NCBI GenBank assembly: GCA_021821305.1
Contig: JAKACP010000001.1
Coordinates: 196,934 to 260,933 of the forward strand
Direction: 5' to 3'
Origin: a bacterium
GTDB taxonomy: Bacteria > Patescibacteriota > Minisyncoccia > Moranbacterales > UBA1568
Length of the DNA: 64,000 bases
In this document: piece after piece, positions 1 to 64,000 of the stretch
Numbering within the stretch: position 1 is the stretch's first letter
Layout: each line of letters opens with the position of its first letter
Translations under genes and position numbers: made by a program
Notes under the pieces: model-generated
The model's database searches: none
What the model saw: only the letters and a program-made list of their open reading frames with translations
Told to the model about the DNA's origin: nothing

Positions 1-199
1 GACGGATGTCGCCCGGGTGATCCGGGCCTCCGCACAGACGATCCCGCAGCGATTGAAGCGGTCTCCTCATGACGCGAGACGTCTGGCATGCCAGGCATAC
101 GGGAAAACCTCGGACAAGGCACGGACGAGAACCGCATGCCATAACTACCCGTATCTGGCGCTTGGAAGGCACATCCTTCCGATCGCATAAGATGCTTTA

Positions 200-232
200 G
201 ACGGCTGAGAATTCAGCCGTCTTTCTTTTTTC
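200..232 (+). terminator. Rho-independent terminator of the upstream (truncated) gene
   Basis: Stem acggctga/tcagccgt with gaat loop, followed by tttctttttt. Confidence 0.6.
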
Positions 233-235
233 ATA

Positions 236-264
236 TTGACAAATTATATTTTTTGGTGTATAAT
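236..264 (+). promoter_or_regulatory. Consensus sigma-70 promoter (TTGACA-17 bp-TATAAT)
   Basis: ttgaca at 236-241, a 17-nt spacer, tataat at 259-264. It lies upstream of the lipoprotein/pyk genes. Confidence 0.65.
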
Positions 265-304
265 ATACTGTTCATACGTTTGAACGTTGAAAAGGAGCAG
301 GATC

Positions 305-517
305 ATGAAAGCAGTTCTTTCGTTGTGTATGGCCGTCGTGCTCTCCGGTTGCGGTGTCCTCGGCGGCGGGGTCGTCGAGCGGGAAGTGACGAAGTGCGTC
401 GCCACGCGGACGCTCGATGCGAACGGCAAGATGGTGGTGCTCGAGACCTGTACCGGCACCTCGGTACGGCGCGGGTATCCGACATTCGAAGGATCCGGTG
501 TCGATCAGAAGTGGTGA
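305..517 (+). CDS. Small lipoprotein (signal peptide with lipobox LSGC)
   Basis: ORF with the N-terminus MKAVLSLCMAVVLSGCG. An AAGGAG RBS sits 8 nt upstream. Confidence 0.4.
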   Translation: MKAVLSLCMAVVLSGCGVLGGGVVEREVTKCVATRTLDANGKMVVLETCTGTSVRRGYPTFEGSGVDQKW

Positions 518-624
518 TCAGAGCGATCGACAGCCTCGAAATATCGGGGCTGTTTTCTTTTCCCAAAAATGGCCGAGGAGTGCTATACTTCAGGAGACGA
601 AATCAACATACAAGCCGCTCTCCT

Positions 625-2055
625 ATGAAACACACCAAGATCGTCGCGACCGTCGGCCCCGCGTCGGAATCGAAGGACATGCTCCGCTCGCTCGCCGAGG
701 CGGGCGTCAACGTCTTCCGTCTCAATTTCTCGCACAACGAGCATGCGTGGCATCGCGAGGTCATCAACCGGATCCGCGAGGTGAGCGCCGAGCTCGACTC
801 GGCCATCGGCATCCTCGCCGATCTGCAGGGACCGCGTATCCGTGTCGCCGTGGACGCCGAGATCCCGGTATCCGAAAAACAGCGCCTCCGGGTCAGCGAT
901 ATCTCGCGCAAGGACACCCTCCCCGAATCCTCCGTGGCGACCGTGTTCCTCGATGCCGCGGGCATCTCGGACGCGCTCGAGACCGGGCACACCATCCTCA
1001 TCGAGGACGGCACCGTGCGGCTCCGCGTGACGGAGAAGGGCGACGGATGGGTCATGGCGGACGTGGAGGACCCGGGTATCATCAAGCCGCGAAAGGGCGT
1101 CAACCTGCCCGATTCCCGGATCGATCTCCCGATTCTCTCCGCCAAGGACAAGAAGGATCTCAAGTTCGTTCTCGAAGAAGGCGTCGATTTCGTCGGGCTT
1201 TCGTTCGTCGGATCGGCGGAGGATATCGACAGCGCACGGCAGGTGATGAAGCATCTCCTCCCCGAAGGGGCGCCGCTTCCGGATATCGTATCCAAGATCG
1301 AGCGCAAGGAGGCGATCAGGAATCTCGACGCGATACTCGGGGCGACGGACGCGGTCATGGTGGCGCGCGGTGACCTCGGCATCGAGATGCCGGAATCCGA
1401 GGTGGTCATCCTCCAGAAGGACATCATACGGCGGAGCCTCTCCGCATTGAAACCGGTCATCGTCGCGACGCAGATGATGAAGACCATGACGGAGAATCCG
1501 ACCCCGACGCGCGCGGAGGTGAGCGACGTGACGAACGCGGTCGTCGATCACGCCGACGCGGTCATGCTCTCCGAGGAGACCGCGATGGGAAAGTATCCGG
1601 TCGAAGTCATAACGACCATGCGCGAGATCATCGAGAAGACGGAGGAGTCGCCGTTCGACGATATCTTCAAGGCGCTCGACCTCAATGTCCGCTCCGAGTA
1701 CGCCACGATCATCCGGAGCGCCTACGAACTCGCTCGGAGCTTCGAGGCTCGGGCGATACTCCTCCTCTCCATGAGCGGGTTCACCGCCCGGCTCGCCTCG
1801 CACTTCCGCCCGGACACGGAACTCCTCGTCGCGACCGACAACAGACGCACCTGGAACAAGCTCGCGCTCCTCTGGGGCGTCACGGCGTACCTGTTCGAAG
1901 GAGACAGGAGTGCCGATTCGTTCATCGAGCGTATGATCGACGTCGCCAAGACGCAGGGCAAGCTCGAAGCCGGCGATCGGACCGTCGTATTCCTCGGGCG
2001 CATCCCCGGTGAACAGAGCGTCCAGCGCCTTGTCGGAATCCGGGAAATACGATAG
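625..2055 (+). CDS. pyk: Pyruvate kinase
   Basis: Translation MKHTKIVATVGPAS...FRLNFSHN...MVARGDLGIE matches pyruvate kinase family motifs. Start chosen at the internal MKHTKIVAT. Confidence 0.9.
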   Translation: MKHTKIVATVGPASESKDMLRSLAEAGVNVFRLNFSHNEHAWHREVINRIREVSAELDSAIGILADLQGPRIRVAVDAEIPVSEKQRLRVSDISRKDTLPESSVATVFLDAAGISDALETGHTILIEDGTVRLRVTEKGDGWVMADVEDPGIIKPRKGVNLPDSRIDLPILSAKDKKDLKFVLEEGVDFVGLSFVGSAEDIDSARQVMKHLLPEGAPLPDIVSKIERKEAIRNLDAILGATDAVMVARGDLGIEMPESEVVILQKDIIRRSLSALKPVIVATQMMKTMTENPTPTRAEVSDVTNAVVDHADAVMLSEETAMGKYPVEVITTMREIIEKTEESPFDDIFKALDLNVRSEYATIIRSAYELARSFEARAILLLSMSGFTARLASHFRPDTELLVATDNRRTWNKLALLWGVTAYLFEGDRSADSFIERMIDVAKTQGKLEAGDRTVVFLGRIPGEQSVQRLVGIREIR

Positions 2056-2119
2056 AATCCATCGTCTGCCATTCTGAGTGAAACGAAAAGTTCAGGGTCT
2101 TTGTTCCGGATGGCGATAT

Positions 2120-2204
2120 GGAAGGGTGGCCGAGAGGCTGAAGGCACGCGCTTGGAAAGCGCGCATACCGCAAGGTATCGCGGGTTCGAATCCCGCCTCT
2201 TCCG
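2120..2204 (+). tRNA. tRNA-Ser (anticodon GGA), class II with a long variable arm
   Basis: Cloverleaf read directly. Acceptor ggaaggg/cctcttcc; anticodon stem cgcgc/gcgcg with loop ttGGAaa; variable arm atacc/ggtat; T-arm gcggg-ttcgaat-cccgc. CCA is not encoded. Confidence 0.8.
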
Positions 2205-2323
2205 CAGGAATGAAAGGGATGAGAAGTTTATGCCCCGGAGGGGTAAATCCCGCCTCTTCCGCAGGAATGAAAGGGATGAGAAGTTTATGCCCCGGAGGGG
2301 TAAATCCCGCCTCTTCCGCGGTC
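2189..2323 (+). repeat. Tandem duplication (59-bp period, ~2.3 copies) of the tRNA-Ser 3' end
   Basis: aatcccgcctcttccgc occurs at 2189, 2247 and 2306. Each copy is preceded by the small palindrome ccccggagggg. Confidence 0.8.
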
Positions 2324-2348
2324 ATGTTCTTTTTTATGGAGGTGAACG

Positions 2349-2951
2349 ATGAAAATCGGAATCGATTTCGATGACGTGTTGTTTCATTTCGTACCGGCGT
2401 TCCTGCTGTATCACAATCGCATGCACGGGACGGACTTTTCGAAGGACGACGTATGGTCGTACCGTTTTTGGGAGGTGTTCGGTATCGCGAGAGACGAGGC
2501 GCTCAACCGCGTGTTCGCGTTCCTCGGTTCTCCGGAAGCCGAAGCACTGATACCGGTCGAGGGATCCCACAAGGGAATCGCTTCGCTCGCGAGAGATCAC
2601 GAGCTTCACATCATCACCGCACGGCAGGAATGGCTCGCCGAGGTGACGCATGGATTGCTGGAGCGGCACTTTCCGCCGGTCTTCTCCGGAGTGTACTTCG
2701 CCAATCATTTCTCCGACGATCGATCGGGATTGAGCAAGGGCGTGATCTGTGACCGGCTCGGTATCGATGTCTTCATCGACGATGCGCCTGCCAACGTGCT
2801 CGAGAGCGTACGCGCCGGAAGGAAGATCCTCCTCCTCGACGCCCCATGGAACACGTTCATGGATCCGATCGAGCATATCTCGCGTGTCCGCTCCTGGGAC
2901 GAGATCGTCGGAGCGATCGCGACCTTCGATTCCGAACGATCGGAACGATGA
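2349..2951 (+). CDS. HAD-superfamily 5'(3')-deoxyribonucleotidase-like protein
   Basis: N-terminal MKIGIDFDDVL contains the DxDxV HAD motif, with an NT5C-like layout. Confidence 0.65.
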   Translation: MKIGIDFDDVLFHFVPAFLLYHNRMHGTDFSKDDVWSYRFWEVFGIARDEALNRVFAFLGSPEAEALIPVEGSHKGIASLARDHELHIITARQEWLAEVTHGLLERHFPPVFSGVYFANHFSDDRSGLSKGVICDRLGIDVFIDDAPANVLESVRAGRKILLLDAPWNTFMDPIEHISRVRSWDEIVGAIATFDSERSER

Positions 2952-2952
2952 T

Positions 2953-2989
2953 TCCCGCCGCCTGTCATTCCAGGCGGCTTTTTTTTGCA
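2953..2989 (+). terminator. Rho-independent terminator
   Basis: Stem gccgcctg/caggcggc with tcattc loop, then tttttttt. Confidence 0.7.
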
Positions 2990-2990
2990 A

Positions 2991-3180
2991 GAGCCTGCCC
3001 ACTCCCTCACCGCAAAGATGAAAAAGGAAAAATCTCTTCTGCTTGTCGGCTAAAATTCCATCATTTCGGCTGCAAATCTCGAAAAGCTTGTCGAAATATC
3101 TCGATATTCCTCCTCACTTTTCAAAATTTTCGCTCAAAATTATGAAATTTTATACTCGACATGAGAGAGTGGTCAGGCTC
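2991..3180. repeat. Family-1 structured intergenic element, copy A (~190 bp)
   Basis: Ends gagcctgcccactccctca / tgagagagtggtcaggctc are complementary at 17 of 19 positions. Internal boxes tcaccgc, gcttgtcgg, tttcggctgcaaatc and ctcgacatgaga are shared with copies at 13439 and 55111. Confidence 0.6.
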
Positions 3181-3181
3181 T

Positions 3182-3213
3182 AAACAAAAACCTCTCCGAA
3201 CAGGAGAGGTTTC
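3182..3213 (-). terminator. Rho-independent terminator of the RRM gene
   Basis: On the minus strand: stem aacctctcc/ggagaggtt followed by tttttgttt. Confidence 0.6.
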
Positions 3214-3235
3214 GTTTCGCTGATGACCGGGGCGC

Positions 3236-3520
3236 CTAGTAGCGCGGTTGGTCATTGCGGGGCGGGCGATCCTCGAGCGGGCGAGCCTCATTGACCGTGA
3301 GGCGGCGTCCGTCGAGCTCTTTCCCGTTCCACATGGCGATCGCCTTCTCGGCATCCTCGGGGGATGCCATCTCGACGAAGCCGAAACCGCGGGAGCGGCC
3401 GGTCATCTTGTCCATGATGATGACGGCTGATTCGACGGTTCCTGCTTGCTCGAAGGCGGCACGGAGCCCTTCCTCAGTCGAACTGTAGGAAATGCCTCCG
3501 ATGTAGAGTTTGGTTGCCAT
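3236..3520 (-). CDS. RRM-domain RNA-binding protein
   Basis: KLYIGGISY (RNP2) and RGFGFVEM (RNP1) motifs. Confidence 0.8.
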   Translation of the reverse strand: MATKLYIGGISYSSTEEGLRAAFEQAGTVESAVIIMDKMTGRSRGFGFVEMASPEDAEKAIAMWNGKELDGRRLTVNEARPLEDRPPRNDQPRY

Positions 3521-3775
3521 ACTTGCTAACAAGAGAGCCTATTACACGCGTAAGACGACCTTCTTCTGGCGCGGCTCGGGTCGGACACGTCCTCTCCTGC
3601 GCTTGCTTCCGCTCCGAAAAGGAAGGGAAGTATGGACCAAAAAGAAAACTTACACGTGCATTGTAGTACAGAGAAGAGGTAAAAGCAACGGTCGCGGCCG
3701 GCGGAACTCGGTACGGAGGTGTTTCCCGAATCGCAAGAGAAGGGTATAATAAGGTAAATCGTTAATCATACGCAT

Positions 3776-4153
3776 ATGAAAGGATATATCGGCAATATCG
3801 AGGAAAAGACCCTCGAAAACGAGAATTATCGCGAAGTGCTCTTCACGGGCCCGAATCTTCAGCTCGTCGTCATGGCGCTCGAGCCCGGAGAAGAGATCGG
3901 TGAAGAGGCTCATGCGGGCCATGACCAATTCATCCGCTTCGAGGCGGGGGAGGGTGAGGTCATTTTCGACGGTGAGCCGACCAAAGTCGGTGACGGCGAT
4001 GCCATCGTCATACCGGCCGGAACAAGGCACAATGTCATCAATACCTCGCTTGAGGCCAAGCTCAAGCTCTACACGCTCTACGCGCCGCCGGAGCATGAGC
4101 CCGGGACGCTCCACCCGCGGAAGCAGGATTCGGTCGAGGACGAGGGTCACTAG
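3776..4153 (+). CDS. Cupin-domain protein
   Basis: Small beta-barrel pattern with His residues (HAGHDQFIRFEAGEGEV...IPAGTRHNV). Confidence 0.6.
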   Translation: MKGYIGNIEEKTLENENYREVLFTGPNLQLVVMALEPGEEIGEEAHAGHDQFIRFEAGEGEVIFDGEPTKVGDGDAIVIPAGTRHNVINTSLEAKLKLYTLYAPPEHEPGTLHPRKQDSVEDEGH

Positions 4154-4158
4154 AAGCC

Positions 4159-4581
4159 ATGGAACCCTGGATATTCTATGCGCTCCTGTCGGCGATATTC
4201 GCCGCCGCGGTCGCCATACTCGGAAAAATCGGCATACAGGGGATCGATTCGACCCTCGCGACTTCGGTGCGCGCGGTCGTGATGGCGGTGTTCCTCGCCG
4301 GCGCGGCGGTGTCCCTCGGCAAGCTGAAACTGCTCTCGACCATAGACAGCCGCGCGTTCTGGTTCATATTCTTTTCCGGCATCGCCGGCGCGCTTTCCTG
4401 GTTCTTCTATTTCCTCGCGCTCAAGACGGGCCCGGCGACCGGCGTGTCGGCGCTTGACCGGCTGTCGGTGGTCTTCGTGCTCGTGCTCGCGGTGCTCTTT
4501 CTCGGCGAGCCGCTCGGCTGGAAAAACGCGATCGGAGCGGCGCTTCTCGTGTCCGGGGCGGTGCTCATGGTCTGGAAATGA
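4159..4581 (+). CDS. EamA-like small membrane transporter (DMT superfamily)
   Basis: Four predicted TM helices; single EamA-domain-like sequence. Confidence 0.5.
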   Translation: MEPWIFYALLSAIFAAAVAILGKIGIQGIDSTLATSVRAVVMAVFLAGAAVSLGKLKLLSTIDSRAFWFIFFSGIAGALSWFFYFLALKTGPATGVSALDRLSVVFVLVLAVLFLGEPLGWKNAIGAALLVSGAVLMVWK

Positions 4582-4667
4582 CTTCCGCTATCATCACCGG
4601 AGCCGCGTCGGGAAATGACGCGGCTTTTCTTTTTTTGTGATATACTTTTTTCAGAAGGTGAAGACGT

Positions 4668-5273
4668 TTGAAAAATGCAAAACCTATGAAAACGGAACAA
4701 ACAAGCGGCGATATGCCGGAAGTCGCAGTGGCTCCGAGGGCGACGGTAAAATCCAATGACGAACTGTGGGGCAAGATGGTCATCGTCGTTTTCGGGCTCG
4801 GCCTCATCTCCATGATCGGATTCTTCGGCTTCCTCGGCTATCAGTTCTACAACCAGCGATCCGAGGAGGGGCCGTCGATCGCGGAGATGCCCAAGAACGA
4901 GGAACCGAGCGCCCAGCCTGCCGCGGAAGCGGCTCCGGTGACCGAGACCCAGCCTGCCGCGGAAGCGGCTCCGGCAGCGGATGCGAAACAGGTCGCGATA
5001 TCGGTCCTGAACGGCGGCGGCGCCAAGGGGTCGGCCGGCGTGCTCGCGGATGCCCTCAAGCAGGCAGGGTATACCAAGGTGACCCCCGGCAACGCCACGG
5101 GCGACTATGCCGCTACCACCGTATTTTATGGCGAAGGACAGGAAGCCGCCGCGAAAACCATCCTCACGGAGGTCGTGAAAAAGTATCCCAAAGCGACGGT
5201 CGCACCCGCCGATCCGAAGAAAGCCGATACCACGGGGTCGGCCGTGGTCATCGTCATCGGCGCCGCCGGCTAG
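4668..5273 (+). CDS. Membrane-anchored LytR_C-domain protein
   Basis: N-terminal TM helix, an AQPAAEAAP repeat linker, and a C-terminal VAISVLNGGGAKGSAG...VVIVIG LytR C-terminal-like pattern. Confidence 0.55.
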   Translation: MKNAKPMKTEQTSGDMPEVAVAPRATVKSNDELWGKMVIVVFGLGLISMIGFFGFLGYQFYNQRSEEGPSIAEMPKNEEPSAQPAAEAAPVTETQPAAEAAPAADAKQVAISVLNGGGAKGSAGVLADALKQAGYTKVTPGNATGDYAATTVFYGEGQEAAAKTILTEVVKKYPKATVAPADPKKADTTGSAVVIVIGAAG

Positions 5274-5430
5274 GCCCGCCGATCTCGGATATCTTCCCCA
5301 ATACCGCCCTCGGGCGGTATTTCCGTTTCTGCGGTATAATGGGGAAAAGGAGAGGCTCTTTTGCCTCCGGGCGCTTTTTCGGGTATCGTGTCTTGTCCGG
5401 ACTTCGTGCCCGGAAAACGTTTTCAACCCT

Positions 5431-7224
5431 ATGGATTCAACCGCGGTACAGGATATCAAGGCGAGGCTCAATATCGTCGACGTGGTCGGCGGGTACGTGA
5501 GGCTGACCAAATCGGGTACGCACTGGAAGGCGTGCTGTCCGTTTCACAACGAGAAGTCGCCGTCGTTCATGGTGAACGAGGAACGGCAGATCTTCCATTG
5601 TTTCGGCTGTGGCAAGGGCGGGGACATGTTCTCGTTCGTCGAGGAGATCGAAGGCGTGGACTTCCGCGAGGCGCTCCGGCTCCTCGCCGAGAAGGCGGGC
5701 GTGGAATTGCCGAAATACCGCAAGGCGTCGGTGTTCGCGCAAGGCGGCGTCGAGGAACCCGACCGGACCAAGGAAATCCTCGAGCTCTCGACCAAGTTCT
5801 TCGAGACCCAGCTTTGGAGCGGGGAAGGCACGAAGAGCGCGCTTCCCTATCTCCGCGACCGCGGACTCTCGGACGAGAGCATACGGACCTTCCGTCTCGG
5901 ATACGCGCCGGAAGGATGGCGGCACCTCCTCGATTTCCTCGTCGGCCGCGGCTATCGCGAGGAAGAGCTCGAGCGGGCCGGTCTCGTCATCAAGAAGGAT
6001 GGCGGCGGGCACTACGACCGCTTCCGCGACCGCATCATGTTCCCTATCGGCGATGTTGTCGGGCGGATCATCGGCTATTCCGCGCGCGTCGCGCCCGGAG
6101 GGGATGAAAGCCAGGCCAAATACATAAATACGCCCGAGACGCCCGTCTATCACAAGAGCCGCGCGCTCTATGGCATCTATCAGGCCAAGCAGGCGATGAA
6201 GGAGAAAGGATTCTCGGTCCTCGTCGAGGGGAACATGGATGTCATCGCCTGCCATCAGGCGGATATCCGTAATACGGTCGCCGTATCGGGGACGGCGCTC
6301 ACCGTCGAACAGCTCGATATGCTCAAGCGCTACGGAAACGGGATACGGCTGTTTTTCGACATGGATGGCGCGGGACAGGCCGCTTCGTGGAAGAGCTCGC
6401 TCCTCGCACTCGAAAAGGAGATGGAAGTGTCGATCATCGCGCTTCCGCATGGCAAGGATGCGGCCGACGCGGCCAAGGAGGACCCGGAGTCGCTCCGAGA
6501 GGCGGCGACACACGCGGTCCCGGTCGCGCAGTACTTCCTCGACAAGCTCCGAGCCGCCAATGACGCCAAAACACCCGCCGGAAAGCGCCGTATCGCCGAA
6601 GGATTCGCCCCCCTTCTGGCCTCCATGCGGAACCGGATCGAGCACGCCCATTGGCGCAAGGAACTGGCGCAGACGCTGGGTGTGGAAGAAAAAGTGCTTT
6701 CGGATGTACTACAGAGCGAAATCCTTGAAAAGCGGGAAATCGTCCCAAAAGGAGAGAAACAGGCACCCGAACCCAGCCGTCCAACATTCGTGACGCGCTC
6801 CGGCGTACTCCGGGATCGGATTGTGGGGCTGCTTCTCCTCGACGGGTCGCTCATGGACAAGGAATCCGTGGACGAACCGATAGGGGGATTCCTGTCAGGT
6901 GACGCGTTTTTCGGGATCGTATCAGAAAAAGGGGAGGGCGAGGCGTTTTCGCGAATTGATGGCGAAGCGCAGAAGCGTCGTGCGGCAGAATTGATGTTCG
7001 AGGCGGAAAAGCTCTTTGAGGGGAACGAGGCCGACGGTGAATTCGACCGAAACGAGCGCAAAACGAAGGTATTCCGGGAACTTCTCCGTGACCTTGCCAT
7101 CGAACTGCGCCGGGACGAACGGACAAAGATCGCTCAGGCGCTCGAGGAGGCAAGGAAGTCCGGTGACAAATCACTCGAACGCGAGCTCATGGAGCAGTTT
7201 CGGGAGATCTCGCGGGAAAATTGA
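5431..7224 (+). CDS. dnaG: DNA primase
   Basis: Zinc-finger CCPFHNEKSPSF...CFGCG, a TOPRIM region (EGNMDV), and the conserved dnaG-rpoD gene order. Confidence 0.9.
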   Translation: MDSTAVQDIKARLNIVDVVGGYVRLTKSGTHWKACCPFHNEKSPSFMVNEERQIFHCFGCGKGGDMFSFVEEIEGVDFREALRLLAEKAGVELPKYRKASVFAQGGVEEPDRTKEILELSTKFFETQLWSGEGTKSALPYLRDRGLSDESIRTFRLGYAPEGWRHLLDFLVGRGYREEELERAGLVIKKDGGGHYDRFRDRIMFPIGDVVGRIIGYSARVAPGGDESQAKYINTPETPVYHKSRALYGIYQAKQAMKEKGFSVLVEGNMDVIACHQADIRNTVAVSGTALTVEQLDMLKRYGNGIRLFFDMDGAGQAASWKSSLLALEKEMEVSIIALPHGKDAADAAKEDPESLREAATHAVPVAQYFLDKLRAANDAKTPAGKRRIAEGFAPLLASMRNRIEHAHWRKELAQTLGVEEKVLSDVLQSEILEKREIVPKGEKQAPEPSRPTFVTRSGVLRDRIVGLLLLDGSLMDKESVDEPIGGFLSGDAFFGIVSEKGEGEAFSRIDGEAQKRRAAELMFEAEKLFEGNEADGEFDRNERKTKVFRELLRDLAIELRRDERTKIAQALEEARKSGDKSLERELMEQFREISREN

Positions 7225-7291
7225 CCTTCCGGCCTGCTGGGGTTGATTTCGAGATACAGGAATGACGGAGGAAAGACACGGTATGTCTTTT

Positions 7292-7317
7292 CAAGCGGCA
7301 CCCGCTTGATTTTTTTG
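7292..7317 (+). terminator. Rho-independent terminator after dnaG
   Basis: Stem aagcgg/ccgctt followed by attttttt. Confidence 0.5.
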
Positions 7318-7364
7318 TTGCTAGGAACATATATAATTTCCAGGAAGTATTTTTAAGGGAACCT

Positions 7365-8774
7365 ATGAAGAAAAAGCCGATCCAGAAGAAGACCAAGAAG
7401 GATATCCGCAGGAAACCGGCCGCCAAGAAACCGGCCGCGAAGAAATCCGCGCCGAAAAAGAAGCCGGTGGTCAGGAAACCTGCTCCGAAGAAGTCCGTGA
7501 AGAAGGCCGTGGCCGGAAAAAAGAAGGTCGCACCGAAGGCGTCGAAAAAGAAAGGCTCCAAGCCCGCGGCCAAGAAACCGGCCGCGAAGAAACCGACCCA
7601 GAAAAAATCACAGCCGAAAAAGACCGCCCGGAAACCGGAATCCGCCGCGAAGAAGGCCAAGGCGGCAATCATGGAGGGAAAGCAGGAGAGCGCGTTCGCC
7701 GAGCTCATCACCCGCGGCAAACAGCGCGGATTCGTGACGGAAGATGAGATCATCCACATCCTCCCGGACGTCGAGACCGATCTCGACGCGCTCGAGCGGC
7801 TCTACGGCGAGCTTGAGGAGGCCGGCGTGCGCGTGGCCGGATCCGACGAGATACTCAAGGTCGAGACCGACCGTATCGCCGATGATTTCGGGAAAAAGGA
7901 AGCCGCCGCCAAGAAGCCGTCGCGTCGTGCGGAGTCGGATGAGGACACCTCGGACCTCGTCCAGATGTACCTTCGCGAGATCGGCCGCGTCGCGCTCCTC
8001 ACCGGCGAGGAGGAAGTGAAGTACGCCAAGCTCATCGAGAAGGGCGATATGGTCGCCAAACAGCGGCTCACCGAGGCCAACCTCCGGCTCGTCGTCTCCA
8101 TCGCCAAGAAGTACGTCGGCCGCTCGCACAACCTCTCCCTCCTCGACCTCATCCAGGAGGGCAATCTCGGACTCTTCCGCGCGGTGGAGAAGTTCGACTA
8201 CCGCAAGGGATACAAGTTCTCGACCTACGCGACGTGGTGGATCCGTCAGGCGATCACCCGCGCGCTCGCCGATCAGTCCCGCACCATCCGTATCCCGGTG
8301 CACATGGTTGAGACCATCAACAAGTATTCCCAGGTGACGCGTCGCCTCGTCCAGGAGCTCGGCCGCGAGCCGCTTCCCGAGGAGATCGCCGCGGAAATGG
8401 GGATGGAGGTCGACAAGGTCCGCCACATCCAGAAGATCTCGCAGGAGACCGTCTCGCTCGAGACCTCCGTCGGCGACTCGGACGACGATTCGGTGCTCGG
8501 CGACTTCATCGAGGACACCGAGACTGTCATGCCGCACCAGTCGGCCGCCCGCAAGCTCCTCAAGGAGCATATCGGGGCTATCCTCGACGAGCTGACCCCG
8601 CGCGAGCAGAAGATCCTCAAGATCCGCTTCGGACTCGAGGACGGTATCACGCATACCCTCGAGGAGGTCGGACAGGAATTCGGCGTGACCCGCGAGCGTA
8701 TCCGCCAGATCGAGGCCAAGGCCCTCGAGAAGATCCGCGAGCACGACCACGTCAAGAAGCTCCGACACTACTAA
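7365..8774 (+). CDS. rpoD: RNA polymerase sigma factor RpoD with an N-terminal lysine-rich (KKPAAKK) extension
   Basis: Regions 1.2 through 4 are present: [20 protein letters not shown] and a 4.2 HTH ([20 protein letters not shown]). The N-terminal ~100 aa is a KKPAAKK-repeat tail. Confidence 0.9.
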
Positions 8775-8782
8775 GGAAGTCG

Positions 8783-8808
8783 AAAAGCCCCGAAAGGGGC
8801 TTTTTCTT
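8783..8808 (+). terminator. Rho-independent terminator after rpoD
   Basis: Stem aagcccc/ggggctt with gaaa loop, followed by tttttctt. Confidence 0.7.
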
Positions 8809-8863
8809 GCCAAAAGCGGATTATTTGTTATACTAATCCTGTTTTCAAATTGAAAATACGCAT

Positions 8864-8936
<73 letters not shown>

Positions 8937-9074
8937 AAATATGAAAAGAACGTCCGCTTGGGCGTTCTTTTCATATCCATTCTCTAGGTGGCAGGAGTCG
9001 AAGCCCATGTCCTTCAGGAGCGTTTTTTGTTTGATCGACGAAAAGCCCCTCATTGGGGCGTCGTTTTCGTGCTC

Positions 9075-9103
9075 TTGACTATATACCGTATGGGGTATAT
9101 GAT
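9075..9103 (+). promoter_or_regulatory. Promoter (TTGACT-17-TATGAT) with an embedded CsoR/CstR-type operator
   Basis: The spacer contains the pseudo-palindrome ATACCgtatGGGGTAT, which resembles CsoR-family operators. Confidence 0.5.
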
Positions 9104-9144
9104 GGGTACGCGAATAACTCATTCAAACGGGGTAAGACAACATC

Positions 9145-9405
9145 ATGAAAGCGACTACCGAAAAACTCATCCATCGTCTCAACCGCATCGAGGGCCAGAT
9201 CGATGCCGTCCGCCGGGCGATCGAGCACGGCGATGCCGACTGCCTCGAACAGATCCATCAGATCAAGGCGGCCCGCTCGGCGCTCAAGAGTTTTGCCGAA
9301 GCGTACGTGGAGGAATACGCGCTCGCCTGCGCCAAGGAGAGCCATGCCTCTCCGCGCCTCGCCCCGAAGCTTCGCGAGGTCGTCTCCGCCGCGTTCGCGC
9401 TCTAA
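9145..9405 (+). CDS. CsoR/RcnR/CstR-family metal- or persulfide-sensing transcriptional repressor
   Basis: 86-aa all-helical protein with the family's conserved Cys/His positions (C42...H...C). It leads the MBL-rhodanese module. Confidence 0.7.
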   Translation: MKATTEKLIHRLNRIEGQIDAVRRAIEHGDADCLEQIHQIKAARSALKSFAEAYVEEYALACAKESHASPRLAPKLREVVSAAFAL

Positions 9406-9434
9406 ATATCAATATTAATAAGTCATTATTTCTT

Positions 9435-10106
9435 ATGTACGACATAACACCCATCCATACCTCGCGCGGCTGTCTTTCCTATATCGTCGCCGATCCGGTG
9501 ACGCGGGAGGCGGCCATCATCGATCCGTCGCAGGAAGCGGGACCCGACGCATACGGGGACATCCTCAAGGAAAAGGGCCTCGAGCTCCGATATATCCTCG
9601 AGACGCACACGCATGCGGATCATGTCTCTTCCGCGCGCGAGCTCCGGGGACTGTTCGGGGGAAAGATCGCCATGCACGAATCGTCCCCATTGCCGTCCAA
9701 GGACATCGCGCTTGCGGACGGATCGACACTGTCCCTCGGCAGAGGAACGATCGAGGTCCTCGCGACACCGGGGCATACCGATGAGAGCGTCACCTACCGT
9801 ATCCCGGGCGCGGTTTTCACGGGTGACGCGCTCCTCATCGGCGGGACCGGGCGGACCGATTTCCAGCGCGGAAACAGCACGGACCTCTACGAGAGCCTGT
9901 GGCAGAAACTCATGCGGTTGCCTGAGGAGACGATCGTCCATCCCGCGCATAATTATGAGGGCAGAACCGCGAGCACGATAGGCGAGGAGAAGCGCGAGAA
10001 CCCGCGCCTCCAGATGGAAAAAGAAACGTTCATCGCCGCGCTCGACGCCCACCATCCTCCGCTACCGGAACTGTTCGACACGGCGGTTCCGAAAAACAGC
10101 AATTGA
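9435..10106 (+). CDS. MBL-fold metallo-hydrolase, ETHE1/persulfide-dioxygenase-like
   Basis: ETHTHADHVS motif. Start set at MYDITPIH; the upstream in-frame stretch overlaps the regulator and has no RBS. Confidence 0.7.
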   Translation: MYDITPIHTSRGCLSYIVADPVTREAAIIDPSQEAGPDAYGDILKEKGLELRYILETHTHADHVSSARELRGLFGGKIAMHESSPLPSKDIALADGSTLSLGRGTIEVLATPGHTDESVTYRIPGAVFTGDALLIGGTGRTDFQRGNSTDLYESLWQKLMRLPEETIVHPAHNYEGRTASTIGEEKRENPRLQMEKETFIAALDAHHPPLPELFDTAVPKNSN

Positions 10107-10128
10107 ACCCATCATTAATCGATATCAT

Positions 10129-10887
10129 ATGAACACCATCACCCCGAAAGAAGCGTTCGAAGAGATGCGCAGGGATCCGAGCGCGATCCTGATCGATGTC
10201 CGCGAGACATTCGAATTCGCCGATGAACATGCTGAGGGGGCGCAGAATATTCCGCTGGCCCTTTTCCCGCTGCGCGTCGACGAGTTTCCCGCCGACTCCC
10301 GGATCTTCTTCATCTGCCAATCGGGCGGCCGGAGCGCGCAGGCGACCGCCTTCGCCCAAGACAGGGGGCTTCGCGGAGCGATGAATGTCTCGGGAGGGAC
10401 CATGGATTGGATCCGGTCCGGATTGCCGACGGTGGCGCCGGGCGGCTCCTTGCTCGAGGGATCGATACGGAACACGACGATGATCGCGGGCGCCATCGTG
10501 CTCGCGGGCGCGCTCCTTGCGTGGGGCATCATGTCTTCCGGGAACGGAGAGTCCGCGACGCGCGTTGAGCGTGTCGCGGCGCAGGAATTCTCGCAGGCCG
10601 TCGGGAAGGAGGAAGCGACCATACTGGACGTGCGCACCCCGGCGGAATTCTCGCAGGGGCATATCGCGGGTGCGTCGCTCGTCGATTGGAACGACCCGTC
10701 GTTTTCGTCCAAGGTCGCCGAGTTGGACAAGTCGAAGCGGTACCTCGTCTATTGCCGTTCGGGAAGCAGGAGCGCACAGGCGGTCGCGGCGATGCGCGAG
10801 ATGGGATTCACGGATATCACCGAACTGTCCGGCGGAATCATCGCATGGGAGAAAGCAGGACTTCCTCTCGAGCGTTCCGACGAGTAG
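10129..10887 (+). CDS. Double-rhodanese (sulfurtransferase) protein with a central TM helix
   Basis: Two rhodanese domains with active-site Cys loops (CQSGGRS, CRSGSRS). Confidence 0.8.
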   Translation: MNTITPKEAFEEMRRDPSAILIDVRETFEFADEHAEGAQNIPLALFPLRVDEFPADSRIFFICQSGGRSAQATAFAQDRGLRGAMNVSGGTMDWIRSGLPTVAPGGSLLEGSIRNTTMIAGAIVLAGALLAWGIMSSGNGESATRVERVAAQEFSQAVGKEEATILDVRTPAEFSQGHIAGASLVDWNDPSFSSKVAELDKSKRYLVYCRSGSRSAQAVAAMREMGFTDITELSGGIIAWEKAGLPLERSDE

Positions 10888-10933
10888 CGATGCTGGACAC
10901 GCGGGTCCGAATCTGCTATAATGGATGCGTACT

Positions 10934-10968
10934 GAAGACGGGTGAACCCCGTCTTTTTTATTTTTTTT
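10934..10968 (+). terminator. Rho-independent terminator
   Basis: Stem aagacggg/ccgtctt followed by ttttatttttttt. Confidence 0.7.
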
Positions 10969-10986
10969 AAGCAGTAAGACAAAAAA

Positions 10987-11718
10987 ATGGATAACAAGAG
11001 AACAGCCATAGTCACCGGTGCGGGAGTCGGCATCGGAAAAGGGATCGCTTCGGCGCTGGCCGATGAAGGATACAACGTGGTCGTCGCCGATATCGACGAG
11101 GAGAACGGCCGGAAGGTCGCCGAGGAACTCTCCGGGCGCGGCGTCCAGTCGCTCGCCGTGAAGTGCGACGTCTCCAGTGCTGCCGATGTCGAACGGCTTT
11201 TCAGCCAGACCGCCGAAACATTCGGCAAGGTCGACGTGCTCGTCAACAACGCCGGTATCTATCCCTTCGTCCCCTTTGAAAAAATGCAGGAGTCGGATTG
11301 GGACAAGGTGATGGACGTAAACCTCAAGAGCGTCTTCCTGTGCTCCAAGGAGGCCTTGAAGACGATGTCGGAAGGGGGGCGGATCATCAATATCTCCTCC
11401 ATCGCTTCGCTGGTGGGATTTTCAGGTCTGACCCACTACTGCGCCACGAAAGGCGGCGTCAACGGGATGGTGCGGGCGCTGGCGCTGGAAATGGCTCCCA
11501 AGAATATCACCGTCAATGCCGTCGCCCCCGGCGTGATCCGAACGCCGGGAACACGAGTGGTTGAGGACCTCGAAAAGCAGATGATGCCCATGATCCCCCT
11601 GGCGCGGGTGGGTCAGCCCGAGGATATCGCCAATGCCGTGGTCTTCCTCGCTTCGGAAAAATCGAGCTATATCACCGGGCAGGTGATCGTGGTCGATGGC
11701 GGTTGGACGGCAAGATAG
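10987..11718 (+). CDS. SDR-family oxidoreductase (FabG-like)
   Basis: [10 protein letters not shown] Rossmann motif and a YxxxK catalytic pair (YCATK). Confidence 0.85.
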
Positions 11719-11754
11719 ATCTATCGATCTTCCTTTCGGATCACGCATAAAAAT

Positions 11755-11781
11755 AGCACCCTGACGGGTGCTATTTTTTTG
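11755..11781 (+). terminator. Rho-independent terminator
   Basis: Stem agcaccc/gggtgct followed by atttttttg. Confidence 0.65.
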
Positions 11782-11972
11782 CCGCGATCCTTACCATGTC
11801 CATCGCGTCGCGCCTACTGTCTCGCACTCCGGCGGGCCATCTGGTCGATGATGAAATGGAGATTCTTTCTTTACAATCAGGTATGCTGCTACAATGATGT
11901 ATGTCAACGGAAAAAACGGCGTCGAGGTCGATATGCCGGATGGGACGGAATATATTCGTAACGATCAAACAT

Positions 11973-12419
11973 ATGAGCCAGAAGCTGATCATCGGTATCG
12001 TCGTCGCCCTCGCCATCGTCGTGGCCGCGCTCGCGCTCAAGGGGGAGCGGTCGCCGGCCGAGGATACGACAGGAAGCGCGATGAAGGCGGAGGAAGCGGC
12101 CATGAAGGTCGCTCCGGTCAAGGAGTTTTCCATCAATTCGTTCGTCGAGATGGTCGACGGCAAGCCCAAGCCGCAGTTCGACCTGAAGGAATTCACCGTG
12201 AACGAAGGGGACATGGTCCGGATCAAGGTGAAGGTCACCGCGGGAACGCATGATTTCAATATCGACGAGTTCGGTATCCACAAGGCGACACCGCTCAACG
12301 AGGAAGTCGTGATCGAATTCAAGGCCGACAAGGCCGGCGAGTTCGTCTACTACTGCAATATGCCCGGACACCGCGCCGCGGGCCACTGGGGGACGCTCAA
12401 GGTGCTGAAGGCGGAGTAA
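11973..12419 (+). CDS. Membrane-anchored cupredoxin (type-1 blue copper) protein
   Basis: C-terminal YYCNMPGHRAAGHWGTL gives the Cys-His-Met copper ligands, preceded by an H in GTHDF. Confidence 0.65.
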   Translation: MSQKLIIGIVVALAIVVAALALKGERSPAEDTTGSAMKAEEAAMKVAPVKEFSINSFVEMVDGKPKPQFDLKEFTVNEGDMVRIKVKVTAGTHDFNIDEFGIHKATPLNEEVVIEFKADKAGEFVYYCNMPGHRAAGHWGTLKVLKAE

Positions 12420-12509
12420 TCCGTCCGGAGGGGAGGCGCGGCCCGGGCAGGGCCGCTTTTCTTTTCCGCCGTTTTGGCACACCATCGACAATCAGGTACA
12501 CTGTGGAGT

Positions 12510-13442
12510 ATGAACGAAGGGAAACATCCGGCGCTCGTCGTCGAACATGTGAAGAAAACCTACGCATCCGGGAAGGAGGCCCTGAAGGAGGTCTCGCTCG
12601 TCATCCCGGAGGGGGATTTTTTCGCGTTTCTCGGCCCCAACGGCGCCGGCAAGACGACCATCATCGGTATCGTCACGGGCATCGTCGACAAGTCGGCCGG
12701 GACCGTCCGGGTGTTCGGGTACGACATCGACCGCGAGCCGGAAAAGGCCAAGGCCTGTATCGGCGTCGTCCCACAGGAAATCAATTTCAATATCTTCGAA
12801 ACCCCGCTCGATATCATCGTGAATCAGGCCGGGTACTATGGGATCTCACGGAAAGAAGCCATACCGCGGGCCGAATCGCTTCTGCGGAGCCTCGGTATCT
12901 TCGACAAGAAGGACCAGGAATCCCGCGCGCTTTCGGGCGGGATGAAACGCCGGCTCATGATCGCCCGCGCGCTCATCCACAAGCCCCGATTGCTCATCCT
13001 CGACGAGCCGACGGCGGGCGTGGATGTGGACCTGCGCCGGAGCATGTGGGATTTCCTCCGATCGCTGACCGAGAAGGAGGGGATCACCATACTCCTCACG
13101 ACGCACTACCTCGAGGAAGCCGAACAGCTCTGCAAGCACGTCGCCATCATCCACCAAGGATCGATCATCGAGTCCGGATCGATGAAGGATATTCTCGGGA
13201 AGATCAACACCGACTCCTTCCTCATCACGCTCCGGTCCCAGGTGACGCCGGAAATCGTCGAAGCGCTCGCCGCGTATCGCGCGAAGAAGATCGACGAGAA
13301 GACGATCGAGATCGAAACGGACGACGGCCGCGGACTCAACGACGCGATCCTCCTCCTCAACGGACGGGGATTCCCCATCGGGGACATCCGGAACAAATCC
13401 GGCCGGCTCGAGGAAGTCTTCGTGAGGCTGACCGGTAAGTAA
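12510..13442 (+). CDS. ABC transporter ATP-binding protein
   Basis: Walker A GPNGAGKTT, signature LSGGMKRR, Walker B LLILDEPT. Confidence 0.85.
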   Translation: MNEGKHPALVVEHVKKTYASGKEALKEVSLVIPEGDFFAFLGPNGAGKTTIIGIVTGIVDKSAGTVRVFGYDIDREPEKAKACIGVVPQEINFNIFETPLDIIVNQAGYYGISRKEAIPRAESLLRSLGIFDKKDQESRALSGGMKRRLMIARALIHKPRLLILDEPTAGVDVDLRRSMWDFLRSLTEKEGITILLTTHYLEEAEQLCKHVAIIHQGSIIESGSMKDILGKINTDSFLITLRSQVTPEIVEALAAYRAKKIDEKTIEIETDDGRGLNDAILLLNGRGFPIGDIRNKSGRLEEVFVRLTGK

Positions 13443-13622
13443 CTGTCCGATATCTCACCGCCCTGAATAAAAGAAAAAACCATGCTTGTCTCATAAAACG
13501 TCCGGATCTCGGCTGAAAACCTCTCAAAGCTCGTCGGATTATCATGATAGTCCTTCTCCCTTTTCAAGGTTTTCATCTCGACATCCGAACATTTTCTCGA
13601 GACATGAGATATCGGACAGTTA
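13439..13622. repeat. Family-1 structured intergenic element, copy B (184 bp) between ABC ATPase and permease genes
   Basis: Perfect 19-bp terminal complementarity: gtaactgtccgatatctca / tgagatatcggacagttac. Conserved boxes tcaccgc, gcttgtctc, tcggctgaaaacc and ctcgagacatgaga. The left stem overlaps the upstream stop codon. Confidence 0.65.
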
Positions 13623-13635
13623 CTAAGGAAAACCT

Positions 13636-14412
13636 ATGAACGCGAAAAAACTCTGGATATCGTTCATGACCATCGTGCGCAAGGACGTGCTCCGTATCTT
13701 CAAGATATGGCCGCAGACGTTCCTGCCGTCCGTCGTGACGTCGGTCCTCTATTTCCTCGTGTTCGGCACCGTGCTCGGCGAGCAGATCGGCGACGTGGAC
13801 GGGTTTTCCTACCTGCAGTTCGTGGTGCCGGGGCTCGTCATGCTCGCGGTCGTGACGAATTCGTTCTCCGACGTCGCGACCGTCTTTTTCGTCTCGAAGT
13901 TCTTTTCGCGCAATATCGACGAGATCCTCGTCTCACCGACGCCACCCTCGGTCATCATCGCCGGGTTCGTCGGGGGAGGTATCGTCCGCGGCGTCCTGGT
14001 GGGAGCGCTCGTGCTCCTCGTCTCGGCGTTCTTCGTCCCGATCTCGTTCGCATACCCTTCGGTGGTACTGCTTTTCCTCGTCCTCTCGAGCCTCGTCTTC
14101 TCGCTCGCCGGACTCGTGAACGGCATCTACGCGAAGAGCTTCGACGGCATCTCCATCGTCCCGACCTTCGTGTTGACGCCGCTCGTGTATCTCGGCGGCG
14201 TGTTCTTCTCGATCGAGGCGCTGCCGGGATTCTGGCGTGATCTCGCGGCGGCCAATCCGATCTTCTATCTCATAAACGGGTTCCGATACGGACTGCTCGG
14301 CCTTTCGGACGTGCCGATCGCGACCTCTATCGCCGTCTTGGTCGGGCTCGCGGCGGCGCTCATCGCAGCCAACTGGTACTTCATCCGCACCGGGCTCGGG
14401 TTGCGGCAATAG
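13636..14412 (+). CDS. ABC-2 family transporter permease
   Basis: Six-TM ABC-2 permease topology immediately after the ATPase. Confidence 0.8.
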   Translation: MNAKKLWISFMTIVRKDVLRIFKIWPQTFLPSVVTSVLYFLVFGTVLGEQIGDVDGFSYLQFVVPGLVMLAVVTNSFSDVATVFFVSKFFSRNIDEILVSPTPPSVIIAGFVGGGIVRGVLVGALVLLVSAFFVPISFAYPSVVLLFLVLSSLVFSLAGLVNGIYAKSFDGISIVPTFVLTPLVYLGGVFFSIEALPGFWRDLAAANPIFYLINGFRYGLLGLSDVPIATSIAVLVGLAAALIAANWYFIRTGLGLRQ

Positions 14413-14493
14413 CACGGTGCCGATTCCGGCTTGCCAGGAAGCTTTTTTCGTGGCACAATGCGTATTCGTGTGGCCGCTAAAAATCCGGAAAAT

Positions 14494-15942
14494 ATGGCAG
14501 ACAACATCGTTTTACGCTTCGACCGCGTGTCGTTCGAATACGGACACAAAAAACCGATCCTCGAGGAGGTGAGTTTTTCCGTGCGTACCGGTTCGAAAGT
14601 GACGCTCATGGGACAGAACGGGGCCGGGAAAAGCTCCCTGTTCAAGCTCATCACGGGCGAAATGAACCCGGACCAAGGCCGCGTGTCGATCGACCGGGGC
14701 GCGACGGTCGCCATCGGCCGCCAGACCATACCCCGCGATCACCTCGATTTCACCGTCGAGGAATTTTTCGCGGAAGCGTTTCCGGAGAAGCGCTGGGACC
14801 TGCCGGCACGGATCAAGGACACTCTCGAGATCGTCAATCTCGTGGCACCGCTCGACAGGAAGATCCGGGAGTTCTCCGGCGGCCAGCAGGCGCGGCTCCT
14901 CCTCGGATTCGCGCTCATCCAGAATCCCGATATCCTCCTCCTCGACGAACCGACCAACAATCTCGACGCGGCCGGCATCGCGCATCTGACGCAGTTCCTC
15001 ATCGACTATGACAAGACCTGCATCGTGATCTCCCACGATGCGGACTTCCTCAACTCGTTCACGCACGGCGTGCTCTACCTCGACGTGTTCACACATAAGA
15101 TCGAGCAGTACACCGGCGACTACTACGACGTGGTCGAGGAGATCAAGTCCCGCATCGAGAAAGCCGAGCGCGAGAATGTCCGGCTCGAGCGGACGATCCA
15201 GGAGAAGAAGGATCAGGCGAACGTCTTCGCGAACAAGGGCGGCAAGCTCCGCGCCGTCGCCAAGCGGATGCGCACGCTCGCCGAAGATCTCGAGGAGAAC
15301 AAGATGGACGTGCGACGCGAGGACAAGACCCTCCCCGATTTCGAGATTCCCTGCGCGGATAAGGTCGGTCCGATCGTGACCATCAAGACCGCGTCCGTCC
15401 TCAAAGAGGGTATCGCGGAAACGAAACCGGTCAACCTCACGCTCAAGCGCAATACCCATCTCTTCGTCTCCGGGCCGAACGGCATCGGCAAGAGCACGTT
15501 CCTCGAGGCGCTCGCGCGCGGCGACGCGGAGCGGGTGGAGATCACGCCCGGCGTGAAAATCGGCTACTATCGGCAGGATTTCTCGTCGCTCGACTTCGAC
15601 GCGACGGTGTTCGACACGCTGCTCTCCGCCATGAAGGAGAAGAACAAGGAGCTCGTCTACAAGCTCGCGGCGAAATTCCTCATCCCGGCCGAGCTCATCC
15701 AGAACAAGGTCGAGAGCCTCTCGGAAGGGCAGAAGGGATTGCTCATGTTCGCGAAGCTCTACGCGGAGGAGCCGGAACTGCTCATCCTCGACGAGCCGAC
15801 GAACCATATCAACTTCCGCCACCTGCCGGTCATCGCGGCGGCGCTCGACGCGTATCGCGGCACGATGATATTCGTGTCCCACGTCCCGGATTTCGTAGCG
15901 CAGATCCGCATCGACGAGGTCCTCGATCTGGAAAGTCTGTAG
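14494..15942 (+). CDS. ABC-F family ATPase (tandem ABC domains, no TMD)
   Basis: Two Walker A sites (GQNGAGKSS, GPNGIGKST) and two signatures (FSGGQQ, LSEGQKG) separated by a charged linker. Confidence 0.85.
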   Translation: MADNIVLRFDRVSFEYGHKKPILEEVSFSVRTGSKVTLMGQNGAGKSSLFKLITGEMNPDQGRVSIDRGATVAIGRQTIPRDHLDFTVEEFFAEAFPEKRWDLPARIKDTLEIVNLVAPLDRKIREFSGGQQARLLLGFALIQNPDILLLDEPTNNLDAAGIAHLTQFLIDYDKTCIVISHDADFLNSFTHGVLYLDVFTHKIEQYTGDYYDVVEEIKSRIEKAERENVRLERTIQEKKDQANVFANKGGKLRAVAKRMRTLAEDLEENKMDVRREDKTLPDFEIPCADKVGPIVTIKTASVLKEGIAETKPVNLTLKRNTHLFVSGPNGIGKSTFLEALARGDAERVEITPGVKIGYYRQDFSSLDFDATVFDTLLSAMKEKNKELVYKLAAKFLIPAELIQNKVESLSEGQKGLLMFAKLYAEEPELLILDEPTNHINFRHLPVIAAALDAYRGTMIFVSHVPDFVAQIRIDEVLDLESL

Positions 15943-15989
15943 GACTTGCGGATGACAGTTGCTTGGGAATATTTCCTCATAATAATGCC

Positions 15990-16709
15990 ATGGAACAAGA
16001 GCCTATCCCGTTTCCGGTCCGTATCAACCGGTACCTCGCGCTTCGCGGGTATGCGACGCGGCGCGGCGCGGAAGAGCTCATCCTCCGCGGCGCGGTGACG
16101 ATCAACGGCCGCAAGGCGGAGCTCGCCGACCGTGTCGGCGCGGAGGATCGTGTCGAGATCACCGGGGCCGCGATGCCGTCCTCCGATGATTTTTTCTATT
16201 TCGCATACTACAAGCCGCGCGGGATCATCACGCACTCGCCGCAGGCGCGCGAGAAATCCATCGGGGACGTCGCGAACGTTCCCGACGGCGTATTCCCGGT
16301 CGGGCGGCTCGACAAGGAATCCGAGGGGCTCATCATCCTCACGGACGACGGCCGGGTGACCGACCGGTTGCTCAACCCGCGCCTCGGGCACGAGAAGGAA
16401 TACGAGGTGACGATACAGGAGCGGATCGTCCCCGGTGTCGCCGCCCGGATGCGCGAGGGGATAACCGACCGCGGGGAGCTGTTACGCGCGAAGGACGTCA
16501 AGGTGCACGGCCCACACGTCATGAACATCATCCTCACCGAGGGGAAGAAGCATCAGATCCGCCGCATGTTGGGCGGGGCCCGGCTCACGGTCCAGGCGCT
16601 CAAGCGCGTCCGCATCATGGACGTCCATCTCGGCAATCTCAAGCCGGGACAGACCCGTGCGCTCCGCGGCGCGGCCAGGGAAAACTTCCTCCGCGATATC
16701 GGACTTTAG
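15990..16709 (+). CDS. Pseudouridine synthase, RsuA/RluB family
   Basis: An S4-like N-terminus (RINRYLALRGYATRRGAEELI) and the catalytic GRLDKESEGL motif. Confidence 0.8.
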   Translation: MEQEPIPFPVRINRYLALRGYATRRGAEELILRGAVTINGRKAELADRVGAEDRVEITGAAMPSSDDFFYFAYYKPRGIITHSPQAREKSIGDVANVPDGVFPVGRLDKESEGLIILTDDGRVTDRLLNPRLGHEKEYEVTIQERIVPGVAARMREGITDRGELLRAKDVKVHGPHVMNIILTEGKKHQIRRMLGGARLTVQALKRVRIMDVHLGNLKPGQTRALRGAARENFLRDIGL

Positions 16710-16732
16710 GCTTCCTTACCGAATATGTTTTC

Positions 16733-16762
16733 TGCCGTCGCCTCCGCGACGGCTTTTTCGTG
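16733..16762 (+). terminator. Rho-independent terminator
   Basis: Stem gccgtcgc/gcgacggc followed by tttttcg. Confidence 0.65.
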
Positions 16763-16817
16763 GTAGAATGGGGTCATACTCCTAATTGGAGATGGTAAGA
16801 ATCCATGACAGAAAACG

Positions 16818-17006
16818 AAGGTCCGCATCATCGATGACGATGAGGCACTCTGTGGGATTCCGGTCATCATCCTAACCGATATGGACAACGAGGACACGTT
16901 CAGGAAAGCCGGCGAATTCGTGATCCATTTCTATCTCATCAAGTCTCTCGTCACGCCGCAGAAGGTCGTCGATACGGTGCACGGGGTATTCCGCCCGCCT
17001 CTCTGA
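16818..17006 (+). pseudogene. Degenerate response-regulator receiver-domain remnant
   Basis: KVRIIDDDEAL is joined directly to IPVIILTDMDNEDTFRKAGEFVIHFYLIKSL, so the middle of the receiver domain, including the phospho-acceptor region, is missing. The upstream ATG (16805) sits in another frame and hits a stop after 10 codons. Confidence 0.35.
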
Positions 17007-17019
17007 TACGAGTACCACC

Positions 17020-17532
17020 ATGGATATCGTCTCACACGGCCTCTGGGGATCACTCGCGTTCGGAAGGAAGAACCGAAGGAATTTCTGGACGGCATTTTTC
17101 TTCGGTATCGCGCCTGATCTCTTTTCGTTCGGCTTTTATATCGCTGGGACCTGGGTCGGCGTGTTTGATCATCCGGACTGGAGTTCCGGCAATCATCCTG
17201 CCCCGAGTACTATCCCGTTCTTCGTTCATGCGTTTTACAATGTGACGCACAGCCTCCTCGCGTTCGGCGGCGTGTTCGGCCTCGTCTGGCTGTTCCGTCG
17301 GAAGCCGTTCTGGCCGATGGCAACGTGGGGACTTCATATTATCGTCGATATCCCGACGCATGCCTCATGGTTTTTTCCGACGCCGTTCCTTTGGCCGATA
17401 TCGGATGTGACGGTGAACGGCGTCCCGTGGTCGCATCCGATCATATTCTTCCCGAACGTCATCCTGCTCCTCGCTTTCTACGTCTGGTTTTTCGCCGCCC
17501 GGAGAAAGCGCTCACGGAATATCAGCGGCTGA
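17020..17532 (+). CDS. Membrane protein, possible DUF457/YdjM-like membrane-bound metal-dependent hydrolase
   Basis: MDIVSHGLWGSL start and multiple TM helices with conserved His residues. Confidence 0.4.
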   Translation: MDIVSHGLWGSLAFGRKNRRNFWTAFFFGIAPDLFSFGFYIAGTWVGVFDHPDWSSGNHPAPSTIPFFVHAFYNVTHSLLAFGGVFGLVWLFRRKPFWPMATWGLHIIVDIPTHASWFFPTPFLWPISDVTVNGVPWSHPIIFFPNVILLLAFYVWFFAARRKRSRNISG

Positions 17533-17685
17533 ACCGTACTTTTCCTTCCGATGTCGCCTCGGAGCCGGTTTTTCCACTGGTCTTCCCGCGGAATTGATGT
17601 CGCGTCGATCGCCGTCGGGCTTTGATTTTTTTCCTGAATCCGGTCTATAGTTGAGTCATGTTCTTTCCAATGGAAGGGGATCATC

Positions 17686-18483
17686 ATGGAAAATGTCCTC
17701 AATTACCGGTCCCGGCCGATTCCGGATCTCGAAGAAGCGTGTCTGCGCCGCAAGGTGTCGCGCGAGCATCCGCTCGTCTTTTCCGACGAACGGTCGTTCG
17801 AACGATGCGTCCGTATCGATGAATACGGTATCGCGGGAGATTCCTATTATTACCGGGAGGAGGGCAATCCTCCGTACGATCACCGCGCCGAGGGATCGAT
17901 ACCGCACGTGCTCGTCCGAAAGTCGGTCGCTGAAATGCTCGCCTCCGTCAATGAGCGACTGTGCCGGGTCGGCGTCGAGCTCTACGTCTTCGACGCGTAT
18001 CGTCCGGTCCGGGTCCAGGATTATTTCTTCCTTGACTGGATGCCTTCCGTGCTCCGGAAACGGTATCCGGACTGGTCCGATGACGAGATCGATGCCGAGA
18101 CCAGGAATTACTGGGGCCGCGGATCCCGCGAGGACGGGAAAGTCGATCTGTTCTCGCCGCCTTTCCATTCGACCGGCGGTGCGGTGGATCTTCTCCTGCG
18201 GGAGATCCGCACGGGAGGCTTCATCCACACGGGTTCGTTCTTCGATGATTTTTCACCGGCCTCGGCGACGGATTTCTATGAGCGGCTCGCGCTCGTGAAG
18301 AATCTGGACGCATGGGAAACCGAGGCGCTCCTCAATCGACGATTGCTCTACTGGGTGCTCCTCGAGGCGGGATTCGCCAACAACCCCAAGGAGCTCTGGC
18401 ACTTCTCCTACGGAGACCAGCTCTGGGCCGTGCTGACCGGAGAGAGGGAGGCGTTCTACTCCTTCTCGCTCATCGACGTATGA
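17686..18483 (+). CDS. D-Ala-D-Ala dipeptidase (VanX-like, peptidase M15D)
   Basis: SxHSTGGAVDL and WHFSYGD motifs. Confidence 0.75.
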   Translation: MENVLNYRSRPIPDLEEACLRRKVSREHPLVFSDERSFERCVRIDEYGIAGDSYYYREEGNPPYDHRAEGSIPHVLVRKSVAEMLASVNERLCRVGVELYVFDAYRPVRVQDYFFLDWMPSVLRKRYPDWSDDEIDAETRNYWGRGSREDGKVDLFSPPFHSTGGAVDLLLREIRTGGFIHTGSFFDDFSPASATDFYERLALVKNLDAWETEALLNRRLLYWVLLEAGFANNPKELWHFSYGDQLWAVLTGEREAFYSFSLIDV

Positions 18484-18503
18484 GTGCCGCCCCGGCGACC
18501 ATG

Positions 18504-18540
18504 TGAAAAACCTGACGGTATCCCGTCAGGTTCTTTTTTT
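18504..18540. terminator. Bidirectional rho-independent terminator
   Basis: Stem cctgacgg/ccgtcagg with T/A runs on both sides; it sits between convergent genes. Confidence 0.6.
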
Positions 18541-18564
18541 GTGTTCGATCCGAGTAAGGGTGGG

Positions 18565-19620
18565 TCAGCGAAGGAGAATCCCGAGGAATTCCATCAGGTC
18601 CATGTCCTTGCGCGCGGTCAGCACGAGGTATCGCGCGATCGCCTCGCGTTTCGACGGAGTCTTATCCGGGCAGACCGCCTCATACGCGGCTACGTCCTCT
18701 TCCGTGAGGCTCGGAGCAGCTATGTCCTGGCCGCCCATGAGGTAATACATGAGCGAGCGGTCGTTGCCGACGTGTTCCTCGATGCCGAGCGCGTGGCCGA
18801 ACTCATGCGCGATCACGAGCCGGAGATCGTCTTTCCCTTCGAATTGGAATATCTCGATGGACGCGAGCGGCGGGACATAGAGCCCCTGTACGAAGGGACG
18901 GGGGTCGCCGTAGCGCTCCTTGAATTTGGCTATGTTCTCGTTCACGGCACCCGCCTTCGTGTTCATGGCCTTGGCCAGGGCGTTGACGCGTCCGGCGAGC
19001 GCCTGCAGTTCCTCGCTCGCCTCGGTGAGCCGCCGACCCTCTTCTTCCAGTTCTTTCTTGGTATCTTCCAGTTTCTCGTATATGTCCGCCGGCGCGCCGC
19101 CCGCTTCGTTCCATTTCGCCACCTCGGCGTTGTACTCCGCGAGAGCTTCCTCGTATTTTTCGGCATCCGCCTCGAAGCGTTTCTTGTCCCGTTCGTATCG
19201 GGCAAGGAGGTCGGCCCGCTTCTTCTCGATCTCCGCGCTTTCCGCCTCATAGGAAGCGACCGTCTCCTCGAGCATTCGCGCCTCGGTCGTCATCTTCTGG
19301 CGTTCGTCGAAGATGGCGGTGATCCGGAACGGGGACTGCGGGTCATAGAGGAATACGTCTTTCCCGAGACCGCGCTCCCAGACGGATTCGGCTTCGAGCG
19401 AGGCGGCGAGTACTCCCTTCCGATCGAGCGGAAACCGTTGATCGATCTCGCCCACGCCGTAGCGGATCGGCATATCGCATCCCGGAATACCCGCAGGGAG
19501 CCGGAAAAGCGCCGGCGCGGCCACGGATACGGCCATGGCGGCGATGAGGCCGGCGGTCATCAGGGATACTATCGGTTTTCGTGAATATGAGGTCGGGAGC
19601 ATGTCCGCGGATGAAATCAT
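18565..19620 (-). CDS. Membrane-anchored zinc metalloprotease (matrixin/M10-like) with a coiled-coil insert
   Basis: HEFGHALGIEEH zinc-binding motif, an N-terminal TM helix and a long EK-rich helical segment. Confidence 0.65.
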   Translation of the reverse strand: MISSADMLPTSYSRKPIVSLMTAGLIAAMAVSVAAPALFRLPAGIPGCDMPIRYGVGEIDQRFPLDRKGVLAASLEAESVWERGLGKDVFLYDPQSPFRITAIFDERQKMTTEARMLEETVASYEAESAEIEKKRADLLARYERDKKRFEADAEKYEEALAEYNAEVAKWNEAGGAPADIYEKLEDTKKELEEEGRRLTEASEELQALAGRVNALAKAMNTKAGAVNENIAKFKERYGDPRPFVQGLYVPPLASIEIFQFEGKDDLRLVIAHEFGHALGIEEHVGNDRSLMYYLMGGQDIAAPSLTEEDVAAYEAVCPDKTPSKREAIARYLVLTARKDMDLMEFLGILLR

Positions 19621-19732
19621 GTACGCGAAGTATACAATGCGGGAAATATGTTGACAAAAGTGCGGTTTTTCCCTATCATCACGCGGATTCGACTTTGTCG
19701 GACAATGTGTTCTTTATCAGACCGGAGGGATC

Positions 19733-20176
19733 ATGAATGATATCATTTCGTATGAGAATGCGGTTTCGGAATGTCATTCCGCAGAGTTGCGAAAATCCGT
19801 TTCCAAATTGGCAGCGATACATTTTGTTCCTCGCTGCGTGAACCGTCAAGGAGGGAGAAAGCTGATCGTATACGATCGAAGGTTCGAATCGGCCTATCAA
19901 TCACCGAAATTGCCGGCTTATCTGAAGGAAAAGATACTTTCCACGCTGCTTACGCTCTTCATCGAGCCGTATTCGTCGGAGAAGAAACAAAAGTCATCCC
20001 GGACGCATTCGTTCGATTCGACGAACCTCCGTCGCGAGGGATGGATACGGGACCTCCGTGACAACGCGCGGGTGAGCCGCGTCAATGACGAATGGCGCAT
20101 CGTGTGGAGCGAAGATCCGAGCAAGGTGACCGTCCATGCGGTCTGTCGCCATCAGGATATCTATTCGCAGGAGTGA
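19733..20176 (+). CDS. RelE/ParE-fold toxin-like domain protein (orphan)
   Basis: The C-terminus RVSRVNDEWRIVWSEDPSKVTVHAVCRHQDIY fits the RelE/ParE core pattern. No adjacent antitoxin ORF is visible. The local region is low-GC. Confidence 0.4.
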   Translation: MNDIISYENAVSECHSAELRKSVSKLAAIHFVPRCVNRQGGRKLIVYDRRFESAYQSPKLPAYLKEKILSTLLTLFIEPYSSEKKQKSSRTHSFDSTNLRREGWIRDLRDNARVSRVNDEWRIVWSEDPSKVTVHAVCRHQDIYSQE

Positions 20177-20383
20177 CGACATCGTTCGCCATGAGCGTTC
20201 GCGGGCCGGAAAAATTTCCGGTCCGTTTTCTTTGTCTGATCCGGTCCGGGGTTGATTTTTCCTTTGATCCATGCTATAATTGATTTGTGGGAAAATTTGT
20301 GCGAACGACCGGGTGACCGGTCTTTTTTGTTGAAAAAGAAAAAATAAGGCTTCACTGAGGGAAAATAAAAACATCGTACGCAT

Positions 20384-21007
20384 ATGCCGCTGGTTCGAAA
20401 CGACAAAAAAATCGAAGATACGAGCCATCGTAGTCCCGATACGGACTCGGCTCTCTATCTGGTCGTCCTGCTCTTGTCATCGGTCTTTTTCGGACTTCTG
20501 TTCTCGGCGTCCTCGCGGATACTGACGTACGAGATCGAAAGTGCCGATTTCGTCGGCTCGACTCCGAAATTCAAGACGACATTCGAACGCTCACTCGATA
20601 AGATGGTCAAAGGACATCCGATATCGGACATGACCCCGTATCTGGCACAGCAGAACGCGGTGACCGCGTCCTATCTCGTCGCCATCGCCAAGCATGAGAG
20701 CAACTGGGGAAAATATTCGCCGAAAATGGATGGGAAAGAATGCTACAACTACTGGGGATACCGGGGACAGACCGAAAAGGTCACCCGAAGCGGGTACTCG
20801 TGCTTCGACAGTCCGAGACAGGCGGTCTCGGTGGTCGGGAGGCGGCTCAACTATCTCATCTGGGATCTGCGTCTCGATACGCCTGAGGAACTCCTCGTAT
20901 GGAAATGCGGCTCGACCTGCGCCGGGCATGATCAGGGCGACGTGAATCGCTGGGCGCGCAATGTGGGCGTATACTCGAAAAAGGTCGAGAATGAAGCCCG
21001 ATTCTGA
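20384..21007 (+). CDS. Membrane-anchored protein with a conserved Cys-containing domain of unknown function (paralog of 62819..63901)
   Basis: Shares AIAKxESNWG...CxNYWGYRG...CF(D/N)S...VG(R/K)RL...WKCGSxCAGH with the ORF at the end of the window. Confidence 0.5.
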   Translation: MPLVRNDKKIEDTSHRSPDTDSALYLVVLLLSSVFFGLLFSASSRILTYEIESADFVGSTPKFKTTFERSLDKMVKGHPISDMTPYLAQQNAVTASYLVAIAKHESNWGKYSPKMDGKECYNYWGYRGQTEKVTRSGYSCFDSPRQAVSVVGRRLNYLIWDLRLDTPEELLVWKCGSTCAGHDQGDVNRWARNVGVYSKKVENEARF

Positions 21008-21058
21008 TACGGAGGGATCAAAAAAGAAAGCCGTGCCGGTAAATCCGGCGCGGCTTTT

Positions 21059-21511
21059 TCATCGTTCTCCATATATCTCGACGGCACAGGCCATGCGGAC
21101 ATATATCTGGTTTCCTTGTCTGAGCTCGAGGGAGTACGGATTGCTGAGGAGCTGGGGGTGTTCGCCTTGACGCCGTGAAGTGCCGAGGAGGTTCCCGTCG
21201 CCGCGTATTTCTCCTACCGTGTATACGCGTACCGGACCCGGTCCGTCATGGAACATGCGCCAGTAGTCGCCGACATTCCGGTCGTCCCACGCGGATCGCC
21301 CGGTTTCGTTGCCGCAGATGCGGAGCGCATCGAAGATCCGATGGAAGCACGTTTCGAGCAGTTCTCGCGGCGGGCACAGGTGCGGGTTGTCCCGGAACAC
21401 CTTGAGTCTCCGGTAGTCCCTCTCGCTCAACTTCCTTTCCATGAACAGTTTGTCCGCGGCGGGCCAGGCATAGCGGAAAAACAGTTGCTCCGGGGTGAGG
21501 ATTCCCATCAT
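21059..21511 (-). CDS. Hypothetical protein
   Basis: ORF with a GGAAGGAG RBS before MMGILTPEQ. Divergent from nrdD. No family recognised. Confidence 0.4.
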   Translation of the reverse strand: MMGILTPEQLFFRYAWPAADKLFMERKLSERDYRRLKVFRDNPHLCPPRELLETCFHRIFDALRICGNETGRSAWDDRNVGDYWRMFHDGPGPVRVYTVGEIRGDGNLLGTSRRQGEHPQLLSNPYSLELRQGNQIYVRMACAVEIYGER

Positions 21512-21716
21512 GTTCTCCTTCCTTTTCAATGAACGAAGTGGCATGCTAGCACGGACAACGGCGGGAATCAATGCCATGGACGGATTCCGGAGGGACGGAG
21601 GGGTGAAAAGAGAAAGATCTCCTCGGATAAGCGATACTTGCCAGATTCTGTTCTTGTGGTATACTTATCACGGAAACCACAACATGTAGTGTAATAAATA
21701 GTTTTAAATAAAAAAT

Positions 21717-23843
21717 ATGTCGAATCCGAAGAAACAGGGGAAGAGGAGTCGCATCCCCGAGAAAGTCCCGGGTTCGACCCGCACGAAGGAAGCGAAGAAG
21801 CCTCCGGTGTCGCCGTTCCGATACATCGTGAAGCGCGGCGGGCGAAAGGTACGGTTCGACGGGAAGAAGATCGCCGTCGCGGTCGGGAAGGCGTTCGCCG
21901 CGACCGGCGAGGGGGGCGAGGCGGAGGCGAAGCGCGTGGCCGCGAAGGTGGTGAGCCTCCTCCGGAAGGACATCGGCAGGGACGGCATACCGACGGTGGA
22001 GGGCGTACAGGACATGGTGGAACGGGTGCTCATGATCCTCGACTTCGAGGAGACGGCCAAGTCTTACATACTTTACCGTGAGGAGCACGCCCGGCTCCGC
22101 GAGATGGAGAAGGCGCTCGAGCTCTCCTCGGATCTCGTCGACCGGTACCTCCGCGAGCTCGATTGGCGGGTCCGGGAGAACGCGAACATGTCCTATTCCC
22201 TCCAGGGGCTCAACAATTACATCTCCTCGATCGTCAGCTCGAAGTACTGGATGAACAAGGTGTATCCGCGCGAGATACGCGACGCGCACGAGGGCGGCGA
22301 CCTACATCTCCACGATCTCCAGCTCGTCTCCGCGTACTGCTGCGGCTGGGATCTCCAGGACCTCATACGGCGCGGCTTTACCGGTGTTCCCGGGAAAGTG
22401 TCGTCGAGGCCGGCCAAGCACCTCTCGGTCATTCTGGGGCAGATGGTCAATTTCATCTATACGCTCCAAGGCGAGGTCGCCGGCGCGCAGGCGTTCTCGA
22501 ATTTCGATACGCTGCTCGCCCCCTTCGTCCGACGCGACCGACTCTCGTACGCACAGGTCAAACAGGAGATCCAGTCCTTCGTCTTCAACATGAACATCTC
22601 GACGCGGGTCGGATTCCAGACCCCGTTCTCGAACATCACGCTCGATATCACGTGTCCCAAGGCGCTCGCCAAGGAAGCGGTCGTCATGGGTGGCGAGCCG
22701 CAGAACGAGACCTACGGCGAATTCCAGGAAGAGATGGACATGATCAACCGCGCATTCGCCGAGGTGATGATGGAGGGGGATTCCGAGGGGCGCGTCTTCA
22801 CGTTCCCCATCCCGACCTACAACATCGGCAAGGACTTCGACTGGGACGACCCGCGGTACCTTCCCATCTGGGAGATGACCGCCAAATACGGCATCCCGTA
22901 TTTCGCGAACTTCGTGAATTCCGACATGGATCCGGAGGACGCGCGGAGCATGTGCTGTCGGCTCCGGCTCGACAACCGCGAGCTCCACAAGCGCGGTGGC
23001 GGACTCTTCGGCGCGGCTCCGCTCACCGGTTCGATCGGGGTCGTGACGATCAATCTCCCGCGTCTCGGCCGTACGGCGGAAAGCGAGAAGGAGTTCTTCG
23101 CCAAGCTCGATACGCTCATGGATATCGCCCAAGAAAGCCTCGAAATCAAGCGGAAACTGGTCGAGAAGCTCACCGATCAGGGATTGTATCCCTATACCAG
23201 GTTCTATCTCGCGCCGATCAAGGCCCGCCGGGGGGAATACTGGTCGAACCATTTCTCGACCATCGGCTTGGTCGGCATGAACGAGGCGGCGCAGAACCTT
23301 CTCGGGACCGACATCACGACCGCGAAGGGACAGCGGTTCGCCGGCAAGGTGCTGACCCACATGCGCAAGCGCATCATCGGGTATCAGAAGGCGACGGGCA
23401 ATCTCTACAATCTCGAAGCGACACCGGCGGAGGGGACATCATATCGGCTGGCACAGCTCGACCAGGCGAGGTACAAGGATATCGTCTTCGCGAACGCCGA
23501 GGCGGTGCGGGAGACGGGAGCGGCTCCCTACTACACCAATTCCTCGCACATCCCGGTCGGCCACACGGATGACATCTTCGAGGCGCTCCGCCTCCAAGAC
23601 GACCTCCAGACCAAATATACCGGCGGGACGGTGCTGCACGGCTTTCTCGGGGAGAGAATGTGGGATGCGGAGGCGACCCGGAACCTGGTCCGGAAGATCG
23701 CGGAGAACTATCGGCTCCCGTATTTCACCCTGACGCCGACTTTTTCCGTCTGCCCCGCGCACGGCTATGTCGCCGGCGAACACCATACCTGCCCCCGCTG
23801 TGTCGCGGAGCCGACACAACAAAAATATTCGACCATCGGATGA
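21717..23843 (+). CDS. nrdD: Anaerobic ribonucleoside-triphosphate reductase, main body (ATP-cone + barrel; glycyl-radical domain missing)
   Basis: N-terminal ATP-cone (KVRFDGKKIAVAV) and a class III RNR core. The ORF ends in a partial Zn ribbon (CPAHG...CPRC) with no RVxGY glycyl-radical motif. Confidence 0.85.
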   Translation: MSNPKKQGKRSRIPEKVPGSTRTKEAKKPPVSPFRYIVKRGGRKVRFDGKKIAVAVGKAFAATGEGGEAEAKRVAAKVVSLLRKDIGRDGIPTVEGVQDMVERVLMILDFEETAKSYILYREEHARLREMEKALELSSDLVDRYLRELDWRVRENANMSYSLQGLNNYISSIVSSKYWMNKVYPREIRDAHEGGDLHLHDLQLVSAYCCGWDLQDLIRRGFTGVPGKVSSRPAKHLSVILGQMVNFIYTLQGEVAGAQAFSNFDTLLAPFVRRDRLSYAQVKQEIQSFVFNMNISTRVGFQTPFSNITLDITCPKALAKEAVVMGGEPQNETYGEFQEEMDMINRAFAEVMMEGDSEGRVFTFPIPTYNIGKDFDWDDPRYLPIWEMTAKYGIPYFANFVNSDMDPEDARSMCCRLRLDNRELHKRGGGLFGAAPLTGSIGVVTINLPRLGRTAESEKEFFAKLDTLMDIAQESLEIKRKLVEKLTDQGLYPYTRFYLAPIKARRGEYWSNHFSTIGLVGMNEAAQNLLGTDITTAKGQRFAGKVLTHMRKRIIGYQKATGNLYNLEATPAEGTSYRLAQLDQARYKDIVFANAEAVRETGAAPYYTNSSHIPVGHTDDIFEALRLQDDLQTKYTGGTVLHGFLGERMWDAEATRNLVRKIAENYRLPYFTLTPTFSVCPAHGYVAGEHHTCPRCVAEPTQQKYSTIG

Positions 23844-23854
23844 GGAATATTTTT

Positions 23855-23992
23855 GAAAGCACAGGTCACAGAACACAAAACGCCAAACAAGACACAAAAT
23901 ATGAAATACAAACATGAAACCAAACATCCGCTTGTGCTTTGAGAATTGTGTTTTGTTTGGATTTTTGTGCTTTCGAACTTTGTGTTTTTAGC
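23855..23992. repeat. Family-2 AT-rich A/C-rich palindromic element, copy D, between the nrdD body and the glycyl-radical ORF
   Basis: Arms cacaaaacgccaaacaagacacaaaat / attgtgttttgtttggatttttgtg. Similar to copies at 45301 and 48456. Confidence 0.6.
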
Positions 23993-24021
23993 AAAAATAA
24001 GTAATACGTAACAATAAAAGT

Positions 24022-24270
24022 ATGCGGTGCCATGATTGCGGAAAGGAGCTCGTGAAGGGGGCGGAGTACATGCCGTATCGGGTCGGAGATAGCGGGTTCG
24101 CCAAGTGTCGGGCGTGCCACGAGGCGGATCCGGTGCTCCGCGGCTTCCAGGAGGCCGAGGTCTACTCGCGCGTCGTCGGCTATATCCGCCCGGTCAGACA
24201 GTGGAACAAGGGCAAGCAGGCGGAGTTCGGCGACCGGAAGGAATATGTGGCGGAAGGTCGCGCGTGCTAG
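24022..24270 (+). CDS. Stand-alone NrdD C-terminal glycyl-radical domain (Zn ribbon + RVVGY...WNKGKQAEFGDR)
   Basis: 82-aa ORF with CxxC...CxxC followed by the class III RNR glycyl-radical motif SRVVGYIRPVRQWNKGKQAEF. Confidence 0.6.
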   Translation: MRCHDCGKELVKGAEYMPYRVGDSGFAKCRACHEADPVLRGFQEAEVYSRVVGYIRPVRQWNKGKQAEFGDRKEYVAEGRAC

Positions 24271-24274
24271 ATAC

Positions 24275-24445
24275 GCCCGCTCAACCCGGATTCCTTTCGT
24301 TCCCGACCGCATCCTCGCCGCCCGGTTTCTTCTTTTCAAAAATTTCCCTCAATCGACGGCATCTCGAGGAAATTTTTGAAGAAGAAACGGGCTTACTCGA
24401 GCAATATGCGGTTCCCGGCAAACGAAAGGAATCCGGGTTGAGCGG
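24275..24445. repeat. ~170-bp near-perfect palindrome (nested inverted repeats) upstream of nrdG
   Basis: acgcccgctcaacccggattcctttcgtt ... aacgaaaggaatccgggttgagcgggct. An inner pair ttcttttcaaaaatttcc / ggaaatttttgaagaagaa is nested inside. Confidence 0.7.
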
Positions 24446-24474
24446 GCTCAATTCCTTCTCCGTGACTCATCCGT

Positions 24475-25176
24475 ATGCTCGTCGGCGGTTTCCAAAAATT
24501 GACGCTCATCGATTATCCGGGAAAGGTCGCGACCACCGTCTTTACGGTCGGGTGCAATTTCCGGTGTCCGTTCTGCCATAATCCGGAGCTCATCGACTTC
24601 CCGAAAGGCGAACTGCCGACGTATCGGAAGAACGAGGAAGCATTCTTCGATTTCCTCGAAAAGAGGAGGGGTCTCCTCGACGGGGTATGCGTGACGGGCG
24701 GCGAACCGACGGTCCAGCCGGACCTCCTGGAATTCCTGGAAAAGGTGAAGAATATGGGGTTTCTCGTGAAACTCGATACGAACGGGAGCCGTCCGGAGAT
24801 CGTCGCGGAAGTGATCGGGCGAGGCCTCGCCGATTTCTTCGCGATGGACATCAAGAACCGGATGGGGCGCTACGGCGAGACATCGGGCTCGGACGTGTCG
24901 GAGGAACGGATCCGGGAAAGCATCCGGCGGATCCGGGAAAGCGGAACGCCGTACGAGTTCCGGACGACGGTCGTGCCGGGTCTCCACGACGAGAGCGATT
25001 TCGACGGCATCGCGGAGCTGATCGACGGGGCGCCGACGTATTATCTGCAGGAGTTCCGCGATTTCCGTATCCTCTCGCCGGGGCTCCGTGACCGCGCGAA
25101 GGGAAAGACGATCGATCTCGACGCGATAGCGGTGAGGCTCGCTCCGCGTTTCGGGAAGGTGGGCGTCCGCCGGTGA
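24475..25176 (+). CDS. nrdG: Anaerobic ribonucleotide reductase activating protein (radical SAM)
   Basis: CNFRCPFCHN radical-SAM cysteine motif, adjacent to nrdD. Confidence 0.85.
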   Translation: MLVGGFQKLTLIDYPGKVATTVFTVGCNFRCPFCHNPELIDFPKGELPTYRKNEEAFFDFLEKRRGLLDGVCVTGGEPTVQPDLLEFLEKVKNMGFLVKLDTNGSRPEIVAEVIGRGLADFFAMDIKNRMGRYGETSGSDVSEERIRESIRRIRESGTPYEFRTTVVPGLHDESDFDGIAELIDGAPTYYLQEFRDFRILSPGLRDRAKGKTIDLDAIAVRLAPRFGKVGVRR

Positions 25177-25679
25177 GGTCTTTGTCAGGGGGAAAACGAA
25201 AATATCCGGAAAGCGAAATCCCGTCTTCCTGACCGAGGACGCTCGCGGTCGCCGGAATTTCCTTCCCGGATATTTTCGTGCGATACGTCGCAAAGTAAAA
25301 CCGCCCCCGTTCAGTGTGGGCGGTTCGTGTTTTCGGTCTGCGGGGTCTCTTATTATAAGAGACCCATGTTTCCGAAGAGCGTCAACGTGACGACCGGCAT
25401 GAGGGCGAGAAGAAAGGCGAATGCCATCTCATCGTTCTCCGCCGCTTTCTTGCAATCGGTGCAAGAATGCTCCTGCGCTTCCGACGTCCGTCCTGAGACT
25501 TCGTCGGCGCTGACCATGGGCCTTTCAGCTTCCATAGTTTTTTCTTACTGTTTATGTCGTCGAAAAGAAAAAACGGGAATCCTCGCTTTGAGGGCACCCG
25601 TTTCTCACTTCAACATATCCATTATACATCAAAAAAACGGGAAAGTCAAGGCGGAGCGGCATCGATATGTAAAGTATGA

Positions 25680-25708
25680 TTGACATACGCCGATTTTCGG
25701 GGTAGGGT
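25680..25708 (+). promoter_or_regulatory. Promoter (TTGACA-17-TAGGGT), preceded by the conserved box gatgtaaagta
   Basis: Same upstream box and -35 context as the promoter at 26314. Confidence 0.45.
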
Positions 25709-25714
25709 ATCCGT

Positions 25715-25924
25715 ATGAAAGAGATCTTGTCCAATGCCGTCAGGAAACGTCGCGAAGAGGAAGGCGTGACGCAAGAGGAGCTCGCCGAGGAGGTCGGCGT
25801 GACGCGGCAGACCATCATCGCCATCGAGAAGGGGAACTATGCTCCCTCGGTTCTGCTCGCGCTCAAGATCGCGGAGTTTTTTCATAAACCGTTGGAAAAA
25901 ATATTTTGGTATGAGAAAAGATAA
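25715..25924 (+). CDS. XRE-family HTH transcriptional regulator
   Basis: 69 aa with an HTH_3 pattern (VTQEELAEEVGVTRQTIIAIEKG). Confidence 0.75.
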   Translation: MKEILSNAVRKRREEEGVTQEELAEEVGVTRQTIIAIEKGNYAPSVLLALKIAEFFHKPLEKIFWYEKR

Positions 25925-26288
25925 CTTTTTCGCCGCCCTCGATATCGTGCTCGCCGCGTTGCCGGTCCTTATGCTTCTCCTCATCTGGGATCCATTCGGC
26001 TGGTTCGGACTCTCTGATTTCTGGATGATGGCCTCGACCGGTGTGTTCGTCGCGAGCATCGTCCCGTTCCTCGCGTTCGTATGGCGGGAAAAGGCGGAGG
26101 ACGAGCGGGAAGAGGTTCACCTCGCCATCGCCGGCCGCGTGGCGTTTCTCGCCGGCGCGAGCGTGCTCGCCTTCGCCATCGTCCTCTCCGTCCTCGCGCA
26201 CAAGCTCGGGCCCTGGCTCCCGCTCGCGCTCGCGACCATGATCGTGGCGAAGATCGGTACGCTCGCGTATCTCCGCGCAAAAAAATAG
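25911..26288 (+). CDS. Small membrane protein partnered with the XRE regulator
   Basis: Overlaps the XRE stop by 14 nt; three to four TM helices. Confidence 0.45.
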   Translation: MRKDNFFAALDIVLAALPVLMLLLIWDPFGWFGLSDFWMMASTGVFVASIVPFLAFVWREKAEDEREEVHLAIAGRVAFLAGASVLAFAIVLSVLAHKLGPWLPLALATMIVAKIGTLAYLRAKK

Positions 26289-26313
26289 CGAAAAGAGCTG
26301 ATGTAAAGTAAAC

Positions 26314-26342
26314 TTGACATACGTTTGCCTGGTAGGTATACT
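26314..26342 (+). promoter_or_regulatory. Promoter (TTGACA-17-TATACT), preceded by the conserved box gatgtaaagta
   Basis: Near-consensus hexamers. It lies inside the longest ORF prediction, which argues for the 26370 start. Confidence 0.5.
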
Positions 26343-26369
26343 GAAACGGTAATCTTTGTTTTTTGCACT

Positions 26370-27293
26370 ATGCAAAACGATATGATGCAGGGGTCCGGTG
26401 CGCCGATGCCGGGGAAGTCATCGCTTCCGCTGGTGATCGGTACGCTCGTCGCGGTCGTCGTCGTTGGGGCGTTCTACTTCGTGACGCGAAGCGATGAGAA
26501 GATGGAGGGCGATGCGATGATGGAGGCATCGAAGGACGATGCGATGATGACGGAGGAGAAAGACGAGAAGATGGAGGGCGAGGCAATGATGGAGAAGCGG
26601 GAAGTCACCGTGACGCTCGGCGCGCAGAACGCGTCCGGCCAGGAGGGAAAGGCGACGCTCGTCGAAACGGACGGGAAGACCAAGGTGACGATCGCTATCG
26701 GATCGGGTACGGCGGGAATCGCTCAGCCGGCCCATATCCATGTCGGTTCGTGCCCCGCTCCCGGAGCGGTGAAGTATCCGCTCACGAACGTCGTCGACGG
26801 CCGGTCGGAGACCGTGCTCGACGTGTCCTTGGAGACGCTCACCAAGGAACTGCCGCTTGCGATCAACGTGCACAAGTCGAAGGATGACGCGAAGACCTAC
26901 GTCTCATGCGGCGATATCACGGCCGCCGCGATGAGCGGAGAGGCGATGATGGAGAAAAAAACGGATGGGGCCATGATGACAAGCGCGGGATCATACGAGA
27001 CGTATGAGGCATCCAAGCTCGCGATGGCCAAGGAGGGGAAGGTCGTGTTGTTCTTCCGCGCCTCATGGTGCCCGACCTGTCGCGCGCTCGACGCGTCGAT
27101 ACGGAAGGAAGCCTCGGCGATCCCCGGGAACCTGACCATCCTTGACGTGGATTATGATACCTACAAGGATCTCAAGGCGAAGTACGGCGTGACCACGCAG
27201 CACACGCTGGTGCAGGTGGACGCCGACGGGAGGGAGATCACGAAATGGGTCGGCAGCGAGAATCTCGCGGAACTCGTGGCGAAACTGAAGTAG
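26370..27293 (+). CDS. Membrane-anchored Met/His-rich putative copper-binding domain fused to a thioredoxin
   Basis: Met-rich repeats (EGDAMMEASKDDAMMTEEKDEKMEGEAMMEK), AHIHVGSC, and a C-terminal WCPTC thioredoxin motif. Confidence 0.55.
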   Translation: MQNDMMQGSGAPMPGKSSLPLVIGTLVAVVVVGAFYFVTRSDEKMEGDAMMEASKDDAMMTEEKDEKMEGEAMMEKREVTVTLGAQNASGQEGKATLVETDGKTKVTIAIGSGTAGIAQPAHIHVGSCPAPGAVKYPLTNVVDGRSETVLDVSLETLTKELPLAINVHKSKDDAKTYVSCGDITAAAMSGEAMMEKKTDGAMMTSAGSYETYEASKLAMAKEGKVVLFFRASWCPTCRALDASIRKEASAIPGNLTILDVDYDTYKDLKAKYGVTTQHTLVQVDADGREITKWVGSENLAELVAKLK

Positions 27294-27357
27294 ATCGCGT
27301 ATCCGCACTCCTCTCCGGCGACATTCCGGAGAGGTCGCGAATCCGTGATATCACCAT

Positions 27358-29109
27358 ATGCTCACCTTGTTGCTCTTCGCCTTTCTTTCGGGGCTCGTGA
27401 CGATAGCGGCTCCGTGCATCTGGCCGATCCTGCCGATCATCCTCTCTTCGGCGGCGACCGGCGGGAAACGGCGTCCGCTCGGGATCGTGACCGGGTTGGT
27501 CGCGAGTTTCACGGTGGCCACGCTCGCGCTCTCGTCCCTCGTCCGCGCGCTCGGCTTTTCTCCGGACGGCCTCCGACTGTTTTCCGTCGTCGTGATCGCG
27601 CTCCTCGGCGTGTCGCTCCTCGTCCCGGCAGTCGGCACGAGACTCGAGGGTTTCGTCAGCCGCCTCCTGGGGCGTTTCGGGAAGTCCCGGGCCGAGGGAG
27701 CCGGATTCGGCTCCGGATTCCTGACGGGCGCCGCGCTCGGCATCGTCTGGGCTCCCTGTGCCGGGCCGATACTCGCCGCCGTGGCCACGCTCGCCGCGAC
27801 CCGGTCGGTTTCGATCGAAGCGGTGCTGGTGACGCTCGCGTTCGGCGTCGGCATCGGCATACCGCTCTTCCTGTTCGCGATATTCGGACAGAGGCTGTTC
27901 TCGGCCAACCGGTTCCTCCGGGCGTATACGGGACGCATCCAGCAGGTATTCGGCGTCATCATGATACTCGCGGCGTTCGCGATCTATACCGGATATGACA
28001 AGACGCTCCAGTCGAAGCTTCTCGATCTCTTTCCGAACTATGGAAGCTTCCTCAACCGGTTCGAGGACCGGCCGGAAGTCGAGAAAGCGCTCGATGACTT
28101 GCGGAAAGATTCGAGCGGTGGCCTGTCGGGCGATAGGACGGAATCGAAAGCGTCCGAATCGGGACTACCCGTGCTCGGAACGGCACCTGAATTCCGCGGA
28201 ATCTCGAATTGGCTCAATACCGACGGAAAGCCGCTCGCAATGGCGGACCTGCGGGGGAAGGTGGTGCTCGTCGATTTCTGGACGTACAGCTGTATCAACT
28301 GCATCCGGACGCTTCCGTATGTGACTGGATGGTATAAGAAATATAAAGATGACGGATTGGTTGTCGTCGGTGTGCATACGCCGGAATTCGCTTTCGAACA
28401 CAAGACGAAGAACGTGGCGGATGCGATGCGTCGGTATGGTATCGAGTACCCGGTAGCCCAGGACAATGACTATGGGACGTGGCAGGCCTATTCGAACCGC
28501 TACTGGCCGGCGCACTATCTCATCGACGCGGAAGGCCGGGTGCGCTATACGCACTTCGGCGAAGGGAAATACGACGAAACGGAAAAGAATATCCAGAAGC
28601 TCCTCGAGGAAGCCGGGATGATGGCGGAGAAACAAGAAGTGCTTTCGATAACAGGGGAAGGGACGACGCGTGGTCAGACGCCCGAAACCTATCTCGGGCT
28701 CGCCCGCATGGATCGGTTCGCCTCTCCCGAGAGAGCGGAACCGCTGTCCCGGACGTATTCGATCCCGGAGACGATACGGCTCCATTCGTTCGCCTACGGC
28801 GGGGAATGGAATCTCGATGCCGAACGGGCGATGACGGGAACCGGCTCGTCGCTCGCGCTCCGTTTCCGGGGGAACAAGGTGTTCCTCGTGCTCGCGCCGC
28901 CTCCCGGTTCGATCGGGACGGTACGGGTGCTCCTCGATGGAGCGACGGTCACGGGCGATGCGGGCGCGGATGTCGTCGACGGCACGGTGACGGTCGATTC
29001 CGATCGGCTCTACGAGCTCATCGATCTTCATGGAAGGGACGGCGAGCATACGCTCCGCCTCGAGTTCGACACCCCGGGGACCGCCGCATACGCCTTCACG
29101 TTCGGATAG
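27358..29109 (+). CDS. CcdA/DsbD-family thiol:disulfide membrane transporter fused to a TlpA-like thioredoxin and a C-terminal domain
   Basis: TM Cys motifs (APCIWP, WAPCAGP) and a WTYSCINCIRT thioredoxin-like motif. Confidence 0.7.
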   Translation: MLTLLLFAFLSGLVTIAAPCIWPILPIILSSAATGGKRRPLGIVTGLVASFTVATLALSSLVRALGFSPDGLRLFSVVVIALLGVSLLVPAVGTRLEGFVSRLLGRFGKSRAEGAGFGSGFLTGAALGIVWAPCAGPILAAVATLAATRSVSIEAVLVTLAFGVGIGIPLFLFAIFGQRLFSANRFLRAYTGRIQQVFGVIMILAAFAIYTGYDKTLQSKLLDLFPNYGSFLNRFEDRPEVEKALDDLRKDSSGGLSGDRTESKASESGLPVLGTAPEFRGISNWLNTDGKPLAMADLRGKVVLVDFWTYSCINCIRTLPYVTGWYKKYKDDGLVVVGVHTPEFAFEHKTKNVADAMRRYGIEYPVAQDNDYGTWQAYSNRYWPAHYLIDAEGRVRYTHFGEGKYDETEKNIQKLLEEAGMMAEKQEVLSITGEGTTRGQTPETYLGLARMDRFASPERAEPLSRTYSIPETIRLHSFAYGGEWNLDAERAMTGTGSSLALRFRGNKVFLVLAPPPGSIGTVRVLLDGATVTGDAGADVVDGTVTVDSDRLYELIDLHGRDGEHTLRLEFDTPGTAAYAFTFG

Positions 29110-29167
29110 GATGGTGGACTGTCAAAGGGCGCCCGGAAGGGCGTTTTTTGTTTTTTCCGTTCCATGC

Positions 29168-29208
29168 TATACTCCATGTACCCATACCCTGGGTACGGGT
29201 ACGGAGTA
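29168..29208. promoter_or_regulatory. Candidate CsoR operator (GC-rich inverted repeat) overlapping the csoR promoter
   Basis: atactccatgtacccataccctgggtacgggtacggagtat forms a TACCC...GGGTA palindrome. A tatact -10 is at 29167-29172. Confidence 0.5.
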
Positions 29209-29229
29209 TTCATAAGGATAAAGAAGAGT

Positions 29230-29508
29230 ATGGATCATCACAAGAACCGCGAGAAGGTGCTCGTGAATTACCGGAAGGCGAGAGGGCTCCTTGAGAAGCT
29301 GATCGACATGACCGAGAACGGGAAGTATTGCGTCGACATCATGACGCAGAACCTCGCGGTCGCCGGGCTGCTCCGGTCGGTGCAGGAGATGCTTCTCGAG
29401 GATCACTTGAACTCCTGTTTCCGCGGCGCGATGGAGAGCGGAAGCGAAAAAAAGAAACGGGCGATGATCGATGAGATCCTCACGGTGACGAAACTCAACA
29501 ACAAATGA
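29230..29508 (+). CDS. csoR: Copper-sensing transcriptional repressor CsoR
   Basis: DUF156 family with a Cys...His...Cys layout (YCVDIM...EDHLNSCF). It leads the copper island. Confidence 0.7.
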   Translation: MDHHKNREKVLVNYRKARGLLEKLIDMTENGKYCVDIMTQNLAVAGLLRSVQEMLLEDHLNSCFRGAMESGSEKKKRAMIDEILTVTKLNNK

Positions 29509-30866
29509 TTATGAACAAGAAAGTTTTCCCCGTGAAGGGCATGCACTGCAAATCATGCGAGATACTGGCCGAGGAGGAGCTCGCGAAGGTCGCGGGAGTG
29601 AAGAAGGCGGCCACGGATTTCCGGAGCGGGACCGTGACTATTTTCTATGAAGGGGAGGCACCGTCGGATGCCGCGCTCGCGGACGCGATCCGGCGCGCCG
29701 GATACGAGGTCGGAGAGAACGATCGCGCGTGGTTCTCGCGGGATTTCTCCTCCTATCTGGAGACGCTCGCCGCCGCCGTTCTCGTCGGCGTCTTCTATCT
29801 CGTCGGGAAGAGCCAGGGATGGTTCTCACTTTCACTCGGGACGAGCGAGGGACTTGAGAGTCTCCCATTCGTCTTCGTGGTCGGGCTGACGGCCGGGGTT
29901 TCCACTTGCATGGCGATCGTCGGCGGTCTGGTGCTCGCGATTTCCGCACGCTTCGGCGAGCGGCACCCGGAGGCGAGCACGAAGCGCAAATTCGTCCCGC
30001 ACCTTTTCTTCAATCTCGGGCGGGTGGGCGGATTCACGCTCCTGGGCGGATTCCTCGGCTTTCTCGGGTCGACGATACAGCCCTCCGCGTTTTCGGTCGG
30101 TATCATCACTGCCCTCGTCGCGATCGTCATGGTGCTGCTCGGTCTCCAGCTCCTTGAGCTTTTTCCGCGGATTTCCGCATGGAAAGTGATGCTTCCGAAA
30201 GGAATCGCGAGAGTTCTTGGCATTCAAACGCATTCGCAGAAGGAATACAGTCATGGAAGGGCGGCGTTGCTCGGCGCGCTCACGTTCTTTCTCCCGTGCG
30301 GCTTCACGCAGGCGGTCCAGCTCTTCGTCGTGACCCAAGGAGACATACTTCTCGGCGCACTCACGATGGGAACGTTCGCGTTCGGGACGGCACCGGGGCT
30401 GCTTGGAATCGGTGGGCTTTCCTCGGTCGTCAGGGGCGTGTTCGGACGGTACTTCTTCCGGACGGCCGGTGTCGCGGTCATCGCGCTCGGCGCGTTCAAT
30501 TTTCAGAACGGGCTGAACCTGCTCAATCTCGGAAAAGTGCAGGTGGTCGCTCCGGAGGCGCAGGAGGCGGTGAAAGGATCGTCTCCGCAGGAAAAGAAAG
30601 AGCCGCAGGTCATCCATATGACGCAGGAGGCGGACGGATACTATCCGAATGAGTTTACGGTGAAGAAGGGCCAGCCGGTGCAATGGGTGATCGATTCGAA
30701 AGATTCGTATACCTGCGCTGTATCACTTATTGCCCCGAAGATCGGCGTGAAAAGGATTCTTCAGTCCGGCGAGAATGTCGTCACCTTCACGCCCAAAGCG
30801 GTCGGGACGATTCCGTTCTCCTGCTCGATGGGGATGTATCGCGGTGTTATCAAAGTCATCGAATAA
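29505..30866 (+). CDS. Fusion protein: HMA (MxCxxC) domain + multi-TM domain + C-terminal cupredoxin-like domain
   Basis: N-terminal GMHCKSCE; ~8 TM helices; the C-terminal ~90 aa have the Cys/Met pattern of a cupredoxin fold. Confidence 0.6.
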   Translation: MIMNKKVFPVKGMHCKSCEILAEEELAKVAGVKKAATDFRSGTVTIFYEGEAPSDAALADAIRRAGYEVGENDRAWFSRDFSSYLETLAAAVLVGVFYLVGKSQGWFSLSLGTSEGLESLPFVFVVGLTAGVSTCMAIVGGLVLAISARFGERHPEASTKRKFVPHLFFNLGRVGGFTLLGGFLGFLGSTIQPSAFSVGIITALVAIVMVLLGLQLLELFPRISAWKVMLPKGIARVLGIQTHSQKEYSHGRAALLGALTFFLPCGFTQAVQLFVVTQGDILLGALTMGTFAFGTAPGLLGIGGLSSVVRGVFGRYFFRTAGVAVIALGAFNFQNGLNLLNLGKVQVVAPEAQEAVKGSSPQEKKEPQVIHMTQEADGYYPNEFTVKKGQPVQWVIDSKDSYTCAVSLIAPKIGVKRILQSGENVVTFTPKAVGTIPFSCSMGMYRGVIKVIE

Positions 30867-30912
30867 TTCCACGGTAGGTATGGCGTAATATTAAGTCGAT
30901 AGGAACAGTCAT

Positions 30913-31239
30913 ATGAAACTCGGCATCATCCTGCAGTCCAACATCCCGGAGCATGTGTGGAATACATTCCGTCTCGGGATCACCGCGCTCAATGCCGGTC
31001 ATGAAGTGGATGTTTTCCTCCTGAACGAAGGATCGGAGCTCGAAACCGTTCCCGATAGCGAAACGTTCGATGTCTCCGTAAAAGTGAAGGAATTCAAGGA
31101 GTTGCAAGGGAATATCCGTGCCTGCGGGACCTGCCTTCAGGTGCGTGGCAGGGAAGGCTCTGGAACGTGTCCGGTTTCCACGATGTCCGATCTGCTCGGA
31201 ATGATCGAGCGTTCGGACAAGGTGCTGGTATTCGGTTGA
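30913..31239 (+). CDS. DsrE/DsrF-like family protein
   Basis: 108 aa with the DsrE-like Rossmann-like pattern and a conserved Cys (ACGTCL). Confidence 0.5.
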   Translation: MKLGIILQSNIPEHVWNTFRLGITALNAGHEVDVFLLNEGSELETVPDSETFDVSVKVKEFKELQGNIRACGTCLQVRGREGSGTCPVSTMSDLLGMIERSDKVLVFG

Positions 31240-31267
31240 TCGATGATAAATCAGTAAGAATACGCGT

Positions 31268-31528
31268 ATGATGTGGGGTTTCGACGGTGGACCGGCATGG
31301 TCCGGATTCGGATGGTTCGGCGGGGTATTCATGATCCTATGGTGGGTCGTGATCATTGCCGGTATCATCGCGCTTGTGAAGTGGATCGCGGCTTCCTCGG
31401 GCGGGTCGCATGAGTCGTGCGGTCATGAGAAGCGCGGCGACAGCGCGATGGATATCCTCAAGGAGCGCTATGCGAGCGGAGAGATCGACAAGAAGGAATT
31501 CGAGGAAAAAAAGAAGGATATAAGCTGA
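31268..31528 (+). CDS. SHOCT-domain membrane protein
   Basis: N-terminal TM helix and a C-terminal [27 protein letters not shown] pattern. Confidence 0.55.
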
Positions 31529-31535
31529 AACGGAT

Positions 31536-33809
31536 ATGAACGAACCGAAAACATTCGCCATCAAAGGGATGCACTGCGCGTCGTGCGCGGGTATCATCGA
31601 GAAGACCTTCCGGAAAACGGAGGGCGTGATTTCGGCTGAGGTGAATTACGGTACCGAGACCGCCAAAGTCGCGTTCGACGCCGCGAAAACCGATCCGGGC
31701 CGTCTATCGGAGAGCATCAAACCGTTTGGGTATTCACTGGAGGTCCCGCTGGCGGAGGATCATTCGATGCATACTGGCGCGGGACAATCGAAACACGAGA
31801 AATTGATGGAGCTCGATGAGATGAGGAAGAAAGTCGTCTCGGTGCTTTTCTTGGCCGCTTTTGCCGCGCTCATCATGGGCTGGGATATCCTCGCGGAATT
31901 CGGCATCATTCCCGCGATGTCCTATACGGTGGAAGAATTCCTGCATCACCTGCTTCCGCTCTTCGCGACCTACACCCTCTTCGTTGTTGGGCAGCCGTAT
32001 CTCGCGGGCGTCTATCGGTTCCTCCGGTACGGCAAGGCGAATATGGATACGCTCATCGGTATCGGGACCTCCGCGGCGTTTCTCTACAGCTTCGCCGTCT
32101 CCGCGCTCGAGGACGTGCTCCGACCGTTTATCGATGTCGAAAATACCTACTACGACGTGACGATCGTCGTCATCGCGTTCATCACGCTCGGGAAATATCT
32201 CGAGGCGCGGTCGAAGCTCAGGACCGGAGATGCGATCGAGAAGCTCCTGAACCTGCAAGCGAAGACCGCTCTCGTCATCCGTGACGGCAAGGAGATCGAA
32301 ATCCCGGTGGGCGAGGTCGTGGTCGGCGACACGGTCATCGTGAAACCGGCATCGAAGATCCCGGTCGACGGCGTCGTCCTTGAGGGCCTTTCGTACGTCG
32401 ATGAGTCGATGCTCTCCGGTGAGCCGATGCCGCTTGAAAAAGAGGCGGGTGATACGGTAGCCGCCGGGACGATGAATACGAGCGGCACGTTCACGTTCGA
32501 GGCGACGAAAATCGGACAAGAGACGATGCTCGCGCATATCGTGAAGATGGTGTCGGAAGCGCAGGGGAGCAAGGCTCCGATCCAGGCCATGGCCGACCGC
32601 ATCTCGGCGGTGTTCGTCCCCATCGTGCTCGTGATCGCGGTCGTGGCGCTCGCCGCGTGGCTCTTTTTCGGGACGCAGTCCTTCGGATTTTCGCAGGCGC
32701 TTTCGTACGGGTTGGTCTCCTTCGTCTCCGTGCTCATCATCGCGTGTCCGTGCGCTTTGGGGCTCGCGACGCCGACGGCGATCATCGTCGGGGTCGGCAA
32801 GGGCGCACGGGAAGGCATCCTCGTCAAGGATGCGGCGACGCTCGAAAAGCTTCATGAGGCGACGGTCGTGGTCGTCGATAAGACCGGGACGATCACGAAA
32901 GGGAAACCGGAGATCGCGGCCATACGGCCGTCCGAGGGACACACGGAGAAGGAGATCGTCTCGATACTCGCCTCCCTCGAGTCCCGGTCCGAGCATCCGA
33001 TAGCCGACGCAATCGTTTCCTATGCGAAGGAAAACAGTATCGATACGGTCCCGGTCGGGCAGTTCGAAATGCTGAGAGGCAGGGGAGTGCGCGGGATCAT
33101 CGATGGCACGGAGTACTCCGCGGGCAACGCGAAGTTCATGAAAGATCTCAAGCTACCGTTCGACGCGGCGTCCGTAGGACAGGAAACGCGGGAAGGGAAG
33201 ACCCCGGTCATCCTAGCTACCCGTGAAGCGGTGCTCGGTGTCGTCTTCGTCGCCGATGCGGTCAAACCGGAGGCACGGAAGGCGGTGGAAGATCTCCACG
33301 CGCTCGGGATACGGGTCGTGATGTTGACCGGGGACGACCGGAATACCGCCCGATTCATCGCGGACAGCGTCGGTATCAAGGATGTGGAGGCTGAGGTGCT
33401 CCCGGAGGGAAAGATGGCCGTAGTGAGGGCGCTCCAGGCGAAAGGCGAGATCGTGGCGATGGTCGGCGACGGTGTCAACGACGCGCCGGCGCTCGCGGCC
33501 GCCGATATCGGTATCGCGATGAGCACGGGGACGGATGCCGCGATAGAATCGGCCGGCGTGACGCTCCTTCATGGCGATATCTCGAAGCTCGTGAAAGCGG
33601 TCCGGCTCTCGAAGATCACGATGCGCGGCATCAGGCAGAATCTCTTCTGGGCGTTCGCGTACAACATCGTCGGGATTCCGCTCGCGGCCGGCCTCTTCTA
33701 CCCGGTCTTCGGATGGCTGCTCAATCCGGTGTTCGCCGGACTCGCCATGGCGCTTTCTTCCGTGTCGGTCGTGTCTAACTCGCTTCGCCTGAAGGCGAAA
33801 AAATTGTAA
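31536..33809 (+). CDS. copA: Copper-translocating P-type ATPase
   Basis: HMA GMHCASCA, TGE, CPC (ACPCALGLA), DKTGT, and GDGVNDAPAL. Confidence 0.9.
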   Translation: MNEPKTFAIKGMHCASCAGIIEKTFRKTEGVISAEVNYGTETAKVAFDAAKTDPGRLSESIKPFGYSLEVPLAEDHSMHTGAGQSKHEKLMELDEMRKKVVSVLFLAAFAALIMGWDILAEFGIIPAMSYTVEEFLHHLLPLFATYTLFVVGQPYLAGVYRFLRYGKANMDTLIGIGTSAAFLYSFAVSALEDVLRPFIDVENTYYDVTIVVIAFITLGKYLEARSKLRTGDAIEKLLNLQAKTALVIRDGKEIEIPVGEVVVGDTVIVKPASKIPVDGVVLEGLSYVDESMLSGEPMPLEKEAGDTVAAGTMNTSGTFTFEATKIGQETMLAHIVKMVSEAQGSKAPIQAMADRISAVFVPIVLVIAVVALAAWLFFGTQSFGFSQALSYGLVSFVSVLIIACPCALGLATPTAIIVGVGKGAREGILVKDAATLEKLHEATVVVVDKTGTITKGKPEIAAIRPSEGHTEKEIVSILASLESRSEHPIADAIVSYAKENSIDTVPVGQFEMLRGRGVRGIIDGTEYSAGNAKFMKDLKLPFDAASVGQETREGKTPVILATREAVLGVVFVADAVKPEARKAVEDLHALGIRVVMLTGDDRNTARFIADSVGIKDVEAEVLPEGKMAVVRALQAKGEIVAMVGDGVNDAPALAAADIGIAMSTGTDAAIESAGVTLLHGDISKLVKAVRLSKITMRGIRQNLFWAFAYNIVGIPLAAGLFYPVFGWLLNPVFAGLAMALSSVSVVSNSLRLKAKKL

Positions 33810-33948
33810 TTCAGAACTTATGCGTTTGGTACATTTCTTTGTTGCCGCTCCGGTACTCGACGCGGTACATGTATCAGTACAGCTTACTCCGTTCCTCGCG
33901 GCGCCTCGAACTGTACTCAAACGCATAAGTCCTGTAATCACTTAATGC

Positions 33949-35577
33949 ATGCGTATGATGAAAATAATTTTTGCGATCATCGTCTTCGCGGCGATCGCGG
34001 GAGGAATATATGTTTTGACGGGCGGCCCGGGTGTCCGCAACGGAAGCCCGGCATCATCCGCGGTTCCGGCAACCGGAGTGTTTCCGCAGGATGTTTCCGA
34101 CCTTCCGGAGGCGAAACCGACTCCCGAGATCACGCTTGGGGACGGGGAGACATACGATGTCGGGATTTTCCCGGTGAAGAAGAAGATCGGCGACACGTGG
34201 GTGCGGATGCTCTCGTACAACGGATCCGTCCCGGGACCGGTTTTCCGCGTGAAGGAAGGCGCGGAAGCGACGATCCGTCTCAAGAACGACGGCGACCTCG
34301 AAACGACGCTCCACTCGCACGGATTGCGTCTCGAGAACCTCTTCGACGGCGTACCAGGCGTGACGCAGGAGCCGATCAAAGTCGGCGATACCTTCGAATA
34401 CCGTCTGAAATTTTCCGATCCTGGTATGTACTGGTATCACCCGCACGTGCGGACGGATTACGGGCTCGAGGCGGGGCTCTACGGGACATATATCGTCGAT
34501 CCGACGGATGCGGGGTACTGGCCGAAGGCGAATCGCGAACTCTCGCTCACGCTCGACGATATCGCGCTCGGAAAAGATGGTCGTCCGCTTTCCTTCGACC
34601 GCGGTGAGACGGACCACACGCTCATGGGGCGGTTCGGCGACACGATGTTCGTGAACGGCGAGACGGACTACCGGTTCGCCGCGGCACCGGGGGAGGTTGT
34701 CCGGCTCTACCTCGTCAATACGGCGAATGTCCGCCCGTTCGATTTCACGATTCCCGGCGCGAAGATGAAACTCGTCGGTGCGGACCTCGGGCGGTATGCG
34801 CGCGAGACGTTCGTCGAAAGCGTCATGCTTTCGCCCGGTGAACGGAGAGTGGTCGATGTCCTCTTCGGAATGCCCGGAGAATTCCCGATCGAGCACCGGA
34901 CCCCGGAGAAACGGTATGCGCTCGGATCGGTCTCCGTCTCCGGAAGCCCGATCGCGGTATCGTACGCCGAGGAATTCGCCGCTCTTCGGGAGAATAGGGC
35001 GGTCGCGGAAGAGATGAATCCGCTCTTCGGTGAGTACCTCTCAAAGGCGCCGGACAAGAAGCTCGATCTCACGCTCGCGATGGGCGGGATGATGGGGGCG
35101 CCCTCGGGGATGCACCGGATGTCCGGTGGCGGGATGATGGAGGACGCGATGATGGGCATGGGGGACGACGGCGAAACCATCGAGTGGGAAGACGAGATGG
35201 CGGCGATGAATACGGGTTCGACAACCAAGACCCTCACGTGGAAACTCCGCGATGCCGCGACGGGCAAGGAGAACATGAGGATCGATGATTGGAAATTCAA
35301 AGTCGGTGACAAAGTGAAAATCCGGATATTCAATGATTCCTCCTCGATGCATCCGATGCAGCACCCGATACATTTCCACGGCCAGCGCTTCGTCGTGCTC
35401 TCGACGAACGGCGTCAGGAACGCCGATCCCGTCTGGCAGGACACGACGCTCCTCCCGAAGGGCGAGACCGTCGACATCCTCCTCGAGCTTACGAACCCGG
35501 GAGAGTGGATGGCGCACTGCCATATCGTCGAACATGCCGAAGCGGGAATGATGATGACCTTTTCAGTCGAAAAGTAA
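33949..35577 (+). CDS. Multicopper oxidase (CueO/CopA-like) with a Met-rich insert
   Basis: Copper-ligand motifs HSHG, WYHPH, HPIHFHG, HCHIVEHAEAGMM. Met-rich loop MGGMMGAPSGMHRMSGGGMMEDAMMGMG. Confidence 0.85.
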   Translation: MRMMKIIFAIIVFAAIAGGIYVLTGGPGVRNGSPASSAVPATGVFPQDVSDLPEAKPTPEITLGDGETYDVGIFPVKKKIGDTWVRMLSYNGSVPGPVFRVKEGAEATIRLKNDGDLETTLHSHGLRLENLFDGVPGVTQEPIKVGDTFEYRLKFSDPGMYWYHPHVRTDYGLEAGLYGTYIVDPTDAGYWPKANRELSLTLDDIALGKDGRPLSFDRGETDHTLMGRFGDTMFVNGETDYRFAAAPGEVVRLYLVNTANVRPFDFTIPGAKMKLVGADLGRYARETFVESVMLSPGERRVVDVLFGMPGEFPIEHRTPEKRYALGSVSVSGSPIAVSYAEEFAALRENRAVAEEMNPLFGEYLSKAPDKKLDLTLAMGGMMGAPSGMHRMSGGGMMEDAMMGMGDDGETIEWEDEMAAMNTGSTTKTLTWKLRDAATGKENMRIDDWKFKVGDKVKIRIFNDSSSMHPMQHPIHFHGQRFVVLSTNGVRNADPVWQDTTLLPKGETVDILLELTNPGEWMAHCHIVEHAEAGMMMTFSVEK

Positions 35578-35605
35578 GTGGATGTAACAAGTAAGGACCA
35601 AACAT

Positions 35606-36013
35606 ATGCAGGAATCGATCATGACGACGCCGTACGGATACTCCGTGCGTGTCAAGGCCTCCTTCAGGGAGGCGGTGGAGCGGGTGAAGGAGGCGTTCGC
35701 GGCCGAAAAGTTCGGCGTCCTTTCGGAAATCGACGTGAAGGCGAAAATGAAGGAGAAGCTCGGGGAAGATATGGAGGACTATGTCATCCTCGGGATGTGC
35801 AATCCGAAACTCGCGTACGGGGCGCTCCGGATGGAAACCGAGATCGGCCTTCTCCTCCCATGCAACGTGATCGTCTACCGCACGGACGGCGTGACGCATG
35901 TCGCTGCCCAACGGCCGCAGGTGATGCTCGCCGTCACCGGGAACGAATCGATCGTCGCCGCCGCGGAGGAAGCGGACGAGAAAATCCTCCGCGCGATCCG
36001 ATCACTCGTATAG
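35606..36013 (+). CDS. DUF302-domain protein
   Basis: 135-aa family pattern that commonly sits in metal/sulfur operons. Confidence 0.5.
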   Translation: MQESIMTTPYGYSVRVKASFREAVERVKEAFAAEKFGVLSEIDVKAKMKEKLGEDMEDYVILGMCNPKLAYGALRMETEIGLLLPCNVIVYRTDGVTHVAAQRPQVMLAVTGNESIVAAAEEADEKILRAIRSLV

Positions 36014-36028
36014 TGAGAGTTCCGTCAT

Positions 36029-36595
36029 ATGAAAGGAATCCTCATCGTCCTTCTCGTCGTTTTTTCCGTGATGGAAATCATGGCGTGGAAGGTGTATACG
36101 GCTTCGAAAGAGGAGCGGCAAGCGGATAGTTCCGTACAGGGCGTACCGATCTCGGCCCAAACAGGCATCGCGTCGGCTCCTCCCGAGGAGACGGATGCGA
36201 ATATCGCGGAGGATGCGGAACCGTCGGCCGAAAAAAACGTCGCCGACCTGCCCGCCGGCGATACCGGGAGCGAGGAGAACGCGACGTATCCGCGCATCAG
36301 TGTGGAAGAAAAAAACGGAGTGACGGAGCGGACGATCCACATGGGGGTGCGACAATGGGCGTGGGATCCGGCGGAGATACGCGCGAAACAGGGCGAACTC
36401 GTGCGGCTCGTGATCCACAACGCCGACGTGCGGCACGCGATCGTCATACCCGATCTCGGCGTCGAGGCGGATATTCCCGAAGAGGGAGCTATCGTCGAAT
36501 TCACCGCGTCCCGGCGAGGGACATTCGATTTCCTGTGTGCCACCTATTGCGGGACGGGCCATGCCATGATGCAGGGGAGAATAGTCATCGAATGA
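36029..36595 (+). CDS. Membrane-anchored cupredoxin with a CuA-like Cys-x3-Cys-x3-His-x2-Met site
   Basis: C-terminal FLCATYCGTGHAMMQG. Confidence 0.6.
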   Translation: MKGILIVLLVVFSVMEIMAWKVYTASKEERQADSSVQGVPISAQTGIASAPPEETDANIAEDAEPSAEKNVADLPAGDTGSEENATYPRISVEEKNGVTERTIHMGVRQWAWDPAEIRAKQGELVRLVIHNADVRHAIVIPDLGVEADIPEEGAIVEFTASRRGTFDFLCATYCGTGHAMMQGRIVIE

Positions 36596-36797
36596 TTCGC
36601 CGCAAGCAAATCTCCGCATCTCTTGTAGTAAGGGAGAGAGACTGCTCTTGTGTGCCCACCTCCATTTTTAAACGATCCGCGCGAGCACTCATATGAACCC
36701 TCCGGTTGCCCTTACGGCTGGCCGTGCGACCGATGCGGCCTTGGTGAAAATGGCTGGGCTGCATTAAGTATTTTGATAGAGGAAAGAGGTGAAACAT

Positions 36798-36941
36798 ATG
36801 ATGGGATATTATTACGGCGACATGATGGGTGGCTCCGGGTGGGGCGCGTGGCCTTTGTTCGGGTCGGTGCTTTACGTGCTCGTGCTCGTGCTCATGGTGC
36901 TCGGTATCGTCGCGCTGTGGAAGTACATCGCGAAGAAGTGA
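36798..36941 (+). CDS. 47-aa single-TM peptide resembling the N-terminus of the SHOCT protein at 31268
   Basis: MMGYYYGDMMGGSGWGAWPLF...VLVL...LWKYIAKK parallels [19 protein letters not shown]...ALVKWIA. Confidence 0.3.
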   Translation: MMGYYYGDMMGGSGWGAWPLFGSVLYVLVLVLMVLGIVALWKYIAKK

Positions 36942-37063
36942 CCGCTGATATCGGATCGGGTGGCGGCTCCCCGGTTTGACAGGGTGGCTTTTTTCGGGCA
37001 TAATGAACGGTGATCAGGGAAAGGCGGCGACGCCTTTTTCTTGTCGTTTTTTAGAAAGGATCT

Positions 37064-38851
37064 ATGAATATACGCAACATCGCCATCATCGCGCACGTCG
37101 ACCACGGGAAGACGACCCTGACGGACGGGCTTCTGAAACAGACCGGGTATGCCCAGGAAGGCTTCTCGATGGATACGAATGCGCTCGAGAAGGAGCGCGG
37201 GATCACCATTTACGCCAAGAACGCCTCGCTTCTCTGGAAGGATACGAAGATCAACATCGTGGACACGCCCGGACATGCGGATTTCGGCTCGGAAGTGGAG
37301 CGTGTGCTCCGCTCGATCGATGACGTGGTGCTCGTCGTCGACGCGCAGGAAGGTCCGATGCCGCAGACGCGGTTCGTACTCAAGAAGTCGCTCGAACTGG
37401 GCCTGAAACCGATCGTCGTCATCAACAAGATCGACAAGCCGGCCGCACGACCCGAAGAGGTCAAGGAGATGGTATTCGAGCTCTTTCTCGATCTCGGCGC
37501 CAACGACGCTCAGCTTGATTTTCCTGTGATCTACGCGATCGCACGGGACGGAATCGCGAAGAGGACGCTCGAAGAGGAGGGAAAGGACCTCTCTCCGCTC
37601 CTCGACACGGTGCTCGAGCGCGTCGAGGAAGCTCCGCATGATATGGATTCGCCGTTTCGGGCACAGCCGTTCAATCTCGGCTATGACAACTTCCTCGGCC
37701 GTCTCGCCGTCGCCCGCGTCTACGAGGGCCGAGTGAAGACGAACGAGCAGGTATGGATCAAGAGCCCGGCCGGCAAGGCCGAGACGGGGCGTATCGTCAA
37801 GATTTTCACGTTCAAGGGACTTGACCGCGAGGAAGCCACCGAGGCGACGGCGGGAGATATCGTCATGATCGCCGGGCTCCCGAACGTGGAAATCGGGGAC
37901 ACCCTGTGTGCCTCGGCGGATGCGGAGACGCTTCCCGCGATTTCGATCGACGAGCCGACCATCTCGCTTTTCTTCCTCGTCAACGACAGTCCGTTCGCCG
38001 GCCGCGAGGGCAAGTTCGTCACGAACAAACAGCTCCGTGAGCGCCTCATGAAGGAACTCGAGATCAACGTCGGTCTCCGAATCGATTTCTCGGAGACGGA
38101 CCGCTACAAGGTGTTCGGCCGCGGCGAGCTCCATATCGCGATCCTGCTCGAAAACATGCGTCGCGAGGGATATGAAGTGCAGGTGTCCCAGCCGCAGGTC
38201 ATCATAAAGGAAGAGGACGGCGTGAAAGTCGAACCGTTCGAGGAGGTGATCGTCGAATGCCCCATGGAGGTCACCGGCACGGTCATCGAGAAGATCGGGA
38301 AGCGTAAGGGAATCATGATGGAAATGAAGGAAGGCTCCGGCGGCTTCCAGCGACTCGTGTTCGAGGTCCCGACGCGCGGACTCCTCGGATACCGCAACGA
38401 ATTCATCATCGATACCAAGGGCGAGGGGACCATCTCGAGCCGCTTCGTCGGGTTCAAGCCGTACGTCGGCGAGATCTCGCATCGCGACGTCGGCTCGATG
38501 ATCTCGATGGTCCAGGGCAAAGTCGCGGCGTTCGCACTCGACAATCTCCAGACCCGCGGCACGCTCTATATCGGTCCTGCAGTGGAGGTGTACGAGGGCA
38601 TGGTCATCGGCAACGCCGTGAAGGGCGCCGATATGGCTGTCAATCCGATCAAGGGAAAGAACCTGACCAACATGCGTTCCTCCGGCGCGGATGAGGCGAT
38701 CAAGCTCACGCCGCCGTGGGAACTCTCCATCGAACGCGGACTCGAGATCATCTCGGAGGACGAGTACCTCGAGGTCACGCCGAACGCCGTACGTCTCCGC
38801 AAGAAGCTTCTCACCGAAACCGACAGGACGAAGGCGGGAAGAAAGAAGTAG
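37064..38851 (+). CDS. typA: Translational GTPase TypA/BipA
   Basis: NIAIIAHVDHGKTTL G1 motif, DTPGHADF, NKID; EF-G-like domains. Confidence 0.9.
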   Translation: MNIRNIAIIAHVDHGKTTLTDGLLKQTGYAQEGFSMDTNALEKERGITIYAKNASLLWKDTKINIVDTPGHADFGSEVERVLRSIDDVVLVVDAQEGPMPQTRFVLKKSLELGLKPIVVINKIDKPAARPEEVKEMVFELFLDLGANDAQLDFPVIYAIARDGIAKRTLEEEGKDLSPLLDTVLERVEEAPHDMDSPFRAQPFNLGYDNFLGRLAVARVYEGRVKTNEQVWIKSPAGKAETGRIVKIFTFKGLDREEATEATAGDIVMIAGLPNVEIGDTLCASADAETLPAISIDEPTISLFFLVNDSPFAGREGKFVTNKQLRERLMKELEINVGLRIDFSETDRYKVFGRGELHIAILLENMRREGYEVQVSQPQVIIKEEDGVKVEPFEEVIVECPMEVTGTVIEKIGKRKGIMMEMKEGSGGFQRLVFEVPTRGLLGYRNEFIIDTKGEGTISSRFVGFKPYVGEISHRDVGSMISMVQGKVAAFALDNLQTRGTLYIGPAVEVYEGMVIGNAVKGADMAVNPIKGKNLTNMRSSGADEAIKLTPPWELSIERGLEIISEDEYLEVTPNAVRLRKKLLTETDRTKAGRKK

Positions 38852-38888
38852 CGGACGAATATCGAATGCGGAATGGCGAATGAAGAAT

Positions 38889-38917
38889 GAAAAACCGGCC
38901 ACAGCCGGTTTTTGCTT
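38889..38917. terminator. Bidirectional terminator
   Basis: aaaaaccggcc-acag-ccggttttt between convergent genes. Confidence 0.65.
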
Positions 38918-38947
38918 GCTACATTCTACCCACTACCTACTACAAAC

Positions 38948-40144
38948 TTATTTATACCGGAGCGCTTCCAGTGCGTCCGTCTTCGCCGCTTTCCGGGCCG
39001 GGAAAAGTCCGGTGAGGAAACCGACGAACGCACCGAACACGGTGACGGAGAGCACGAACCACAGCGGGCTATGGAACAGGTCGACTTCCTGTCCGCCGAA
39101 ATTCGTCGCGACGAGGTTGAAGAGGATGTTGATGAGCTCTCCTCCGAAAAATCCGATGCCGATGCCCACGATACTGCCGAGCAGTCCCATGAGCGTCGAC
39201 TCGACCATGAACATGAGTGATATGGAGATCGGGGCGGCGCCGATGGATTTCATGATGCCGATCTCCTCGGTGCGTTCGAGGAGGGTGATCGTCATCGTGT
39301 TGAACATGCCGATCGCGGAGACGACGAGCGCGATGACGCCGAAGAGCATGAGGACGATCTGCACGGCACTGAAGACCTTGTTCGCCTGGTCGATCGTCTC
39401 CGATATGGATGAGGCCGAGAGCGAAAGTTGTCCGACCGCATCGCGGAGCTCGGGGAGGGAGTCGGTCGACCTCCCTTTGACCTTGAGCTTGGTGGCGGCA
39501 GGCATCGGAATGCCGTCGAACGCGTCGGTGGATACGTACAGGATGTTCTCGTCACCTTCGACGACGCCGGAGATGACGAACGGTTGTTGGATCGGTATCC
39601 TGGTCTCTTCCCTGCGTCCGCTATGTCCCGTGTCCTTGGGGAGGAATATGGCGAGCGTCGCGGGCTTCCCTATGAGCTCCGCGGGTTCTTTCTGGAAGGC
39701 TTTGGCCATCCCGAGCGTTATGACGACCTCCCTCCCGTCGGAGGAAAAGTTCCGTCCGTCGGTGAACTTCAATCCCTCGAGCTTCAGGAATTCCGGCTGG
39801 GAGACGACGGTACCGGCATCGAGCGTGATACCCTCGATCTTCGTCTGCCCGCGGAGCTCGATGACCGGAATGACGGCTTCGACGAAGGGGAGCGGCGTGA
39901 GGTGATCGATGACGGTGCGGTCGAGTCGGGGCGAGGTGTCGTCGGTCCGGGTGATATCGATCGTGGAGAGCGCGTCGGAGGTGGTGATCTTCTCGAGGAG
40001 CGCGCGCTGGAGCCCGTATCCGAACGAGACGAGCAGCATGATCGCGGCGATGCCGACGCCCATGCCGAGAATGGTCAGGATCGTCCGCATGGTGCGGGCC
40101 TTGAACATGCGCAGCGAGAGTTTGAGAAGGTCTGAGAAGAGCAT
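38948..40144 (-). CDS. ABC transporter permease, FtsX/MacB-like
   Basis: N-terminal TM helix, a large periplasmic domain, and three C-terminal TM helices. Confidence 0.8.
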   Translation of the reverse strand: MLFSDLLKLSLRMFKARTMRTILTILGMGVGIAAIMLLVSFGYGLQRALLEKITTSDALSTIDITRTDDTSPRLDRTVIDHLTPLPFVEAVIPVIELRGQTKIEGITLDAGTVVSQPEFLKLEGLKFTDGRNFSSDGREVVITLGMAKAFQKEPAELIGKPATLAIFLPKDTGHSGRREETRIPIQQPFVISGVVEGDENILYVSTDAFDGIPMPAATKLKVKGRSTDSLPELRDAVGQLSLSASSISETIDQANKVFSAVQIVLMLFGVIALVVSAIGMFNTMTITLLERTEEIGIMKSIGAAPISISLMFMVESTLMGLLGSIVGIGIGFFGGELINILFNLVATNFGGQEVDLFHSPLWFVLSVTVFGAFVGFLTGLFPARKAAKTDALEALRYK

Positions 40145-40147
40145 AGG

Positions 40148-41488
40148 TTAGCGGTATTTGAGAAGCATGATGATCTCCATTTCGCGCGAGACCTTCTCGG
40201 CGGTCTGTCGATGGAGGCCGACGCCGCCCTGTCTGACCGGTCTGTCGAGCCGTTTCATGAGTTCCAGCTGGCCGATCTTGCTTTCGACGCGCAGGAGCAG
40301 TATCGCCTGGAAGCGGAGCTCCTGGGGACTGTCGAGCTTGAGGTGGAATCTTTCCGTGAGGTATCCGGCGAGTTTGGGTATGGCCGATCCGGGGTCCGTG
40401 CTGAGCGCGTCGACTTGGGAGAGGATGCTTGCGGTGCGCTCGGCTATGGCACGCGCCCGTATCTTGTTCCAGCCGCCGCCGCCCTGCTCGTACGGCATGT
40501 CGAGGCGGTGCTCCATCTCCTCGGTGGCGATGTTCTTGAAGAGGACTTCGCGGACGAGCGCCTCGGCGATGCTCACCTGTTCCTCGTTGAGCTCGGAGAG
40601 GAGGTGGTTGAGGAGCTGTTTGGCCTTGAACGGAACGAGGAGCACGTCCACCTGCTGCGGGAGCAGGTTCTTGAACGAGGACATGAGCATCTTGAGTTCC
40701 AACGATTCCTCCGGAGGCGGGATTTCCACGATCTCGGTTTTTTTGGCCTCTACCGGTCGCTTGTCCCGCTGGATCTCTTCCTTGACGATGCGGCCGTCGC
40801 GCATGTGGATGATGCGGTCGGCGTAGGCGAGGTGTTCCGGGTTGTGTGTGACCATGACGATGGTCTGCTTGTCGACCTCGTTCAGCTCCTTGAGGATCTG
40901 GAGCACGTTCTGCGCCGATTCGCTGTCGAGGTTGCCGACCGGCTCGTCCGCGAGGATGATACCCGGCTTGTTGATGAGGGCGCGTGCGATGGCGACGCGC
41001 TGTTTCTGTCCTCCGGAGAGCTGGCTCGGGTATTTGTCCGCATGTTCGACGATGCCGAACCGGTGGAGGAGCTGAATGCCCTCGCGCCGTCGGTCGGCCA
41101 GTCTTTCTCCGCGGAAGGCCTTGGGCAGGCAGACGTTGTCGAGAACGGTGAGGGAGGGGATGAGGTAGAACGCCTGGAATATGAGTCCGATGCCGGTCTG
41201 GTGCAGCTCGAGCATGTCCGCGGGTGTCATCTTGGAGAATGCCTTGCCGTCTATGGTGACGTCGCCGTAGGTCGGCTTCTGGAGACCGGCGATCGAATAG
41301 AGCAGCGTCGATTTCCCGCAGCCGGATGGGCCGTAGATGATCACGTATTCCTTGGGGAAGATCCCGAGGTTCGTTTCCTCGAGGGCGCGCGATTCGTTGG
41401 ATTTCCCCTGATTGTAGATGACGCGGAGTTTGTCGACGGAGATGAAGGGTTCCATGGTTTTTTCTTCGGGAAGCTTTTCGTATATCAT
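40148..41488 (-). CDS. ABC transporter ATP-binding protein (MacB/LolD-like) with a ~290-aa C-terminal extension of unknown function
   Basis: [28 protein letters not shown]; followed by a long uncharacterised helical tail. Start at MIYEKLP (alternative MEPF at 41455). Confidence 0.75.
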
Positions 41489-41561
41489 ACCACATATTTC
41501 TGTTGTTTTTCTTCCTTTTTCCCGATAGAATGGGAAAACGTGATAAATCACCACGATCCGT

Positions 41562-42296
41562 ATGGTCGAAAAACTCCTGCTTCTCGGATTCCGGCTCCAC
41601 TCCGTCCTCTTCACGTGGCTTTCGAGGCATATCCGGACGGTGAAAACGGTCATCCTGATCGTCGCGCATGCCAGCCTGATCGGCCTTTTCTTTCCCGAGA
41701 TGAGAACGGAGTTCGGCGAGATGTCCCTGAATATCCTCATCGTCATCCTCTTCCTGAGTCCGGCCGCGGCGATCACGCGTATGCCGCTCCTCCTCGTCAC
41801 TATGGGGTTCCGCCGGGAACTCGGTATCCTCGTGGGGTATCTTGCGATGGTGCACGGCCTCGGATACTTCATCGACCCCGTTTCGTTCGCTCTCTCGATC
41901 GCGCCCTACCTGCCCGGGGATATCCTGTCCATCGACCCGATTCTCCTTCTGGGAATCGCCGCGCTCGTTCTCCTGTTTCCGCTCCTTCTCACCTCGAATG
42001 CGTTCGCGCTCCGGACGCTCGGCGGGGTACGGTGGAAACGGCTTCATACCCTCGTCTACCCGATGTTCGTCCTCGTCGTACTGCACCGGTTCATGGCGTC
42101 GGGAGGTCTCTCGGGAGGGATGGCCGAGGTCGGCGAAGTCATACTGCTTCTCGGCGGTTATTCGCTCCTGAAGTTCCTCGCCTGGAAACCGGAGTCGTTC
42201 CTGTTCCTTCGTAGGATCCTCTCATCCATCGGCGAGCGCTATCGGCGATATCAGTTTTCAGGAGGAACGGTAAGTTCCTCACCATCATCCCTATGA
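41562..42296 (+). CDS. Ferric-reductase-like transmembrane protein (MsrQ/YedZ-like)
   Basis: Six TM helices with conserved His residues (WKRLHTLVY...VLHRF). Confidence 0.5.
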   Translation: MVEKLLLLGFRLHSVLFTWLSRHIRTVKTVILIVAHASLIGLFFPEMRTEFGEMSLNILIVILFLSPAAAITRMPLLLVTMGFRRELGILVGYLAMVHGLGYFIDPVSFALSIAPYLPGDILSIDPILLLGIAALVLLFPLLLTSNAFALRTLGGVRWKRLHTLVYPMFVLVVLHRFMASGGLSGGMAEVGEVILLLGGYSLLKFLAWKPESFLFLRRILSSIGERYRRYQFSGGTVSSSPSSL

Positions 42297-43504
42297 ATCA
42301 TCTGAAATACGTTTTCTTCGCGGTTGTCCTCCTTTTCGGCGCGCTCCCCGTGTCGGCTGAGGATAGGGTCCAAGTGGAAGTGCTCGGCCGCGACGATTGC
42401 ACACACTGCGCGGATGAGAAGGCGTTCCTCGAGGAACTTTCACGGGAGCGGGACGACTTCTCGGTCCGGTGGTACGATATCGATCTTCCGGCCGATCGTG
42501 ATCTGTTCGATCGTGTGACGGAGAGCGAGGGGCTCTCGAAATCCACCCCGATCACGCTCGTGGGAACGACGATCATACAGGGTTTCGACAAGCCGGAAAC
42601 GACCGGTGTCCGTATCGAGGCGCTTCTCGACGAGGTCGCGGCAAGTGGAAACAACTATGGTTTCGAAGGGCTTCTGGCCGCGGGCGGAAGCGAGGGCGTC
42701 GAAAAGACGATCGGCGGAACCTGCGACGACGGAGGCGTGTGCAAGACTCCCGGCGGCGAGCCGCTCCTCGTCACGGTGCCGTTCTTCGGGACGATCGATG
42801 CCGCGGAATATTCCCTCCCGGTGCTCTCCTCGGTGCTCGGTTTCGTCGACGGTTTCAATCCGTGCGCGATGTGGGTGCTCGTCACGTTTCTTCTCGTGCT
42901 CATCCAGCTCGGGGATCGATCACGCATATGGATGGTCGCCGGACTCTTCATCCTCGCCGAGTCGATCATGTACTATCTCATCCTGAACGTCTGGTTCAGC
43001 GCCTGGGATTTCATCGGGCTCGATCGTTTCGTGACGCCGATCGTGGGCGTCGTCGCGATCGGCGGAGGACTTTTCTTCCTCTATGAGTGGCTCTACGCCG
43101 GCGGCACCTGCCAGGTGACGGATTCGCGGAAACGCGCCAAGATTTCCGGCCAGATACGCAAACTCGCGACGGAGCCGCTCACCTGGGTCACGGCCGGCGG
43201 CATCGTCGCGCTCGCGCTCTCGGTCAATGTCATCGAGTTCGCCTGTTCGATCGGCATACCGCAGGCCTTCACCAAGATCATCGAGCTCAACTCGGCCGGC
43301 TTCCTCGAGACCCAAGGATACATGCTCCTCTATATCCTCTTCTATATGATCGATGACCTCCTTGTTTTCGGTCTCGCGCTCTGGGGAGCGGGGAAACTGC
43401 AGATGACGACGACCTACGCGAAGTGGTGCAACCTCTTCGGCGGCATCCTTATGATCATACTCGGCGTTATCCTTGTCTTCGCTCCGGAGTGGCTCCGGTT
43501 CTGA
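42293..43504 (+). CDS. Secreted glutaredoxin/thioredoxin-fold domain fused to a CcdA/DsbD_2-like membrane domain
   Basis: Signal peptide; an N-terminal domain with CTHC; a membrane domain with a GFNPCA Cys motif. Confidence 0.5.
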   Translation: MNHLKYVFFAVVLLFGALPVSAEDRVQVEVLGRDDCTHCADEKAFLEELSRERDDFSVRWYDIDLPADRDLFDRVTESEGLSKSTPITLVGTTIIQGFDKPETTGVRIEALLDEVAASGNNYGFEGLLAAGGSEGVEKTIGGTCDDGGVCKTPGGEPLLVTVPFFGTIDAAEYSLPVLSSVLGFVDGFNPCAMWVLVTFLLVLIQLGDRSRIWMVAGLFILAESIMYYLILNVWFSAWDFIGLDRFVTPIVGVVAIGGGLFFLYEWLYAGGTCQVTDSRKRAKISGQIRKLATEPLTWVTAGGIVALALSVNVIEFACSIGIPQAFTKIIELNSAGFLETQGYMLLYILFYMIDDLLVFGLALWGAGKLQMTTTYAKWCNLFGGILMIILGVILVFAPEWLRF

Positions 43505-43532
43505 AAGAAGCATTCGTTCTGTGGAAAATCGT

Positions 43533-45074
43533 ATGAGCCTCATTTCCGAATTGAAACGATGGCGGGAAACGGCGGCGGCCCGGGAGGGCGTCGAGCTGTA
43601 TCGCGTGCTGCCGAACGCGGCCCTCGAGGAGATCGCGGAAATCATGCCCAAGACGCGCGAAGAACTCCTGTCCGTAAAGGGCATCAAGGAAGCGAAATAC
43701 CGAAAATATGGCAAAGACATCCTCTCGATCGTCGCCCGGCATGGAGCGGCCGACGCAATCGGGGCCGTGATCTCCGATGACGAGGTGTCGGATGCCGCGG
43801 TACGATCAGCGGTCGAAGCCGTTGAGACCGTCCCTGATACGCTCTCCGTCTCCCAGTTTCTTGATGCGCTCAATCTCGAACTGTCGGGGATGGCGGCACG
43901 GATACGGGGCGAAGTCTCGAGCGTGGACGAGCGTGACCGCGTCGTCTATTTTTCCTTGAAGGATGCGAGCGACGAGGCGACGATCAACTGCCTCATCTTC
44001 CGTTCCGCCTATGTGCTTTCCGGTGTGCGGATCGCGGTCGGCGATGAGATCATCGTGGAGGGGTCACCCGATATCTACAAACCGAACGGGAGGCTCTCCC
44101 TCAAGGTCGGCCTCATCGAATTCGCCGGTGAAGGCGCTCTCAAGAAGGCCTACGAGGAGCTCAGGAAGAAATTGGAAACGGAAGGGTTGTTCGCGCCGGA
44201 GCGGAAGCGCGCGATCCCGGAATTCCCGGAGCACATCGCACTCCTCACCTCGCGTGACGGCGCGGCGATAGGGGATTTCATGACGAACGTCGGGCGGCAT
44301 GGCTACCGGATATCGCTCTATCCGTCGAGCGTCGAGGGAAAGCGGGCCGTGTTCGAGCTTCTCGCCGGAGTGCGCTATTTCAACGCGCATCCCGAGCGTT
44401 ACGACGCGCTCGTCATCATCCGCGGCGGCGGATCGCTCGAGAGCCTGCAGGGGTTCAACAACGAGGCGCTCGTGCGAGCGGTCGCTGATTCGAAGATCCC
44501 GGTCATCGCCGGCGTCGGGCACGAGAAGGATATCACGCTCGCGGCGCTCGTCGCCGACGCCATGGTCTCGACGCCGACCGCCGCATCCCGGCTCGTGAGG
44601 CAGTCGTGGGAGGAAGGCATGGAGCGGGTCGGAAGCGCGGAGCACGTCCTGCGATCGCGGGTGTCCGATCTCGTCATCCGTCTCCGCGAGGCGCTCGGCC
44701 GTGCGGACACCGCACTCCTCGACCGTTTCCAGGCGATGAAGGAACGGATCCGGACGATCGTCGAACGATTTCTCGCGAAGCGCGAAGCGCTCGCCTATGG
44801 GATACGCGGTGAAGCCGAGTCCGTTTCCGCCTTCGCCGGCGGGCTGAAAAAAGGAAGAGCGGCCCTCTTCGCGACGGCGAGCGACGCGCTTTTGCGGATC
44901 GAGAAACTGCTTCTCCAGTTCGACCCGACGCGCGCCCTCAATCTCGGCTACAGCCTTGTCCGGCTCGGCAACGGCAGGATCCTCCGCAAATCGACGGACG
45001 CGCGGGTCGGTGATAGACTGGACATACGGCTTTCCGAAGGAGCGATAGGCGCCGAGGTGAAAGAGGTTCTCTAA
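43533..45074 (+). CDS. xseA: Exodeoxyribonuclease VII large subunit with an N-terminal HRDC domain
   Basis: HRDC-like LYRVLPNAALEEIAEIMPKTREELLSVKGI, then the XseA OB-fold and catalytic region (GGGSLESL, AGVGHEKD). Confidence 0.8.
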   Translation: MSLISELKRWRETAAAREGVELYRVLPNAALEEIAEIMPKTREELLSVKGIKEAKYRKYGKDILSIVARHGAADAIGAVISDDEVSDAAVRSAVEAVETVPDTLSVSQFLDALNLELSGMAARIRGEVSSVDERDRVVYFSLKDASDEATINCLIFRSAYVLSGVRIAVGDEIIVEGSPDIYKPNGRLSLKVGLIEFAGEGALKKAYEELRKKLETEGLFAPERKRAIPEFPEHIALLTSRDGAAIGDFMTNVGRHGYRISLYPSSVEGKRAVFELLAGVRYFNAHPERYDALVIIRGGGSLESLQGFNNEALVRAVADSKIPVIAGVGHEKDITLAALVADAMVSTPTAASRLVRQSWEEGMERVGSAEHVLRSRVSDLVIRLREALGRADTALLDRFQAMKERIRTIVERFLAKREALAYGIRGEAESVSAFAGGLKKGRAALFATASDALLRIEKLLLQFDPTRALNLGYSLVRLGNGRILRKSTDARVGDRLDIRLSEGAIGAEVKEVL

Positions 45075-45093
45075 CGAATTAAGCATCCGTTTT

Positions 45094-45300
45094 ATGGTAG
45101 AAAAAAAGCAATCATTGTCGGAATCGATACGGAAACTCGAAGGCATCGTGGAATGGTTCGAGGGTCAGGAGGAAATCGACGTCGAAAAGGGTCTCGAGAA
45201 ATTCAAGGAGGGCGCATCGCTCGTGAAGTCCTCGCGTGCGCGCCTCAAGGAAATCGAGAACGAGTTCCGGGAAGTGGAGAAGACGCTCGACGAAGCATAG
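45094..45300 (+). CDS. xseB: Exodeoxyribonuclease VII small subunit
   Basis: 68-aa helical protein (SLSESIRKLEGIVEWFE) immediately after xseA. Confidence 0.8.
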   Translation: MVEKKQSLSESIRKLEGIVEWFEGQEEIDVEKGLEKFKEGASLVKSSRARLKEIENEFREVEKTLDEA

Positions 45301-45446
45301 CTTCGAAAACACGGTTTTCAAAACACAAAAAGCCAAACAAAACACGAAGCAAATACTGAAAGCACAAACCTCGCAATCTCGAAGTTTGTGCTTTGTATTT
45401 TGTGATTTGTTTGGACTTTGTGCTCTGTGCTTTGTGTTTTTTTGAT
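45301..45446. repeat. Family-2 AT-rich A/C-rich palindromic element, copy E
   Basis: Arms caaaacacaaaaagccaaacaaaacacgaagc / gtttgtgctttgtattttgtgatttgtttggactttgtgct. It starts at the xseB stop codon. Confidence 0.6.
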
Positions 45447-45484
45447 GGTATACTGGAAGAGAAAATACACACAAACGATACCGT

Positions 45485-47191
45485 ATGCGGCATTTCTATA
45501 ATGATCTTTCCATCGTGCTCGGCGGAGCGGCGGGGCAGGGCGTACAGACCGTCGAAGCGATACTCATGGCCGTGCTCAAGCGCGAGGGCTATCAGGTCTT
45601 CGCGTGCAAGGAATACATGTCCCGTGTCCGCGGCGGATCGAACTCGACCGAAGTCCGTCTCTCGTCGAAGAAACACCGTTCCTACGTCCGACGGATCGAC
45701 TTCCTCTTCGCGATGGACGGCAATGTCGTGGCGCATCTCTCCGATCGGATGAGCGACAAGACGATCGTGTTCGGGGAACGGGAGCGGATCAAGGAGTCTC
45801 CCGACCTTCCGCACTTCGTCGACACGCCGATGACCAAATTTGCCAACGAAGTCGGCAATCCGATCTTCGCGAACACCGTCGCGGTCGGAGTCATCCTCGG
45901 TATCCTCGGGGCGGAGGAAACCGTTTTTCACGCGTATCTCCGGGAATTCTTCGCGAGAAAAGGCGAAGAGGTGGTCGAGAAGAACATCGAGGCCGCGAAA
46001 AAAGGCTTCCGTTTCGGGAAGAACATCGCCTACCAGGAGGACATCGAGATAGGCCTTCCTCGCGATGAGAAATACACGAAGGAACTGCTCATCGACGGGC
46101 ATACGGCGCTCGGTCTCGGCGCGATCGCCGGCGGCTGTGATTTCATCTCATCGTACCCGATGTCGCCGGGGACGGGCGTGCTGACGTTCCTCGCGGAGAA
46201 AGGCGGCGAGTTCGGCGTCGTCGTCGATCAGGCGGAAGACGAGATCTCGGCGATCAACATGGCGCTCGGCGCGTCCTATGCCGGTGCGCGCGCGATGGTC
46301 TCGACATCCGGCGGCGGATTCGACCTCATGCAGGAAGGCATGTCGCTCGCCGGTATCATCGAGACGCCGATCGTGGTGCATATCGGTATGCGCCCGGGAC
46401 CGGCGACCGGACTGCCCACCAAGACCGAACAGGCGGACCTCAATCTCGCTCTCTATGCCGGGCACGGGGAATTCCCGCGTGCGATATACGCGCCGGGGAC
46501 GCCGGAAGAGGGTATAGCGATGATGAGCCGGGCCTTCGATACGGCCGACCGGTATCAGATTCCGGTGTTCATGCTCTCCGACCAGTATTTCCTCGACTCG
46601 CTCTCGGGCATTTCCGAATCATCGATAGCGCTGTCGCGGCCGAAGAAGCATATCGTCGAGACGGGTGCCGACTACGCCCGCTACCGGCTGACGAAGGACG
46701 GGATATCGCCCCGTGGTATCCCCGGATGGGGGCAGGGCATCGTGAAGGTGGATTCGGACGAACATGACGAGACGGGACACATCACCGAGAGCTACGAGAT
46801 CCGCGAGAAGATGATGGAAAAACGGATGAAGCGGCTCTCCGCGATGGCGAAGGATGCCGTCATGCCGACCGAGATGGACAATTATGCCGACGCGGAAATC
46901 GCGGTGGTATCATGGGGGTCGAATCGATCCGTGCTCGATGAATCCCTCGGTGCGGTACGCAGCAAGAAGCTCGGCGGGCTTCACTTCGCCCAGGTCTACC
47001 CGATCAATCCCAAGGTCAAGGACCTGCTCAAGGGGAAGAAGATCATCGTCGTCGAGAACAACCATCGCGGGCAGTTCGCCGATCTCCTCGTCCGCGAGCT
47101 CGGGGTCAAGATTTCCAAGCGGATCCTGAAATCGACCGGGGAGCCGTTCGCCGTCGAGGAACTCGTGGACACATTCAAACAATATGCCTGA
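45485..47191 (+). CDS. korA: 2-oxoacid:ferredoxin oxidoreductase, fused gamma-alpha subunit
   Basis: Gamma-domain N-terminus followed by an alpha domain ([12 protein letters not shown]). Confidence 0.85.
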
Positions 47192-48047
47192 AACCGGAAA
47201 AAAGAATTTCGATATGCCGCATGGCACCGACATCGCGTGGTGCCCGGCGTGCGGGAACTTCCCGCTCTTGAACGTGGTCAAACAGACGCTCTCGGAGCTC
47301 GGACTCGATCCCAAGGACCTCGTCCTCGTGTCCGGTATCGGACAGGCCGCCAAGACGCCGCAGTACGTCAACGCGAACATGTTCAACGGGCTTCATGGCC
47401 GCGCGTTGCCGGCGGCGGTCGGAATCAAACTCGCGAACCGCAATCTGACCGTCGTGGCGGAATCGGGCGACGGTGACATGTATGGCGAAGGAGGCAATCA
47501 CCTCACCCATACGATCCGCCGCAACCCCGACATCACGAACATCGTCCACAACAACATGATCTACGGCCTGACCAAGGGGCAGGCGTCGCCGACATCCTCC
47601 CTCGGCCTGCGAAATCCGATCCAGCCGAACGGAGTCGTCGTCGATCCGTTCAATCCGATGGCGGTGGCCGTCGCGCTCGACGCGTCGTTCGTGGCACGTG
47701 CGAATATCGGGGATATTCTCCAGACAAAAGCGATCCTCAAGCAGGCGCTCGAGTGGAAGGGGTATGCGCTCGTCGACGTCTTCCAGCCCTGCGTCGTCTT
47801 CAACAAGGTGAACACCTACGAGTGGTTCAAGGAGCATACCTACTATCTCCCCGACGATTACGATCCGACCGATAGGCAGGCGGCTTTCGCCAAGGCTTGC
47901 GAGACGGAGAAGATGCCGCTCGGTATCCTCTATAAGCACGAGCGCCCGATCTATGAGGACGAACTCGGCATCAAGGCCGACACCCCGCTCTATCGCCAGG
48001 AGCTCGACACGGAAAAATTGGAGGCACTGATGAAATCGTTCGTATAA
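47184..48047 (+). CDS. korB: 2-oxoacid:ferredoxin oxidoreductase beta subunit (TPP-binding)
   Basis: CPGCG-like WCPACGN and a [15 protein letters not shown] motif. Confidence 0.85.
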
Positions 48048-48075
48048 AGGCGCTGTGCCCGTACCTGGAAGAAGC

Positions 48076-48108
48076 ATAGAGAAAAATCCCCGCGCGGGGA
48101 TTTTTCGT
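48076..48108. terminator. Bidirectional terminator
   Basis: aaaaatccccgcgcggggattttt between convergent genes. Confidence 0.7.
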
Positions 48109-48143
48109 TTCCGACTTCTCGAAAATCTTTTTACGGGACGGTC

Positions 48144-48455
48144 CTACTCGAATCCCAACTGCGCCTTGGCGGCCTCGGTCATCTTGGATGGGTCCCACGG
48201 GGGATCGAAGGTGATCTCGGTCTTCACGTCCTCGATCTCGGGGATGGCCATGAGCGCCTCTTCGATCTGGGCTTCGATCACCCCGAAGAGCGGACAGCCC
48301 ATGGTGGTGAGCGTCATCGTGACCTTGGCGCGGCCGGACTTGGTCACGGAGACGCCGTAGACGAGGCCGAGATCCACGATCGAGATGCCGAGCTCGGGAT
48401 CGAGCACGGTTTTCAGTGCCGTTTCTATTTTCGTTTGGAGCTTTTGATCCTTCAT
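48144..48455 (-). CDS. DUF59/MIP18-family Fe-S assembly protein (SufT-like)
   Basis: ALKTVLDPELGISIVDLGLVY...TTMGCPL pattern. Confidence 0.7.
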   Translation of the reverse strand: MKDQKLQTKIETALKTVLDPELGISIVDLGLVYGVSVTKSGRAKVTMTLTTMGCPLFGVIEAQIEEALMAIPEIEDVKTEITFDPPWDPSKMTEAAKAQLGFE

Positions 48456-48575
48456 AAAAGAAAAACACAAATTTCAAAAAACAAAAACCAAACAAAGCAC
48501 AAATCCTAAAACACAAGCGGTTTGTAGACTGTGTTTTGTTTGGCTTTTTGTGTACCGTGTTTTGTGCTTTTGAAA
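48456..48575. repeat. Family-2 AT-rich A/C-rich palindromic element, copy F
   Basis: Arms aaacacaaatttcaaaaaacaaaaaccaaacaaagcac / gtgttttgtttggctttttgtgtaccgtgttttgtgc. It fits exactly between the ferredoxin stop and the DUF59 start. Confidence 0.6.
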
Positions 48576-48845
48576 TTACTCGGGGAATACCTGCTTTCCG
48601 TCCTTGTCCTTGATGATGATCGCGGCGACGGGGCAGGATCGGGCGGCATTGAGGATGGTGTCGGTCGAATCCTCGTCGGCCGTCGCGAGGACGGTCGCCT
48701 TGCCCTCGTCGTCGAGCCCGAACGTCTTGGGAGCCATCGCGGTGCAGGGCGCCGCGCCGATGCAGACATTGCGGTCGACTTCCACCGTCCAGCCGTTGGC
48801 GAGAGTGACCGGTCCGCTCGGTTTCGATTCGTCTTTGAGAGCCAT
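48576..48845 (-). CDS. Single-cluster 4Fe-4S ferredoxin
   Basis: CIGAAPC...C pattern; 89 aa. Confidence 0.7.
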   Translation of the reverse strand: MALKDESKPSGPVTLANGWTVEVDRNVCIGAAPCTAMAPKTFGLDDEGKATVLATADEDSTDTILNAARSCPVAAIIIKDKDGKQVFPE

Positions 48846-48942
48846 AATGCTTCCGTTCGTTGATTACTTCCATAGTATAGCGGGAAAAAGGCAAAAAGAA
48901 AACCGGCTCCGATTATCGGAAAGCCGGTCTGAATACGAACCG

Positions 48943-50181
48943 TCAGAACCTGAACCCGCTTGGAATTATCACGATGCCGCTTGCGCTCACGTGGAAGCCT
49001 CTCGCTTCGTCGGCCTTACGATCGACGCCGATATGCGTACCAGGCGGAACAGCCGTTTCTTGGTCGACGATGGCGTTTTCGATCCGACTTCCGGCACCGA
49101 TCACTACCCCGTCAAACAGGATGGAGCGAGATACTTCCGCCCTGTCATAGATCTCGACCCGTCGACCGAGTATCGAATCTTCGACCATGCATCGCTGGAG
49201 GATGGATTTTCCACCAACGAGACAGGCCCGATCATGAGGGACGTTGATTCCGATCAGTTTGGCTCCCGGGAGATTGTCGGAGCCCGTCCGAATCGGCCAC
49301 GCTTCGGTGTTGTGGATATTGAATGGCGGATTGATGGAAATGATGTCCTGGTGGGATTGCCAATAGGCGTCGACCGTCCCGACATCGCGCCAGTAGTGTC
49401 CTCCCGCGCCCGAGACGACGTTGTCATTGAAGTTGTAGGCGAAGAGGTCCATCCCTTTTTCGATGAGATAGGGGATCACATCCTTCCCGAAGTCGAGCGC
49501 ATGTTCGATTTTTCCGGACATTTCCTGAAAAACCTCCCCGAGGAATTCCCGTTCAGCGATGTAGTTCCCCATGGATACGAGGCAATAGCCCGGTTTTCCG
49601 GGGATTTCTTTCGGATCCTTTTTCGGCTTTTCCTGAAAGCCGATGATCCGCATATTCGCATCGACTTCCAGTACGCCGAGCCCGCTTACCGAATCGGACG
49701 GCATTTCGAGTACGGAAACCGTGAACTTGGATCCGACATCGTAGTGGTAGGAGAGCATCTGTGAGAAGTCCATGGAATACACGTGGTCTCCGGAGAGTAT
49801 CGCAAGAGTCCGGAAATTCCCGATTTTTCCGATGATGCTCATATTCTGCTCGACGGCATCGGCGGTATCCTGATATTCCGTGTGTCGAATATGCTGTGGG
49901 AACAGCGGATATACGAAAAAATCATGCGCCGGATCCGAGTTCCACACATGTTGCAGATGGATCATGAGCTCGAAACTTCCGTACTGCGGCAGGACCACGA
50001 TATTCCGGAATCCGGAGTTTTCCAGGTTGGACATGGGGAAATCGATGATCCGGTATTTCCCTCCGAACGGAACGGCCGGTTTTGCCCGGCTTTCGGTGAG
50101 AGTCTTGAGCCGACTTCCGCGCCCCCCCGCAAGAACCATTGCGAGGACTTTTCTGGAAAGGTTGCTGGGATTGCGCATCAT
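48943..50181 (-). CDS. glgC: Glucose-1-phosphate adenylyltransferase
   Basis: LAGGRGSRL...PAVPFGGKYRIIDF motif. Confidence 0.85.
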   Translation of the reverse strand: MMRNPSNLSRKVLAMVLAGGRGSRLKTLTESRAKPAVPFGGKYRIIDFPMSNLENSGFRNIVVLPQYGSFELMIHLQHVWNSDPAHDFFVYPLFPQHIRHTEYQDTADAVEQNMSIIGKIGNFRTLAILSGDHVYSMDFSQMLSYHYDVGSKFTVSVLEMPSDSVSGLGVLEVDANMRIIGFQEKPKKDPKEIPGKPGYCLVSMGNYIAEREFLGEVFQEMSGKIEHALDFGKDVIPYLIEKGMDLFAYNFNDNVVSGAGGHYWRDVGTVDAYWQSHQDIISINPPFNIHNTEAWPIRTGSDNLPGAKLIGINVPHDRACLVGGKSILQRCMVEDSILGRRVEIYDRAEVSRSILFDGVVIGAGSRIENAIVDQETAVPPGTHIGVDRKADEARGFHVSASGIVIIPSGFRF

Positions 50182-50274
50182 GTGCCTCCTTCTGGCGTCG
50201 TTGAGAAAAAGTTGTGAAGAAACAGGTAAAAATCGTACCAGGAATTAGTACACTTGTCAAGGAAATACCTTCTT

Positions 50275-50637
50275 TTATCGCTTTTTTATCGCTTTTTTCA
50301 GCGTTTCAAGCGAGAGGAGCGCGCATTTCATGCGGGTCGGGGAGAGGGTGACGCCGAGGAGGCCGAGTACGTCCTTGGGCCCGAGCGCGAGCGCCCACGT
50401 GACGGATTTCCCTTTGACGTGTTCCGTGAGCAAAGACGCCGCCGCCTGGGATATGGCACAGCCGACACCTTGAAAACCGATGTCGTCGATGACGCCGTCC
50501 TTCACCGAAACGTCGATCGCGAGGCGGTCTCCGCACGTCGGGTTCTTGGCTTCGCCGTGACAGGGGCACGACGGGATCGCCTTGAAGTTGCGCGGGTTCC
50601 GATAGTGATCGAGGATGATGTCCTGGTAAATTTCCAT
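50275..50637 (-). CDS. sufU: SufU/IscU-type Fe-S scaffold protein
   Basis: Three conserved Cys (NPTCGD, GCAIS, KCALL). Confidence 0.8.
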   Translation of the reverse strand: MEIYQDIILDHYRNPRNFKAIPSCPCHGEAKNPTCGDRLAIDVSVKDGVIDDIGFQGVGCAISQAAASLLTEHVKGKSVTWALALGPKDVLGLLGVTLSPTRMKCALLSLETLKKAIKKR

Positions 50638-50639
50638 AA

Positions 50640-51887
50640 TCAGATATTGAAAATCTTTCTCGCGTCACGCATGCCGTCTATCAGCCGGTCGACGTCGCCC
50701 TCTTCGGTATAGACCGAAAAACTCACGCGCGCGGTGGCGGGGATATCGAGCGCGCGGTGGAGCGGCGCGGCGCAGTGCTCGCCGGCACGGATGGCGATAT
50801 TCTTTTCGCCGAGTACCTGGGCGAGGTCGTGCGGGTGTACGCCGGAAAGCGTGAAGGAAACGAGCCCGCCGCGATCTTCCGCCTTTTCGGGGCCGTAGAT
50901 CGTTATGTCGGCTCCGAAGGAGGATCGCAGTCTGTCGAGAGCGTAGCGGGTGATTCCGATCTCGTGTTCCCGTATGGCGCTTCCGCCTATCCCCCCGATG
51001 AAGTCGATCGCCGCACCGAAACCGATGATGGCGGCGATATCCGGCGTTCCCGCCTCGAAGCGATGAGGGATGTCTTTGTAAATGGAAGCGCAAGCCCGCC
51101 CCGCCGCAGGCGGGTTCGGGTAAACATCCAGCACCATGCCGCCGCCCACCTGATAGGGCGGGAGCGTTTCGAGGATTCCGCGCTTCCCATAGAGGATTCC
51201 GACGCCGGTCGGGCCGAACATCTTGTGTCCCGAGAAGGCGAGGAAATCGCAATCCCACTCGCGCACATCGATCGCGACATGTCCCGCGGCCTGGGCGGCG
51301 TCGACGATCGTCAGGATCCCGGGATTGAGGCGCTTCGCCTCCCGGACGAACGCGGCGACCGGGTTGATCGTCCCGAGAACGTTCGAGACGGCCGGGAACG
51401 CGAAGATGCTTGTCTCGGACCCCACATGGTTCCGAAGTATCTCCATGTCGATGGATCCATCTGCGGAGAGGGGAATGACGCGGAGTTCGGCGCCGCGTTC
51501 CCGCGCGAGCCGCTCCCAGGGGAGGAAGTTCGAATGATGCTCCATCGCGGTCACGACGATGTTGTCGTCCCGTTTCACGCGATCGGCGAGGACGGAGGCG
51601 AGGAGGTTCATCGACTCGGTGGTGCCATGGGTGAAGATGACCTCTTCCGTGTCCGCTCCGATGAAGCGGGCGGTCTTTTCGCGCGTTCCTTCCATCCGCG
51701 CCGTCGTCTCTTCGGCGAGCGGATAGAGCCCGCGCCCGACATTGGTCGAGAGCGTCTCGTAGTATCCGGAGACGGCGTCGATCACGGTCTCGGGCTTGAG
51801 CGCCGTCGCGGCCGAATCAAGATACGTCAGGTCGGGATGATGACGGAAGATGGGGAAATCGTTCTTCATGCCCTGGATGTTTTTCAT
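50640..51887 (-). CDS. sufS: Cysteine desulfurase (group II)
   Basis: PLP-Lys motif SGHKMFGPTGVG and a C-terminal Cys loop (RAGEHCA). Confidence 0.85.
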   Translation of the reverse strand: MKNIQGMKNDFPIFRHHPDLTYLDSAATALKPETVIDAVSGYYETLSTNVGRGLYPLAEETTARMEGTREKTARFIGADTEEVIFTHGTTESMNLLASVLADRVKRDDNIVVTAMEHHSNFLPWERLARERGAELRVIPLSADGSIDMEILRNHVGSETSIFAFPAVSNVLGTINPVAAFVREAKRLNPGILTIVDAAQAAGHVAIDVREWDCDFLAFSGHKMFGPTGVGILYGKRGILETLPPYQVGGGMVLDVYPNPPAAGRACASIYKDIPHRFEAGTPDIAAIIGFGAAIDFIGGIGGSAIREHEIGITRYALDRLRSSFGADITIYGPEKAEDRGGLVSFTLSGVHPHDLAQVLGEKNIAIRAGEHCAAPLHRALDIPATARVSFSVYTEEGDVDRLIDGMRDARKIFNI

Positions 51888-52477
51888 ATGGTGATGAGAG
51901 GATCCCTCTCGTATTTCGCGAGCTCCGGAAACGTCCCGTACCGTCCGATTTCCTCGAACAGGGATTTCCTGAATCCGTCGGCCAACAGGCGCTCGGCCTG
52001 CTTGCCGTCGAGTCCCCTCGTCTTCATGTAGAGGATCGCCTCCTCGGAGAGGGTCCCGGTCGTCGAGGCGTGCTCGCAGGCGACATCGTTCGTCAGTATC
52101 TCGAGCGAGGGGATCGAGACGGCCGACGCCGATTCGGAGAGGAGGAGGTTCCGGTTCTCCTGTTTCGCGTCGGATCCGTCCGCGCCCTTGTCGATGCGGA
52201 TGAGCCCTCCGTAGGAGAGCGAGGACGCGTCCGAAAGCAGACTCTTCACCAGCGCGGAGGATGTCGTGTCCGGAGCCTTGTGGTGCTGGAGGATGTCGAG
52301 CGAGAACTGTCCGTTTCCGGCCCCTTCGAAGAGCGCGAATATGCGCGCTTCCGCGCCTCTCCCGGCGAGCACGAATTCCAGTGTGCCGGAGCGGTTCTTC
52401 ATGAAGAAAACGGCCTTCTCGTTTTCCCCGAGGACATAGCGGTTTTTCTTCGAGTCGGTGATGTCGATGAATCGCAT
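51884..52477 (-). CDS. sufD: SufD-like Fe-S assembly protein (short form)
   Basis: C-terminal SufBD beta-helix region; lies between sufB and sufS. Confidence 0.6.
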   Translation of the reverse strand: MRFIDITDSKKNRYVLGENEKAVFFMKNRSGTLEFVLAGRGAEARIFALFEGAGNGQFSLDILQHHKAPDTTSSALVKSLLSDASSLSYGGLIRIDKGADGSDAKQENRNLLLSESASAVSIPSLEILTNDVACEHASTTGTLSEEAILYMKTRGLDGKQAERLLADGFRKSLFEEIGRYGTFPELAKYERDPLITI

Positions 52478-52480
52478 AGG

Positions 52481-53890
52481 TCAGCCGATAGAGCCTTTCA
52501 TCTCGAGGTCCATGAGCCGGTTGAGCTCGATGGAATATTCGAGCGGGATTTCGCGCGCGACCGGTTCGATGAAGCCGTTGACGAGGAGCCCCTCGGCGTC
52601 ATCTTCCGATATCCCGCGGGAGGCGAGGTAGAAGAGCTTGTCGAGCGAGAGCTTCTCGACGCGCGCCTCGTGCTCGATACGGGCGTCCTTGGATCGGATC
52701 CGCATCGTCGGGTACGTGTCGGAACGGGATTGCGGGTCGAGGAGGAGCGCATCGCAGACCACCGAGGAAGAGGCCCGCTTGGCTCCGGGGGCGACATGGA
52801 CGAGTCCGCGATAGGATGTCCGACCGCCGTCCTTGGAGATGGATTTCGACACGATGCGCGACGAAGTGTCGCTCGCGAGGTGGACCATCTTCGCGCCGGC
52901 GTCCTGATGCTGGTCCTTACCGGCGAACGCGATCGAGAGCACCTCGCCGCGGGCGCCCCGGCCCGCGAGGTAGACGGCCGGGTATTTCATGGTCACGCCG
53001 GAGCCGATGTTGCAGTCGATCCATTCCATGATCGCACCTTCTTCGGCGCGGGCGCGCTTGGTGACGAGGTTGTAGATGTTCTTGCTCCAGTTCTGGACGG
53101 TCGTGTATCGGACGCGCGCGTTCTTGTGGACGAAGATCTCGACGACCGCGGCGTGGAGCGACGCGGAAGTGTAGATGGGAGCGGTGCATCCTTCGATATA
53201 GTGGACCGAAGAGCCCTCCTCGGCGATGATGATGGTGCGCTCGAACTGTCCGAAACGTTCCGCATTGATCCGGAAATAGGCCTGGAGCGGGAGGGTCACC
53301 TTCACGTTTTTCGGGACATACACGAATGATCCTCCCGACCAGACGGCGGAATTGAGGGCCGCGAACTTGTTGTCGCCCTGGGGGATGAGGGTGCCGAAAT
53401 ATTTCCGGACCAATGCCGGATACTTCCTGACCGCGGTGTCCATGTCGCAGAAGATCACGCCCTTCTTCGAGAGTTCCTTCTGGATGCTCTCGTAGACGAC
53501 TTCCGATTCGTACTGCGCGGAGACGCCGGCGAGGAACTTCTTCTCCGCCTCGGGGACGCCGATCTTGTCGTAGGTGTCCTTGATTTCCTGAGGGAGGTCG
53601 GCCCATGCGTCGGCGTTGCCCTCGGACGCCTTGAGGTAGTAGGTGATGTCCTGGAAGTCTATCTTCGAGAGATCGGCTCCGAAGCTCGGCACCTTTTTCT
53701 TCTTGAACACCTCGAAGCTTTCCAGCCGGTACTTCCGCATCCACGCGGGTTCACCTTTCATGTCGGATATTTCCGCCACGATGCGCGCCGAAAGTCCGGG
53801 ACGGGTCTTTTTGACCGATCGTTCCGGCATCGAAAATCCGTAGCGGTAATCGAAATCGATGGATTCCTGTTTCATGTCAGATATTTTCAA
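52481..53890 (-). CDS. sufB: Fe-S cluster assembly protein SufB
   Basis: Conserved SufB core (~470 aa). Confidence 0.85.
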   Translation of the reverse strand: MKISDMKQESIDFDYRYGFSMPERSVKKTRPGLSARIVAEISDMKGEPAWMRKYRLESFEVFKKKKVPSFGADLSKIDFQDITYYLKASEGNADAWADLPQEIKDTYDKIGVPEAEKKFLAGVSAQYESEVVYESIQKELSKKGVIFCDMDTAVRKYPALVRKYFGTLIPQGDNKFAALNSAVWSGGSFVYVPKNVKVTLPLQAYFRINAERFGQFERTIIIAEEGSSVHYIEGCTAPIYTSASLHAAVVEIFVHKNARVRYTTVQNWSKNIYNLVTKRARAEEGAIMEWIDCNIGSGVTMKYPAVYLAGRGARGEVLSIAFAGKDQHQDAGAKMVHLASDTSSRIVSKSISKDGGRTSYRGLVHVAPGAKRASSSVVCDALLLDPQSRSDTYPTMRIRSKDARIEHEARVEKLSLDKLFYLASRGISEDDAEGLLVNGFIEPVAREIPLEYSIELNRLMDLEMKGSIG

Positions 53891-54590
53891 ATCCCTTCTT
53901 CTCTATCTCGGTCGCGAGCACGGAAGTGCCGCTCCGCGCGATCGCTCCCTCGCGCATCACGAAGACGCGGTCCGGCTTGAGGTACCGGAGTATCCTCGTC
54001 GAGTGCGTGATGATGAGGATCGAGCTCTCCTTCGTACGGTGCTTTCCGAGGAACCGGGCGATCTTCCGGAGCGCGTCGACGTCGGCACCCGAGTCGATCT
54101 CGTCGAGGATGAGGAGCTTGGGGGCGAGTATGCCGGCCTGGAGCGCCTCGACCTTCTTCTTCTCGCCGCCGGAAAATCCGTCGTGGATCGAACGGAAGAG
54201 GAGGCTCTCGTCGATGCCGAGCTCCTTGGCGTACGCTTTCGCGCGGGTGCGGAGCGTGAGCGGGTCCTCTTTTCCTTCGCGGGCGAGGCGGAGGAGATCG
54301 AGGACGGAGACGCCGGGCAGGGGAAGCGGATTCTGGAACGAGAGGAATATCCCGAGCTTAGCCCGCTTTTCCGGGGGAAGATTCTTTATGGATTTTCCCT
54401 CGAAGAGGATGTTCCCGTTCCGGCCGACCGTGAAGTTCGGATTGCCGGCTATCGCGTGGGCGAGCGTCGACTTTCCGGATCCGTTCGGTCCCATGAGCAC
54501 CGCGATCTCGCCTTTCCGGATGTGGAGGGAGAGGCGTTTCAGTATCGGTTTCGATCCGACTTTCACGCTGAGGTTGCTGAGTTCGAGCAT
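53877..54590 (-). CDS. sufC: Fe-S cluster assembly ATPase SufC
   Basis: GPNGSGKST, FSGGEKKK and LLILDEIDSG motifs. Confidence 0.85.
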   Translation of the reverse strand: MLELSNLSVKVGSKPILKRLSLHIRKGEIAVLMGPNGSGKSTLAHAIAGNPNFTVGRNGNILFEGKSIKNLPPEKRAKLGIFLSFQNPLPLPGVSVLDLLRLAREGKEDPLTLRTRAKAYAKELGIDESLLFRSIHDGFSGGEKKKVEALQAGILAPKLLILDEIDSGADVDALRKIARFLGKHRTKESSILIITHSTRILRYLKPDRVFVMREGAIARSGTSVLATEIEKKGFENI

Positions 54591-54594
54591 ATGG

Positions 54595-54996
54595 TTATCG
54601 TATCAATGAGTCGAGGGTGATATCCGAGAGGGTTTTTTCTATCTTCTGTTCGAGCACGCGCCAGAGTTCGTTCGTCTGGCAGTGCGAGGGGATGGAGCAT
54701 GGGAGGACGCCTTTCGGAGTCGGCGGCGGGCTGATGCGGGGGAAGGGACTGTCGAGCGCGGAAAGCACGTTCCAGGCGCTTATCTCATCGGCGCCTCGGG
54801 CGAGGGAGTAGCCTCCCTCGACGCCTTTTTTCGCGACGACCACCCCGGATTTCTTCAGTTTCTGAAGGATTTTCTCGAGAAAGTCCGCCGGCAGATGTTC
54901 GGATATCGCCAGATCATGCGCGGATACGGGATTTTTCGACGCGGAGAGGCGTATCGCCGCCCGCATGCCGTAGTAGGCTTTTTTCGATATCTTCAT
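54595..54996 (-). CDS. Rrf2-family transcriptional regulator (IscR/SufR-like)
   Basis: N-terminal wHTH (ISKKAYYGMRAAIRL). It leads the suf operon. Confidence 0.8.
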   Translation of the reverse strand: MKISKKAYYGMRAAIRLSASKNPVSAHDLAISEHLPADFLEKILQKLKKSGVVVAKKGVEGGYSLARGADEISAWNVLSALDSPFPRISPPPTPKGVLPCSIPSHCQTNELWRVLEQKIEKTLSDITLDSLIR

Positions 54997-55110
54997 AGTA
55001 TGAAAGTGGACCTATTTAGTCCGAATTTATGGTACCAAACAGGCACAAACGTGTCAATGAGCGCTTCAAACCCTTGAGTTTTTGCGGAAACTTCTGTACC
55101 TTCCTTCTAA

Positions 55111-55296
55111 GAGTCTGTTCAACATCTCACCGCTTTACATATAAAGGAAACCCTCTCGCTTGTCGTCCAATACTTCAGAATTTCGGCTGCAAATCATTTA
55201 TCACTCGTCGGCTTATCGCGATAGGCCTTCTTGCGATGCATGATGTTCGCTCGAAATTCTGAAGTACTGGCTCGACATGAGATATTGAACAGACTC
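55111..55296. repeat. Family-1 structured intergenic element, copy C (186 bp) between rrf2 and dus
   Basis: Ends gagtctgttcaacatctca / tgagatattgaacagactc are complementary at 18 of 19 positions. Boxes tcaccgc, gcttgtcg, tttcggctgcaaatc, ctcgtcgg and ctcgacatgaga. Confidence 0.65.
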
Positions 55297-55298
55297 TT

Positions 55299-56276
55299 AT
55301 GGATATACACATGGGTTTTTGGAAAAAACTGCGAAAACCGTTCCTAGTGCTCGCACCGCTGGACGATGTCACGGACGCGGCGTTCCGCCGTATCATCGTG
55401 AAATACGGCAGGCCCGATGTCGTCTGGACGGAATTCGTCTCGGCGGACGGGCTCATGCACCCGGAGGGCAGGAAGGCGATACTTCCCAAACTCTGGTTCG
55501 ATGAGAGCGAGCGGCCGATCGTCGCGCAGCTTTTTTCGGCGTTTCCGGAAAAGATGCGCGGGGCGGCGAAGCTGGTGGCCGAGCTCGGGTTCGACGGGAT
55601 CGACATCAATATGGGCTGTCCGGACAAGGCGATCAACAAGCAGGGAGCGGGTGCGGCCTGCATACGTGATTTCGGGTTGGCGCAGGATCTCATCCGGAGC
55701 GCGAAGGCGGGCATCCATGACGCAGGGAAGGATATTCCCGTTTCCGTGAAGACACGCCTCGGGTTCGATACCGATATACTCGAGGAGTGGCTGCCGGCGC
55801 TTCTCGAAGCCGGACCGGCCGTCATCACGCTCCATGCCCGGACGAGGAAGGAGATGTCCGATGTGCCGGCCCACTGGGACCGCGTCGCCCGCGCGGTCGA
55901 GATCGCGGCCGGGTCCGGGACGCTCATCATAGGGAACGGCGATGTCCGCGACCTCGCGCATGCGCGCGTACTCGCCGCCGAAACCGGAGCCGACGGCGTC
56001 ATGCTGGGGCGCGCCATATTCGGAAATCCGTGGCTTTTCGCCGAGGATGGGGAGGATGTTCCCATGACGGAGCGGCTCCGCGTCATGGTCGAACACACGA
56101 GGCTCTACGAGGAACTCTTCACCGGAGTGAAAAGCTTCGATCTCATGAGGAAACACTATCATGCCTACGCGCACGGGTTCCCGGGTGCGAAGGAACTGCG
56201 GATCCGGCTCATGGATTGTCGTGATGCCCGCTCCGTGGAGGAAACGGTGGCCGAGTTTCTTGGCAGGCATGCCTGA
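55299..56276 (+). CDS. dus: tRNA-dihydrouridine synthase
   Basis: Dus family pattern (LAPLDDVTD...DINMGCP...). Confidence 0.8.
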   Translation: MDIHMGFWKKLRKPFLVLAPLDDVTDAAFRRIIVKYGRPDVVWTEFVSADGLMHPEGRKAILPKLWFDESERPIVAQLFSAFPEKMRGAAKLVAELGFDGIDINMGCPDKAINKQGAGAACIRDFGLAQDLIRSAKAGIHDAGKDIPVSVKTRLGFDTDILEEWLPALLEAGPAVITLHARTRKEMSDVPAHWDRVARAVEIAAGSGTLIIGNGDVRDLAHARVLAAETGADGVMLGRAIFGNPWLFAEDGEDVPMTERLRVMVEHTRLYEELFTGVKSFDLMRKHYHAYAHGFPGAKELRIRLMDCRDARSVEETVAEFLGRHA

Positions 56277-56359
56277 GTGAGGAGTTTCGTCCCGCGTTGA
56301 CAGTTCCGGAGAAATGAGACAAGATAGGATTCACGTTTTTCATGAGAGGAGGACTGAAG

Positions 56360-56773
56360 ATGGCAGTGAAAAGTGACGATGAAGTGTTGGCCGGTCTCGC
56401 GAGGCAGGCGCTCAAGACCGCCGAACAGCTCCGGGATCCCAACGATGGTCCGGAAAAAAAGGAGGCCCTGCGTCTCTCCTGCATAAACCTCAGATCGTTT
56501 CTGACGGTGTGGGGGAAATCCAAGTCTCGGCCCCTGGAAGGGAGCCTGCATGATACGGTGTTCCATATCATCACCGACGCACAGAGACAGTCCGGCATGC
56601 CGAACGCGAGCCGGGAGAAAATGGCCGGGTTCGCGAAGAGGGCCATGCGATTGTGTATCGCTCCCGGGAGCTGGAACCGCGACATCGCGGTGAAATTCTT
56701 TCAGCGGATAGGAGAGATGGCCGGCGCGGAACGCGAAAAATCGCTTCCGTCCCGCGAAGACGCGATCCACTGA
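56360..56773 (+). CDS. Hypothetical protein
   Basis: ORF with a GAGGAGG RBS before MAVKSDD. No family recognised. Confidence 0.4.
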   Translation: MAVKSDDEVLAGLARQALKTAEQLRDPNDGPEKKEALRLSCINLRSFLTVWGKSKSRPLEGSLHDTVFHIITDAQRQSGMPNASREKMAGFAKRAMRLCIAPGSWNRDIAVKFFQRIGEMAGAEREKSLPSREDAIH

Positions 56774-56856
56774 GACGATGCGGGAGGATGATATTCCTCC
56801 CGCTCTTTTTTTACCGTATCATTCCCATTTCCGTGATTTCCTGTTTGAATGGTCGT

Positions 56857-57909
56857 ATGAAGATAGCGATGCTCATATCCGGCGGAGTGGACAGTTCCGT
56901 ATCCTTGCGGCTCCTTAAGGATGCGGGACACGATATCACCGCTTTTTATCTCAAGATCTGGCTCGAGGACGAACTGTCGTTCCTCGGGGAGTGCCCGTGG
57001 GAGGAGGATATCGAATACGTGAGCCGGGTGTGCCGTGAAGCCGGCGTCCCCTTCGAGGTCGTGCCGTTCCAGAAGGAATACTGGGAACGCGTCGTCTCGT
57101 ACGTGATCGAGGAGGCACGGCTCGGCCGGACCCCGAATCCCGACGTGTTCTGCAATGCGTGGATCAAGTTCGGAATCTTCTACGATCGCTTCGGCAAGGA
57201 TTTCGACAAGGTCGCGACGGGACACTACGCGCAGACGGAGGAACGGGACGGTCTGTCGGTTCTCAAGAAGTCGCCGGACCCGGTGAAGGATCAGACGTAT
57301 TTTCTTTCCCGGCTCACGCAGGCACAGCTGTCGAAGGCGCTCTTTCCGATCGGGAAATATCGGAAGGAGGAAGTCCGCGAGCTCGCGCGGACATACGACC
57401 TCCCGAACGCGGAGCGCAAGGACAGCCAGGGGATATGTTTTCTCGGGGCCGTGGCGTTCGATAAGTTTCTCGAACACTATCTCGGGACGAAGGAGGGCGA
57501 CATCATGGATATGAAGACCGGAAAAAAAATCGGCAGGCACCGGGGATACTGGTTCCACACGATCGGGCAGCGCCGCGGGCTGGGCCTCTCCGGCGGACCC
57601 TGGTATGTCGCGGGCAAAGACATGGCGTCGAATACCGTGCTCGTCTCCAATGCGTGGCGGAGCGAGGAGATGGAGCGGAGCGAGTTCGCCGTCTGCGAGC
57701 TCAGCTGGATCGCCGGCGTTCCTCCCGAAAAAACGCGCCTCTCCGTGAAGATCCGACACGGAGCGAAGGAATATCCCTGCGATATCGTCTTCGGGGAAAA
57801 CGGAGACCTCACGGTGAAGCTCGACGGCTCGGACCGCGGTATCGCGTCGGGGCAGATCGCCGCGTTCTATGACGGGGATTATTGTCTCGGGAGCGGCATC
57901 ATCGCGTGA
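56857..57909 (+). CDS. mnmA: tRNA 2-thiouridylase
   Basis: PP-loop SGGVDSS and catalytic Cys residues. Confidence 0.85.
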   Translation: MKIAMLISGGVDSSVSLRLLKDAGHDITAFYLKIWLEDELSFLGECPWEEDIEYVSRVCREAGVPFEVVPFQKEYWERVVSYVIEEARLGRTPNPDVFCNAWIKFGIFYDRFGKDFDKVATGHYAQTEERDGLSVLKKSPDPVKDQTYFLSRLTQAQLSKALFPIGKYRKEEVRELARTYDLPNAERKDSQGICFLGAVAFDKFLEHYLGTKEGDIMDMKTGKKIGRHRGYWFHTIGQRRGLGLSGGPWYVAGKDMASNTVLVSNAWRSEEMERSEFAVCELSWIAGVPPEKTRLSVKIRHGAKEYPCDIVFGENGDLTVKLDGSDRGIASGQIAAFYDGDYCLGSGIIA

Positions 57910-57975
57910 TCCGATATCGACGATCCCGTGATACAATGAAAAACCGTCGGAAATGTTTCCGACGGCCGATATGCT

Positions 57976-58239
57976 TCAGGGCTGGAGATGGGCATGTTCG
58001 AGGAGCTGGAGCTCGGTGGCGCCATCGGTATCCGTGCCGAGGATCCGTACTTTGGCGACGACCTCCGATCGTGAGCTGATGGCCTTGCGCAGTTTGTTCG
58101 AAAAGACTTCCATGAGATGTTCTCTCGAGAGCTGGTTTCCGGACATCGAGAGCACGTTCCATGACGTCGCGAGCTCGGAGCCTTTTATGGAAAACAGCCC
58201 CGCGGGGGAATAGCTGAGTAATGCGATTCTCTTCGGCAT
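57976..58239 (-). CDS. Hypothetical small protein
   Basis: 87-aa ORF. No confident family. Confidence 0.35.
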   Translation of the reverse strand: MPKRIALLSYSPAGLFSIKGSELATSWNVLSMSGNQLSREHLMEVFSNKLRKAISSRSEVVAKVRILGTDTDGATELQLLEHAHLQP

Positions 58240-58287
58240 GATCCGTTCCTCCTCTTGTGAAAAAACGATATACCATTTTCTTATACC

Positions 58288-59289
58288 ATGCGCACCGCGT
58301 TGTCAACAGGGAAAATCGGGTTTCTCGAACGTGTACTCCGTGATTTTTTTCGCCGGGCCGGACGGGAACACCTGCCGTGGCGCGCACGGACCGTCGGCGC
58401 GTACGAGATCTGGGTGAGCGAGATCATGCTTCAGCAGACCCAGGTATCCCGCGTGATCGGGTATTATGAAAAATTTCTCGTACGATTTCCGACGGTCGGA
58501 TCGCTCGCGAAAGCTACGTGGGAGGAGTTCCTCCCGTACTACCGGGGACTCGGGTACTATGCGCGCGGGCGGAACATGCTCGCGACCGCGAAGATGATCG
58601 TCGAAACGTATGACGGAAAATTCCCGAAGGACGTGAACGAGCTCGGGAAGCTCCCGGGCGTCGGGCCGTACACCGCGGCGGCGATCGCGAGTTTCGCCTA
58701 TGGAAGGAATACGATCGCGTGGGACACCAACCTTCACCGGGTCGTCGGGCGGTTCTTCTTCGGGTCGAGGCGAGCGGATCTTCCGAAGGAGAAATTGGAG
58801 GATATCCTTTCCATGAAGGCGAAGGTGTTCAATGCGGCGATGATGGATTTCGGCTCGGCGATCTGCACCGCGCGGCCGAAATGCGGCGCGTGCCCCCTCT
58901 CGTCGCGATGCGTATATTTTTCCGAAGACGGTCAGAGAGAAAAACAAGAGACAAGACACAAGAAACAAGATACAAAAATATCCAAAACCTCAAATAAAAA
59001 ATCCAAAATCAATTGGAGGGACGCACGAGCGTTCGTGTTCCTGCACGAGAACCACAGGAAATATTATTCGTCGCGCAAGACGAAGTTCGTGCCGTTCGCC
59101 ATCCCGCCGTCACACAACACGCGCGCCGGGGTCAAGGACTGGTTCCGTGATCGCCACGGACTCGAGCTCGCCGTCCGTCCGCCGCACAGGAAGGAAATGG
59201 TCGACGGCAAGCCGACGATCTTCATCAACGCGCAGATCCTTTCCGGAACGCCGGAATTCGCCGTCTTTCCCAAAGGTGTGTTGCCATAA
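58288..59289 (+). CDS. mutY: A/G-specific adenine glycosylase (MutY-like, HhH-GPD + 4Fe-4S) with a Lys-rich insertion and C-terminal extension
   Basis: HhH-GPD motif (LPGVGPYTAAAI) and an Fe-S loop (CTARPKCGACPLSSRC). The insertion QREKQETRHKKQDTKISKTSNKKSKIN is encoded by an A/C-rich stretch. Confidence 0.7.
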   Translation: MRTALSTGKIGFLERVLRDFFRRAGREHLPWRARTVGAYEIWVSEIMLQQTQVSRVIGYYEKFLVRFPTVGSLAKATWEEFLPYYRGLGYYARGRNMLATAKMIVETYDGKFPKDVNELGKLPGVGPYTAAAIASFAYGRNTIAWDTNLHRVVGRFFFGSRRADLPKEKLEDILSMKAKVFNAAMMDFGSAICTARPKCGACPLSSRCVYFSEDGQREKQETRHKKQDTKISKTSNKKSKINWRDARAFVFLHENHRKYYSSRKTKFVPFAIPPSHNTRAGVKDWFRDRHGLELAVRPPHRKEMVDGKPTIFINAQILSGTPEFAVFPKGVLP

Positions 59290-59379
59290 TGCGATCACCG
59301 AGGCAGTCGGTGGAAGAAAAAAAACGCTCGGGTGTATTAAGTCGTAGAGCCGGATCTTTGACATCGATGCGCAGAAGAT

Positions 59380-59757
59380 ATGCTAACCATTAATGTAAAG
59401 CGTATGGACTCGTATGTTTCTTCGCGGACGAAGCCGTTGTATCGGGGCACGCAGATCGTTTGGTACGTGCTGGGTTTTTTGGAGGCGCTACTCGCATTCC
59501 GGTTCCTTCTCAAACTTCTCGGTGCCAATCCCGGTGCGGGTTTCACGGATTTCATCTATTCAGTCACATATCCGCTTGTCGCGCCGTTCCTCAACGTGTT
59601 CGGGACGGTGAGGGTCGAGGGAAGCGTGTGGGAGTGGGCGACGCTGCTTTCCATGCTCGTGTACTGGCTCATCGCCTCGGGAATCGTGAAACTGCTCGTC
59701 ATGAGCAAGCCGGTCTCGACGCCGGAAGCGGCCGTGAAATTGGACCGACAGGACTAA
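59380..59757 (+). CDS. YggT-family membrane protein
   Basis: YggT/Ycf19-like pattern with two TM helices. Confidence 0.65.
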   Translation: MLTINVKRMDSYVSSRTKPLYRGTQIVWYVLGFLEALLAFRFLLKLLGANPGAGFTDFIYSVTYPLVAPFLNVFGTVRVEGSVWEWATLLSMLVYWLIASGIVKLLVMSKPVSTPEAAVKLDRQD

Positions 59758-59789
59758 CTGCCTGTCCCTAACAAGTAAGCGAAAACGCT

Positions 59790-60011
59790 ATGGCAACGAT
59801 TATCAACAATCCGGATAGCGGTGGTGGCGGCGGCGTCGGCGTCGGCATAGTGGTCGGAGCGCTTGTTCTCCTGGTGATATTCCTCCTGTTTTTCTTCTAC
59901 GGTTTTCCCTCACAGCGCGGTAGTGATACCGATTCCGGCGGCGACGGCGGGACGACCGTAAACGTTCCGGACAAAATCGAGGTGGACGTGAACGATACCT
60001 CGACACGATAG
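59790..60011 (+). CDS. Small Gly-rich single-TM protein
   Basis: 73-aa ORF with a G-rich N-terminus and one TM helix. Confidence 0.3.
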   Translation: MATIINNPDSGGGGGVGVGIVVGALVLLVIFLLFFFYGFPSQRGSDTDSGGDGGTTVNVPDKIEVDVNDTSTR

Positions 60012-60052
60012 GCTCAAGGATTTTCGATCGTATAAATCACTAAGTTACGTGT

Positions 60053-60298
60053 ATGGGTATAATTCTTTGGATCGTCTTCGGTGCGTTGGCCGGGTGGATC
60101 GCTTCCCTGATCATGAAGACCGACGCCCAGCAGGGGGCGTTGCTCAACATCGTCGTGGGAATCGTCGGTGCCTTGATCGGCGGGTTCCTGATGAACTTCT
60201 TCGGGCAGACCGGAGTTACGGGGTTCAATCTCTACAGCCTGCTCGTGGCGATCATCGGAGCGATCGTGCTTCTGGCGGTTGTCAGGGCGCTCCGCTGA
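60053..60298 (+). CDS. GlsB/YeaQ/YmgE-family (transglycosylase-associated) membrane protein
   Basis: MGIILWIVFGALAGWIASLIM...IVGALIGGFL family signature. Confidence 0.7.
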   Translation: MGIILWIVFGALAGWIASLIMKTDAQQGALLNIVVGIVGALIGGFLMNFFGQTGVTGFNLYSLLVAIIGAIVLLAVVRALR

Positions 60299-60496
60299 TA
60301 CGGGCTCTCCCGGAGTTCATCGAAAGGGTCCTTCCCGGGCCCTTTCGTGTTTTCACGCCATTCAGGACGCTTCGTCTCCGGTATGAATTCCGCTTTGCTT
60401 TTTCAGCTCTTTTTCGGTAGAGTATCTAATAGATGTGCCTCATATCTTTCGGTCGGTAGCGGCACGGAAGCGGTTATCGATCATCACGCCATCAGT

Positions 60497-61549
60497 ATGA
60501 GCCTCCCGAATATCAATATCTATTTTTTCCTCGCGCTCCTCTTCCTCGCGGGTGTTGGCGTGTTCCTTATTTTCCAGCCCTTCCTGACCGCCATCCTCGT
60601 CGCGGCCATTCTCGCGGTCTTCTTTGCCCGGCCTTACGAATTCCTCAAAAAGACGTTCGGCGGCAACGAGGGATGGGCGGCGATTTTCACCTGTCTCCTT
60701 GCGATAATCATCGTCATCGTGCCGCTGTCGATAGTGCTCAGTCTCGCGATCAATGAAGCCAATACGTTCTACCATTCGGAGCAGAGCTCGGGTCTGCTCG
60801 AAAAGAGCGTGGGTCTGCTCGATAAGATCCCACTGCTCAATTTCGGCGGTGGTGAGGGAGCCGCGCAGAGACTTTCCGGCTCATTCCAGGAGCTGAGCAA
60901 GACCATGATCGGATTTTTGGGTGCTGCATACCAGAGCGTAGCCGGATTCGTGCTTTGGCTGTTCGTCCTGTTTTTCTCCCTGTTCTATTTCCTCATCGAC
61001 GGCAAGCGGGCCGTCGGATACCTCATGCAGCTTTCCCCCCTTCGCGACGAACATGAGAAGCTGCTGTTCCAGAAATTCATATCCATCAGCCGGGCGACGC
61101 TCAAGGGAACCCTGATCGTCGGGCTCATCCAGGGCTTTCTCGGCGGGGTAGCCTTCTGGATAGCCGGCGTGCCTTCGCCGATCATCTGGGGAATTTTCAT
61201 GGCCATCCTCTCCCTCATCCCGATGGTCGGGGCGGGCATCATCTGGTTTCCGGCGAGCATCGTCCTTCTCCTCACGGGGAACATCTGGGAAGGGACATTC
61301 CTCCTCCTGTTCGGTGTCGGCATCGTCTCGACCATAGACAACATCCTCCGGCCCAAGCTCGTCGGTCGGGACACCCAGATGCACCCGCTCCTCGTCTTCT
61401 TCGCGACGCTCGGCGGCCTCTCGCTCTTCGGCATCTCGGGGTTCCTCATCGGCCCGATCATCCTGTCGCTCTTCATGGCGCTTGCGGACATCTATTCTTC
61501 CGAATATGCCTCGGAATTGCGTGAGTGCAACCATAACGGCAAGGTATGA
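60497..61549 (+). CDS. AI-2E family transporter (PerM-like)
   Basis: Eight TM helices and the conserved C-terminal GF(L/I)(L/I)GP motif. Confidence 0.75.
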   Translation: MSLPNINIYFFLALLFLAGVGVFLIFQPFLTAILVAAILAVFFARPYEFLKKTFGGNEGWAAIFTCLLAIIIVIVPLSIVLSLAINEANTFYHSEQSSGLLEKSVGLLDKIPLLNFGGGEGAAQRLSGSFQELSKTMIGFLGAAYQSVAGFVLWLFVLFFSLFYFLIDGKRAVGYLMQLSPLRDEHEKLLFQKFISISRATLKGTLIVGLIQGFLGGVAFWIAGVPSPIIWGIFMAILSLIPMVGAGIIWFPASIVLLLTGNIWEGTFLLLFGVGIVSTIDNILRPKLVGRDTQMHPLLVFFATLGGLSLFGISGFLIGPIILSLFMALADIYSSEYASELRECNHNGKV

Positions 61550-62382
61550 GTGACGGGTGGTGGCGGCACATCCCGGAAATCATAGACCCGATCGTCTTTT
61601 CGCTCGGGTCTTTTTCACTCCGATGGTATGCCGTTCTCTTCATCTTCGGCTGGATGGCGGCCGTCACCTTCCTGGCATGGAGGATCCGGAGGAGGGAGTT
61701 CCTGCTCGGTCGTGAGGCGCTGTGGGATATCGCCATCATCGTGCTTGCCGGCGCAATGGTCGGCGGACGGCTCGGGTACGCGATTTTTTATGATCCGTCG
61801 CTGCTCAGGGAGCCGCTTTCGCTCATCTCGCCGTATGATCCGTCCGGGATGTGGACCGGTATCCGTGGCATGAGTTTCCATGGGGCGCTTGTCGGTGCCG
61901 TTTCCGGCCTGTTCCTCGTCGCGAAAGTACGGAAGATCGATTTCTGGATCCTGGCTGATTTCCTCGTACCAGCCGTACCGATAGCCATATTTTTCGGCAG
62001 GATGGGGAATTTTTTCAACCTCGAGCTGATCGGACGGGAAACCGGGAAACCATGGGGGATGTATTTCCCGAATTATCCGTCTCCCCGGCATCCTTCACAG
62101 CTCTATGAAGCCTTTTTCGAGGGAATTCTCCTCTTTCTGCTTTTCTCGCGTCTTCGAAACAAAAAGCTTCCGAAAGGGATGCTGTCGGCGATATTCCTGG
62201 CGTCATACGGAGCACTCAGGTTTCTCCTCGAATTCTGGCGTGAGCCGGATGTCGGAGCCGAGCTCGTTTTCGGCTGGATGACGCCTGGGCAAGCGCTTTC
62301 AGTCGGGATGTTCGCCATATCTTCGGTGGTATTCTTCTGGATATTCCGGAGGAAAAATGCTATGATGAGAAAAGACAGATAA
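61546..62382 (+). CDS. lgt: Prolipoprotein diacylglyceryl transferase
   Basis: Lgt signature (FSLGSFSLRWYA...HGA). Confidence 0.85.
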   Translation: MSDGWWRHIPEIIDPIVFSLGSFSLRWYAVLFIFGWMAAVTFLAWRIRRREFLLGREALWDIAIIVLAGAMVGGRLGYAIFYDPSLLREPLSLISPYDPSGMWTGIRGMSFHGALVGAVSGLFLVAKVRKIDFWILADFLVPAVPIAIFFGRMGNFFNLELIGRETGKPWGMYFPNYPSPRHPSQLYEAFFEGILLFLLFSRLRNKKLPKGMLSAIFLASYGALRFLLEFWREPDVGAELVFGWMTPGQALSVGMFAISSVVFFWIFRRKNAMMRKDR

Positions 62383-62398
62383 GACTTTTTCGTTTCTT

Positions 62399-62797
62399 AT
62401 GGGAAAAATTATCGGAATAGCCGCAGTGATCGGACTCGTCTTGGGCGGAGCTTATTTCTGGAACATGCAGGACCGCGGAAGCGATTCGAATCCCTCTTCG
62501 TCGTCTGATCAGGGGATAGTCTACTACTACGGGGAAGAGTGTCCGCATTGCAAGGATGTCGCGGCTTTCCTTGAGGAGAACAAGATCGCCGAAAAGGTCC
62601 GATTCGAGAAGAAGGAAGTCTGGCACAACAGATCGAACGCCGCGGAAATGGACGGAAAGGCCAAGATTTGCGGGTTGGACAAGGAGAGTGTGGGGGTTCC
62701 GTTTCTGTTTGCCGAGGGGAAATGTTATATCGGCACACCGGAAGTCGAGGGGTATTTCAAGGCGGCGGCCGGATTGCCGGGCGGAAAGAAGAAGTAG
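62399..62797 (+). CDS. Membrane-anchored thioredoxin-fold protein (CPHC)
   Basis: N-terminal TM helix and a YGEECPHCKD motif. Confidence 0.5.
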   Translation: MGKIIGIAAVIGLVLGGAYFWNMQDRGSDSNPSSSSDQGIVYYYGEECPHCKDVAAFLEENKIAEKVRFEKKEVWHNRSNAAEMDGKAKICGLDKESVGVPFLFAEGKCYIGTPEVEGYFKAAAGLPGGKKK

Positions 62798-62818
62798 CCT
62801 AAAACAAAAGGACTCCCT

Positions 62819-63901
62819 ATGCATTCACGGGTGTTCCCCTTGAGGGAACAGCGGACCAATACCATAGACGGCATCGCGCCACCGACACGGACAAATCGAT
62901 CGGTGGCGAAACGCGCTTCCGACCGATCGCCCGATTCCTTCGCGGCGACGGTGTTTTCACGCGGAAAGCGATCGTCGGTGGTCGTCTTCGCGAAGGACGG
63001 CTATGTGTATCCGGCACGGGCCATCGATATCCTCGGCGAGCGCCCGCTTTTCCTTTCATCGACGGGCATGGTCGACGGACTGCACAAGAAGGGCATCGTG
63101 ATCCCGGCCGCACATATCCGGAAACCGGCGTTGTTCGTGGAACCCAGCCGCGAGGCGTTCGCGGCCGTGGAACGGAGCTTCCGGAATCTCGGTGAAAACG
63201 TGGCCGCCGGAGTTTCCGGATTCCGTCTCGGATTGTCGCCGTCGCGTGCGGCATACGCGCCGCTTGTCGGTGCCATGGCGCTCGGCATGGTTTCCGCGCT
63301 CCTGCTCGAACATTCCTTCGGCGGGGGAGTCAAAGCGGAGGAGGCCCGCATCGTCTATGTGGAACGACCGGCGGAGGGAGAACGTGTTCTCGGGGCCGGA
63401 TCCGATGCGTCGGATCTCCTCGATACGGAAGCGATCCTTTCCGATCTCGCGATCGAGGATCCGAGCAAGAAGGAATTCGAGGAGCGCGTCCGGAACATGG
63501 TGAAGGGATACCCGATCGAGGACATGATCCCCTATATCGTCGAACAGGACCGGACGGTCGCGATGTTCCTCGTCGCCATCGCCAAAAAGGAAAGCAACTG
63601 GGGTCGCCGGATCCCGGTCCTCGATGGACAGGATTGTTTCAACTATTGGGGATATCGCGGGATACGGAAAATGATGGGCACGGGCGGACATACCTGCTTC
63701 AATAGCCGCGAGGATGCCGTCGATACCGTCGGAAAACGTCTCGACACGCTTATCAACAAGCACGATCTCGACACGCCGGCGGACCTCATCCTCTGGAAGT
63801 GCGGTTCCTCGTGCGCCGGGCACAGTCCGTACAGCGTGAAGAAGTGGATTTCCGATGTCGATCTCTACTATCAGAAGCTCAACAAGGAAGGCGACGCATA
63901 G
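62819..63901 (+). CDS. Protein with a conserved Cys-containing domain of unknown function (paralog of 20384..21007)
   Basis: The C-terminal ~150 aa align with 20384..21007 (AIAKKESNWG, CFNYWGYRG, WKCGSSCAGH). The true start is uncertain. Confidence 0.45.
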   Translation: MHSRVFPLREQRTNTIDGIAPPTRTNRSVAKRASDRSPDSFAATVFSRGKRSSVVVFAKDGYVYPARAIDILGERPLFLSSTGMVDGLHKKGIVIPAAHIRKPALFVEPSREAFAAVERSFRNLGENVAAGVSGFRLGLSPSRAAYAPLVGAMALGMVSALLLEHSFGGGVKAEEARIVYVERPAEGERVLGAGSDASDLLDTEAILSDLAIEDPSKKEFEERVRNMVKGYPIEDMIPYIVEQDRTVAMFLVAIAKKESNWGRRIPVLDGQDCFNYWGYRGIRKMMGTGGHTCFNSREDAVDTVGKRLDTLINKHDLDTPADLILWKCGSSCAGHSPYSVKKWISDVDLYYQKLNKEGDA

Positions 63902-64000
63902 TCCGATCGGATCCGCGTCAAGGTCGATTTCGGGCGAGAGAATATCTCGTTTTTGTTTTGAATAAGGTAAAAAAATGAAAATCCCTTTGACGGATTCCCG

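Follow-up and report, generated by a model that had tools for sequence, protein, structure and literature searches.

A probable CsoR-controlled copper-resistance operon beside an independent thiol-reductase module in a Moranbacteria-related genome

Layout of the region and the upstream thiol-reductase unit

The window analysed here is a 64-kb stretch of DNA from a tiny, uncultured member of the CPR/Patescibacteria, for which Candidatus Moranbacteria are the nearest named relatives. The region of interest occupies a variable chromosomal slot, with nrdDG on one side and typA on the other. A preliminary description had reported one co-directional copper-homeostasis island; all 13 of its 13 ORFs are present in place on the + strand, and profile searches against Pfam and NCBIfam together with PDB matches agreed with each of its domain calls. 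Its assignment to copper homeostasis was likewise borne out, the regulator carrying the C-H-C ligand set of CsoR. That interpretation was only partly right, because the block resolves into two independent units, the first having its own promoter-like and terminator-like sites and no CsoR box. Our best explanation, which we consider probable as a whole, is that unit A (25715-29150) and unit B (29165-37041) are adjacent but independent, and that unit B is a CsoR-autoregulated copper-resistance operon. The cluster would represent copper detoxification that is real but largely ordinary; its most interesting part is a membrane protein combining HMA, 7-TM and cupredoxin domains, which appears to have a copper-binding domain on either side of the membrane. 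As 'periplasmic' is doubtful for a CPR cell, 'extracytoplasmic' is the safer wording. All genes, promoters and terminators described below lie on the + strand.

Unit A opens with a 69-aa XRE-family HTH regulator (25715..25924; Pfam HTH_3, E 9.9e-17), whose stop codon is overlapped by the ORF of its conserved partner, a 125-aa multi-TM membrane protein (25911..26288) for which Pfam and NCBIfam searches returned no family match. XRE genes of 69-72 aa also head this module in loci L010, L012, L024 and L025, followed in L010, L024 and L025 by a partner of 120-125 aa that shows a weak match to DUF2178. A sigma-70-like promoter, TTGACA-17-TATACT (26314..26342; 11/12 consensus match), lies 5' of the thioredoxin genes, and a search for a CsoR-type palindrome at this promoter found none.

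The first of these genes (26370..27293) encodes a membrane-anchored protein consisting, in order, of a TM anchor, a Met-rich linker, a CHRD-like domain with a SOD-like fold, a second Met-rich linker and a thioredoxin domain (WCPTC). Only the C-terminal thioredoxin exceeds the Pfam threshold (E 5e-12); CHRD scores 17.3 bits, below threshold, and is recovered above it in the homologues P0163, P0166 and P0179. H122, H124 and H168 are invariant in the CHRD-like domain (alignment A2), and the AF2 model reaches pLDDT above 93 in both domains. The fusion to thioredoxin described earlier is upheld, and the 'Met/His-rich domain' named as its partner is better described as a CHRD-like domain between Met-rich linkers. 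The following gene (27358..29109; Pfam DsbD_TM, Redoxin, Thioredoxin_10) encodes a DipZ-type protein with a 6-TM CcdA domain, a TlpA/ResA-like thioredoxin (SCINC) and a C-terminal Thioredoxin_10 domain, matching DipZ 2HYX (E 6e-71) and CcdA 5VKV (E 6e-10) in the PDB. A strong hairpin resembling an intrinsic terminator (29123..29150; 12 pairs plus a T-run) ends the unit.

This domain architecture, CcdA followed by TlpA-like and Thioredoxin_10 domains, is shared with M. tuberculosis DipZ (Rv2874), and the pairing with a surface thioredoxin recalls the pneumococcal CcdA-Etrx system. Unlike in those systems, the partner thioredoxin here is joined, through Met-rich linkers, to a CHRD-like domain in which three histidines are invariant, and an XRE/membrane-protein gene pair precedes the thioredoxin/DipZ pair. 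Unit A would act as an envelope thiol-reductase module in which DipZ may transfer cytoplasmic reducing power outward, the CHRD-thioredoxin being anchored at the surface. The four-gene module recurs without nearby cop genes in distant CPR genomes of Parcubacteria and Minisyncoccia (L024, L025), and we predict that it is not copper-specific.

CsoR and its candidate operator

CsoR (92 aa; 29230..29508; Pfam Trns_repr_metal, E 3e-16) probably starts at 29230 rather than 29164. Its Cu(I) ligands Cys34, His59 and Cys63, together with Tyr33, align with those of the best PDB matches, CsoR 4M1P and 2HH7, and CPR orthologues keep these ligand residues without exception. The putative promoter of the csoR operon contains an extended -10 element, TGC-TATACT (29165..29173), which aligns with TATACT/TATAGT in L010, L012, L007 and L009. 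The -35 element of this promoter is poor.

Directly 3' of the TGn-TATACT extended -10 lies the TACCC…GGGTA palindrome that had been noted upstream of csoR; the inverted repeat is real and, in its longer imperfect form, spans 29169-29209, ATACTCC(AT)GTACCCATACCC T GGGTACGGGTACGGAGTAT, with the core palindrome TACCCATACCC-T-GGGTACGGGTA at 29179-29201. The core is unique in the window: with three mismatches or fewer, the 23-nt sequence occurs once, versus 0 occurrences in 100 shuffles, and TACCC..GGGTA likewise occurs a single time against 0.12 expected. A palindrome occupies the same promoter position at each of the nine csoR genes inspected (the window plus eight loci), differing in sequence between loci with changes that are symmetric in both arms. 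Such different yet symmetric palindromes at every csoR promoter examined provide good comparative evidence that 29169-29209 is the predicted CsoR operator.

The arrangement resembles the CsoR-regulated operons cso of M. tuberculosis, csoR/copZA of B. subtilis and csoR-copA-copZ of L. monocytogenes, in which a CsoR with a C-H-C Cu(I) site has a GC-rich palindrome as operator (a candidate here) at its own promoter and shares its operon with a P1B-1 CopA, accompanied by an HMA-type chaperone function. It differs from them in that the chaperone is not a free CopZ but is built into the N-terminal end of a 7-TM protein whose cupredoxin is predicted to be external, that the operator is a doubled TACCC/GGGTA dyad after the -10 element, and that unit B is extended by genes for a multicopper oxidase (MCO), a DUF302 protein, a CuA cupredoxin, a DsrE-like protein, a SHOCT protein and a small peptide. 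Our proposed mechanism is inferred from well-studied homologues, the whole reading being drawn from sequence. When copper is absent, CsoR would sit on the 2x(TACCC)/2x(GGGTA) palindrome just after the extended -10 and block transcription; binding of Cu(I) to Cys34, His59 and Cys63 would release it from the DNA.

The CsoR family also includes the persulfide sensor CstR, whose operon contains tauE and sulfurtransferase genes. The regulator might accordingly be CstR-like, or an InrS/RcnR-like Ni/Co sensor, with the 'TauE/SafE-like' membrane protein and the DsrE-like protein handling sulfur compounds. Such a role would suit the DsrE-like gene in this operon and a rhodanese gene in L012, and the N-terminal His3/His4 of the regulator yield an H-C-H-C pattern like that of InrS, which is among its PDB matches. 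Those histidines are, however, missing in Berkelbacteria orthologues, bona fide CsoRs are the best PDB matches, and His59 is invariant, whereas CstR lacks the equivalent histidine. Cu(I) motifs also occur in every neighbouring core gene (HMA, CupA-like CxMxM, CopA CPC/YN/MxxSS), and the closest relative does without the DsrE-like gene. We regard a ligand other than copper as highly improbable.

The HMA-7TM-cupredoxin membrane protein

The gene following csoR (29505..30866; Pfam HMA, DsbD_2, Cupredoxin_1) encodes a fusion of an HMA domain carrying CxxC (C15/C18), a 7-TM DsbD_2 domain in which C135, M136, H154, H250 and C265 are invariant (alignment A1), and a cupredoxin with ligands C404, C440, M442 and M444. 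The AF2 model shows seven helices and places kinks at C135 and C265, and K+R loop counts are about 12 for predicted inside and about 0.8 for predicted outside loops; the eight TM segments proposed earlier are thus revised to seven. These data predict an N-terminus inside and a C-terminal cupredoxin outside the cell, a topology deduced from the number of helices and the charge bias, with moderate model confidence in the TM part (pLDDT 50-70).

The closest sequence relatives of the C-terminal domain are S. pneumoniae CupA (PDB 4F2E/2MRY; E 1.5e-9 with the single sequence, 7e-13 with the profile) and the N-terminal cupredoxin of pneumococcal CopA (4F2F). All four Cu(I) ligands of the CupA S1/S2 binuclear site (Cys74, Cys111, Met113, Met115) are kept, and the gene adjoins copA in both organisms. 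CupA has one N-terminal TM anchor, acts in the cytoplasm and is under CopY control, whereas the domain here comes after seven TM helices, has a predicted location outside and is under CsoR; the N-terminal domain of the partner CopA, in turn, is an HMA and not a cupredoxin. Placing a CupA-like domain outside the cell is an extrapolation from a protein that functions in the cytoplasm (PMC7558416).

With DsbD/CcdA/ScsB thiol-disulfide transporters the fusion shares a 6-TM core with one cysteine per half at a helix break, and the DsbD_2 domain could move electrons instead of copper, C135/C265 keeping the external C404/C440 reduced while copper leaves via CopA only. In favour of this reading, the domain belongs to the DsbD/CcdA clan of Pfam (DsbD_2 E 3e-29, DsbD_TM E 3e-7), and core helices 1 and 4 are each broken at one of the two invariant cysteines, as they are in CcdA. 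The bis-thiolate S1 site of CupA is capable of redox chemistry (PMC7558416), and in this clade a DipZ reductase gene lies next door. Unlike those transporters, however, the fusion lacks a thioredoxin-fold partner domain and has a metal-binding domain on either flank; an electron conduit would have no use for the invariant cytoplasmic HMA CxxC domain, the invariant Met136, His154 and His250 resemble metal ligands, and the NCBI names of some family members (UreH-like, TauE/SafE) suggest transporters. Electron transfer as the main function is possible, and we judge it the less likely role.

In the copper-resistance reading that we prefer, the protein would offer a cytoplasmic CopZ-like HMA domain, a DsbD-like 7-TM domain with a buried Cys pair and an outward-facing CupA-like cupredoxin that binds Cu(I), and may both feed Cu(I) into the export route and capture Cu(I) outside. 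HMA plus DsbD_2 (+DUF2318) proteins (COG2836) have, like the fusion, been assigned by prediction to a CsoR regulon, namely the Firmicutes CsoR meta-regulon (PMC4938975); the fusion has a CupA-like cupredoxin as external domain instead of DUF2318. The earlier view of the fusions as unusual did not hold for this lineage: the CcdA-TlpA protein is DipZ-like (2HYX), and the HMA-TM-cupredoxin protein belongs to the core of the CPR cop operon and to a family of at least 923 clusters at 50% identity, adjoining a copper pump gene in 17 of 17 related CPR loci fetched. Our literature search found no experimental study of any HMA + DsbD_2 family member.

CopA, the oxidase and the variable genes

CopA (31536..33809; Pfam E1-E2_ATPase, Hydrolase, HMA) is a P1B-1 Cu(I)-exporting ATPase with GMHCASC, CPC, DKTGT, YN and MALSS motifs in its translation, and would export Cu(I) from the cytoplasm. 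The csoR/fusion/copA triad is present in every CPR cop locus fetched (L001-L012, L016-L019), while accessory gene content differs even between close relatives; the DsrE-like, SHOCT, MCO, DUF302, CuA cupredoxin and 47-aa peptide genes are lineage-variable add-ons to this core.

Between the fusion and copA lie two such genes. The first encodes a DsrE/YchN-like accessory protein of 108 aa with a CGTC..RG motif (30913..31239; Pfam DsrE, 29.1 bits, cutoff 22.7). Its homologues are 72-78% identical across CPR lineages, and an ArsR-type regulator or mobile genes are as frequent among their neighbours as cop genes; the gene is absent from L010/L011, where the operon of the closest relative otherwise matches, and the copper-sulfur link once proposed for it is still speculation. 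The second encodes an 86-aa single-TM protein with a C-terminal SHOCT domain (31268..31528; Pfam SHOCT, E 1.4e-9) and holds the same position in L010/L011.

Downstream of copA, a CueO-like three-domain MCO with a Met-rich insert (33949..35577; Pfam Cu-oxidase, Cu-oxidase_2, Cu-oxidase_3) carries the motifs HSH, HPH, HPIHFH and HCHIVEH..M; it matches NCBIfam CueO with E 1.5e-44 and 152.7 bits, below the curated equivalog cutoff of 525 bits. E. coli CueO and PcoA-type MCOs likewise combine three cupredoxin domains and the full set of four copper-site motifs with a Met-rich insert close to the T1 site. The enzyme encoded here differs from these in having an N-terminal hydrophobic anchor and no twin-arginine, appearing membrane-anchored or Sec-exported, and in probably being under CsoR, not CueR. 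Oxidation of Cu(I) to Cu(II) by this enzyme would be the final step in this genome. A DUF302 protein of 135 aa (35606..36013; Pfam DUF302, E 9e-25) follows, its gene adjoining a cupredoxin gene here and also in L011 and L012. The cupredoxin encoded here (36029..36595; Pfam COX2, Cupredoxin_1) is membrane-anchored and has every ligand of a CuA site, H-x33-CxxxCxxxHxxM, all ligands aligning with the T. thermophilus ba3 CuA domain (E 1.5e-11).

As the block encodes both a full MCO and a protein with all CuA ligands, with a TlpA-like reductase and a thioredoxin upstream, the operon could also be one that mainly matures cuproproteins, the fusion and CopA supplying Cu(I) to the extracytoplasmic MCO and CuA cupredoxin while DipZ and the thioredoxin reduce the CuA cysteines. 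In rhizobia, TlpA reduces CoxB/ScoI. CopA-dependent MCO maturation is documented in Rhodobacter (PMC8456105). Yet in some of the fetched loci, L007 and L016-19 among them, the flanks obtained for the csoR/fusion/copA core contain neither an MCO nor a CuA gene, the thioredoxin/DipZ module is found elsewhere with no cuproprotein gene nearby, and CsoR logic turns genes on at copper excess. Maturation as the main role consequently seems improbable to us, and copper resistance remains the preferred reading of unit B.

With gaps of 139 nt (structured) 5' of the MCO gene and 200 nt, containing a promoter-like site, 5' of the last gene, unit B may or may not be one transcript, and since a single operator was found, the MCO and downstream genes could be controlled differently. 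This last gene (36798..36941) encodes a 47-aa single-TM peptide with a Met/Tyr/Gly-rich N-terminus. Its suggested paralogy with the N-terminal part of the SHOCT protein finds modest support in a pairwise match of 41% identity over 37 aa (E 3e-6), mostly in the TM segment, and a peptide 79% identical to it lies directly 3' of copA in L007/L008. A terminator-like hairpin (37016..37041) marks the end of unit B, upstream of typA.

Two units between nrdDG and typA

As a whole the cluster is one version of the familiar CsoR/CopA system, conventional apart from its operator set and one protein, an HMA/DsbD_2/cupredoxin fusion (hereafter the fusion); this distinctive element is a widespread, little-studied membrane protein predicted to bind copper on two faces. 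Thirteen co-directional ORFs occupy the + strand from 25715 to 36941, flanked by nrdD/nrdG (21717–25176) and typA (37064–38851). Profile searches recovered every domain named in the preliminary description: HTH_3 of XRE type (25715–25924), a C-terminal thioredoxin (26370–27293), DsbD_TM with Redoxin and Thioredoxin_10 (27358–29109), the Trns_repr_metal domain of CsoR (29230–29508), HMA, DsbD_2 and Cupredoxin_1 in the fusion (29505–30866), DsrE (30913–31239), SHOCT (31268–31528), a P-type ATPase with HMA, CopA (31536–33809), a three-domain multicopper oxidase (MCO; 33949–35577), DUF302 (35606–36013) and a COX2/Cupredoxin_1 protein (36029–36595). The remaining ORFs are a 125-aa membrane ORF that overlaps the XRE gene and was assigned to no family in these searches (25911–26288), and a 47-aa ORF (36798–36941).

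The gene block as observed is thus confirmed, while its interpretation as one copper-homeostasis island is supported in part only, the block consisting instead of two units. Unit A (25715–29150) has its own promoter-like site (11/12 in a consensus scan; 26314–26342, upstream of the thioredoxin gene) and terminator-like site (12 pairs; 29123–29150, 3′ of the CcdA–TlpA gene), no CsoR-type site being found near 26314, and is independent of unit B, the cop operon, at whose end the same scan placed a second strong terminator-like site (37016–37041). The idea of a horizontally acquired island was rejected on the flat GC content across the region (0.56–0.62) and the retained flanking synteny.

The protein encoded at 26370–27293 comprises a TM anchor, a Met-rich linker, a beta domain of ~110 residues, a second Met-rich linker and a WCPTC thioredoxin. 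It had been described as a Met/His-rich domain fused to a thioredoxin; the thioredoxin and the Met-rich linkers hold, and the supposed Met/His-rich domain itself reads as CHRD-like. Against the CHRD model (PF07452) it scores 17.3 bits relative to a gathering cutoff of 24.1, and three homologous proteins exceed that cutoff, namely P0163 (42.6), P0166 (36) and P0179 (25.5, same architecture), with both CHRD repeats of P0166 being 43–52% identical to the window domain. CHRD domains adopt a Cu,Zn-SOD-like fold (PMC13382577). Three histidines (H122, H124 and H168) are invariant in 44 homologues, and the PAHIHxG, VHKS and CGD motifs resemble the copper-ligand and disulfide motifs of SOD. A copper site in this domain may be inferred, for which the sole match of the domain profile among PDB sequences, the Cu-only SOD5 at a non-significant E of 0.11, is a lead only. 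Both domains of the structural model have pLDDT >93, and a Foldseek search of the PDB with this model gave thioredoxins only among the matches listed.

The adjacent CcdA–TlpA protein is, on sequence grounds, a DipZ homologue: it contains DsbD_TM, Redoxin and Thioredoxin_10 (E 6e-35), the last model having been built on M. tuberculosis DipZ, it matches the M. tuberculosis DipZ C-terminal structure 2HYX at E 6e-71, and its translation reads APCIWP and APCAGP (CcdA) followed by SCINC (TlpA/ResA-like). Among CPR loci fetched for comparison (L-numbered), the order XRE, ~120-aa membrane protein, CHRD–thioredoxin and CcdA–TlpA is kept in distant lineages, namely in a Parcubacteria contig (L024, 6323–9677) and a Minisyncoccia genome (L025, 6331–9596), with no cop genes found within 7 kb of the module in either. 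This recurrence marks unit A as a widespread CPR module that is a chance neighbour of the cop operon in this clade; it may serve envelope redox functions throughout the CPR, under the control of its own XRE/membrane-protein pair. L005 and L010 have unit A too, and L009 retains just a C-terminal remnant of it; in L012 the stretch upstream of csoR keeps no more of it than the XRE gene and a fragment of the membrane protein. In L007 and L008 the contig ends too close to csoR for its presence to be judged.

Upstream of the block, the anaerobic ribonucleotide reductase gene (21717–24270) is split into a 708-aa NrdD ORF and an 82-aa ORF, separated by a 178-nt AT-rich gap with no Rfam match. The 82-aa ORF, 3′ of the longer one, matches the extreme C-terminus of NrdD, with RVVGY as a glycyl-radical-like motif; gene calls in L009 and L012 show the same split, which is therefore no sequencing error. 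A 60-aa ORF on the – strand (25353–25535) contains a CTDC motif and ends in a hydrophobic C-terminal tail; an 11/12 promoter-like site (25649–25621) precedes it, and in L009, L010 and L012 an ORF of 54–60 aa is called at this position on the same strand.

CsoR and a candidate operator

CsoR was assigned to PF02583 (Trns_repr_metal, DUF156) with 60 bits relative to a cutoff of 22.8 (E 2.9e-16). Alignment pairs Tyr33-Cys34, His59 and Cys63 with Cys36/His61/Cys65 of M. tuberculosis CsoR and with the ligands of Geobacillus CsoR; these window residues are invariant in seven CPR orthologues. The N-terminal His3/His4 would produce an InrS-like H-C-H-C pattern; these residues are not kept in the Berkelbacteria orthologues, and assignment as an InrS-like or CstR-like regulator was rejected.

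The csoR start was placed at 29230, the nearest in-frame ATG that fits orthologue lengths (92 aa, as also called for the gene of the closest relative), so the palindrome reported ahead of csoR does precede it. The segment 29160–29229 reads ..TGCTATACTCCATGTACCCATACCCTGGGTACGGGTACGGAGTATTCATAAGG.., in which the palindrome core TACCCATACCC-T-GGGTACGGGTA (29179–29201) begins 5 nt past an extended -10 element, TGC-TATACT (29165–29173), and lies inside a longer imperfect inverted repeat (29169–29209). TACCC-N(1-12)-GGGTA has no second copy in the 64 kb (0.12 expected), and the 23-nt operator pattern with up to three mismatches gives one match in the window compared with none in 100 shuffles; the 64 kb yielded no further CsoR box.

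Upstream regions of csoR were inspected in loci fetched with the fusion and further block genes as queries, and each of them (the window and eight others) carries a palindrome at the promoter. TACCCnTACCC-T-GGGTAnGGGTA follows directly after TATACT in the window, L010 and L012; GACCATGACCA-T-TGGTTATGGTnA occupies the same position, directly after the -10, in L005, L007 and L009; ACCTACACC-N3-GGTGTAGGT lies between TTGACC and the -10 in L001, L002 and L003; and ATACCCTCC-CCT-GGAGGGTAT abuts the -10 in L004. The arms co-vary while position and dyad symmetry are maintained, the pattern expected of the binding site of a symmetric repressor. This comparison supports the palindrome as a candidate CsoR operator and stops short of proof of binding.

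Four different palindromes at nine csoR promoters provide a ready-made system for work on DNA recognition by CsoR; in two of the clades the CsoR proteins are close relatives (~74% identical, as given for L007 and L009), yet one clade has dyads of the TACCC type and the other of the GACCA type. CsoR is 100% identical between the window (29230–29508) and L010 (9683–9961). Between the two operators, two or three flanking positions are changed (CATGTACCC vs CATATACCC; GGGTACGG vs GGGTATTG), and these mark bases at which change is tolerated.

A fixed core and variable accessory genes

A contig scan with a single fusion protein as query retrieved six loci, and further loci were obtained via other genes of the block. 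Every CPR locus examined for the core (L001–L012 and L016–L019) contains csoR, the fusion and copA, with fusion identities of 44–77%. Beyond these genes the content varies: L007 has csoR, fusion, copA, a 46-aa peptide and typA; L010 and L011 keep the window order minus the DsrE-like gene and the peptide; and L012 has csoR, fusion, copA, a rhodanese at a place taken in the window by other accessory genes, an unassigned protein, DUF302, a second P-type ATPase and a cupredoxin. Since content differs even among close relatives, the three core genes are the fixed part of an otherwise variable nrdDG–typA slot. The L012 segment (11388–18851) encodes a 1055-aa CopA, the rhodanese, a 184-aa protein, DUF302, a P-type ATPase without HMA and a 109-aa cupredoxin.

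CopA combines E1-E2 ATPase and HAD domains with an N-terminal HMA, and GMHCASC, ACPCALG, DKTGT, AFAYN and MALSS, read from its translation, together are the sequence signature of a P1B-1 Cu(I) ATPase. The MCO contains Cu-oxidase, Cu-oxidase_2 and Cu-oxidase_3 and, in its translation, the CueO-like motifs HSH, HPH, HPIHFH and HCHIVEH..M, together with a Met-rich insert of GGMMG repeats that are visible also as DNA repeats. It scores 152.7 bits against the NCBIfam CueO equivalog relative to a cutoff of 525, and its N-terminus, MRMMKIIFAIIVFAAIAGG, has no RR motif of the Tat type. The cupredoxin at 36029–36595 reads H-x33-CATYCGTGHAMM, a full CuA set (H...CxxxCxxxHxxM), and aligns to the CuA domain of T. 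thermophilus ba3 (E 1.5e-11), where all five ligands (H, C, C, H and M) have their counterparts. Among the genes inspected within the block and directly beside it, no CuA partner was noticed, neither a haem-copper oxidase subunit I nor a NosZ catalytic domain.

The 139-nt gap between copA and the MCO gene (33810–33940) folds as a long hairpin with 17-nt closing arms, CTTATGCGTTTGGTACA / TGTACTCAAACGCATAAG (RNA MFE -48.3 kcal/mol, z = -5.8; no shuffle folds as well). It is present once in the window, has no T-run behind it and lacks a counterpart in the closest relative, whose oxidase gene overlaps copA. The gap at 36596–36797 showed no unusual structure (z -0.6), no repeats were found flanking the MCO–DUF302–CuA segment, and an Rfam scan of the window returned two tRNAs and nothing further.

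The DsrE-like protein scores 29.1 bits relative to the Pfam DsrE cutoff of 22.7 and has a CGTC..RG motif; we take it to resemble E. coli YchN, with its CxxC..RG motif. Homologues 72–78% identical occur across distant CPR lineages in mixed contexts: within XRE/DsrE/SHOCT beside csoR–fusion–copA in Berkelbacteria (L016–L019), beside an ArsR/Thioredoxin_3/ArsP_1 operon (L013–L015), after an ArsR-type regulator (L020) and adjoining integrase or HNH genes (L021, L023). Such neighbourhoods, together with the L012 rhodanese, hint at a recurrent linkage of these genes to metal(loid) stress loci; a copper–sulfur pathway through the DsrE-like protein, as initially suggested, is not established by contexts so mixed. 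The proposed paralogy of the 47-aa peptide with the SHOCT N-terminus was modestly supported, the two having in common an N-terminal Gly/Trp-rich segment and TM helix (41% over 37 aa, E 3e-6), and a peptide 79% identical to the 47-aa one lies directly 3′ of copA in L007. A SHOCT membrane protein of Haloferax is silver-induced (PMC10694973), which fits a role in Cu(I)/Ag(I) stress. DUF302 adjoins cupredoxin genes also in L011 and L012.

The HMA–DsbD_2–cupredoxin fusion

Domain searches on the fused proteins returned metal and redox families (HMA, DsbD_2, Cupredoxin_1, DsbD_TM and Thioredoxin_10). The fusion, singled out as unusual in the preliminary description, instead belongs to a large family: it has more than 4,000 homologues, almost all of the best 120 sharing its three Pfam domains, and an exhaustive search yielded 923 clusters at 50% identity with E ≤ 1e-30, the top 150 being nearly all full length. 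Moranbacteria, Minisyncoccota, Roizmanbacteria and Microgenomates account for the named homologues, whose annotation reads 'sulfite exporter TauE/SafE family' or 'UreH domain-containing'. Literature searches on COG2836 and on DsbD_2, Patescibacteria, CHRD, DUF302 and SHOCT, each in connection with copper, turned up neither a study of the fusion nor experimental work on this architecture.

Across 42 aligned members, invariant residues comprise C15 and C18 (the HMA CxxC), C135-M136, H154-P155, H250 and P264-C265 and, in the C-terminal domain, C404, C440, M442 and M444. The membrane domain (DsbD_2, E 2.9e-29) has the six-TM core and paired conserved Cys of the DsbD/CcdA superfamily, with one Cys each in core helices 1 and 4 (C135, C265); a whole-fusion profile gave no match for the TM domain among solved structures. 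The AlphaFold model (mean pLDDT 70, with 50–70 over much of the membrane part) contains seven helices rather than the eight originally counted, the second and fifth being broken at C135 and C265. Family-wide, Lys+Arg number ~12 in the predicted inside loops vs ~0.8 in the predicted outside loops. This charge bias, combined with the helix count, predicts a cytoplasmic HMA domain and a cupredoxin domain outside.

The nearest solved relative of the C-terminal domain is pneumococcal CupA (2MRY/4F2E; phmmer E 1.5e-9, profile E 7e-13), followed by the N-terminal domain of pneumococcal CopA. Cys74, Cys111, Met113 and Met115 of CupA, which align to C404, C440, M442 and M444 of the fusion, build the binuclear S1/S2 Cu(I) site (PMC7558416). 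The cupredoxin fold and the four Cu(I) ligands are common to both, whereas the arrangement differs: CupA has a single N-terminal TM anchor and a cytoplasmic domain, while the cupredoxin of the fusion lies C-terminal to seven TM helices, on the predicted opposite side. Likewise, the CopA partner of CupA has a cupredoxin N-terminal domain, whereas the window CopA has an HMA.

Bacterial copper export is usually presented as CopA working with soluble CopZ or, in streptococci, with cytoplasmic CupA. In contrast, the gene between csoR and copA in the 17 CPR loci sampled encodes a single polypeptide with CopZ-like, DsbD-like and CupA-like parts. By analogy with characterised homologues, CsoR would repress from the dyad beside the -10 and leave on Cu(I) binding, CopA would export Cu(I), and the MCO would turn Cu(I) into Cu(II) outside the cell. 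Less firmly, the fusion may supply Cu(I) from its HMA domain, and its CupA-like domain may capture Cu(I) outside, received either along a buried path of Cys, Met and His residues or where Cu(I) leaves CopA; DipZ and the CHRD–thioredoxin may maintain surface thiols in general, which would also help under copper stress.

That the fusion constitutes a new copper-handling membrane machine, a Cu(I) relay on a DsbD/CcdA scaffold or a two-faced chaperone in place of free CopZ, is possible but, in our estimate, rather unlikely. In this reading, the CopZ-like domain on the cytoplasmic side would give up Cu(I), which would move by ligand exchange via His154/His250 and a buried Cys135/Met136/Cys265 site to the CupA-like binuclear site outside. 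Such a machine could either export Cu(I) by an ATP-independent relay or, as a chaperone, serve both entry to and exit from CopA, and would replace free CopZ as the standard CopA partner in the CPR lineages sampled. A less favoured alternative takes the Cys pair of the membrane domain only to keep outer cysteines reduced. Should the fusion instead move or pass Cu(I) across the membrane, a thiolate-relay route would be added to the known copper-efflux mechanisms, and a family with at least ~900 clusters, now annotated 'sulfite exporter TauE/SafE', would gain a functional assignment.

Long homologues of 600–720 aa (P0090, P0092 and P0097) carry a Cys/Gly-rich linker, e.g. GGSCGGGGGSCGCG, followed by stretches that look by eye like one or two additional cupredoxin-like domains, marked by a C...CAMG motif, with no added hydrophobic segment between the CupA-like and extra domains. 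A C-terminal HMA in these variants was considered and rejected, the extra domains reading by eye as cupredoxin-like with conserved Cys/Met motifs. The Berkelbacteria-like fusion gene (L016, 1151–2557; L018, 647–2053; L019, 1153–2559) appears in some samples as two ORFs, one encoding HMA and half of the TM domain and the other the second half and the cupredoxin, and as an intact 468-aa gene in another sample, reflecting either population-level frameshifts or assembly errors.

Follow-up and report, generated by a model that had tools for sequence, protein, structure and literature searches.

The 64-kb stretch of DNA analyzed here, referred to below as the window, carries three copies of a family of palindromic repeats of ~120-150 bp that recurs at gene boundaries in related genomes. 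On balance, we lean toward regarding these repeats as old, dispersed, non-coding elements of candidate phyla radiation (CPR) bacteria, MITE- or Rickettsia palindromic element (RPE)-like in descent, co-transcribed with their neighbors and retained under selection. The CPR/Patescibacteria are uncultivated and have streamlined genomes of about 1 Mb, and to our knowledge their intergenic signals are essentially unknown. The pattern described here suggests either a genomic parasite of very long standing or a cis-acting system that has so far gone unrecognized.

Three copies in the window

A covariance model trained on copies from relatives' genomes (R1) and run with its filters off found exactly three sites in the 64-kb window, with scores of 113 to 126 bits (E ~1e-19 to 1e-21), and no further site at E<=10. 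The three copies, together with the boxes in and beside the second of them, are as follows.

23850-23993, polarity +: element copy 1, in the nrdD spacer; R1 score 118.9 bits on the plus strand and 102.3 bits on the minus strand
45301-45446, polarity -: element copy 2, a full palindrome; R1 score 126.1 bits (E 3e-21) on the minus strand and 99.4 bits on the plus strand
45333-45345, + strand: left core box of copy 2, CCAAACAAAACAC, the exact reverse complement of GTGTTTTGTTTGG
45402-45414, + strand: right core box of copy 2, GTGATTTGTTTGG, a core match with 1 mismatch
45446-45454, + strand: extended -10-like box, TGGTATACT, abutting the right end of copy 2, 31 nt before the korA ATG
48456-48576, polarity -: element copy 3, in the fdx-DUF59 gap; R1 score 113 bits on the minus strand and 86.8 bits on the plus strand

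An AT-rich palindromic family of three or four copies in a GC-rich background had been proposed in a first-pass annotation of the window. The family is real: the copies lie where they had been placed, R1 finds all three, and their GC content is indeed low (0.32-0.36, compared to ~0.58 in the window). A fourth copy near 58941 was dropped; since R1 detects only three sites in the window, the A-rich stretch at that position is not a member of the family. A search for the arm core GTGTTTTGTTTGG with up to 2 mismatches gave seven matches in the window, compared to 0.37 expected, and six of the seven are the paired arms of the three elements. The cores lie at 23883-23895 and 23948-23960 in copy 1 and at 48488-48500 and 48531-48543 in copy 3, and the block that holds the left core box of copy 2 is the best-conserved part of the family, with ~2 bits per position. 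RNA folding gave a hairpin with arms of ~50-60 nt for every window copy, on either strand, with z scores of -2.8 to -7.3 relative to shuffled sequences; for copy 2, the fold energies on the two strands are -48 and -56 kcal/mol (z of -5.8 and -7.3). Metagenome contigs of the same species carry identical copies of the elements.

All three copies are located at gene ends, as had been reported. Copy 1 sits between the stop codon of the large nrdD open reading frame (ORF) (23843) and the ATG of the small nrdD ORF (24022). Copy 2 begins right behind the xseB stop codon (45300), upstream of korA; the TGGTATACT box belongs to its flanking context and lies outside the element. Copy 3 fills the gap between the ferredoxin stop codon (48576) and the ATG of the DUF59/FeS_assembly_P gene (48455), both genes being on the minus strand.

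Family architecture and arm polarity

Each copy is a long imperfect palindrome with a 5' arm made almost entirely of A and C and a 3' arm of G and T. The A/C half consists of CACAAA-type words and the G/T half of TTTGTG words, and this is true on either strand. The family has an inverted 13-nt core (CCAAACAARRCAC / GTGNTTTGTTTGG), and every copy follows a common plan: an AAARCACAAA terminus, CACA(A/G) words, a 22-nt box (CACAAAAANCCAAACAAARCAC), a variable center, and then the mirror image. Terminal inverted repeats are present, the element ends being AAARCACAAA... and ...TTTGTGYTTT, and the full elements range from 100 to 180 nt across the family. An alignment of 103 arms anchored on the core yielded the half-element consensus aaaaCACAAArCACAGnnCACAAAAAnCCAAACAAArCACA....CAAAaCACAAAc, with a nearly invariant core and a sharp drop in conservation ~29 nt outside it.

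The arms of elements in Moranbacteria-type genomes fall into two subtypes, type I (CACAAnnnTCAAARCACAAAA) and type II (CACAAARCACAGnnCACAAAA), and each element has one of each. At the variable positions, arm identity is 0.389 within an element, compared to 0.429 between elements, and 2,000 of 2,000 permutations equaled or exceeded the observed value. The two arms are systematically different, and therefore the element has a polarity, which R1 sees as a strand difference of 15 to 35 bits. The first-pass annotation had described all copies as having the same orientation on the sequence. That observation is trivial for a palindrome of this kind, in which the order of A/C before G/T is automatic because it reads alike on both strands; the true polarity of the window copies is, in order, +, -, and -. 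Copy 1 has its type II arm first, and copy 2, read on the plus strand, runs from a type I arm to a type II arm.

Between tandem genes, the usual arrangement places the type II arm behind the upstream stop codon and the type I arm in front of the downstream start codon; a manually curated tally of independent tandem loci with a clear strand preference gave ~14-16 loci of this kind and 4 of the reverse (binomial p ~0.01-0.03). Arm polarity in Moranbacteria-type elements is thus weakly aligned with transcription, and copy 2 is an exception to the bias. The downstream start codon lies only 8 to 20 nt past the conserved TTTGAnnnT of the type I arm, and the genes downstream of elements lack Shine-Dalgarno-like sequences.

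Distribution across genomes

Scanning with a single 22-nt arm pattern, with one genome taken per species, gave 74 loci, and R1 found the architecture at ~66 sites in ~15 Patescibacteria metagenome-assembled genomes (MAGs), with up to ~10 loci from one MAG. The carriers are labeled Candidatus Moraniibacteriota, Parcubacteria group, Taylorbacteria, or Patescibacteria; several others are labeled "Bdellovibrionales," yet they are syntenic with the window and with Moranbacteria. The window itself is syntenic with several carrier MAGs at 65-83% nucleotide identity, which places its source among Moranbacteria-like CPR bacteria. R1 gave no match in the non-CPR loci that had met the 22-nt pattern by chance, nor in loci L162 to L167, and the matches in Lachnospiraceae, Bacteroidota, and other groups are lone motifs without a palindrome. 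A link to phages was considered and rejected, with viral contigs giving only two single-motif chance matches.

The family appears to be specific to Moranbacteria/Parcubacteria-type Patescibacteria (CPR). No Rfam family matched at the elements, and a permissive search returned only generic long-hairpin microRNA models far below threshold. A full-text literature search of incomplete coverage, for the motif or for palindromic or MITE-like repeats in CPR, Patescibacteria, or Parcubacteria, returned nothing relevant, and the palindromic repeat family is apparently previously undescribed. R1 can be used for a census of it.

Filled and empty sites in relatives

Related genomes differ in which gene junctions carry a copy. 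In the closest relative (L010 and L016), the xseB-korA and fdx-DUF59 copies lie at the same positions as in the window, and the fdx-DUF59 site is also filled in the more distant L043, with the arm types flipped relative to the window. Two junctions in the window are empty sites.

51884-51887, - strand: csd/sufD-like junction; an ATGA start/stop overlap in the window, with a full element in L016 (6434-6579)
52477-52481, - strand: sufD-like/sufB junction; start and stop codons 3 nt apart in the window, with a full element in L046 and L076

Downstream of mnmA there is an element in L020, and the window has a different sequence with no element. The comparison of empty sites in relatives, suggested at first pass as a check, was therefore positive: the csd|sufD, sufD|sufB, and mnmA sites are filled elsewhere, and the nrdD spacer, filled in the window, is empty elsewhere. 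A KorB-based metagenome scan covered 80 loci, at most 69% identical, none of which has an element.

Palindromes of other families are found at some of the same junctions. At nifU|csd, L016 carries a palindrome of a different (third) family where the window has 2 nt, and the xseB-korA junction of L043 holds another palindrome family, with purine-rich arms. This could mean that selection favors a hairpin of any kind at these junctions, instead of the junctions being simply permissive.

The nrdD junction

One copy had been said to interrupt nrdD. Behind copy 1 lies the following ORF.

24022-24270, + strand: small nrdD ORF, 82 amino acids, with a CxxC...CxxC zinc ribbon and the EVYSRVVGYIRPV (RVVGY) glycyl-radical motif

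The small ORF has 537 homologous clusters, with query coverage of 89-100%, and those listed are mostly stand-alone proteins of 80 to 100 amino acids. The gene order nrdR, large nrdD, small ORF, nrdG is kept in L162, L164, and L166, where the spacer of the split nrdD (87-107 nt) contains no element, and in L034, a Moranbacteria MAG, an unsplit nrdD is followed by the element and then by nrdG. The element did not split nrdD, because the small ORF is stand-alone elsewhere and the split spacers of relatives lack it; as judged from these relatives, nrdD is naturally split, and copy 1 sits in the pre-existing intergenic spacer of a conserved two-gene arrangement. Translational bypass or ribosome hopping over copy 1 (from GGA-TGA to an in-frame GGA at 24040) was also considered and rejected, since the small ORF, including its N-terminal zinc ribbon, is independent and since relatives have nrdD split without an element.

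Copies in rRNA and in coding sequence

The Taylorbacteria MAG L058 has a full 160-nt copy in the apical loop of a 23S rRNA helix, at model positions ~284-288, and a second, paralogous copy just upstream of the 23S 5' end, in the 23S leader. Because a full copy lies within the 23S rRNA gene, polymerase must read through the element. The helix-25-type insert in the same 23S rRNA holds a different repeat family.

Arms of the family also occur within coding sequence. In LigA (two MAGs), LeuRS (two positions), UvrA, and TatD, A/C arms are read in frame along the coding strand and encode K/T/Q/N/H-rich peptides; these are only ever single A/C arms, never the whole palindrome. Arms made only of A and C, or only of G and T, have no stop codons, and therefore ORF callers run into them. 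The ORFs called within elements are read-through artifacts of these stop-free arms, and the elements, at 120-160 nt, are non-coding. The family accounts for certain insertions in rRNA and for certain K/T/Q/N-rich stretches inserted into CPR proteins, and annotators should be aware that ORFs may extend through the stop-free arms.

Age and constraint

Paralogous copies have an identity of 0.71 when taken from one MAG and of 0.70 when taken from different MAGs, and most of the closest pairs are orthologous copies. The comparison of paralogs revealed neither genome-specific subfamilies nor near-identical paralogs, and therefore there is no sign of recent transposition.

Orthologous copies are much more alike. 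The fdx-DUF59 copies of the window and L016 are identical at 111 of 120 positions (92.5%), loop included, where the genes flanking copy 3 are 0.81-0.86 identical in coding DNA and only 0.53-0.59 identical at four-fold sites. The xseB-korA spacer with copy 2 is 81% identical to that of L010 over its full length, and the ~80 nt from the right arm of copy 2 to the korA ATG are almost identical. The values of 92.5% and 81% for these two orthologous copies stand against a range of 0.47-0.59 for four-fold sites. The family is not a recent invader, because orthologous copies have stayed alike between species that are close to saturation at synonymous sites; the copies are old and kept to consensus by purifying selection. 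MITE or REP families are normally species- or genus-specific, and conservation across deep lineages is unusual for them, a point against a MITE-like descent. The present family is common to Moranbacteria- and Parcubacteria-type lineages and, at one orthologous site, is better conserved than the neighboring coding DNA.

The constraint does not appear as base-pair covariation. Native arm pairs fold no better than chimeric arms, G-U mismatches do not outnumber A-C mismatches on the sense strand (97 versus 118), and sense and antisense folds do not differ in stability (mean 0.1 kcal/mol, n=35). Because chimeric arms pair equally well, the palindromy reflects the match of both arms to a sequence consensus and not compensatory evolution.

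Probable descent and possible role of the elements

The most likely origin of the family is a small non-autonomous mobile element of the MITE or Rickettsia palindromic element kind. Such a descent best explains the shared asymmetric plan, the variable occupancy, the insertion at an rRNA helix tip, and the in-frame arms; it is solely from the occupancy differences and the shared asymmetric plan that we infer mobility itself. As in MITEs, the elements are small and non-coding, end in terminal inverted repeats, occur as dispersed copies (3 in 64 kb), and are polymorphic in occupancy. The longest direct repeat between the flanks averaged 5.26 nt, compared to 5.14 nt after permutation, and no target-site duplication of at least 4 nt rose above the permuted control, a comparison that duplications of 2 to 3 nt or eroded ones would escape. 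At the loci inspected, no transposase (Y1/RAYT included) was found between close copies or adjoining them. The genes there are housekeeping genes, and those between close element pairs encode a DegT-type aminotransferase, a glycosyltransferase, RecR, and NifU. The element termini also lack the GTTRRRY core sites of integron attC, and the flanking genes are syntenic housekeeping genes rather than cassettes.

We picture the element as having been inserted as DNA at gene boundaries and as being transcribed along with the neighboring genes, co-transcription being suggested by the copies within operons and within the rRNA gene. In the RNA, the arms are predicted to pair into a hairpin of ~50 bp, rich in A-U and G-U pairs, the base of which would set the upstream stop codon beside the downstream start codon. 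Joining the two codons at the base of the stem would make the insertion tolerable also where the genes had previously overlapped. The strict conservation of the boxes without pairing covariation suggests that they are recognized as sequence, and a putative trans-acting factor, either a mobilizing protein or a host RNA- or DNA-binding or processing factor, may read the two inverted boxes in this way. The copies that remain probably act between cistrons, for instance in processing, stability, or coupling.

Alternative explanations

The same constraint is open to a different reading, possible though in our estimation rather improbable, in which the repeats are host cis-elements and not selfish DNA: an intercistronic punctuation or regulatory module recognized by a conserved CPR factor, with possible roles in mRNA or rRNA processing, in antitermination, or as a promoter that points outward from the type I arm and yields mRNAs with very short leaders. 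The strong purifying selection that acts on orthologous copies and keeps the family to its consensus speaks for such a module, and the polarity bias with respect to transcription, which places the type I arm beside the downstream start codon, the absence of Shine-Dalgarno-like sequences from the downstream genes, the copy within the 23S leader, and the holding of one junction by different palindrome families in different lineages all fit it as well. However, the flanking genes share no common function, and many orthologous junctions work element-free, such as the csd/sufD overlap and the abutting sufD/sufB genes of the window. There are exceptions to the polarity, the copy at 45301 among them, and the insertions in protein reading frames and at an rRNA tip resemble mobile-element accidents. 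An outward sigma-70 promoter in the arms was rejected, the sole consensus match being a weak one (TTGAAA as -35) that points antisense into xseB. The type I arm read outward (UGUGUUUUGAAAAU) bears a tentative resemblance to the rRNA boxA; no canonical boxA was recognized upstream of the L058 23S gene. A more specific version, somewhat more doubtful again, is a CPR-specific operon punctuation in which a conserved factor would read the inverted CACAAAAANCCAAACAAARCAC boxes and the I/II arms on DNA or on the transcript. That factor would process polycistronic or rRNA precursors, or the type I arm would start short-leader mRNAs without Shine-Dalgarno sequences; if so, the family would be a functional analogue of the tRNA or hairpin punctuation of organelle genomes.

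The first-pass annotation had offered a miniature inverted-repeat element, a REP-like family, or a terminator-insulator family, and it is the dispersed miniature palindromic family that survives from this list. Transcription terminators or insulators, perhaps bidirectional and selected at the ends of transcription units, are suggested by the hairpin on both strands, by the U-rich 3' arm ending in TTTGTGTTTTT, by the position of elements directly behind stop codons, and by copy 2, which separates the xseAB unit from an apparent korA promoter. Nevertheless, a consensus scan called no canonical intrinsic terminator at any of the three window copies, and the stems are ~50 bp long, 32-36% GC, and rich in A-U and G-U pairs, unlike a short GC-rich stem; we conclude that they are not canonical intrinsic terminators. 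A full copy sits inside a 23S rRNA gene, and the copies within the suf operon lie directly before start codons, leaving no room for a promoter. Gene contexts are also unhelpful to this idea: ~29 tandem, 4 convergent, and 3 divergent (the last verified in L026, L051, and L073), compared to 273, 73, and 72 in the intergenic background, a split that resembles background, so there is no significant depletion of divergent contexts. We consider a terminator or insulator function quite unlikely, and we think it very unlikely that the repeats are REP/BIME-type elements (REPINs) mobilized by a RAYT tyrosine transposase. Two inverted conserved boxes flanking a less conserved spacer to make a long hairpin, extragenic sites inside transcription units, and long-term vertical persistence are REPIN-like traits, but a nearly pure A/C (or G/T) arm cannot pair with itself to form a short REP hairpin, the termini have no GTAG or CGTC tag, copies within a genome are only ~70% identical, unlike REPIN populations, and the examined loci showed no Y1 transposase. 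CPR bacteria rely on taking up DNA, and the core could conceivably be an uptake signal sequence arranged in inverted pairs, as in Neisseria or Pasteurellaceae. It is short, nearly invariant, and conserved across related lineages, and it occurs as inverted pairs downstream of genes; yet its density is just ~1 core per 10 kb, it is never found outside the long elements in the window, and the ~60-nt structured arms and the I/II asymmetry would be left unexplained, making this the most improbable of the explanations considered.

Comparison with known repeat systems

The nearest analogues are the REP/BIME/REPIN systems, the Correia/NEMIS and ERIC elements, the 23S intervening sequences, and the RPEs. 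The REP/BIME/REPIN systems resemble the CPR family in being extragenic palindromes in operons, with two inverted conserved boxes, a hairpin, and long-term vertical persistence. The CPR boxes differ in not being self-palindromic and in lacking the GTAG/CGTC tag, no RAYT was seen at the loci inspected, and the copies are much more divergent.

The Correia/NEMIS elements of Neisseria and the ERIC elements of enterobacteria are bacterial MITEs, 100-200-bp elements with long terminal inverted repeats that are co-transcribed and form long RNA hairpins. Correia elements are subject to RNase III cleavage and to inversion (PMC10969869). They can carry outward promoters as well as invert, and the CPR family likewise flips polarity, as between the window and L043. 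In contrast to Correia and ERIC elements, the CPR family has no detected TA or other target-site duplication and no known parent insertion sequence; its copies are old and ~70% identical rather than near-identical, and its spread is at the class level rather than the genus level.

The 23S intervening sequences replace helix tips and are removed by RNase III. Only the L058 copy resembles them, in forming an extended stem-loop that takes the place of the apical loop in a 23S helix. Unlike intervening sequences, the CPR family is also found in mRNA intergenic regions, and the L058 site is not the classical helix-25/45 position.

The RPEs are palindromic repeats found both between genes and in frame within housekeeping proteins, where they are tolerated as peptide insertions (PMC10969869). 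The CPR family is an analogue of these elements and not a member of them: its sequence and taxon are unrelated, only a single A/C arm occurs in frame, its arms are asymmetric (A/C versus G/T), and it spans deeper lineages. What the two have in common is a palindrome of ~100-150 bp, represented by several families, which occupies intergenic and in-frame sites in the reduced genomes of host-dependent bacteria.

Other repeat families and palindromes

The AT-rich palindromic element is not the only repeat in these genomes, as palindromes or periodic repeats of other families also occupy the spaces between genes, and helices of rRNA, in the same Patescibacteria (CPR) genomes. They lie at the following places in the compared loci (L-numbers).

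L043, 2008-2100
L058, about 1000-1105
L016, 5074-5219
L076, 1300-1420
L162 and L164, upstream of nrdG

One family has purine arms (GGAATTAAGAAT... / ...ATTCTTAATTCC), a second has the arms ACCAATGA / TCATTGGT, and a third consists of periodic repeats of the GAAAATTG type, which occur also in the 23S rRNA of L058, a Taylorbacteria MAG, in a helix-25-type insertion.

Two further repeats were observed elsewhere in the window. In the stretch 2120-2329, downstream of tRNA-Ser(GGA), there are two perfect 57-nt tandem repeats and a partial third. Each duplicates the tRNA 3' end (AATCCCGCCTCTTCCGCAGG...), a pattern that integrating or excising more than once at a tRNA attachment site would be expected to leave. 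The ORF at 7365-8774 begins with a highly repetitive, lysine-, alanine- and proline-rich region of the AKKPAAKK type, with 15-nt periodic DNA repeats at 7394-7638, and its predicted product resembles histone H1-like nucleoid proteins.

Relatives and gene starts

MAGs deposited as “uncultured Bdellovibrionales bacterium” (loci L020, L024, L029, L043, L046, L055, L059, L063, and L073; CAZIBB01, CAYGEA01, etc.) are syntenic with the window and with Moranbacteria MAGs, at 65-74% nucleotide identity in the xseA-korAB-suf region, and also contain the same palindromic element family; their label is probably a misclassification. At a closer range, the same-species metagenome contigs L001/L002 encode at 815-1831 a 338-aa protein with HTH_38/HTH_32 domains, a pair known from IS30-type transposases. 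The corresponding part of the window (about 35900-36900) has different genes, which suggests an insertion difference at the strain level.

No Shine-Dalgarno-like GGAGG precedes the start codons adjoining the elements, or those of nrdG and korA, in the leaders inspected (window 45455-45484, 24450-24474, and 48456-48475, and the corresponding loci). These leaders are A- or U-rich, and together the two features suggest that translation initiation in this lineage is mostly SD-independent.

A split anaerobic ribonucleotide reductase

In the window, and likewise in L162, L164, and L166, nrdD is present as a large and a small ORF. The window ORFs are as follows.

21717-23843, large nrdD ORF, anaerobic ribonucleotide reductase without the glycyl-radical tail
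24022-24270, small nrdD ORF, 82 aa, with its own Zn ribbon and RVVGY motif

Between the small ORF and nrdG lies a perfectly complementary, GC-rich inverted repeat of 27 nt (arms 24275-24301 and 24421-24447), with a second palindrome nested inside it. In relatives the hairpin at this site is shorter, and GC-rich as well, and it follows a conserved AAAAGATAG(n)GGGGC motif.

The product of the small ORF has >500 homologues that are themselves small stand-alone proteins, in Moran-, Parcu-, and Pacebacteria; a literature search for NrdD, glycyl radical, and CPR together found no paper. Since the large ORF of L164 still ends in its own ...AKQAEFSDRKEF tail, the small ORF there seems to be an additional, “spare” glycyl-radical domain. 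This brings to mind GrcA/YfiD, which serves pyruvate formate-lyase in such a way.

Follow-up and report, generated by a model that had tools for sequence, protein, structure and literature searches.

A probable foldback MITE family of Candidatus Moranbacteria with one copy inserted directly before the dus start codon

Results

In the 64,000-nucleotide stretch of DNA analysed here (the window), the suf operon begins with the gene for an Rrf2-family regulator (54595-54996, minus strand), which diverges from dus, a gene encoding a tRNA-dihydrouridine synthase (PF01207; 55299-56276, plus strand). The intergenic region between the two genes measures 302 bp, and its dus-proximal two thirds are taken up by a 186-bp repeat element (copy 3; core at 55111-55296) with its 3-nt flanks (55108-55299). 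A first-pass annotation had this element occupy the whole regulatory region, but 111 bp (54997-55107) remain between rrf2 and the element. The same annotation correctly had it end 2 bp before the dus start, the last base of the element being 55296 and the dus ATG lying at 55299. This first ATG is conserved as the dus start in relatives; the second (55311) is not conserved in the relative L113. The left flank reads TAA (55108-55110), a remnant of a target duplication, and the right flank reads TTA (55297-55299), the last A of which is the A of the dus ATG. The G+C content of copy 3 is about 43%, in a surrounding region of about 60%.

The ends of copy 3 are inverted repeats. The left one, GAGTCTGTTCAACATCTCA (19 nt; 55111-55129, plus strand), matches its partner at 55278-55296 (plus strand) with one mismatch (C/A), and with the TAA and TTA flanks included the repeat reaches 22 nt at 95% complementarity, as the annotation had proposed. 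None of 100 dinucleotide-preserving shuffles of the window gave two matches for the 19-nt terminal repeat pair, and the terminal 19-mer itself has a single occurrence within the window. The internal hairpin that had been listed as an additional feature is real (ttcagaatttcg at 55174-55185, paired with cgaaattctgaa(g) at 55252-55264) and forms one segment of a palindrome that runs through the whole element. It is part of a long inner stem (55173-55264; cttcagaatttcg / cgaaattctgaag), which encloses an apical palindrome, TATCGCGATA (55214-55223). An asymmetric region (55130-55166), consisting of CCGC, an A-rich variable stretch and then GCTTGTCG, is unpartnered on the other arm; the blocks flanking the A-rich stretch are conserved across the family described below. 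As a whole, copy 3 is one long imperfect hairpin, with a predicted folding energy of -83.4 kcal/mol for the plus strand (z = -10.2) and -93.3 kcal/mol for the minus strand (z = -11.5), shuffled sequences giving about -43 to -47 kcal/mol.

The assignment of copy 3 to a repeat family, also made in the first-pass annotation, is borne out by two further copies in the window. With a profile built from two copies, nhmmer finds three full-length copies in the window, all in one orientation, which are about 63 to 65% identical to one another and each retain their own terminal stem. Copy 1 (2991-3180) has CAA/TAA flanks and lies between convergent genes, with a terminator-like hairpin on either side. 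Copy 2 (13439-13623), with a terminal inverted repeat matched at 20 of 20 nt, lies between the genes for an ABC ATPase and its permease and is bordered by a perfect TAA duplication (13436-13438 and 13624-13626). A genome search with a pattern of three conserved blocks, one genome per species, returned 107 loci, about 42 of which are true copies by the nhmmer profile that was then applied. The pattern scan of JGI metagenomes gave 19 true copies among 94 matches, again as judged by the profile, and the family copies outside the window, in Moranbacteria MAGs and metagenomes, number about 60 in total. Two pattern matches on viral contigs were both false by the family profile.

Copies are 182 to 191 bp long, with a few variants of 205 to 298 bp; members start with G and finish with C, and every complete copy has terminal inverted repeats of about 20 bp. 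The family is non-coding, indels disrupting every reading frame across the copies. A conserved small ORF, in either orientation, was discarded as a candidate: the ATG in CATGTCGAG is kept, but indels break the frames. Every copy is intergenic, and the orientation relative to the neighboring genes is approximately random (12, 10, 7, and 3 copies in the four classes). Many copies overlap an adjacent stop codon by 1 to 4 nt, the stop often coinciding with the TAA flank. Public short-read assemblies of the same genome as the window (L108 and L110) break within the element, at points 62 and 22 nt short of dus, which is what a multicopy repeat would be expected to cause.

The MAGs with true copies are labelled Candidatus Moranbacteria or Moraniibacteriota, "Patescibacteria group," CPR2 (one MAG), or, as TPA entries, "uncultured Bdellovibrionales." The last label is carried by about a dozen element-bearing TPA MAGs (L003, L016, L021, L031, L035, and others). 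For L021 it is probably wrong, since the UvrC encoded next to the element has named relatives in Moranbacteria only (76 to 81% identity). Likewise, the named relatives of the window Dus are found in Moranbacteria only, and the element family appears to be restricted to Candidatus Moranbacteria and close Patescibacteria. At the gathering score, Rfam matched two tRNAs in the window and nothing for the element; at E <= 10, the element family drew microRNA-precursor-like noise, the best hit being mir-875 with 22 bits against a gathering score of 84. A blastn search of plasmid and phage collections returned no match for the element, and a full-text literature search found no paper on MITEs in CPR/Patescibacteria.

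The window holds other repeats as well. Two arms 119 nt apart form a perfect 27-nt inverted repeat (24275-24301 / 24421-24447), which may be a second palindromic element; as a candidate member of the present family (24275-24447) it was rejected, its sequence being unrelated. An A/C-rich palindromic repeat family of the AAACAAAACAC type is found at 23877-23973, 45320-45441, and 48461-48577, with mutual matches in both orientations. At 2189-2302, the 3' end of a tRNA gene (tRNA at 2120-2204) and the spacer downstream of it are duplicated in tandem as exact 57-bp units, which looks like the att-site remnant of an integrated element. Finally, a coding repeat with a 15-nt period (7394-7638) specifies a lysine/alanine/proline-rich protein segment of the KKPAAKK type.

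The flanks of the copies speak for transposition. They are identical (TAA/TAA or TTA/TTA) in 17 copies and mixed (TAA/TTA) in only 2, including copy 3, and we therefore read them as a direct 3-bp duplication rather than as an extension of the inverted repeat. At copy 2 the duplication agrees exactly with an empty site. The relative L123, whose permease is 93% identical to that of the window and whose gene neighborhood is the same, is empty at this site (around position 1990) and reads CCAG-TAA-GGAAAACCTATG, where the window reads CCGG-TAA-[element]-TAA-GGAAAACCTATG; the site is likewise empty in L115. The insertion shifts the ATPase stop codon into the element, deletes the last three ATPase codons, and destroys the overlapping ATGA between the ATPase and permease genes. 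A copy at the same site in L121 is 80% identical to copy 2. In L122 (349-531), copy 2's TAA is occupied by a different family member in the opposite orientation. As this element is only 60 to 63% identical to those of copy 2 and L121, we take it to be an independent insertion; an in-place inversion of copy 2 was considered as well and is rejected because of this low identity. Two different members have hit one TAA while a 93%-identical relative is empty, which marks the TAA between the ABC genes (window 13436-13626) as an insertion hot spot and speaks for recent activity.

At copy 3, the empty site deviates from such agreement by 1 nt. L111 and L112 (Dus 97% identical) and L113 and L114 (Dus 87%) carry the same insertion, again with TAA/TTA flanks. 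In L118 (Dus 82% identical), rrf2 still adjoins dus and the element is absent; the junction there, ...TGTACTTTCCTTC-TA-TGGATATACAG (also written ...CTTGAGTTTTCATGGAAAATTCTGTACTTTCCTTC-TA-TGGATATACAG...), corresponds to the two window flanks joined, with only TA where the family rule predicts TWA. The mixed flanks of copy 3 and the TA of L118 therefore require an extra indel or an atypical integration. A 2-bp TA duplication of the IS630/mariner kind would fit copy 3 and L118 but is contradicted by the 17 TWA-flanked copies and by the copy 2 empty site. In other words, copy 3 is present in L111 to L114 and not in L118, and copy 2 is present in L121, not in L123 or L115, and its site has been hit again in L122.

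At the dus locus of relatives at 79 to 81% Dus identity, other genes separate rrf2 from dus: small ORFs in L117 and L120, and an orthologue of the window ABC operon in L115 and L116. The ABC ATPase and permease of L115 (648-2362; Dus 81%) and L116 are orthologues of those at window 12511-14412 (81% and 87% protein identity). In the window, this operon is about 41 kb away from rrf2 and dus, so that the lineages differ by a rearrangement.

Our search for a parent element covered orphan matches to the terminal-repeat profile and inverted-repeat pairs 600 to 3,000 bp apart, none of which had TWA flanks. An autonomous partner, that is, a transposase flanked by family repeats, was not found in the approximately 1.46 Mb of collected loci. 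We infer that a transposase acts in trans on the family.

Three candidate regulatory signals at the dus locus lie outside the element. A promoter-like site for rrf2-suf (55029-55057, minus strand) reads TTGACA-17-TACCAT with a TG just upstream (extended -10), and its -35/-10 pair was flagged by the promoter scan in the window, L115, and L118. In the rrf2 leader lies a conserved palindrome, GGACCTATTTAGTCC (55009-55023; GGAC-N7-GTCC), which recurs at the rrf2 start and promoter in L115 (approximately 552-567) and L118 (1898-1912), and which may be the operator through which Rrf2 autoregulates the suf operon. The third site is a promoter-like block facing dus (55074-55102, plus strand; TTGAGT-17-TACCTT) that is conserved in filled and empty relatives. 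With a score of 7/12 it falls below the scan threshold and was not flagged; being weak by consensus, it depends for its case on conservation and position only. The block (alleles TTGAGT-17-TAC(C/T)TT) is homologous to a flagged TTGAAT-16-TACAAT in L115, and 6 nt separate its end from the dus ATG in L118.

Alignment of filled and empty alleles gave four conserved blocks, namely, the palindrome, the rrf2 -10, the rrf2 -35, and the plus-strand block, and the rrf2 promoter-like site, the palindrome, and the dus promoter-like block all persist in the element-free L118. Since all three sites lie outside the element and are conserved in L118, the element parts a preexisting dus promoter-like block from its ATG. 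The suggestion of the first-pass annotation that the element may supply or disrupt promoters and operators thus survives in part: an effect on dus expression is plausible, but the region has not been replaced and the rrf2 signals are untouched. The annotation was prepared to give it up if both transcription starts lay outside the element and close relatives lacked the element with no change in expression; what we find is that the promoter-like site of neither gene falls within the element and that a close relative, L118, is free of it at this locus.

The odd TAA/TTA flanks shared by the filled relatives point to one ancestral insertion and hence to conservation in place. The window and L113 share 91.4% identity in the element, compared with 63.5% at dus third codon positions and 77.6% in the left intergenic region. 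All substitutions at paired positions keep the pairing of the minus strand (two double compensatory changes and five G.U/Watson-Crick exchanges). The 80% identity of copy 2 to its same-site copy in L121 compares with 76% at third positions, and the differences fall at 12 of 124 paired versus 23 of 62 unpaired positions, pairing being kept on the same strand. For both loci combined, with pair sets from both strands, the count is 10 Watson-Crick/G.U toggles, 6 double changes, and a single A.C toggle.

The same strand is favored family-wide. The orientation complementary to the window plus strand folds better in 35 of 37 copies, by a mean of 12 kcal/mol (Wilcoxon p = 3e-7), and RNAalifold assigns one alignment -75.4 kcal/mol on this strand and -47.0 kcal/mol on the other. 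In the family alignment, 95.8% of cells are paired and double compensatory changes occur at 33 of 63 pairs, values that none of 500 shuffles matched. G.U pairs fill 139 cells and A.C combinations 22; G.U is present in at least three sequences at 12 pairs, A.C at none. At copy 3 the favored strand is antisense to dus, and at copy 2 to the ABC operon. Host gene orientation fails to account for the strand bias, the family-wide orientation classes being close to random, and orientation relative to local GC skew showed no bias (16 versus 26). We saw no conserved internal promoter in the element and nothing promoter-like upstream on the minus strand at the dus locus. The bias could reflect an antisense RNA borne by the element or a single-stranded step in transposition.

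Discussion

The evidence makes it likely that copy 3 belongs to a previously undescribed family of foldback MITEs, that is, non-autonomous DNA transposons, in Candidatus Moranbacteria. The family has the length and the terminal inverted repeats of MITEs, is non-coding, shows a target duplication against an empty site, and is dispersed in copies of variable presence. PIF/Harbinger "Tourist" MITEs duplicate TAA/TTA, and the ends of the IS1031 group carry GAG as terminal bases. The present elements resemble both: they are short and non-coding, are bounded by terminal inverted repeats, and make a 3-bp duplication of TAA/TTA (TNA type). Several copies end GAG...CTC, which may point to the IS1031 group; copies 1 and 3 and a few others start with GAG, but most start with GTA or GAA, and most copies end GTAAC or GTATC rather than GAG. 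The 3-bp TNA-type target duplication (TAA/TTA) is in keeping with the IS1031 group of the IS5 family, in which a 3-nt insertion site is a common feature (PMC2516522). The family differs from IS5/Harbinger elements in that no such transposase with matching ends was present in the collected loci, in its CPR host, and in that the entire element is one conserved hairpin with strand-specific pairing.

Other palindromic repeats of bacteria offer partial parallels. The enterobacterial ERIC/IRU sequences are imperfect palindromes of >100 bp that are transcribed in operons and for which orientation-dependent RNA effects are reported; the present elements share the palindromic form and size, but sequence, host, and target duplication are unrelated. 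Correia elements (CREE/NEMIS) of Neisseria make a TA duplication and have 26-bp repeats and an IHF site. The likeness here lies in being intergenic MITEs of 100 to 200 bp that would be co-transcribed with adjacent genes, lie by start codons, and fold through inverted repeats. In contrast, the present family duplicates TWA, is dissimilar in sequence, and is hosted by Moranbacteria, having been recovered only from Patescibacteria-type MAGs, most of which bear a Moranbacteria label, and metagenome contigs, none of them labelled Neisseria, so we would regard the likeness as functional only. CREE can create promoters at its ends and can be cut or protected by RNase III (PMC2649163), and by analogy both properties may serve as a working model for dus.

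An alternative that we hold to be possible, though unlikely, is that the element acts first and foremost as a structured RNA read from the minus strand, toward rrf2-suf (a regulatory RNA module or a mobile small-RNA gene), with mobility being secondary. The conserved hairpin would then be the functional product, for instance, an antisense RNA or a processing signal acting on dus or suf. The better fold of the minus strand in nearly all copies, the compensatory changes beyond the level of any shuffle, the excess of G.U over A.C both across the family and in the same-site changes at two loci, and the conservation of copy 3 above its flanks are all in line with this proposal. Yet pairing extends to the last bases of the element, and a full-hairpin RNA must therefore begin outside it, where the minus strand has no promoter-like site upstream; a conserved internal promoter is lacking too. 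Nor does the random orientation relative to host genes fit easily, or the antisense position of the favored strand to the operon at copy 2. Transposition is shown by the target duplications, the empty sites, and the repeated use of one TAA, no Rfam family matches at the gathering score, and the strand bias could instead stem from a single-stranded DNA step of transposition.

Such a step would be inherent in a REP/BIME-type or IS200/IS605-derived palindromic element mobilized as single-stranded DNA by a HUH (Y1) transposase, which we judge very improbable as the identity of the family. It would explain why the hairpin of one strand is conserved independently of host gene orientation and GC skew, and REP/BIME sequences (RAYT) are likewise intergenic palindromes in which the single-stranded hairpin of one strand matters. 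However, HUH single-strand transposition (IS200/IS605 family) is not known to make direct target duplications, and the 3-bp duplications confirmed here by empty sites speak against it. The ends are symmetric 20-bp inverted repeats rather than asymmetric subterminal hairpins, and the family has no conserved GTAG-type tetranucleotide. REPs are 20 to 40 nt long, carry a conserved 5' tetranucleotide, and lack a target duplication, whereas the present element has 186 bp, inverted-repeat ends, and a 3-bp duplication, and falls outside the REP/BIME type. That the hairpin is a chance palindrome, or an ordinary immobile terminator or operator of the rrf2/dus region, is hardly credible despite its intergenic location, given that shuffles do not reproduce the repeat, that the fold z-scores are near -10 and -11, that about 60 homologous copies lie in unrelated gene contexts, and that the site is empty in L118.

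For dus, the preferred reading of the element as a transposed MITE has specific consequences. Copy 3 was inserted at a T-A junction immediately before the dus ATG, leaving the rrf2-suf promoter-like site and the palindrome intact, and has since been kept under constraint. Because the promoter-like block ends 6 nt before the ATG in the uninterrupted relative L118, dus looks leaderless there. Transcription from the corresponding block in the window genome would begin at the element's first bases, so that the dus mRNA would include the entire element as a 5' hairpin leader of approximately 190 nt, its AUG placed at the base of the stem. As judged from the position of the block in L118 and of the element between block and ATG in the window, the insertion probably gave dus such a leader. 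Translation would then need melting of the hairpin or its processing, e.g., by RNase III as for the Neisseria Correia elements; alternatively, it might make use of a weak outward promoter in the right repeat. All of these statements on the dus mRNA are read from sequence. The element does not fill or replace the regulatory region, but it probably alters dus expression.

The outward promoter could also be the main one. The right terminal repeat contains TGAGATATT (55278-55286), which by inspection resembles an extended -10 element pointing to dus. If the element itself supplied the dus promoter, transcription would start about 6 nt before the ATG and a near-leaderless mRNA would be restored. 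L111 and L113 have exactly the window's motif, the strong conservation of copy 3 is compatible with an acquired function, and Correia elements set a precedent in creating promoters at their ends (PMC2649163). However, TGAGATATT is not accompanied by a -35 element and was not flagged by the promoter scan. Most family members read TGAGATTTG at this position and so miss the final T of the -10 hexamer, which means that an outward -10 is not a family property. Moreover, the upstream promoter-like block is still conserved in filled genomes, suggesting its continued use. We therefore find a promoter supplied by the element doubtful, and prefer the hairpin leader transcribed from the upstream block.

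Possibly, the MITE family is more than a passenger. A passive "junk" MITE predicts neither the 91% conservation in place nor the strand-specific pairing that we observe. We propose, as a speculation to which we give rather low credence, that the family is a mobile structured-RNA module in which the hairpin of one strand is selected wherever the element lands. If so, the hairpin might work either as an antisense RNA or as a single-strand intermediate. The copy between rrf2 and dus would then be a domesticated element that regulates dus, the suf operon, or both, in a CPR bacterium for which very few regulators are known.

In summary, our study describes a new MITE family in an under-studied phylum, CPR/Patescibacteria being a group whose mobile elements and regulatory RNAs are almost undescribed. 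With its pairs of filled and empty alleles and the repeated hits on one TAA, the family documents transposition in the tiny, compact Moranbacteria genomes in a clean and datable form, and it also fragments public assemblies. Insertion can rewire expression, as suggested by copy 3, which would split a promoter from an apparently leaderless start codon, and by copy 2, where the ATGA translational coupling of an ABC transporter is broken and the last three ATPase codons are lost. Should the strand-specific conservation reflect an RNA function, the family would represent a rare candidate regulatory RNA for an uncultured phylum.
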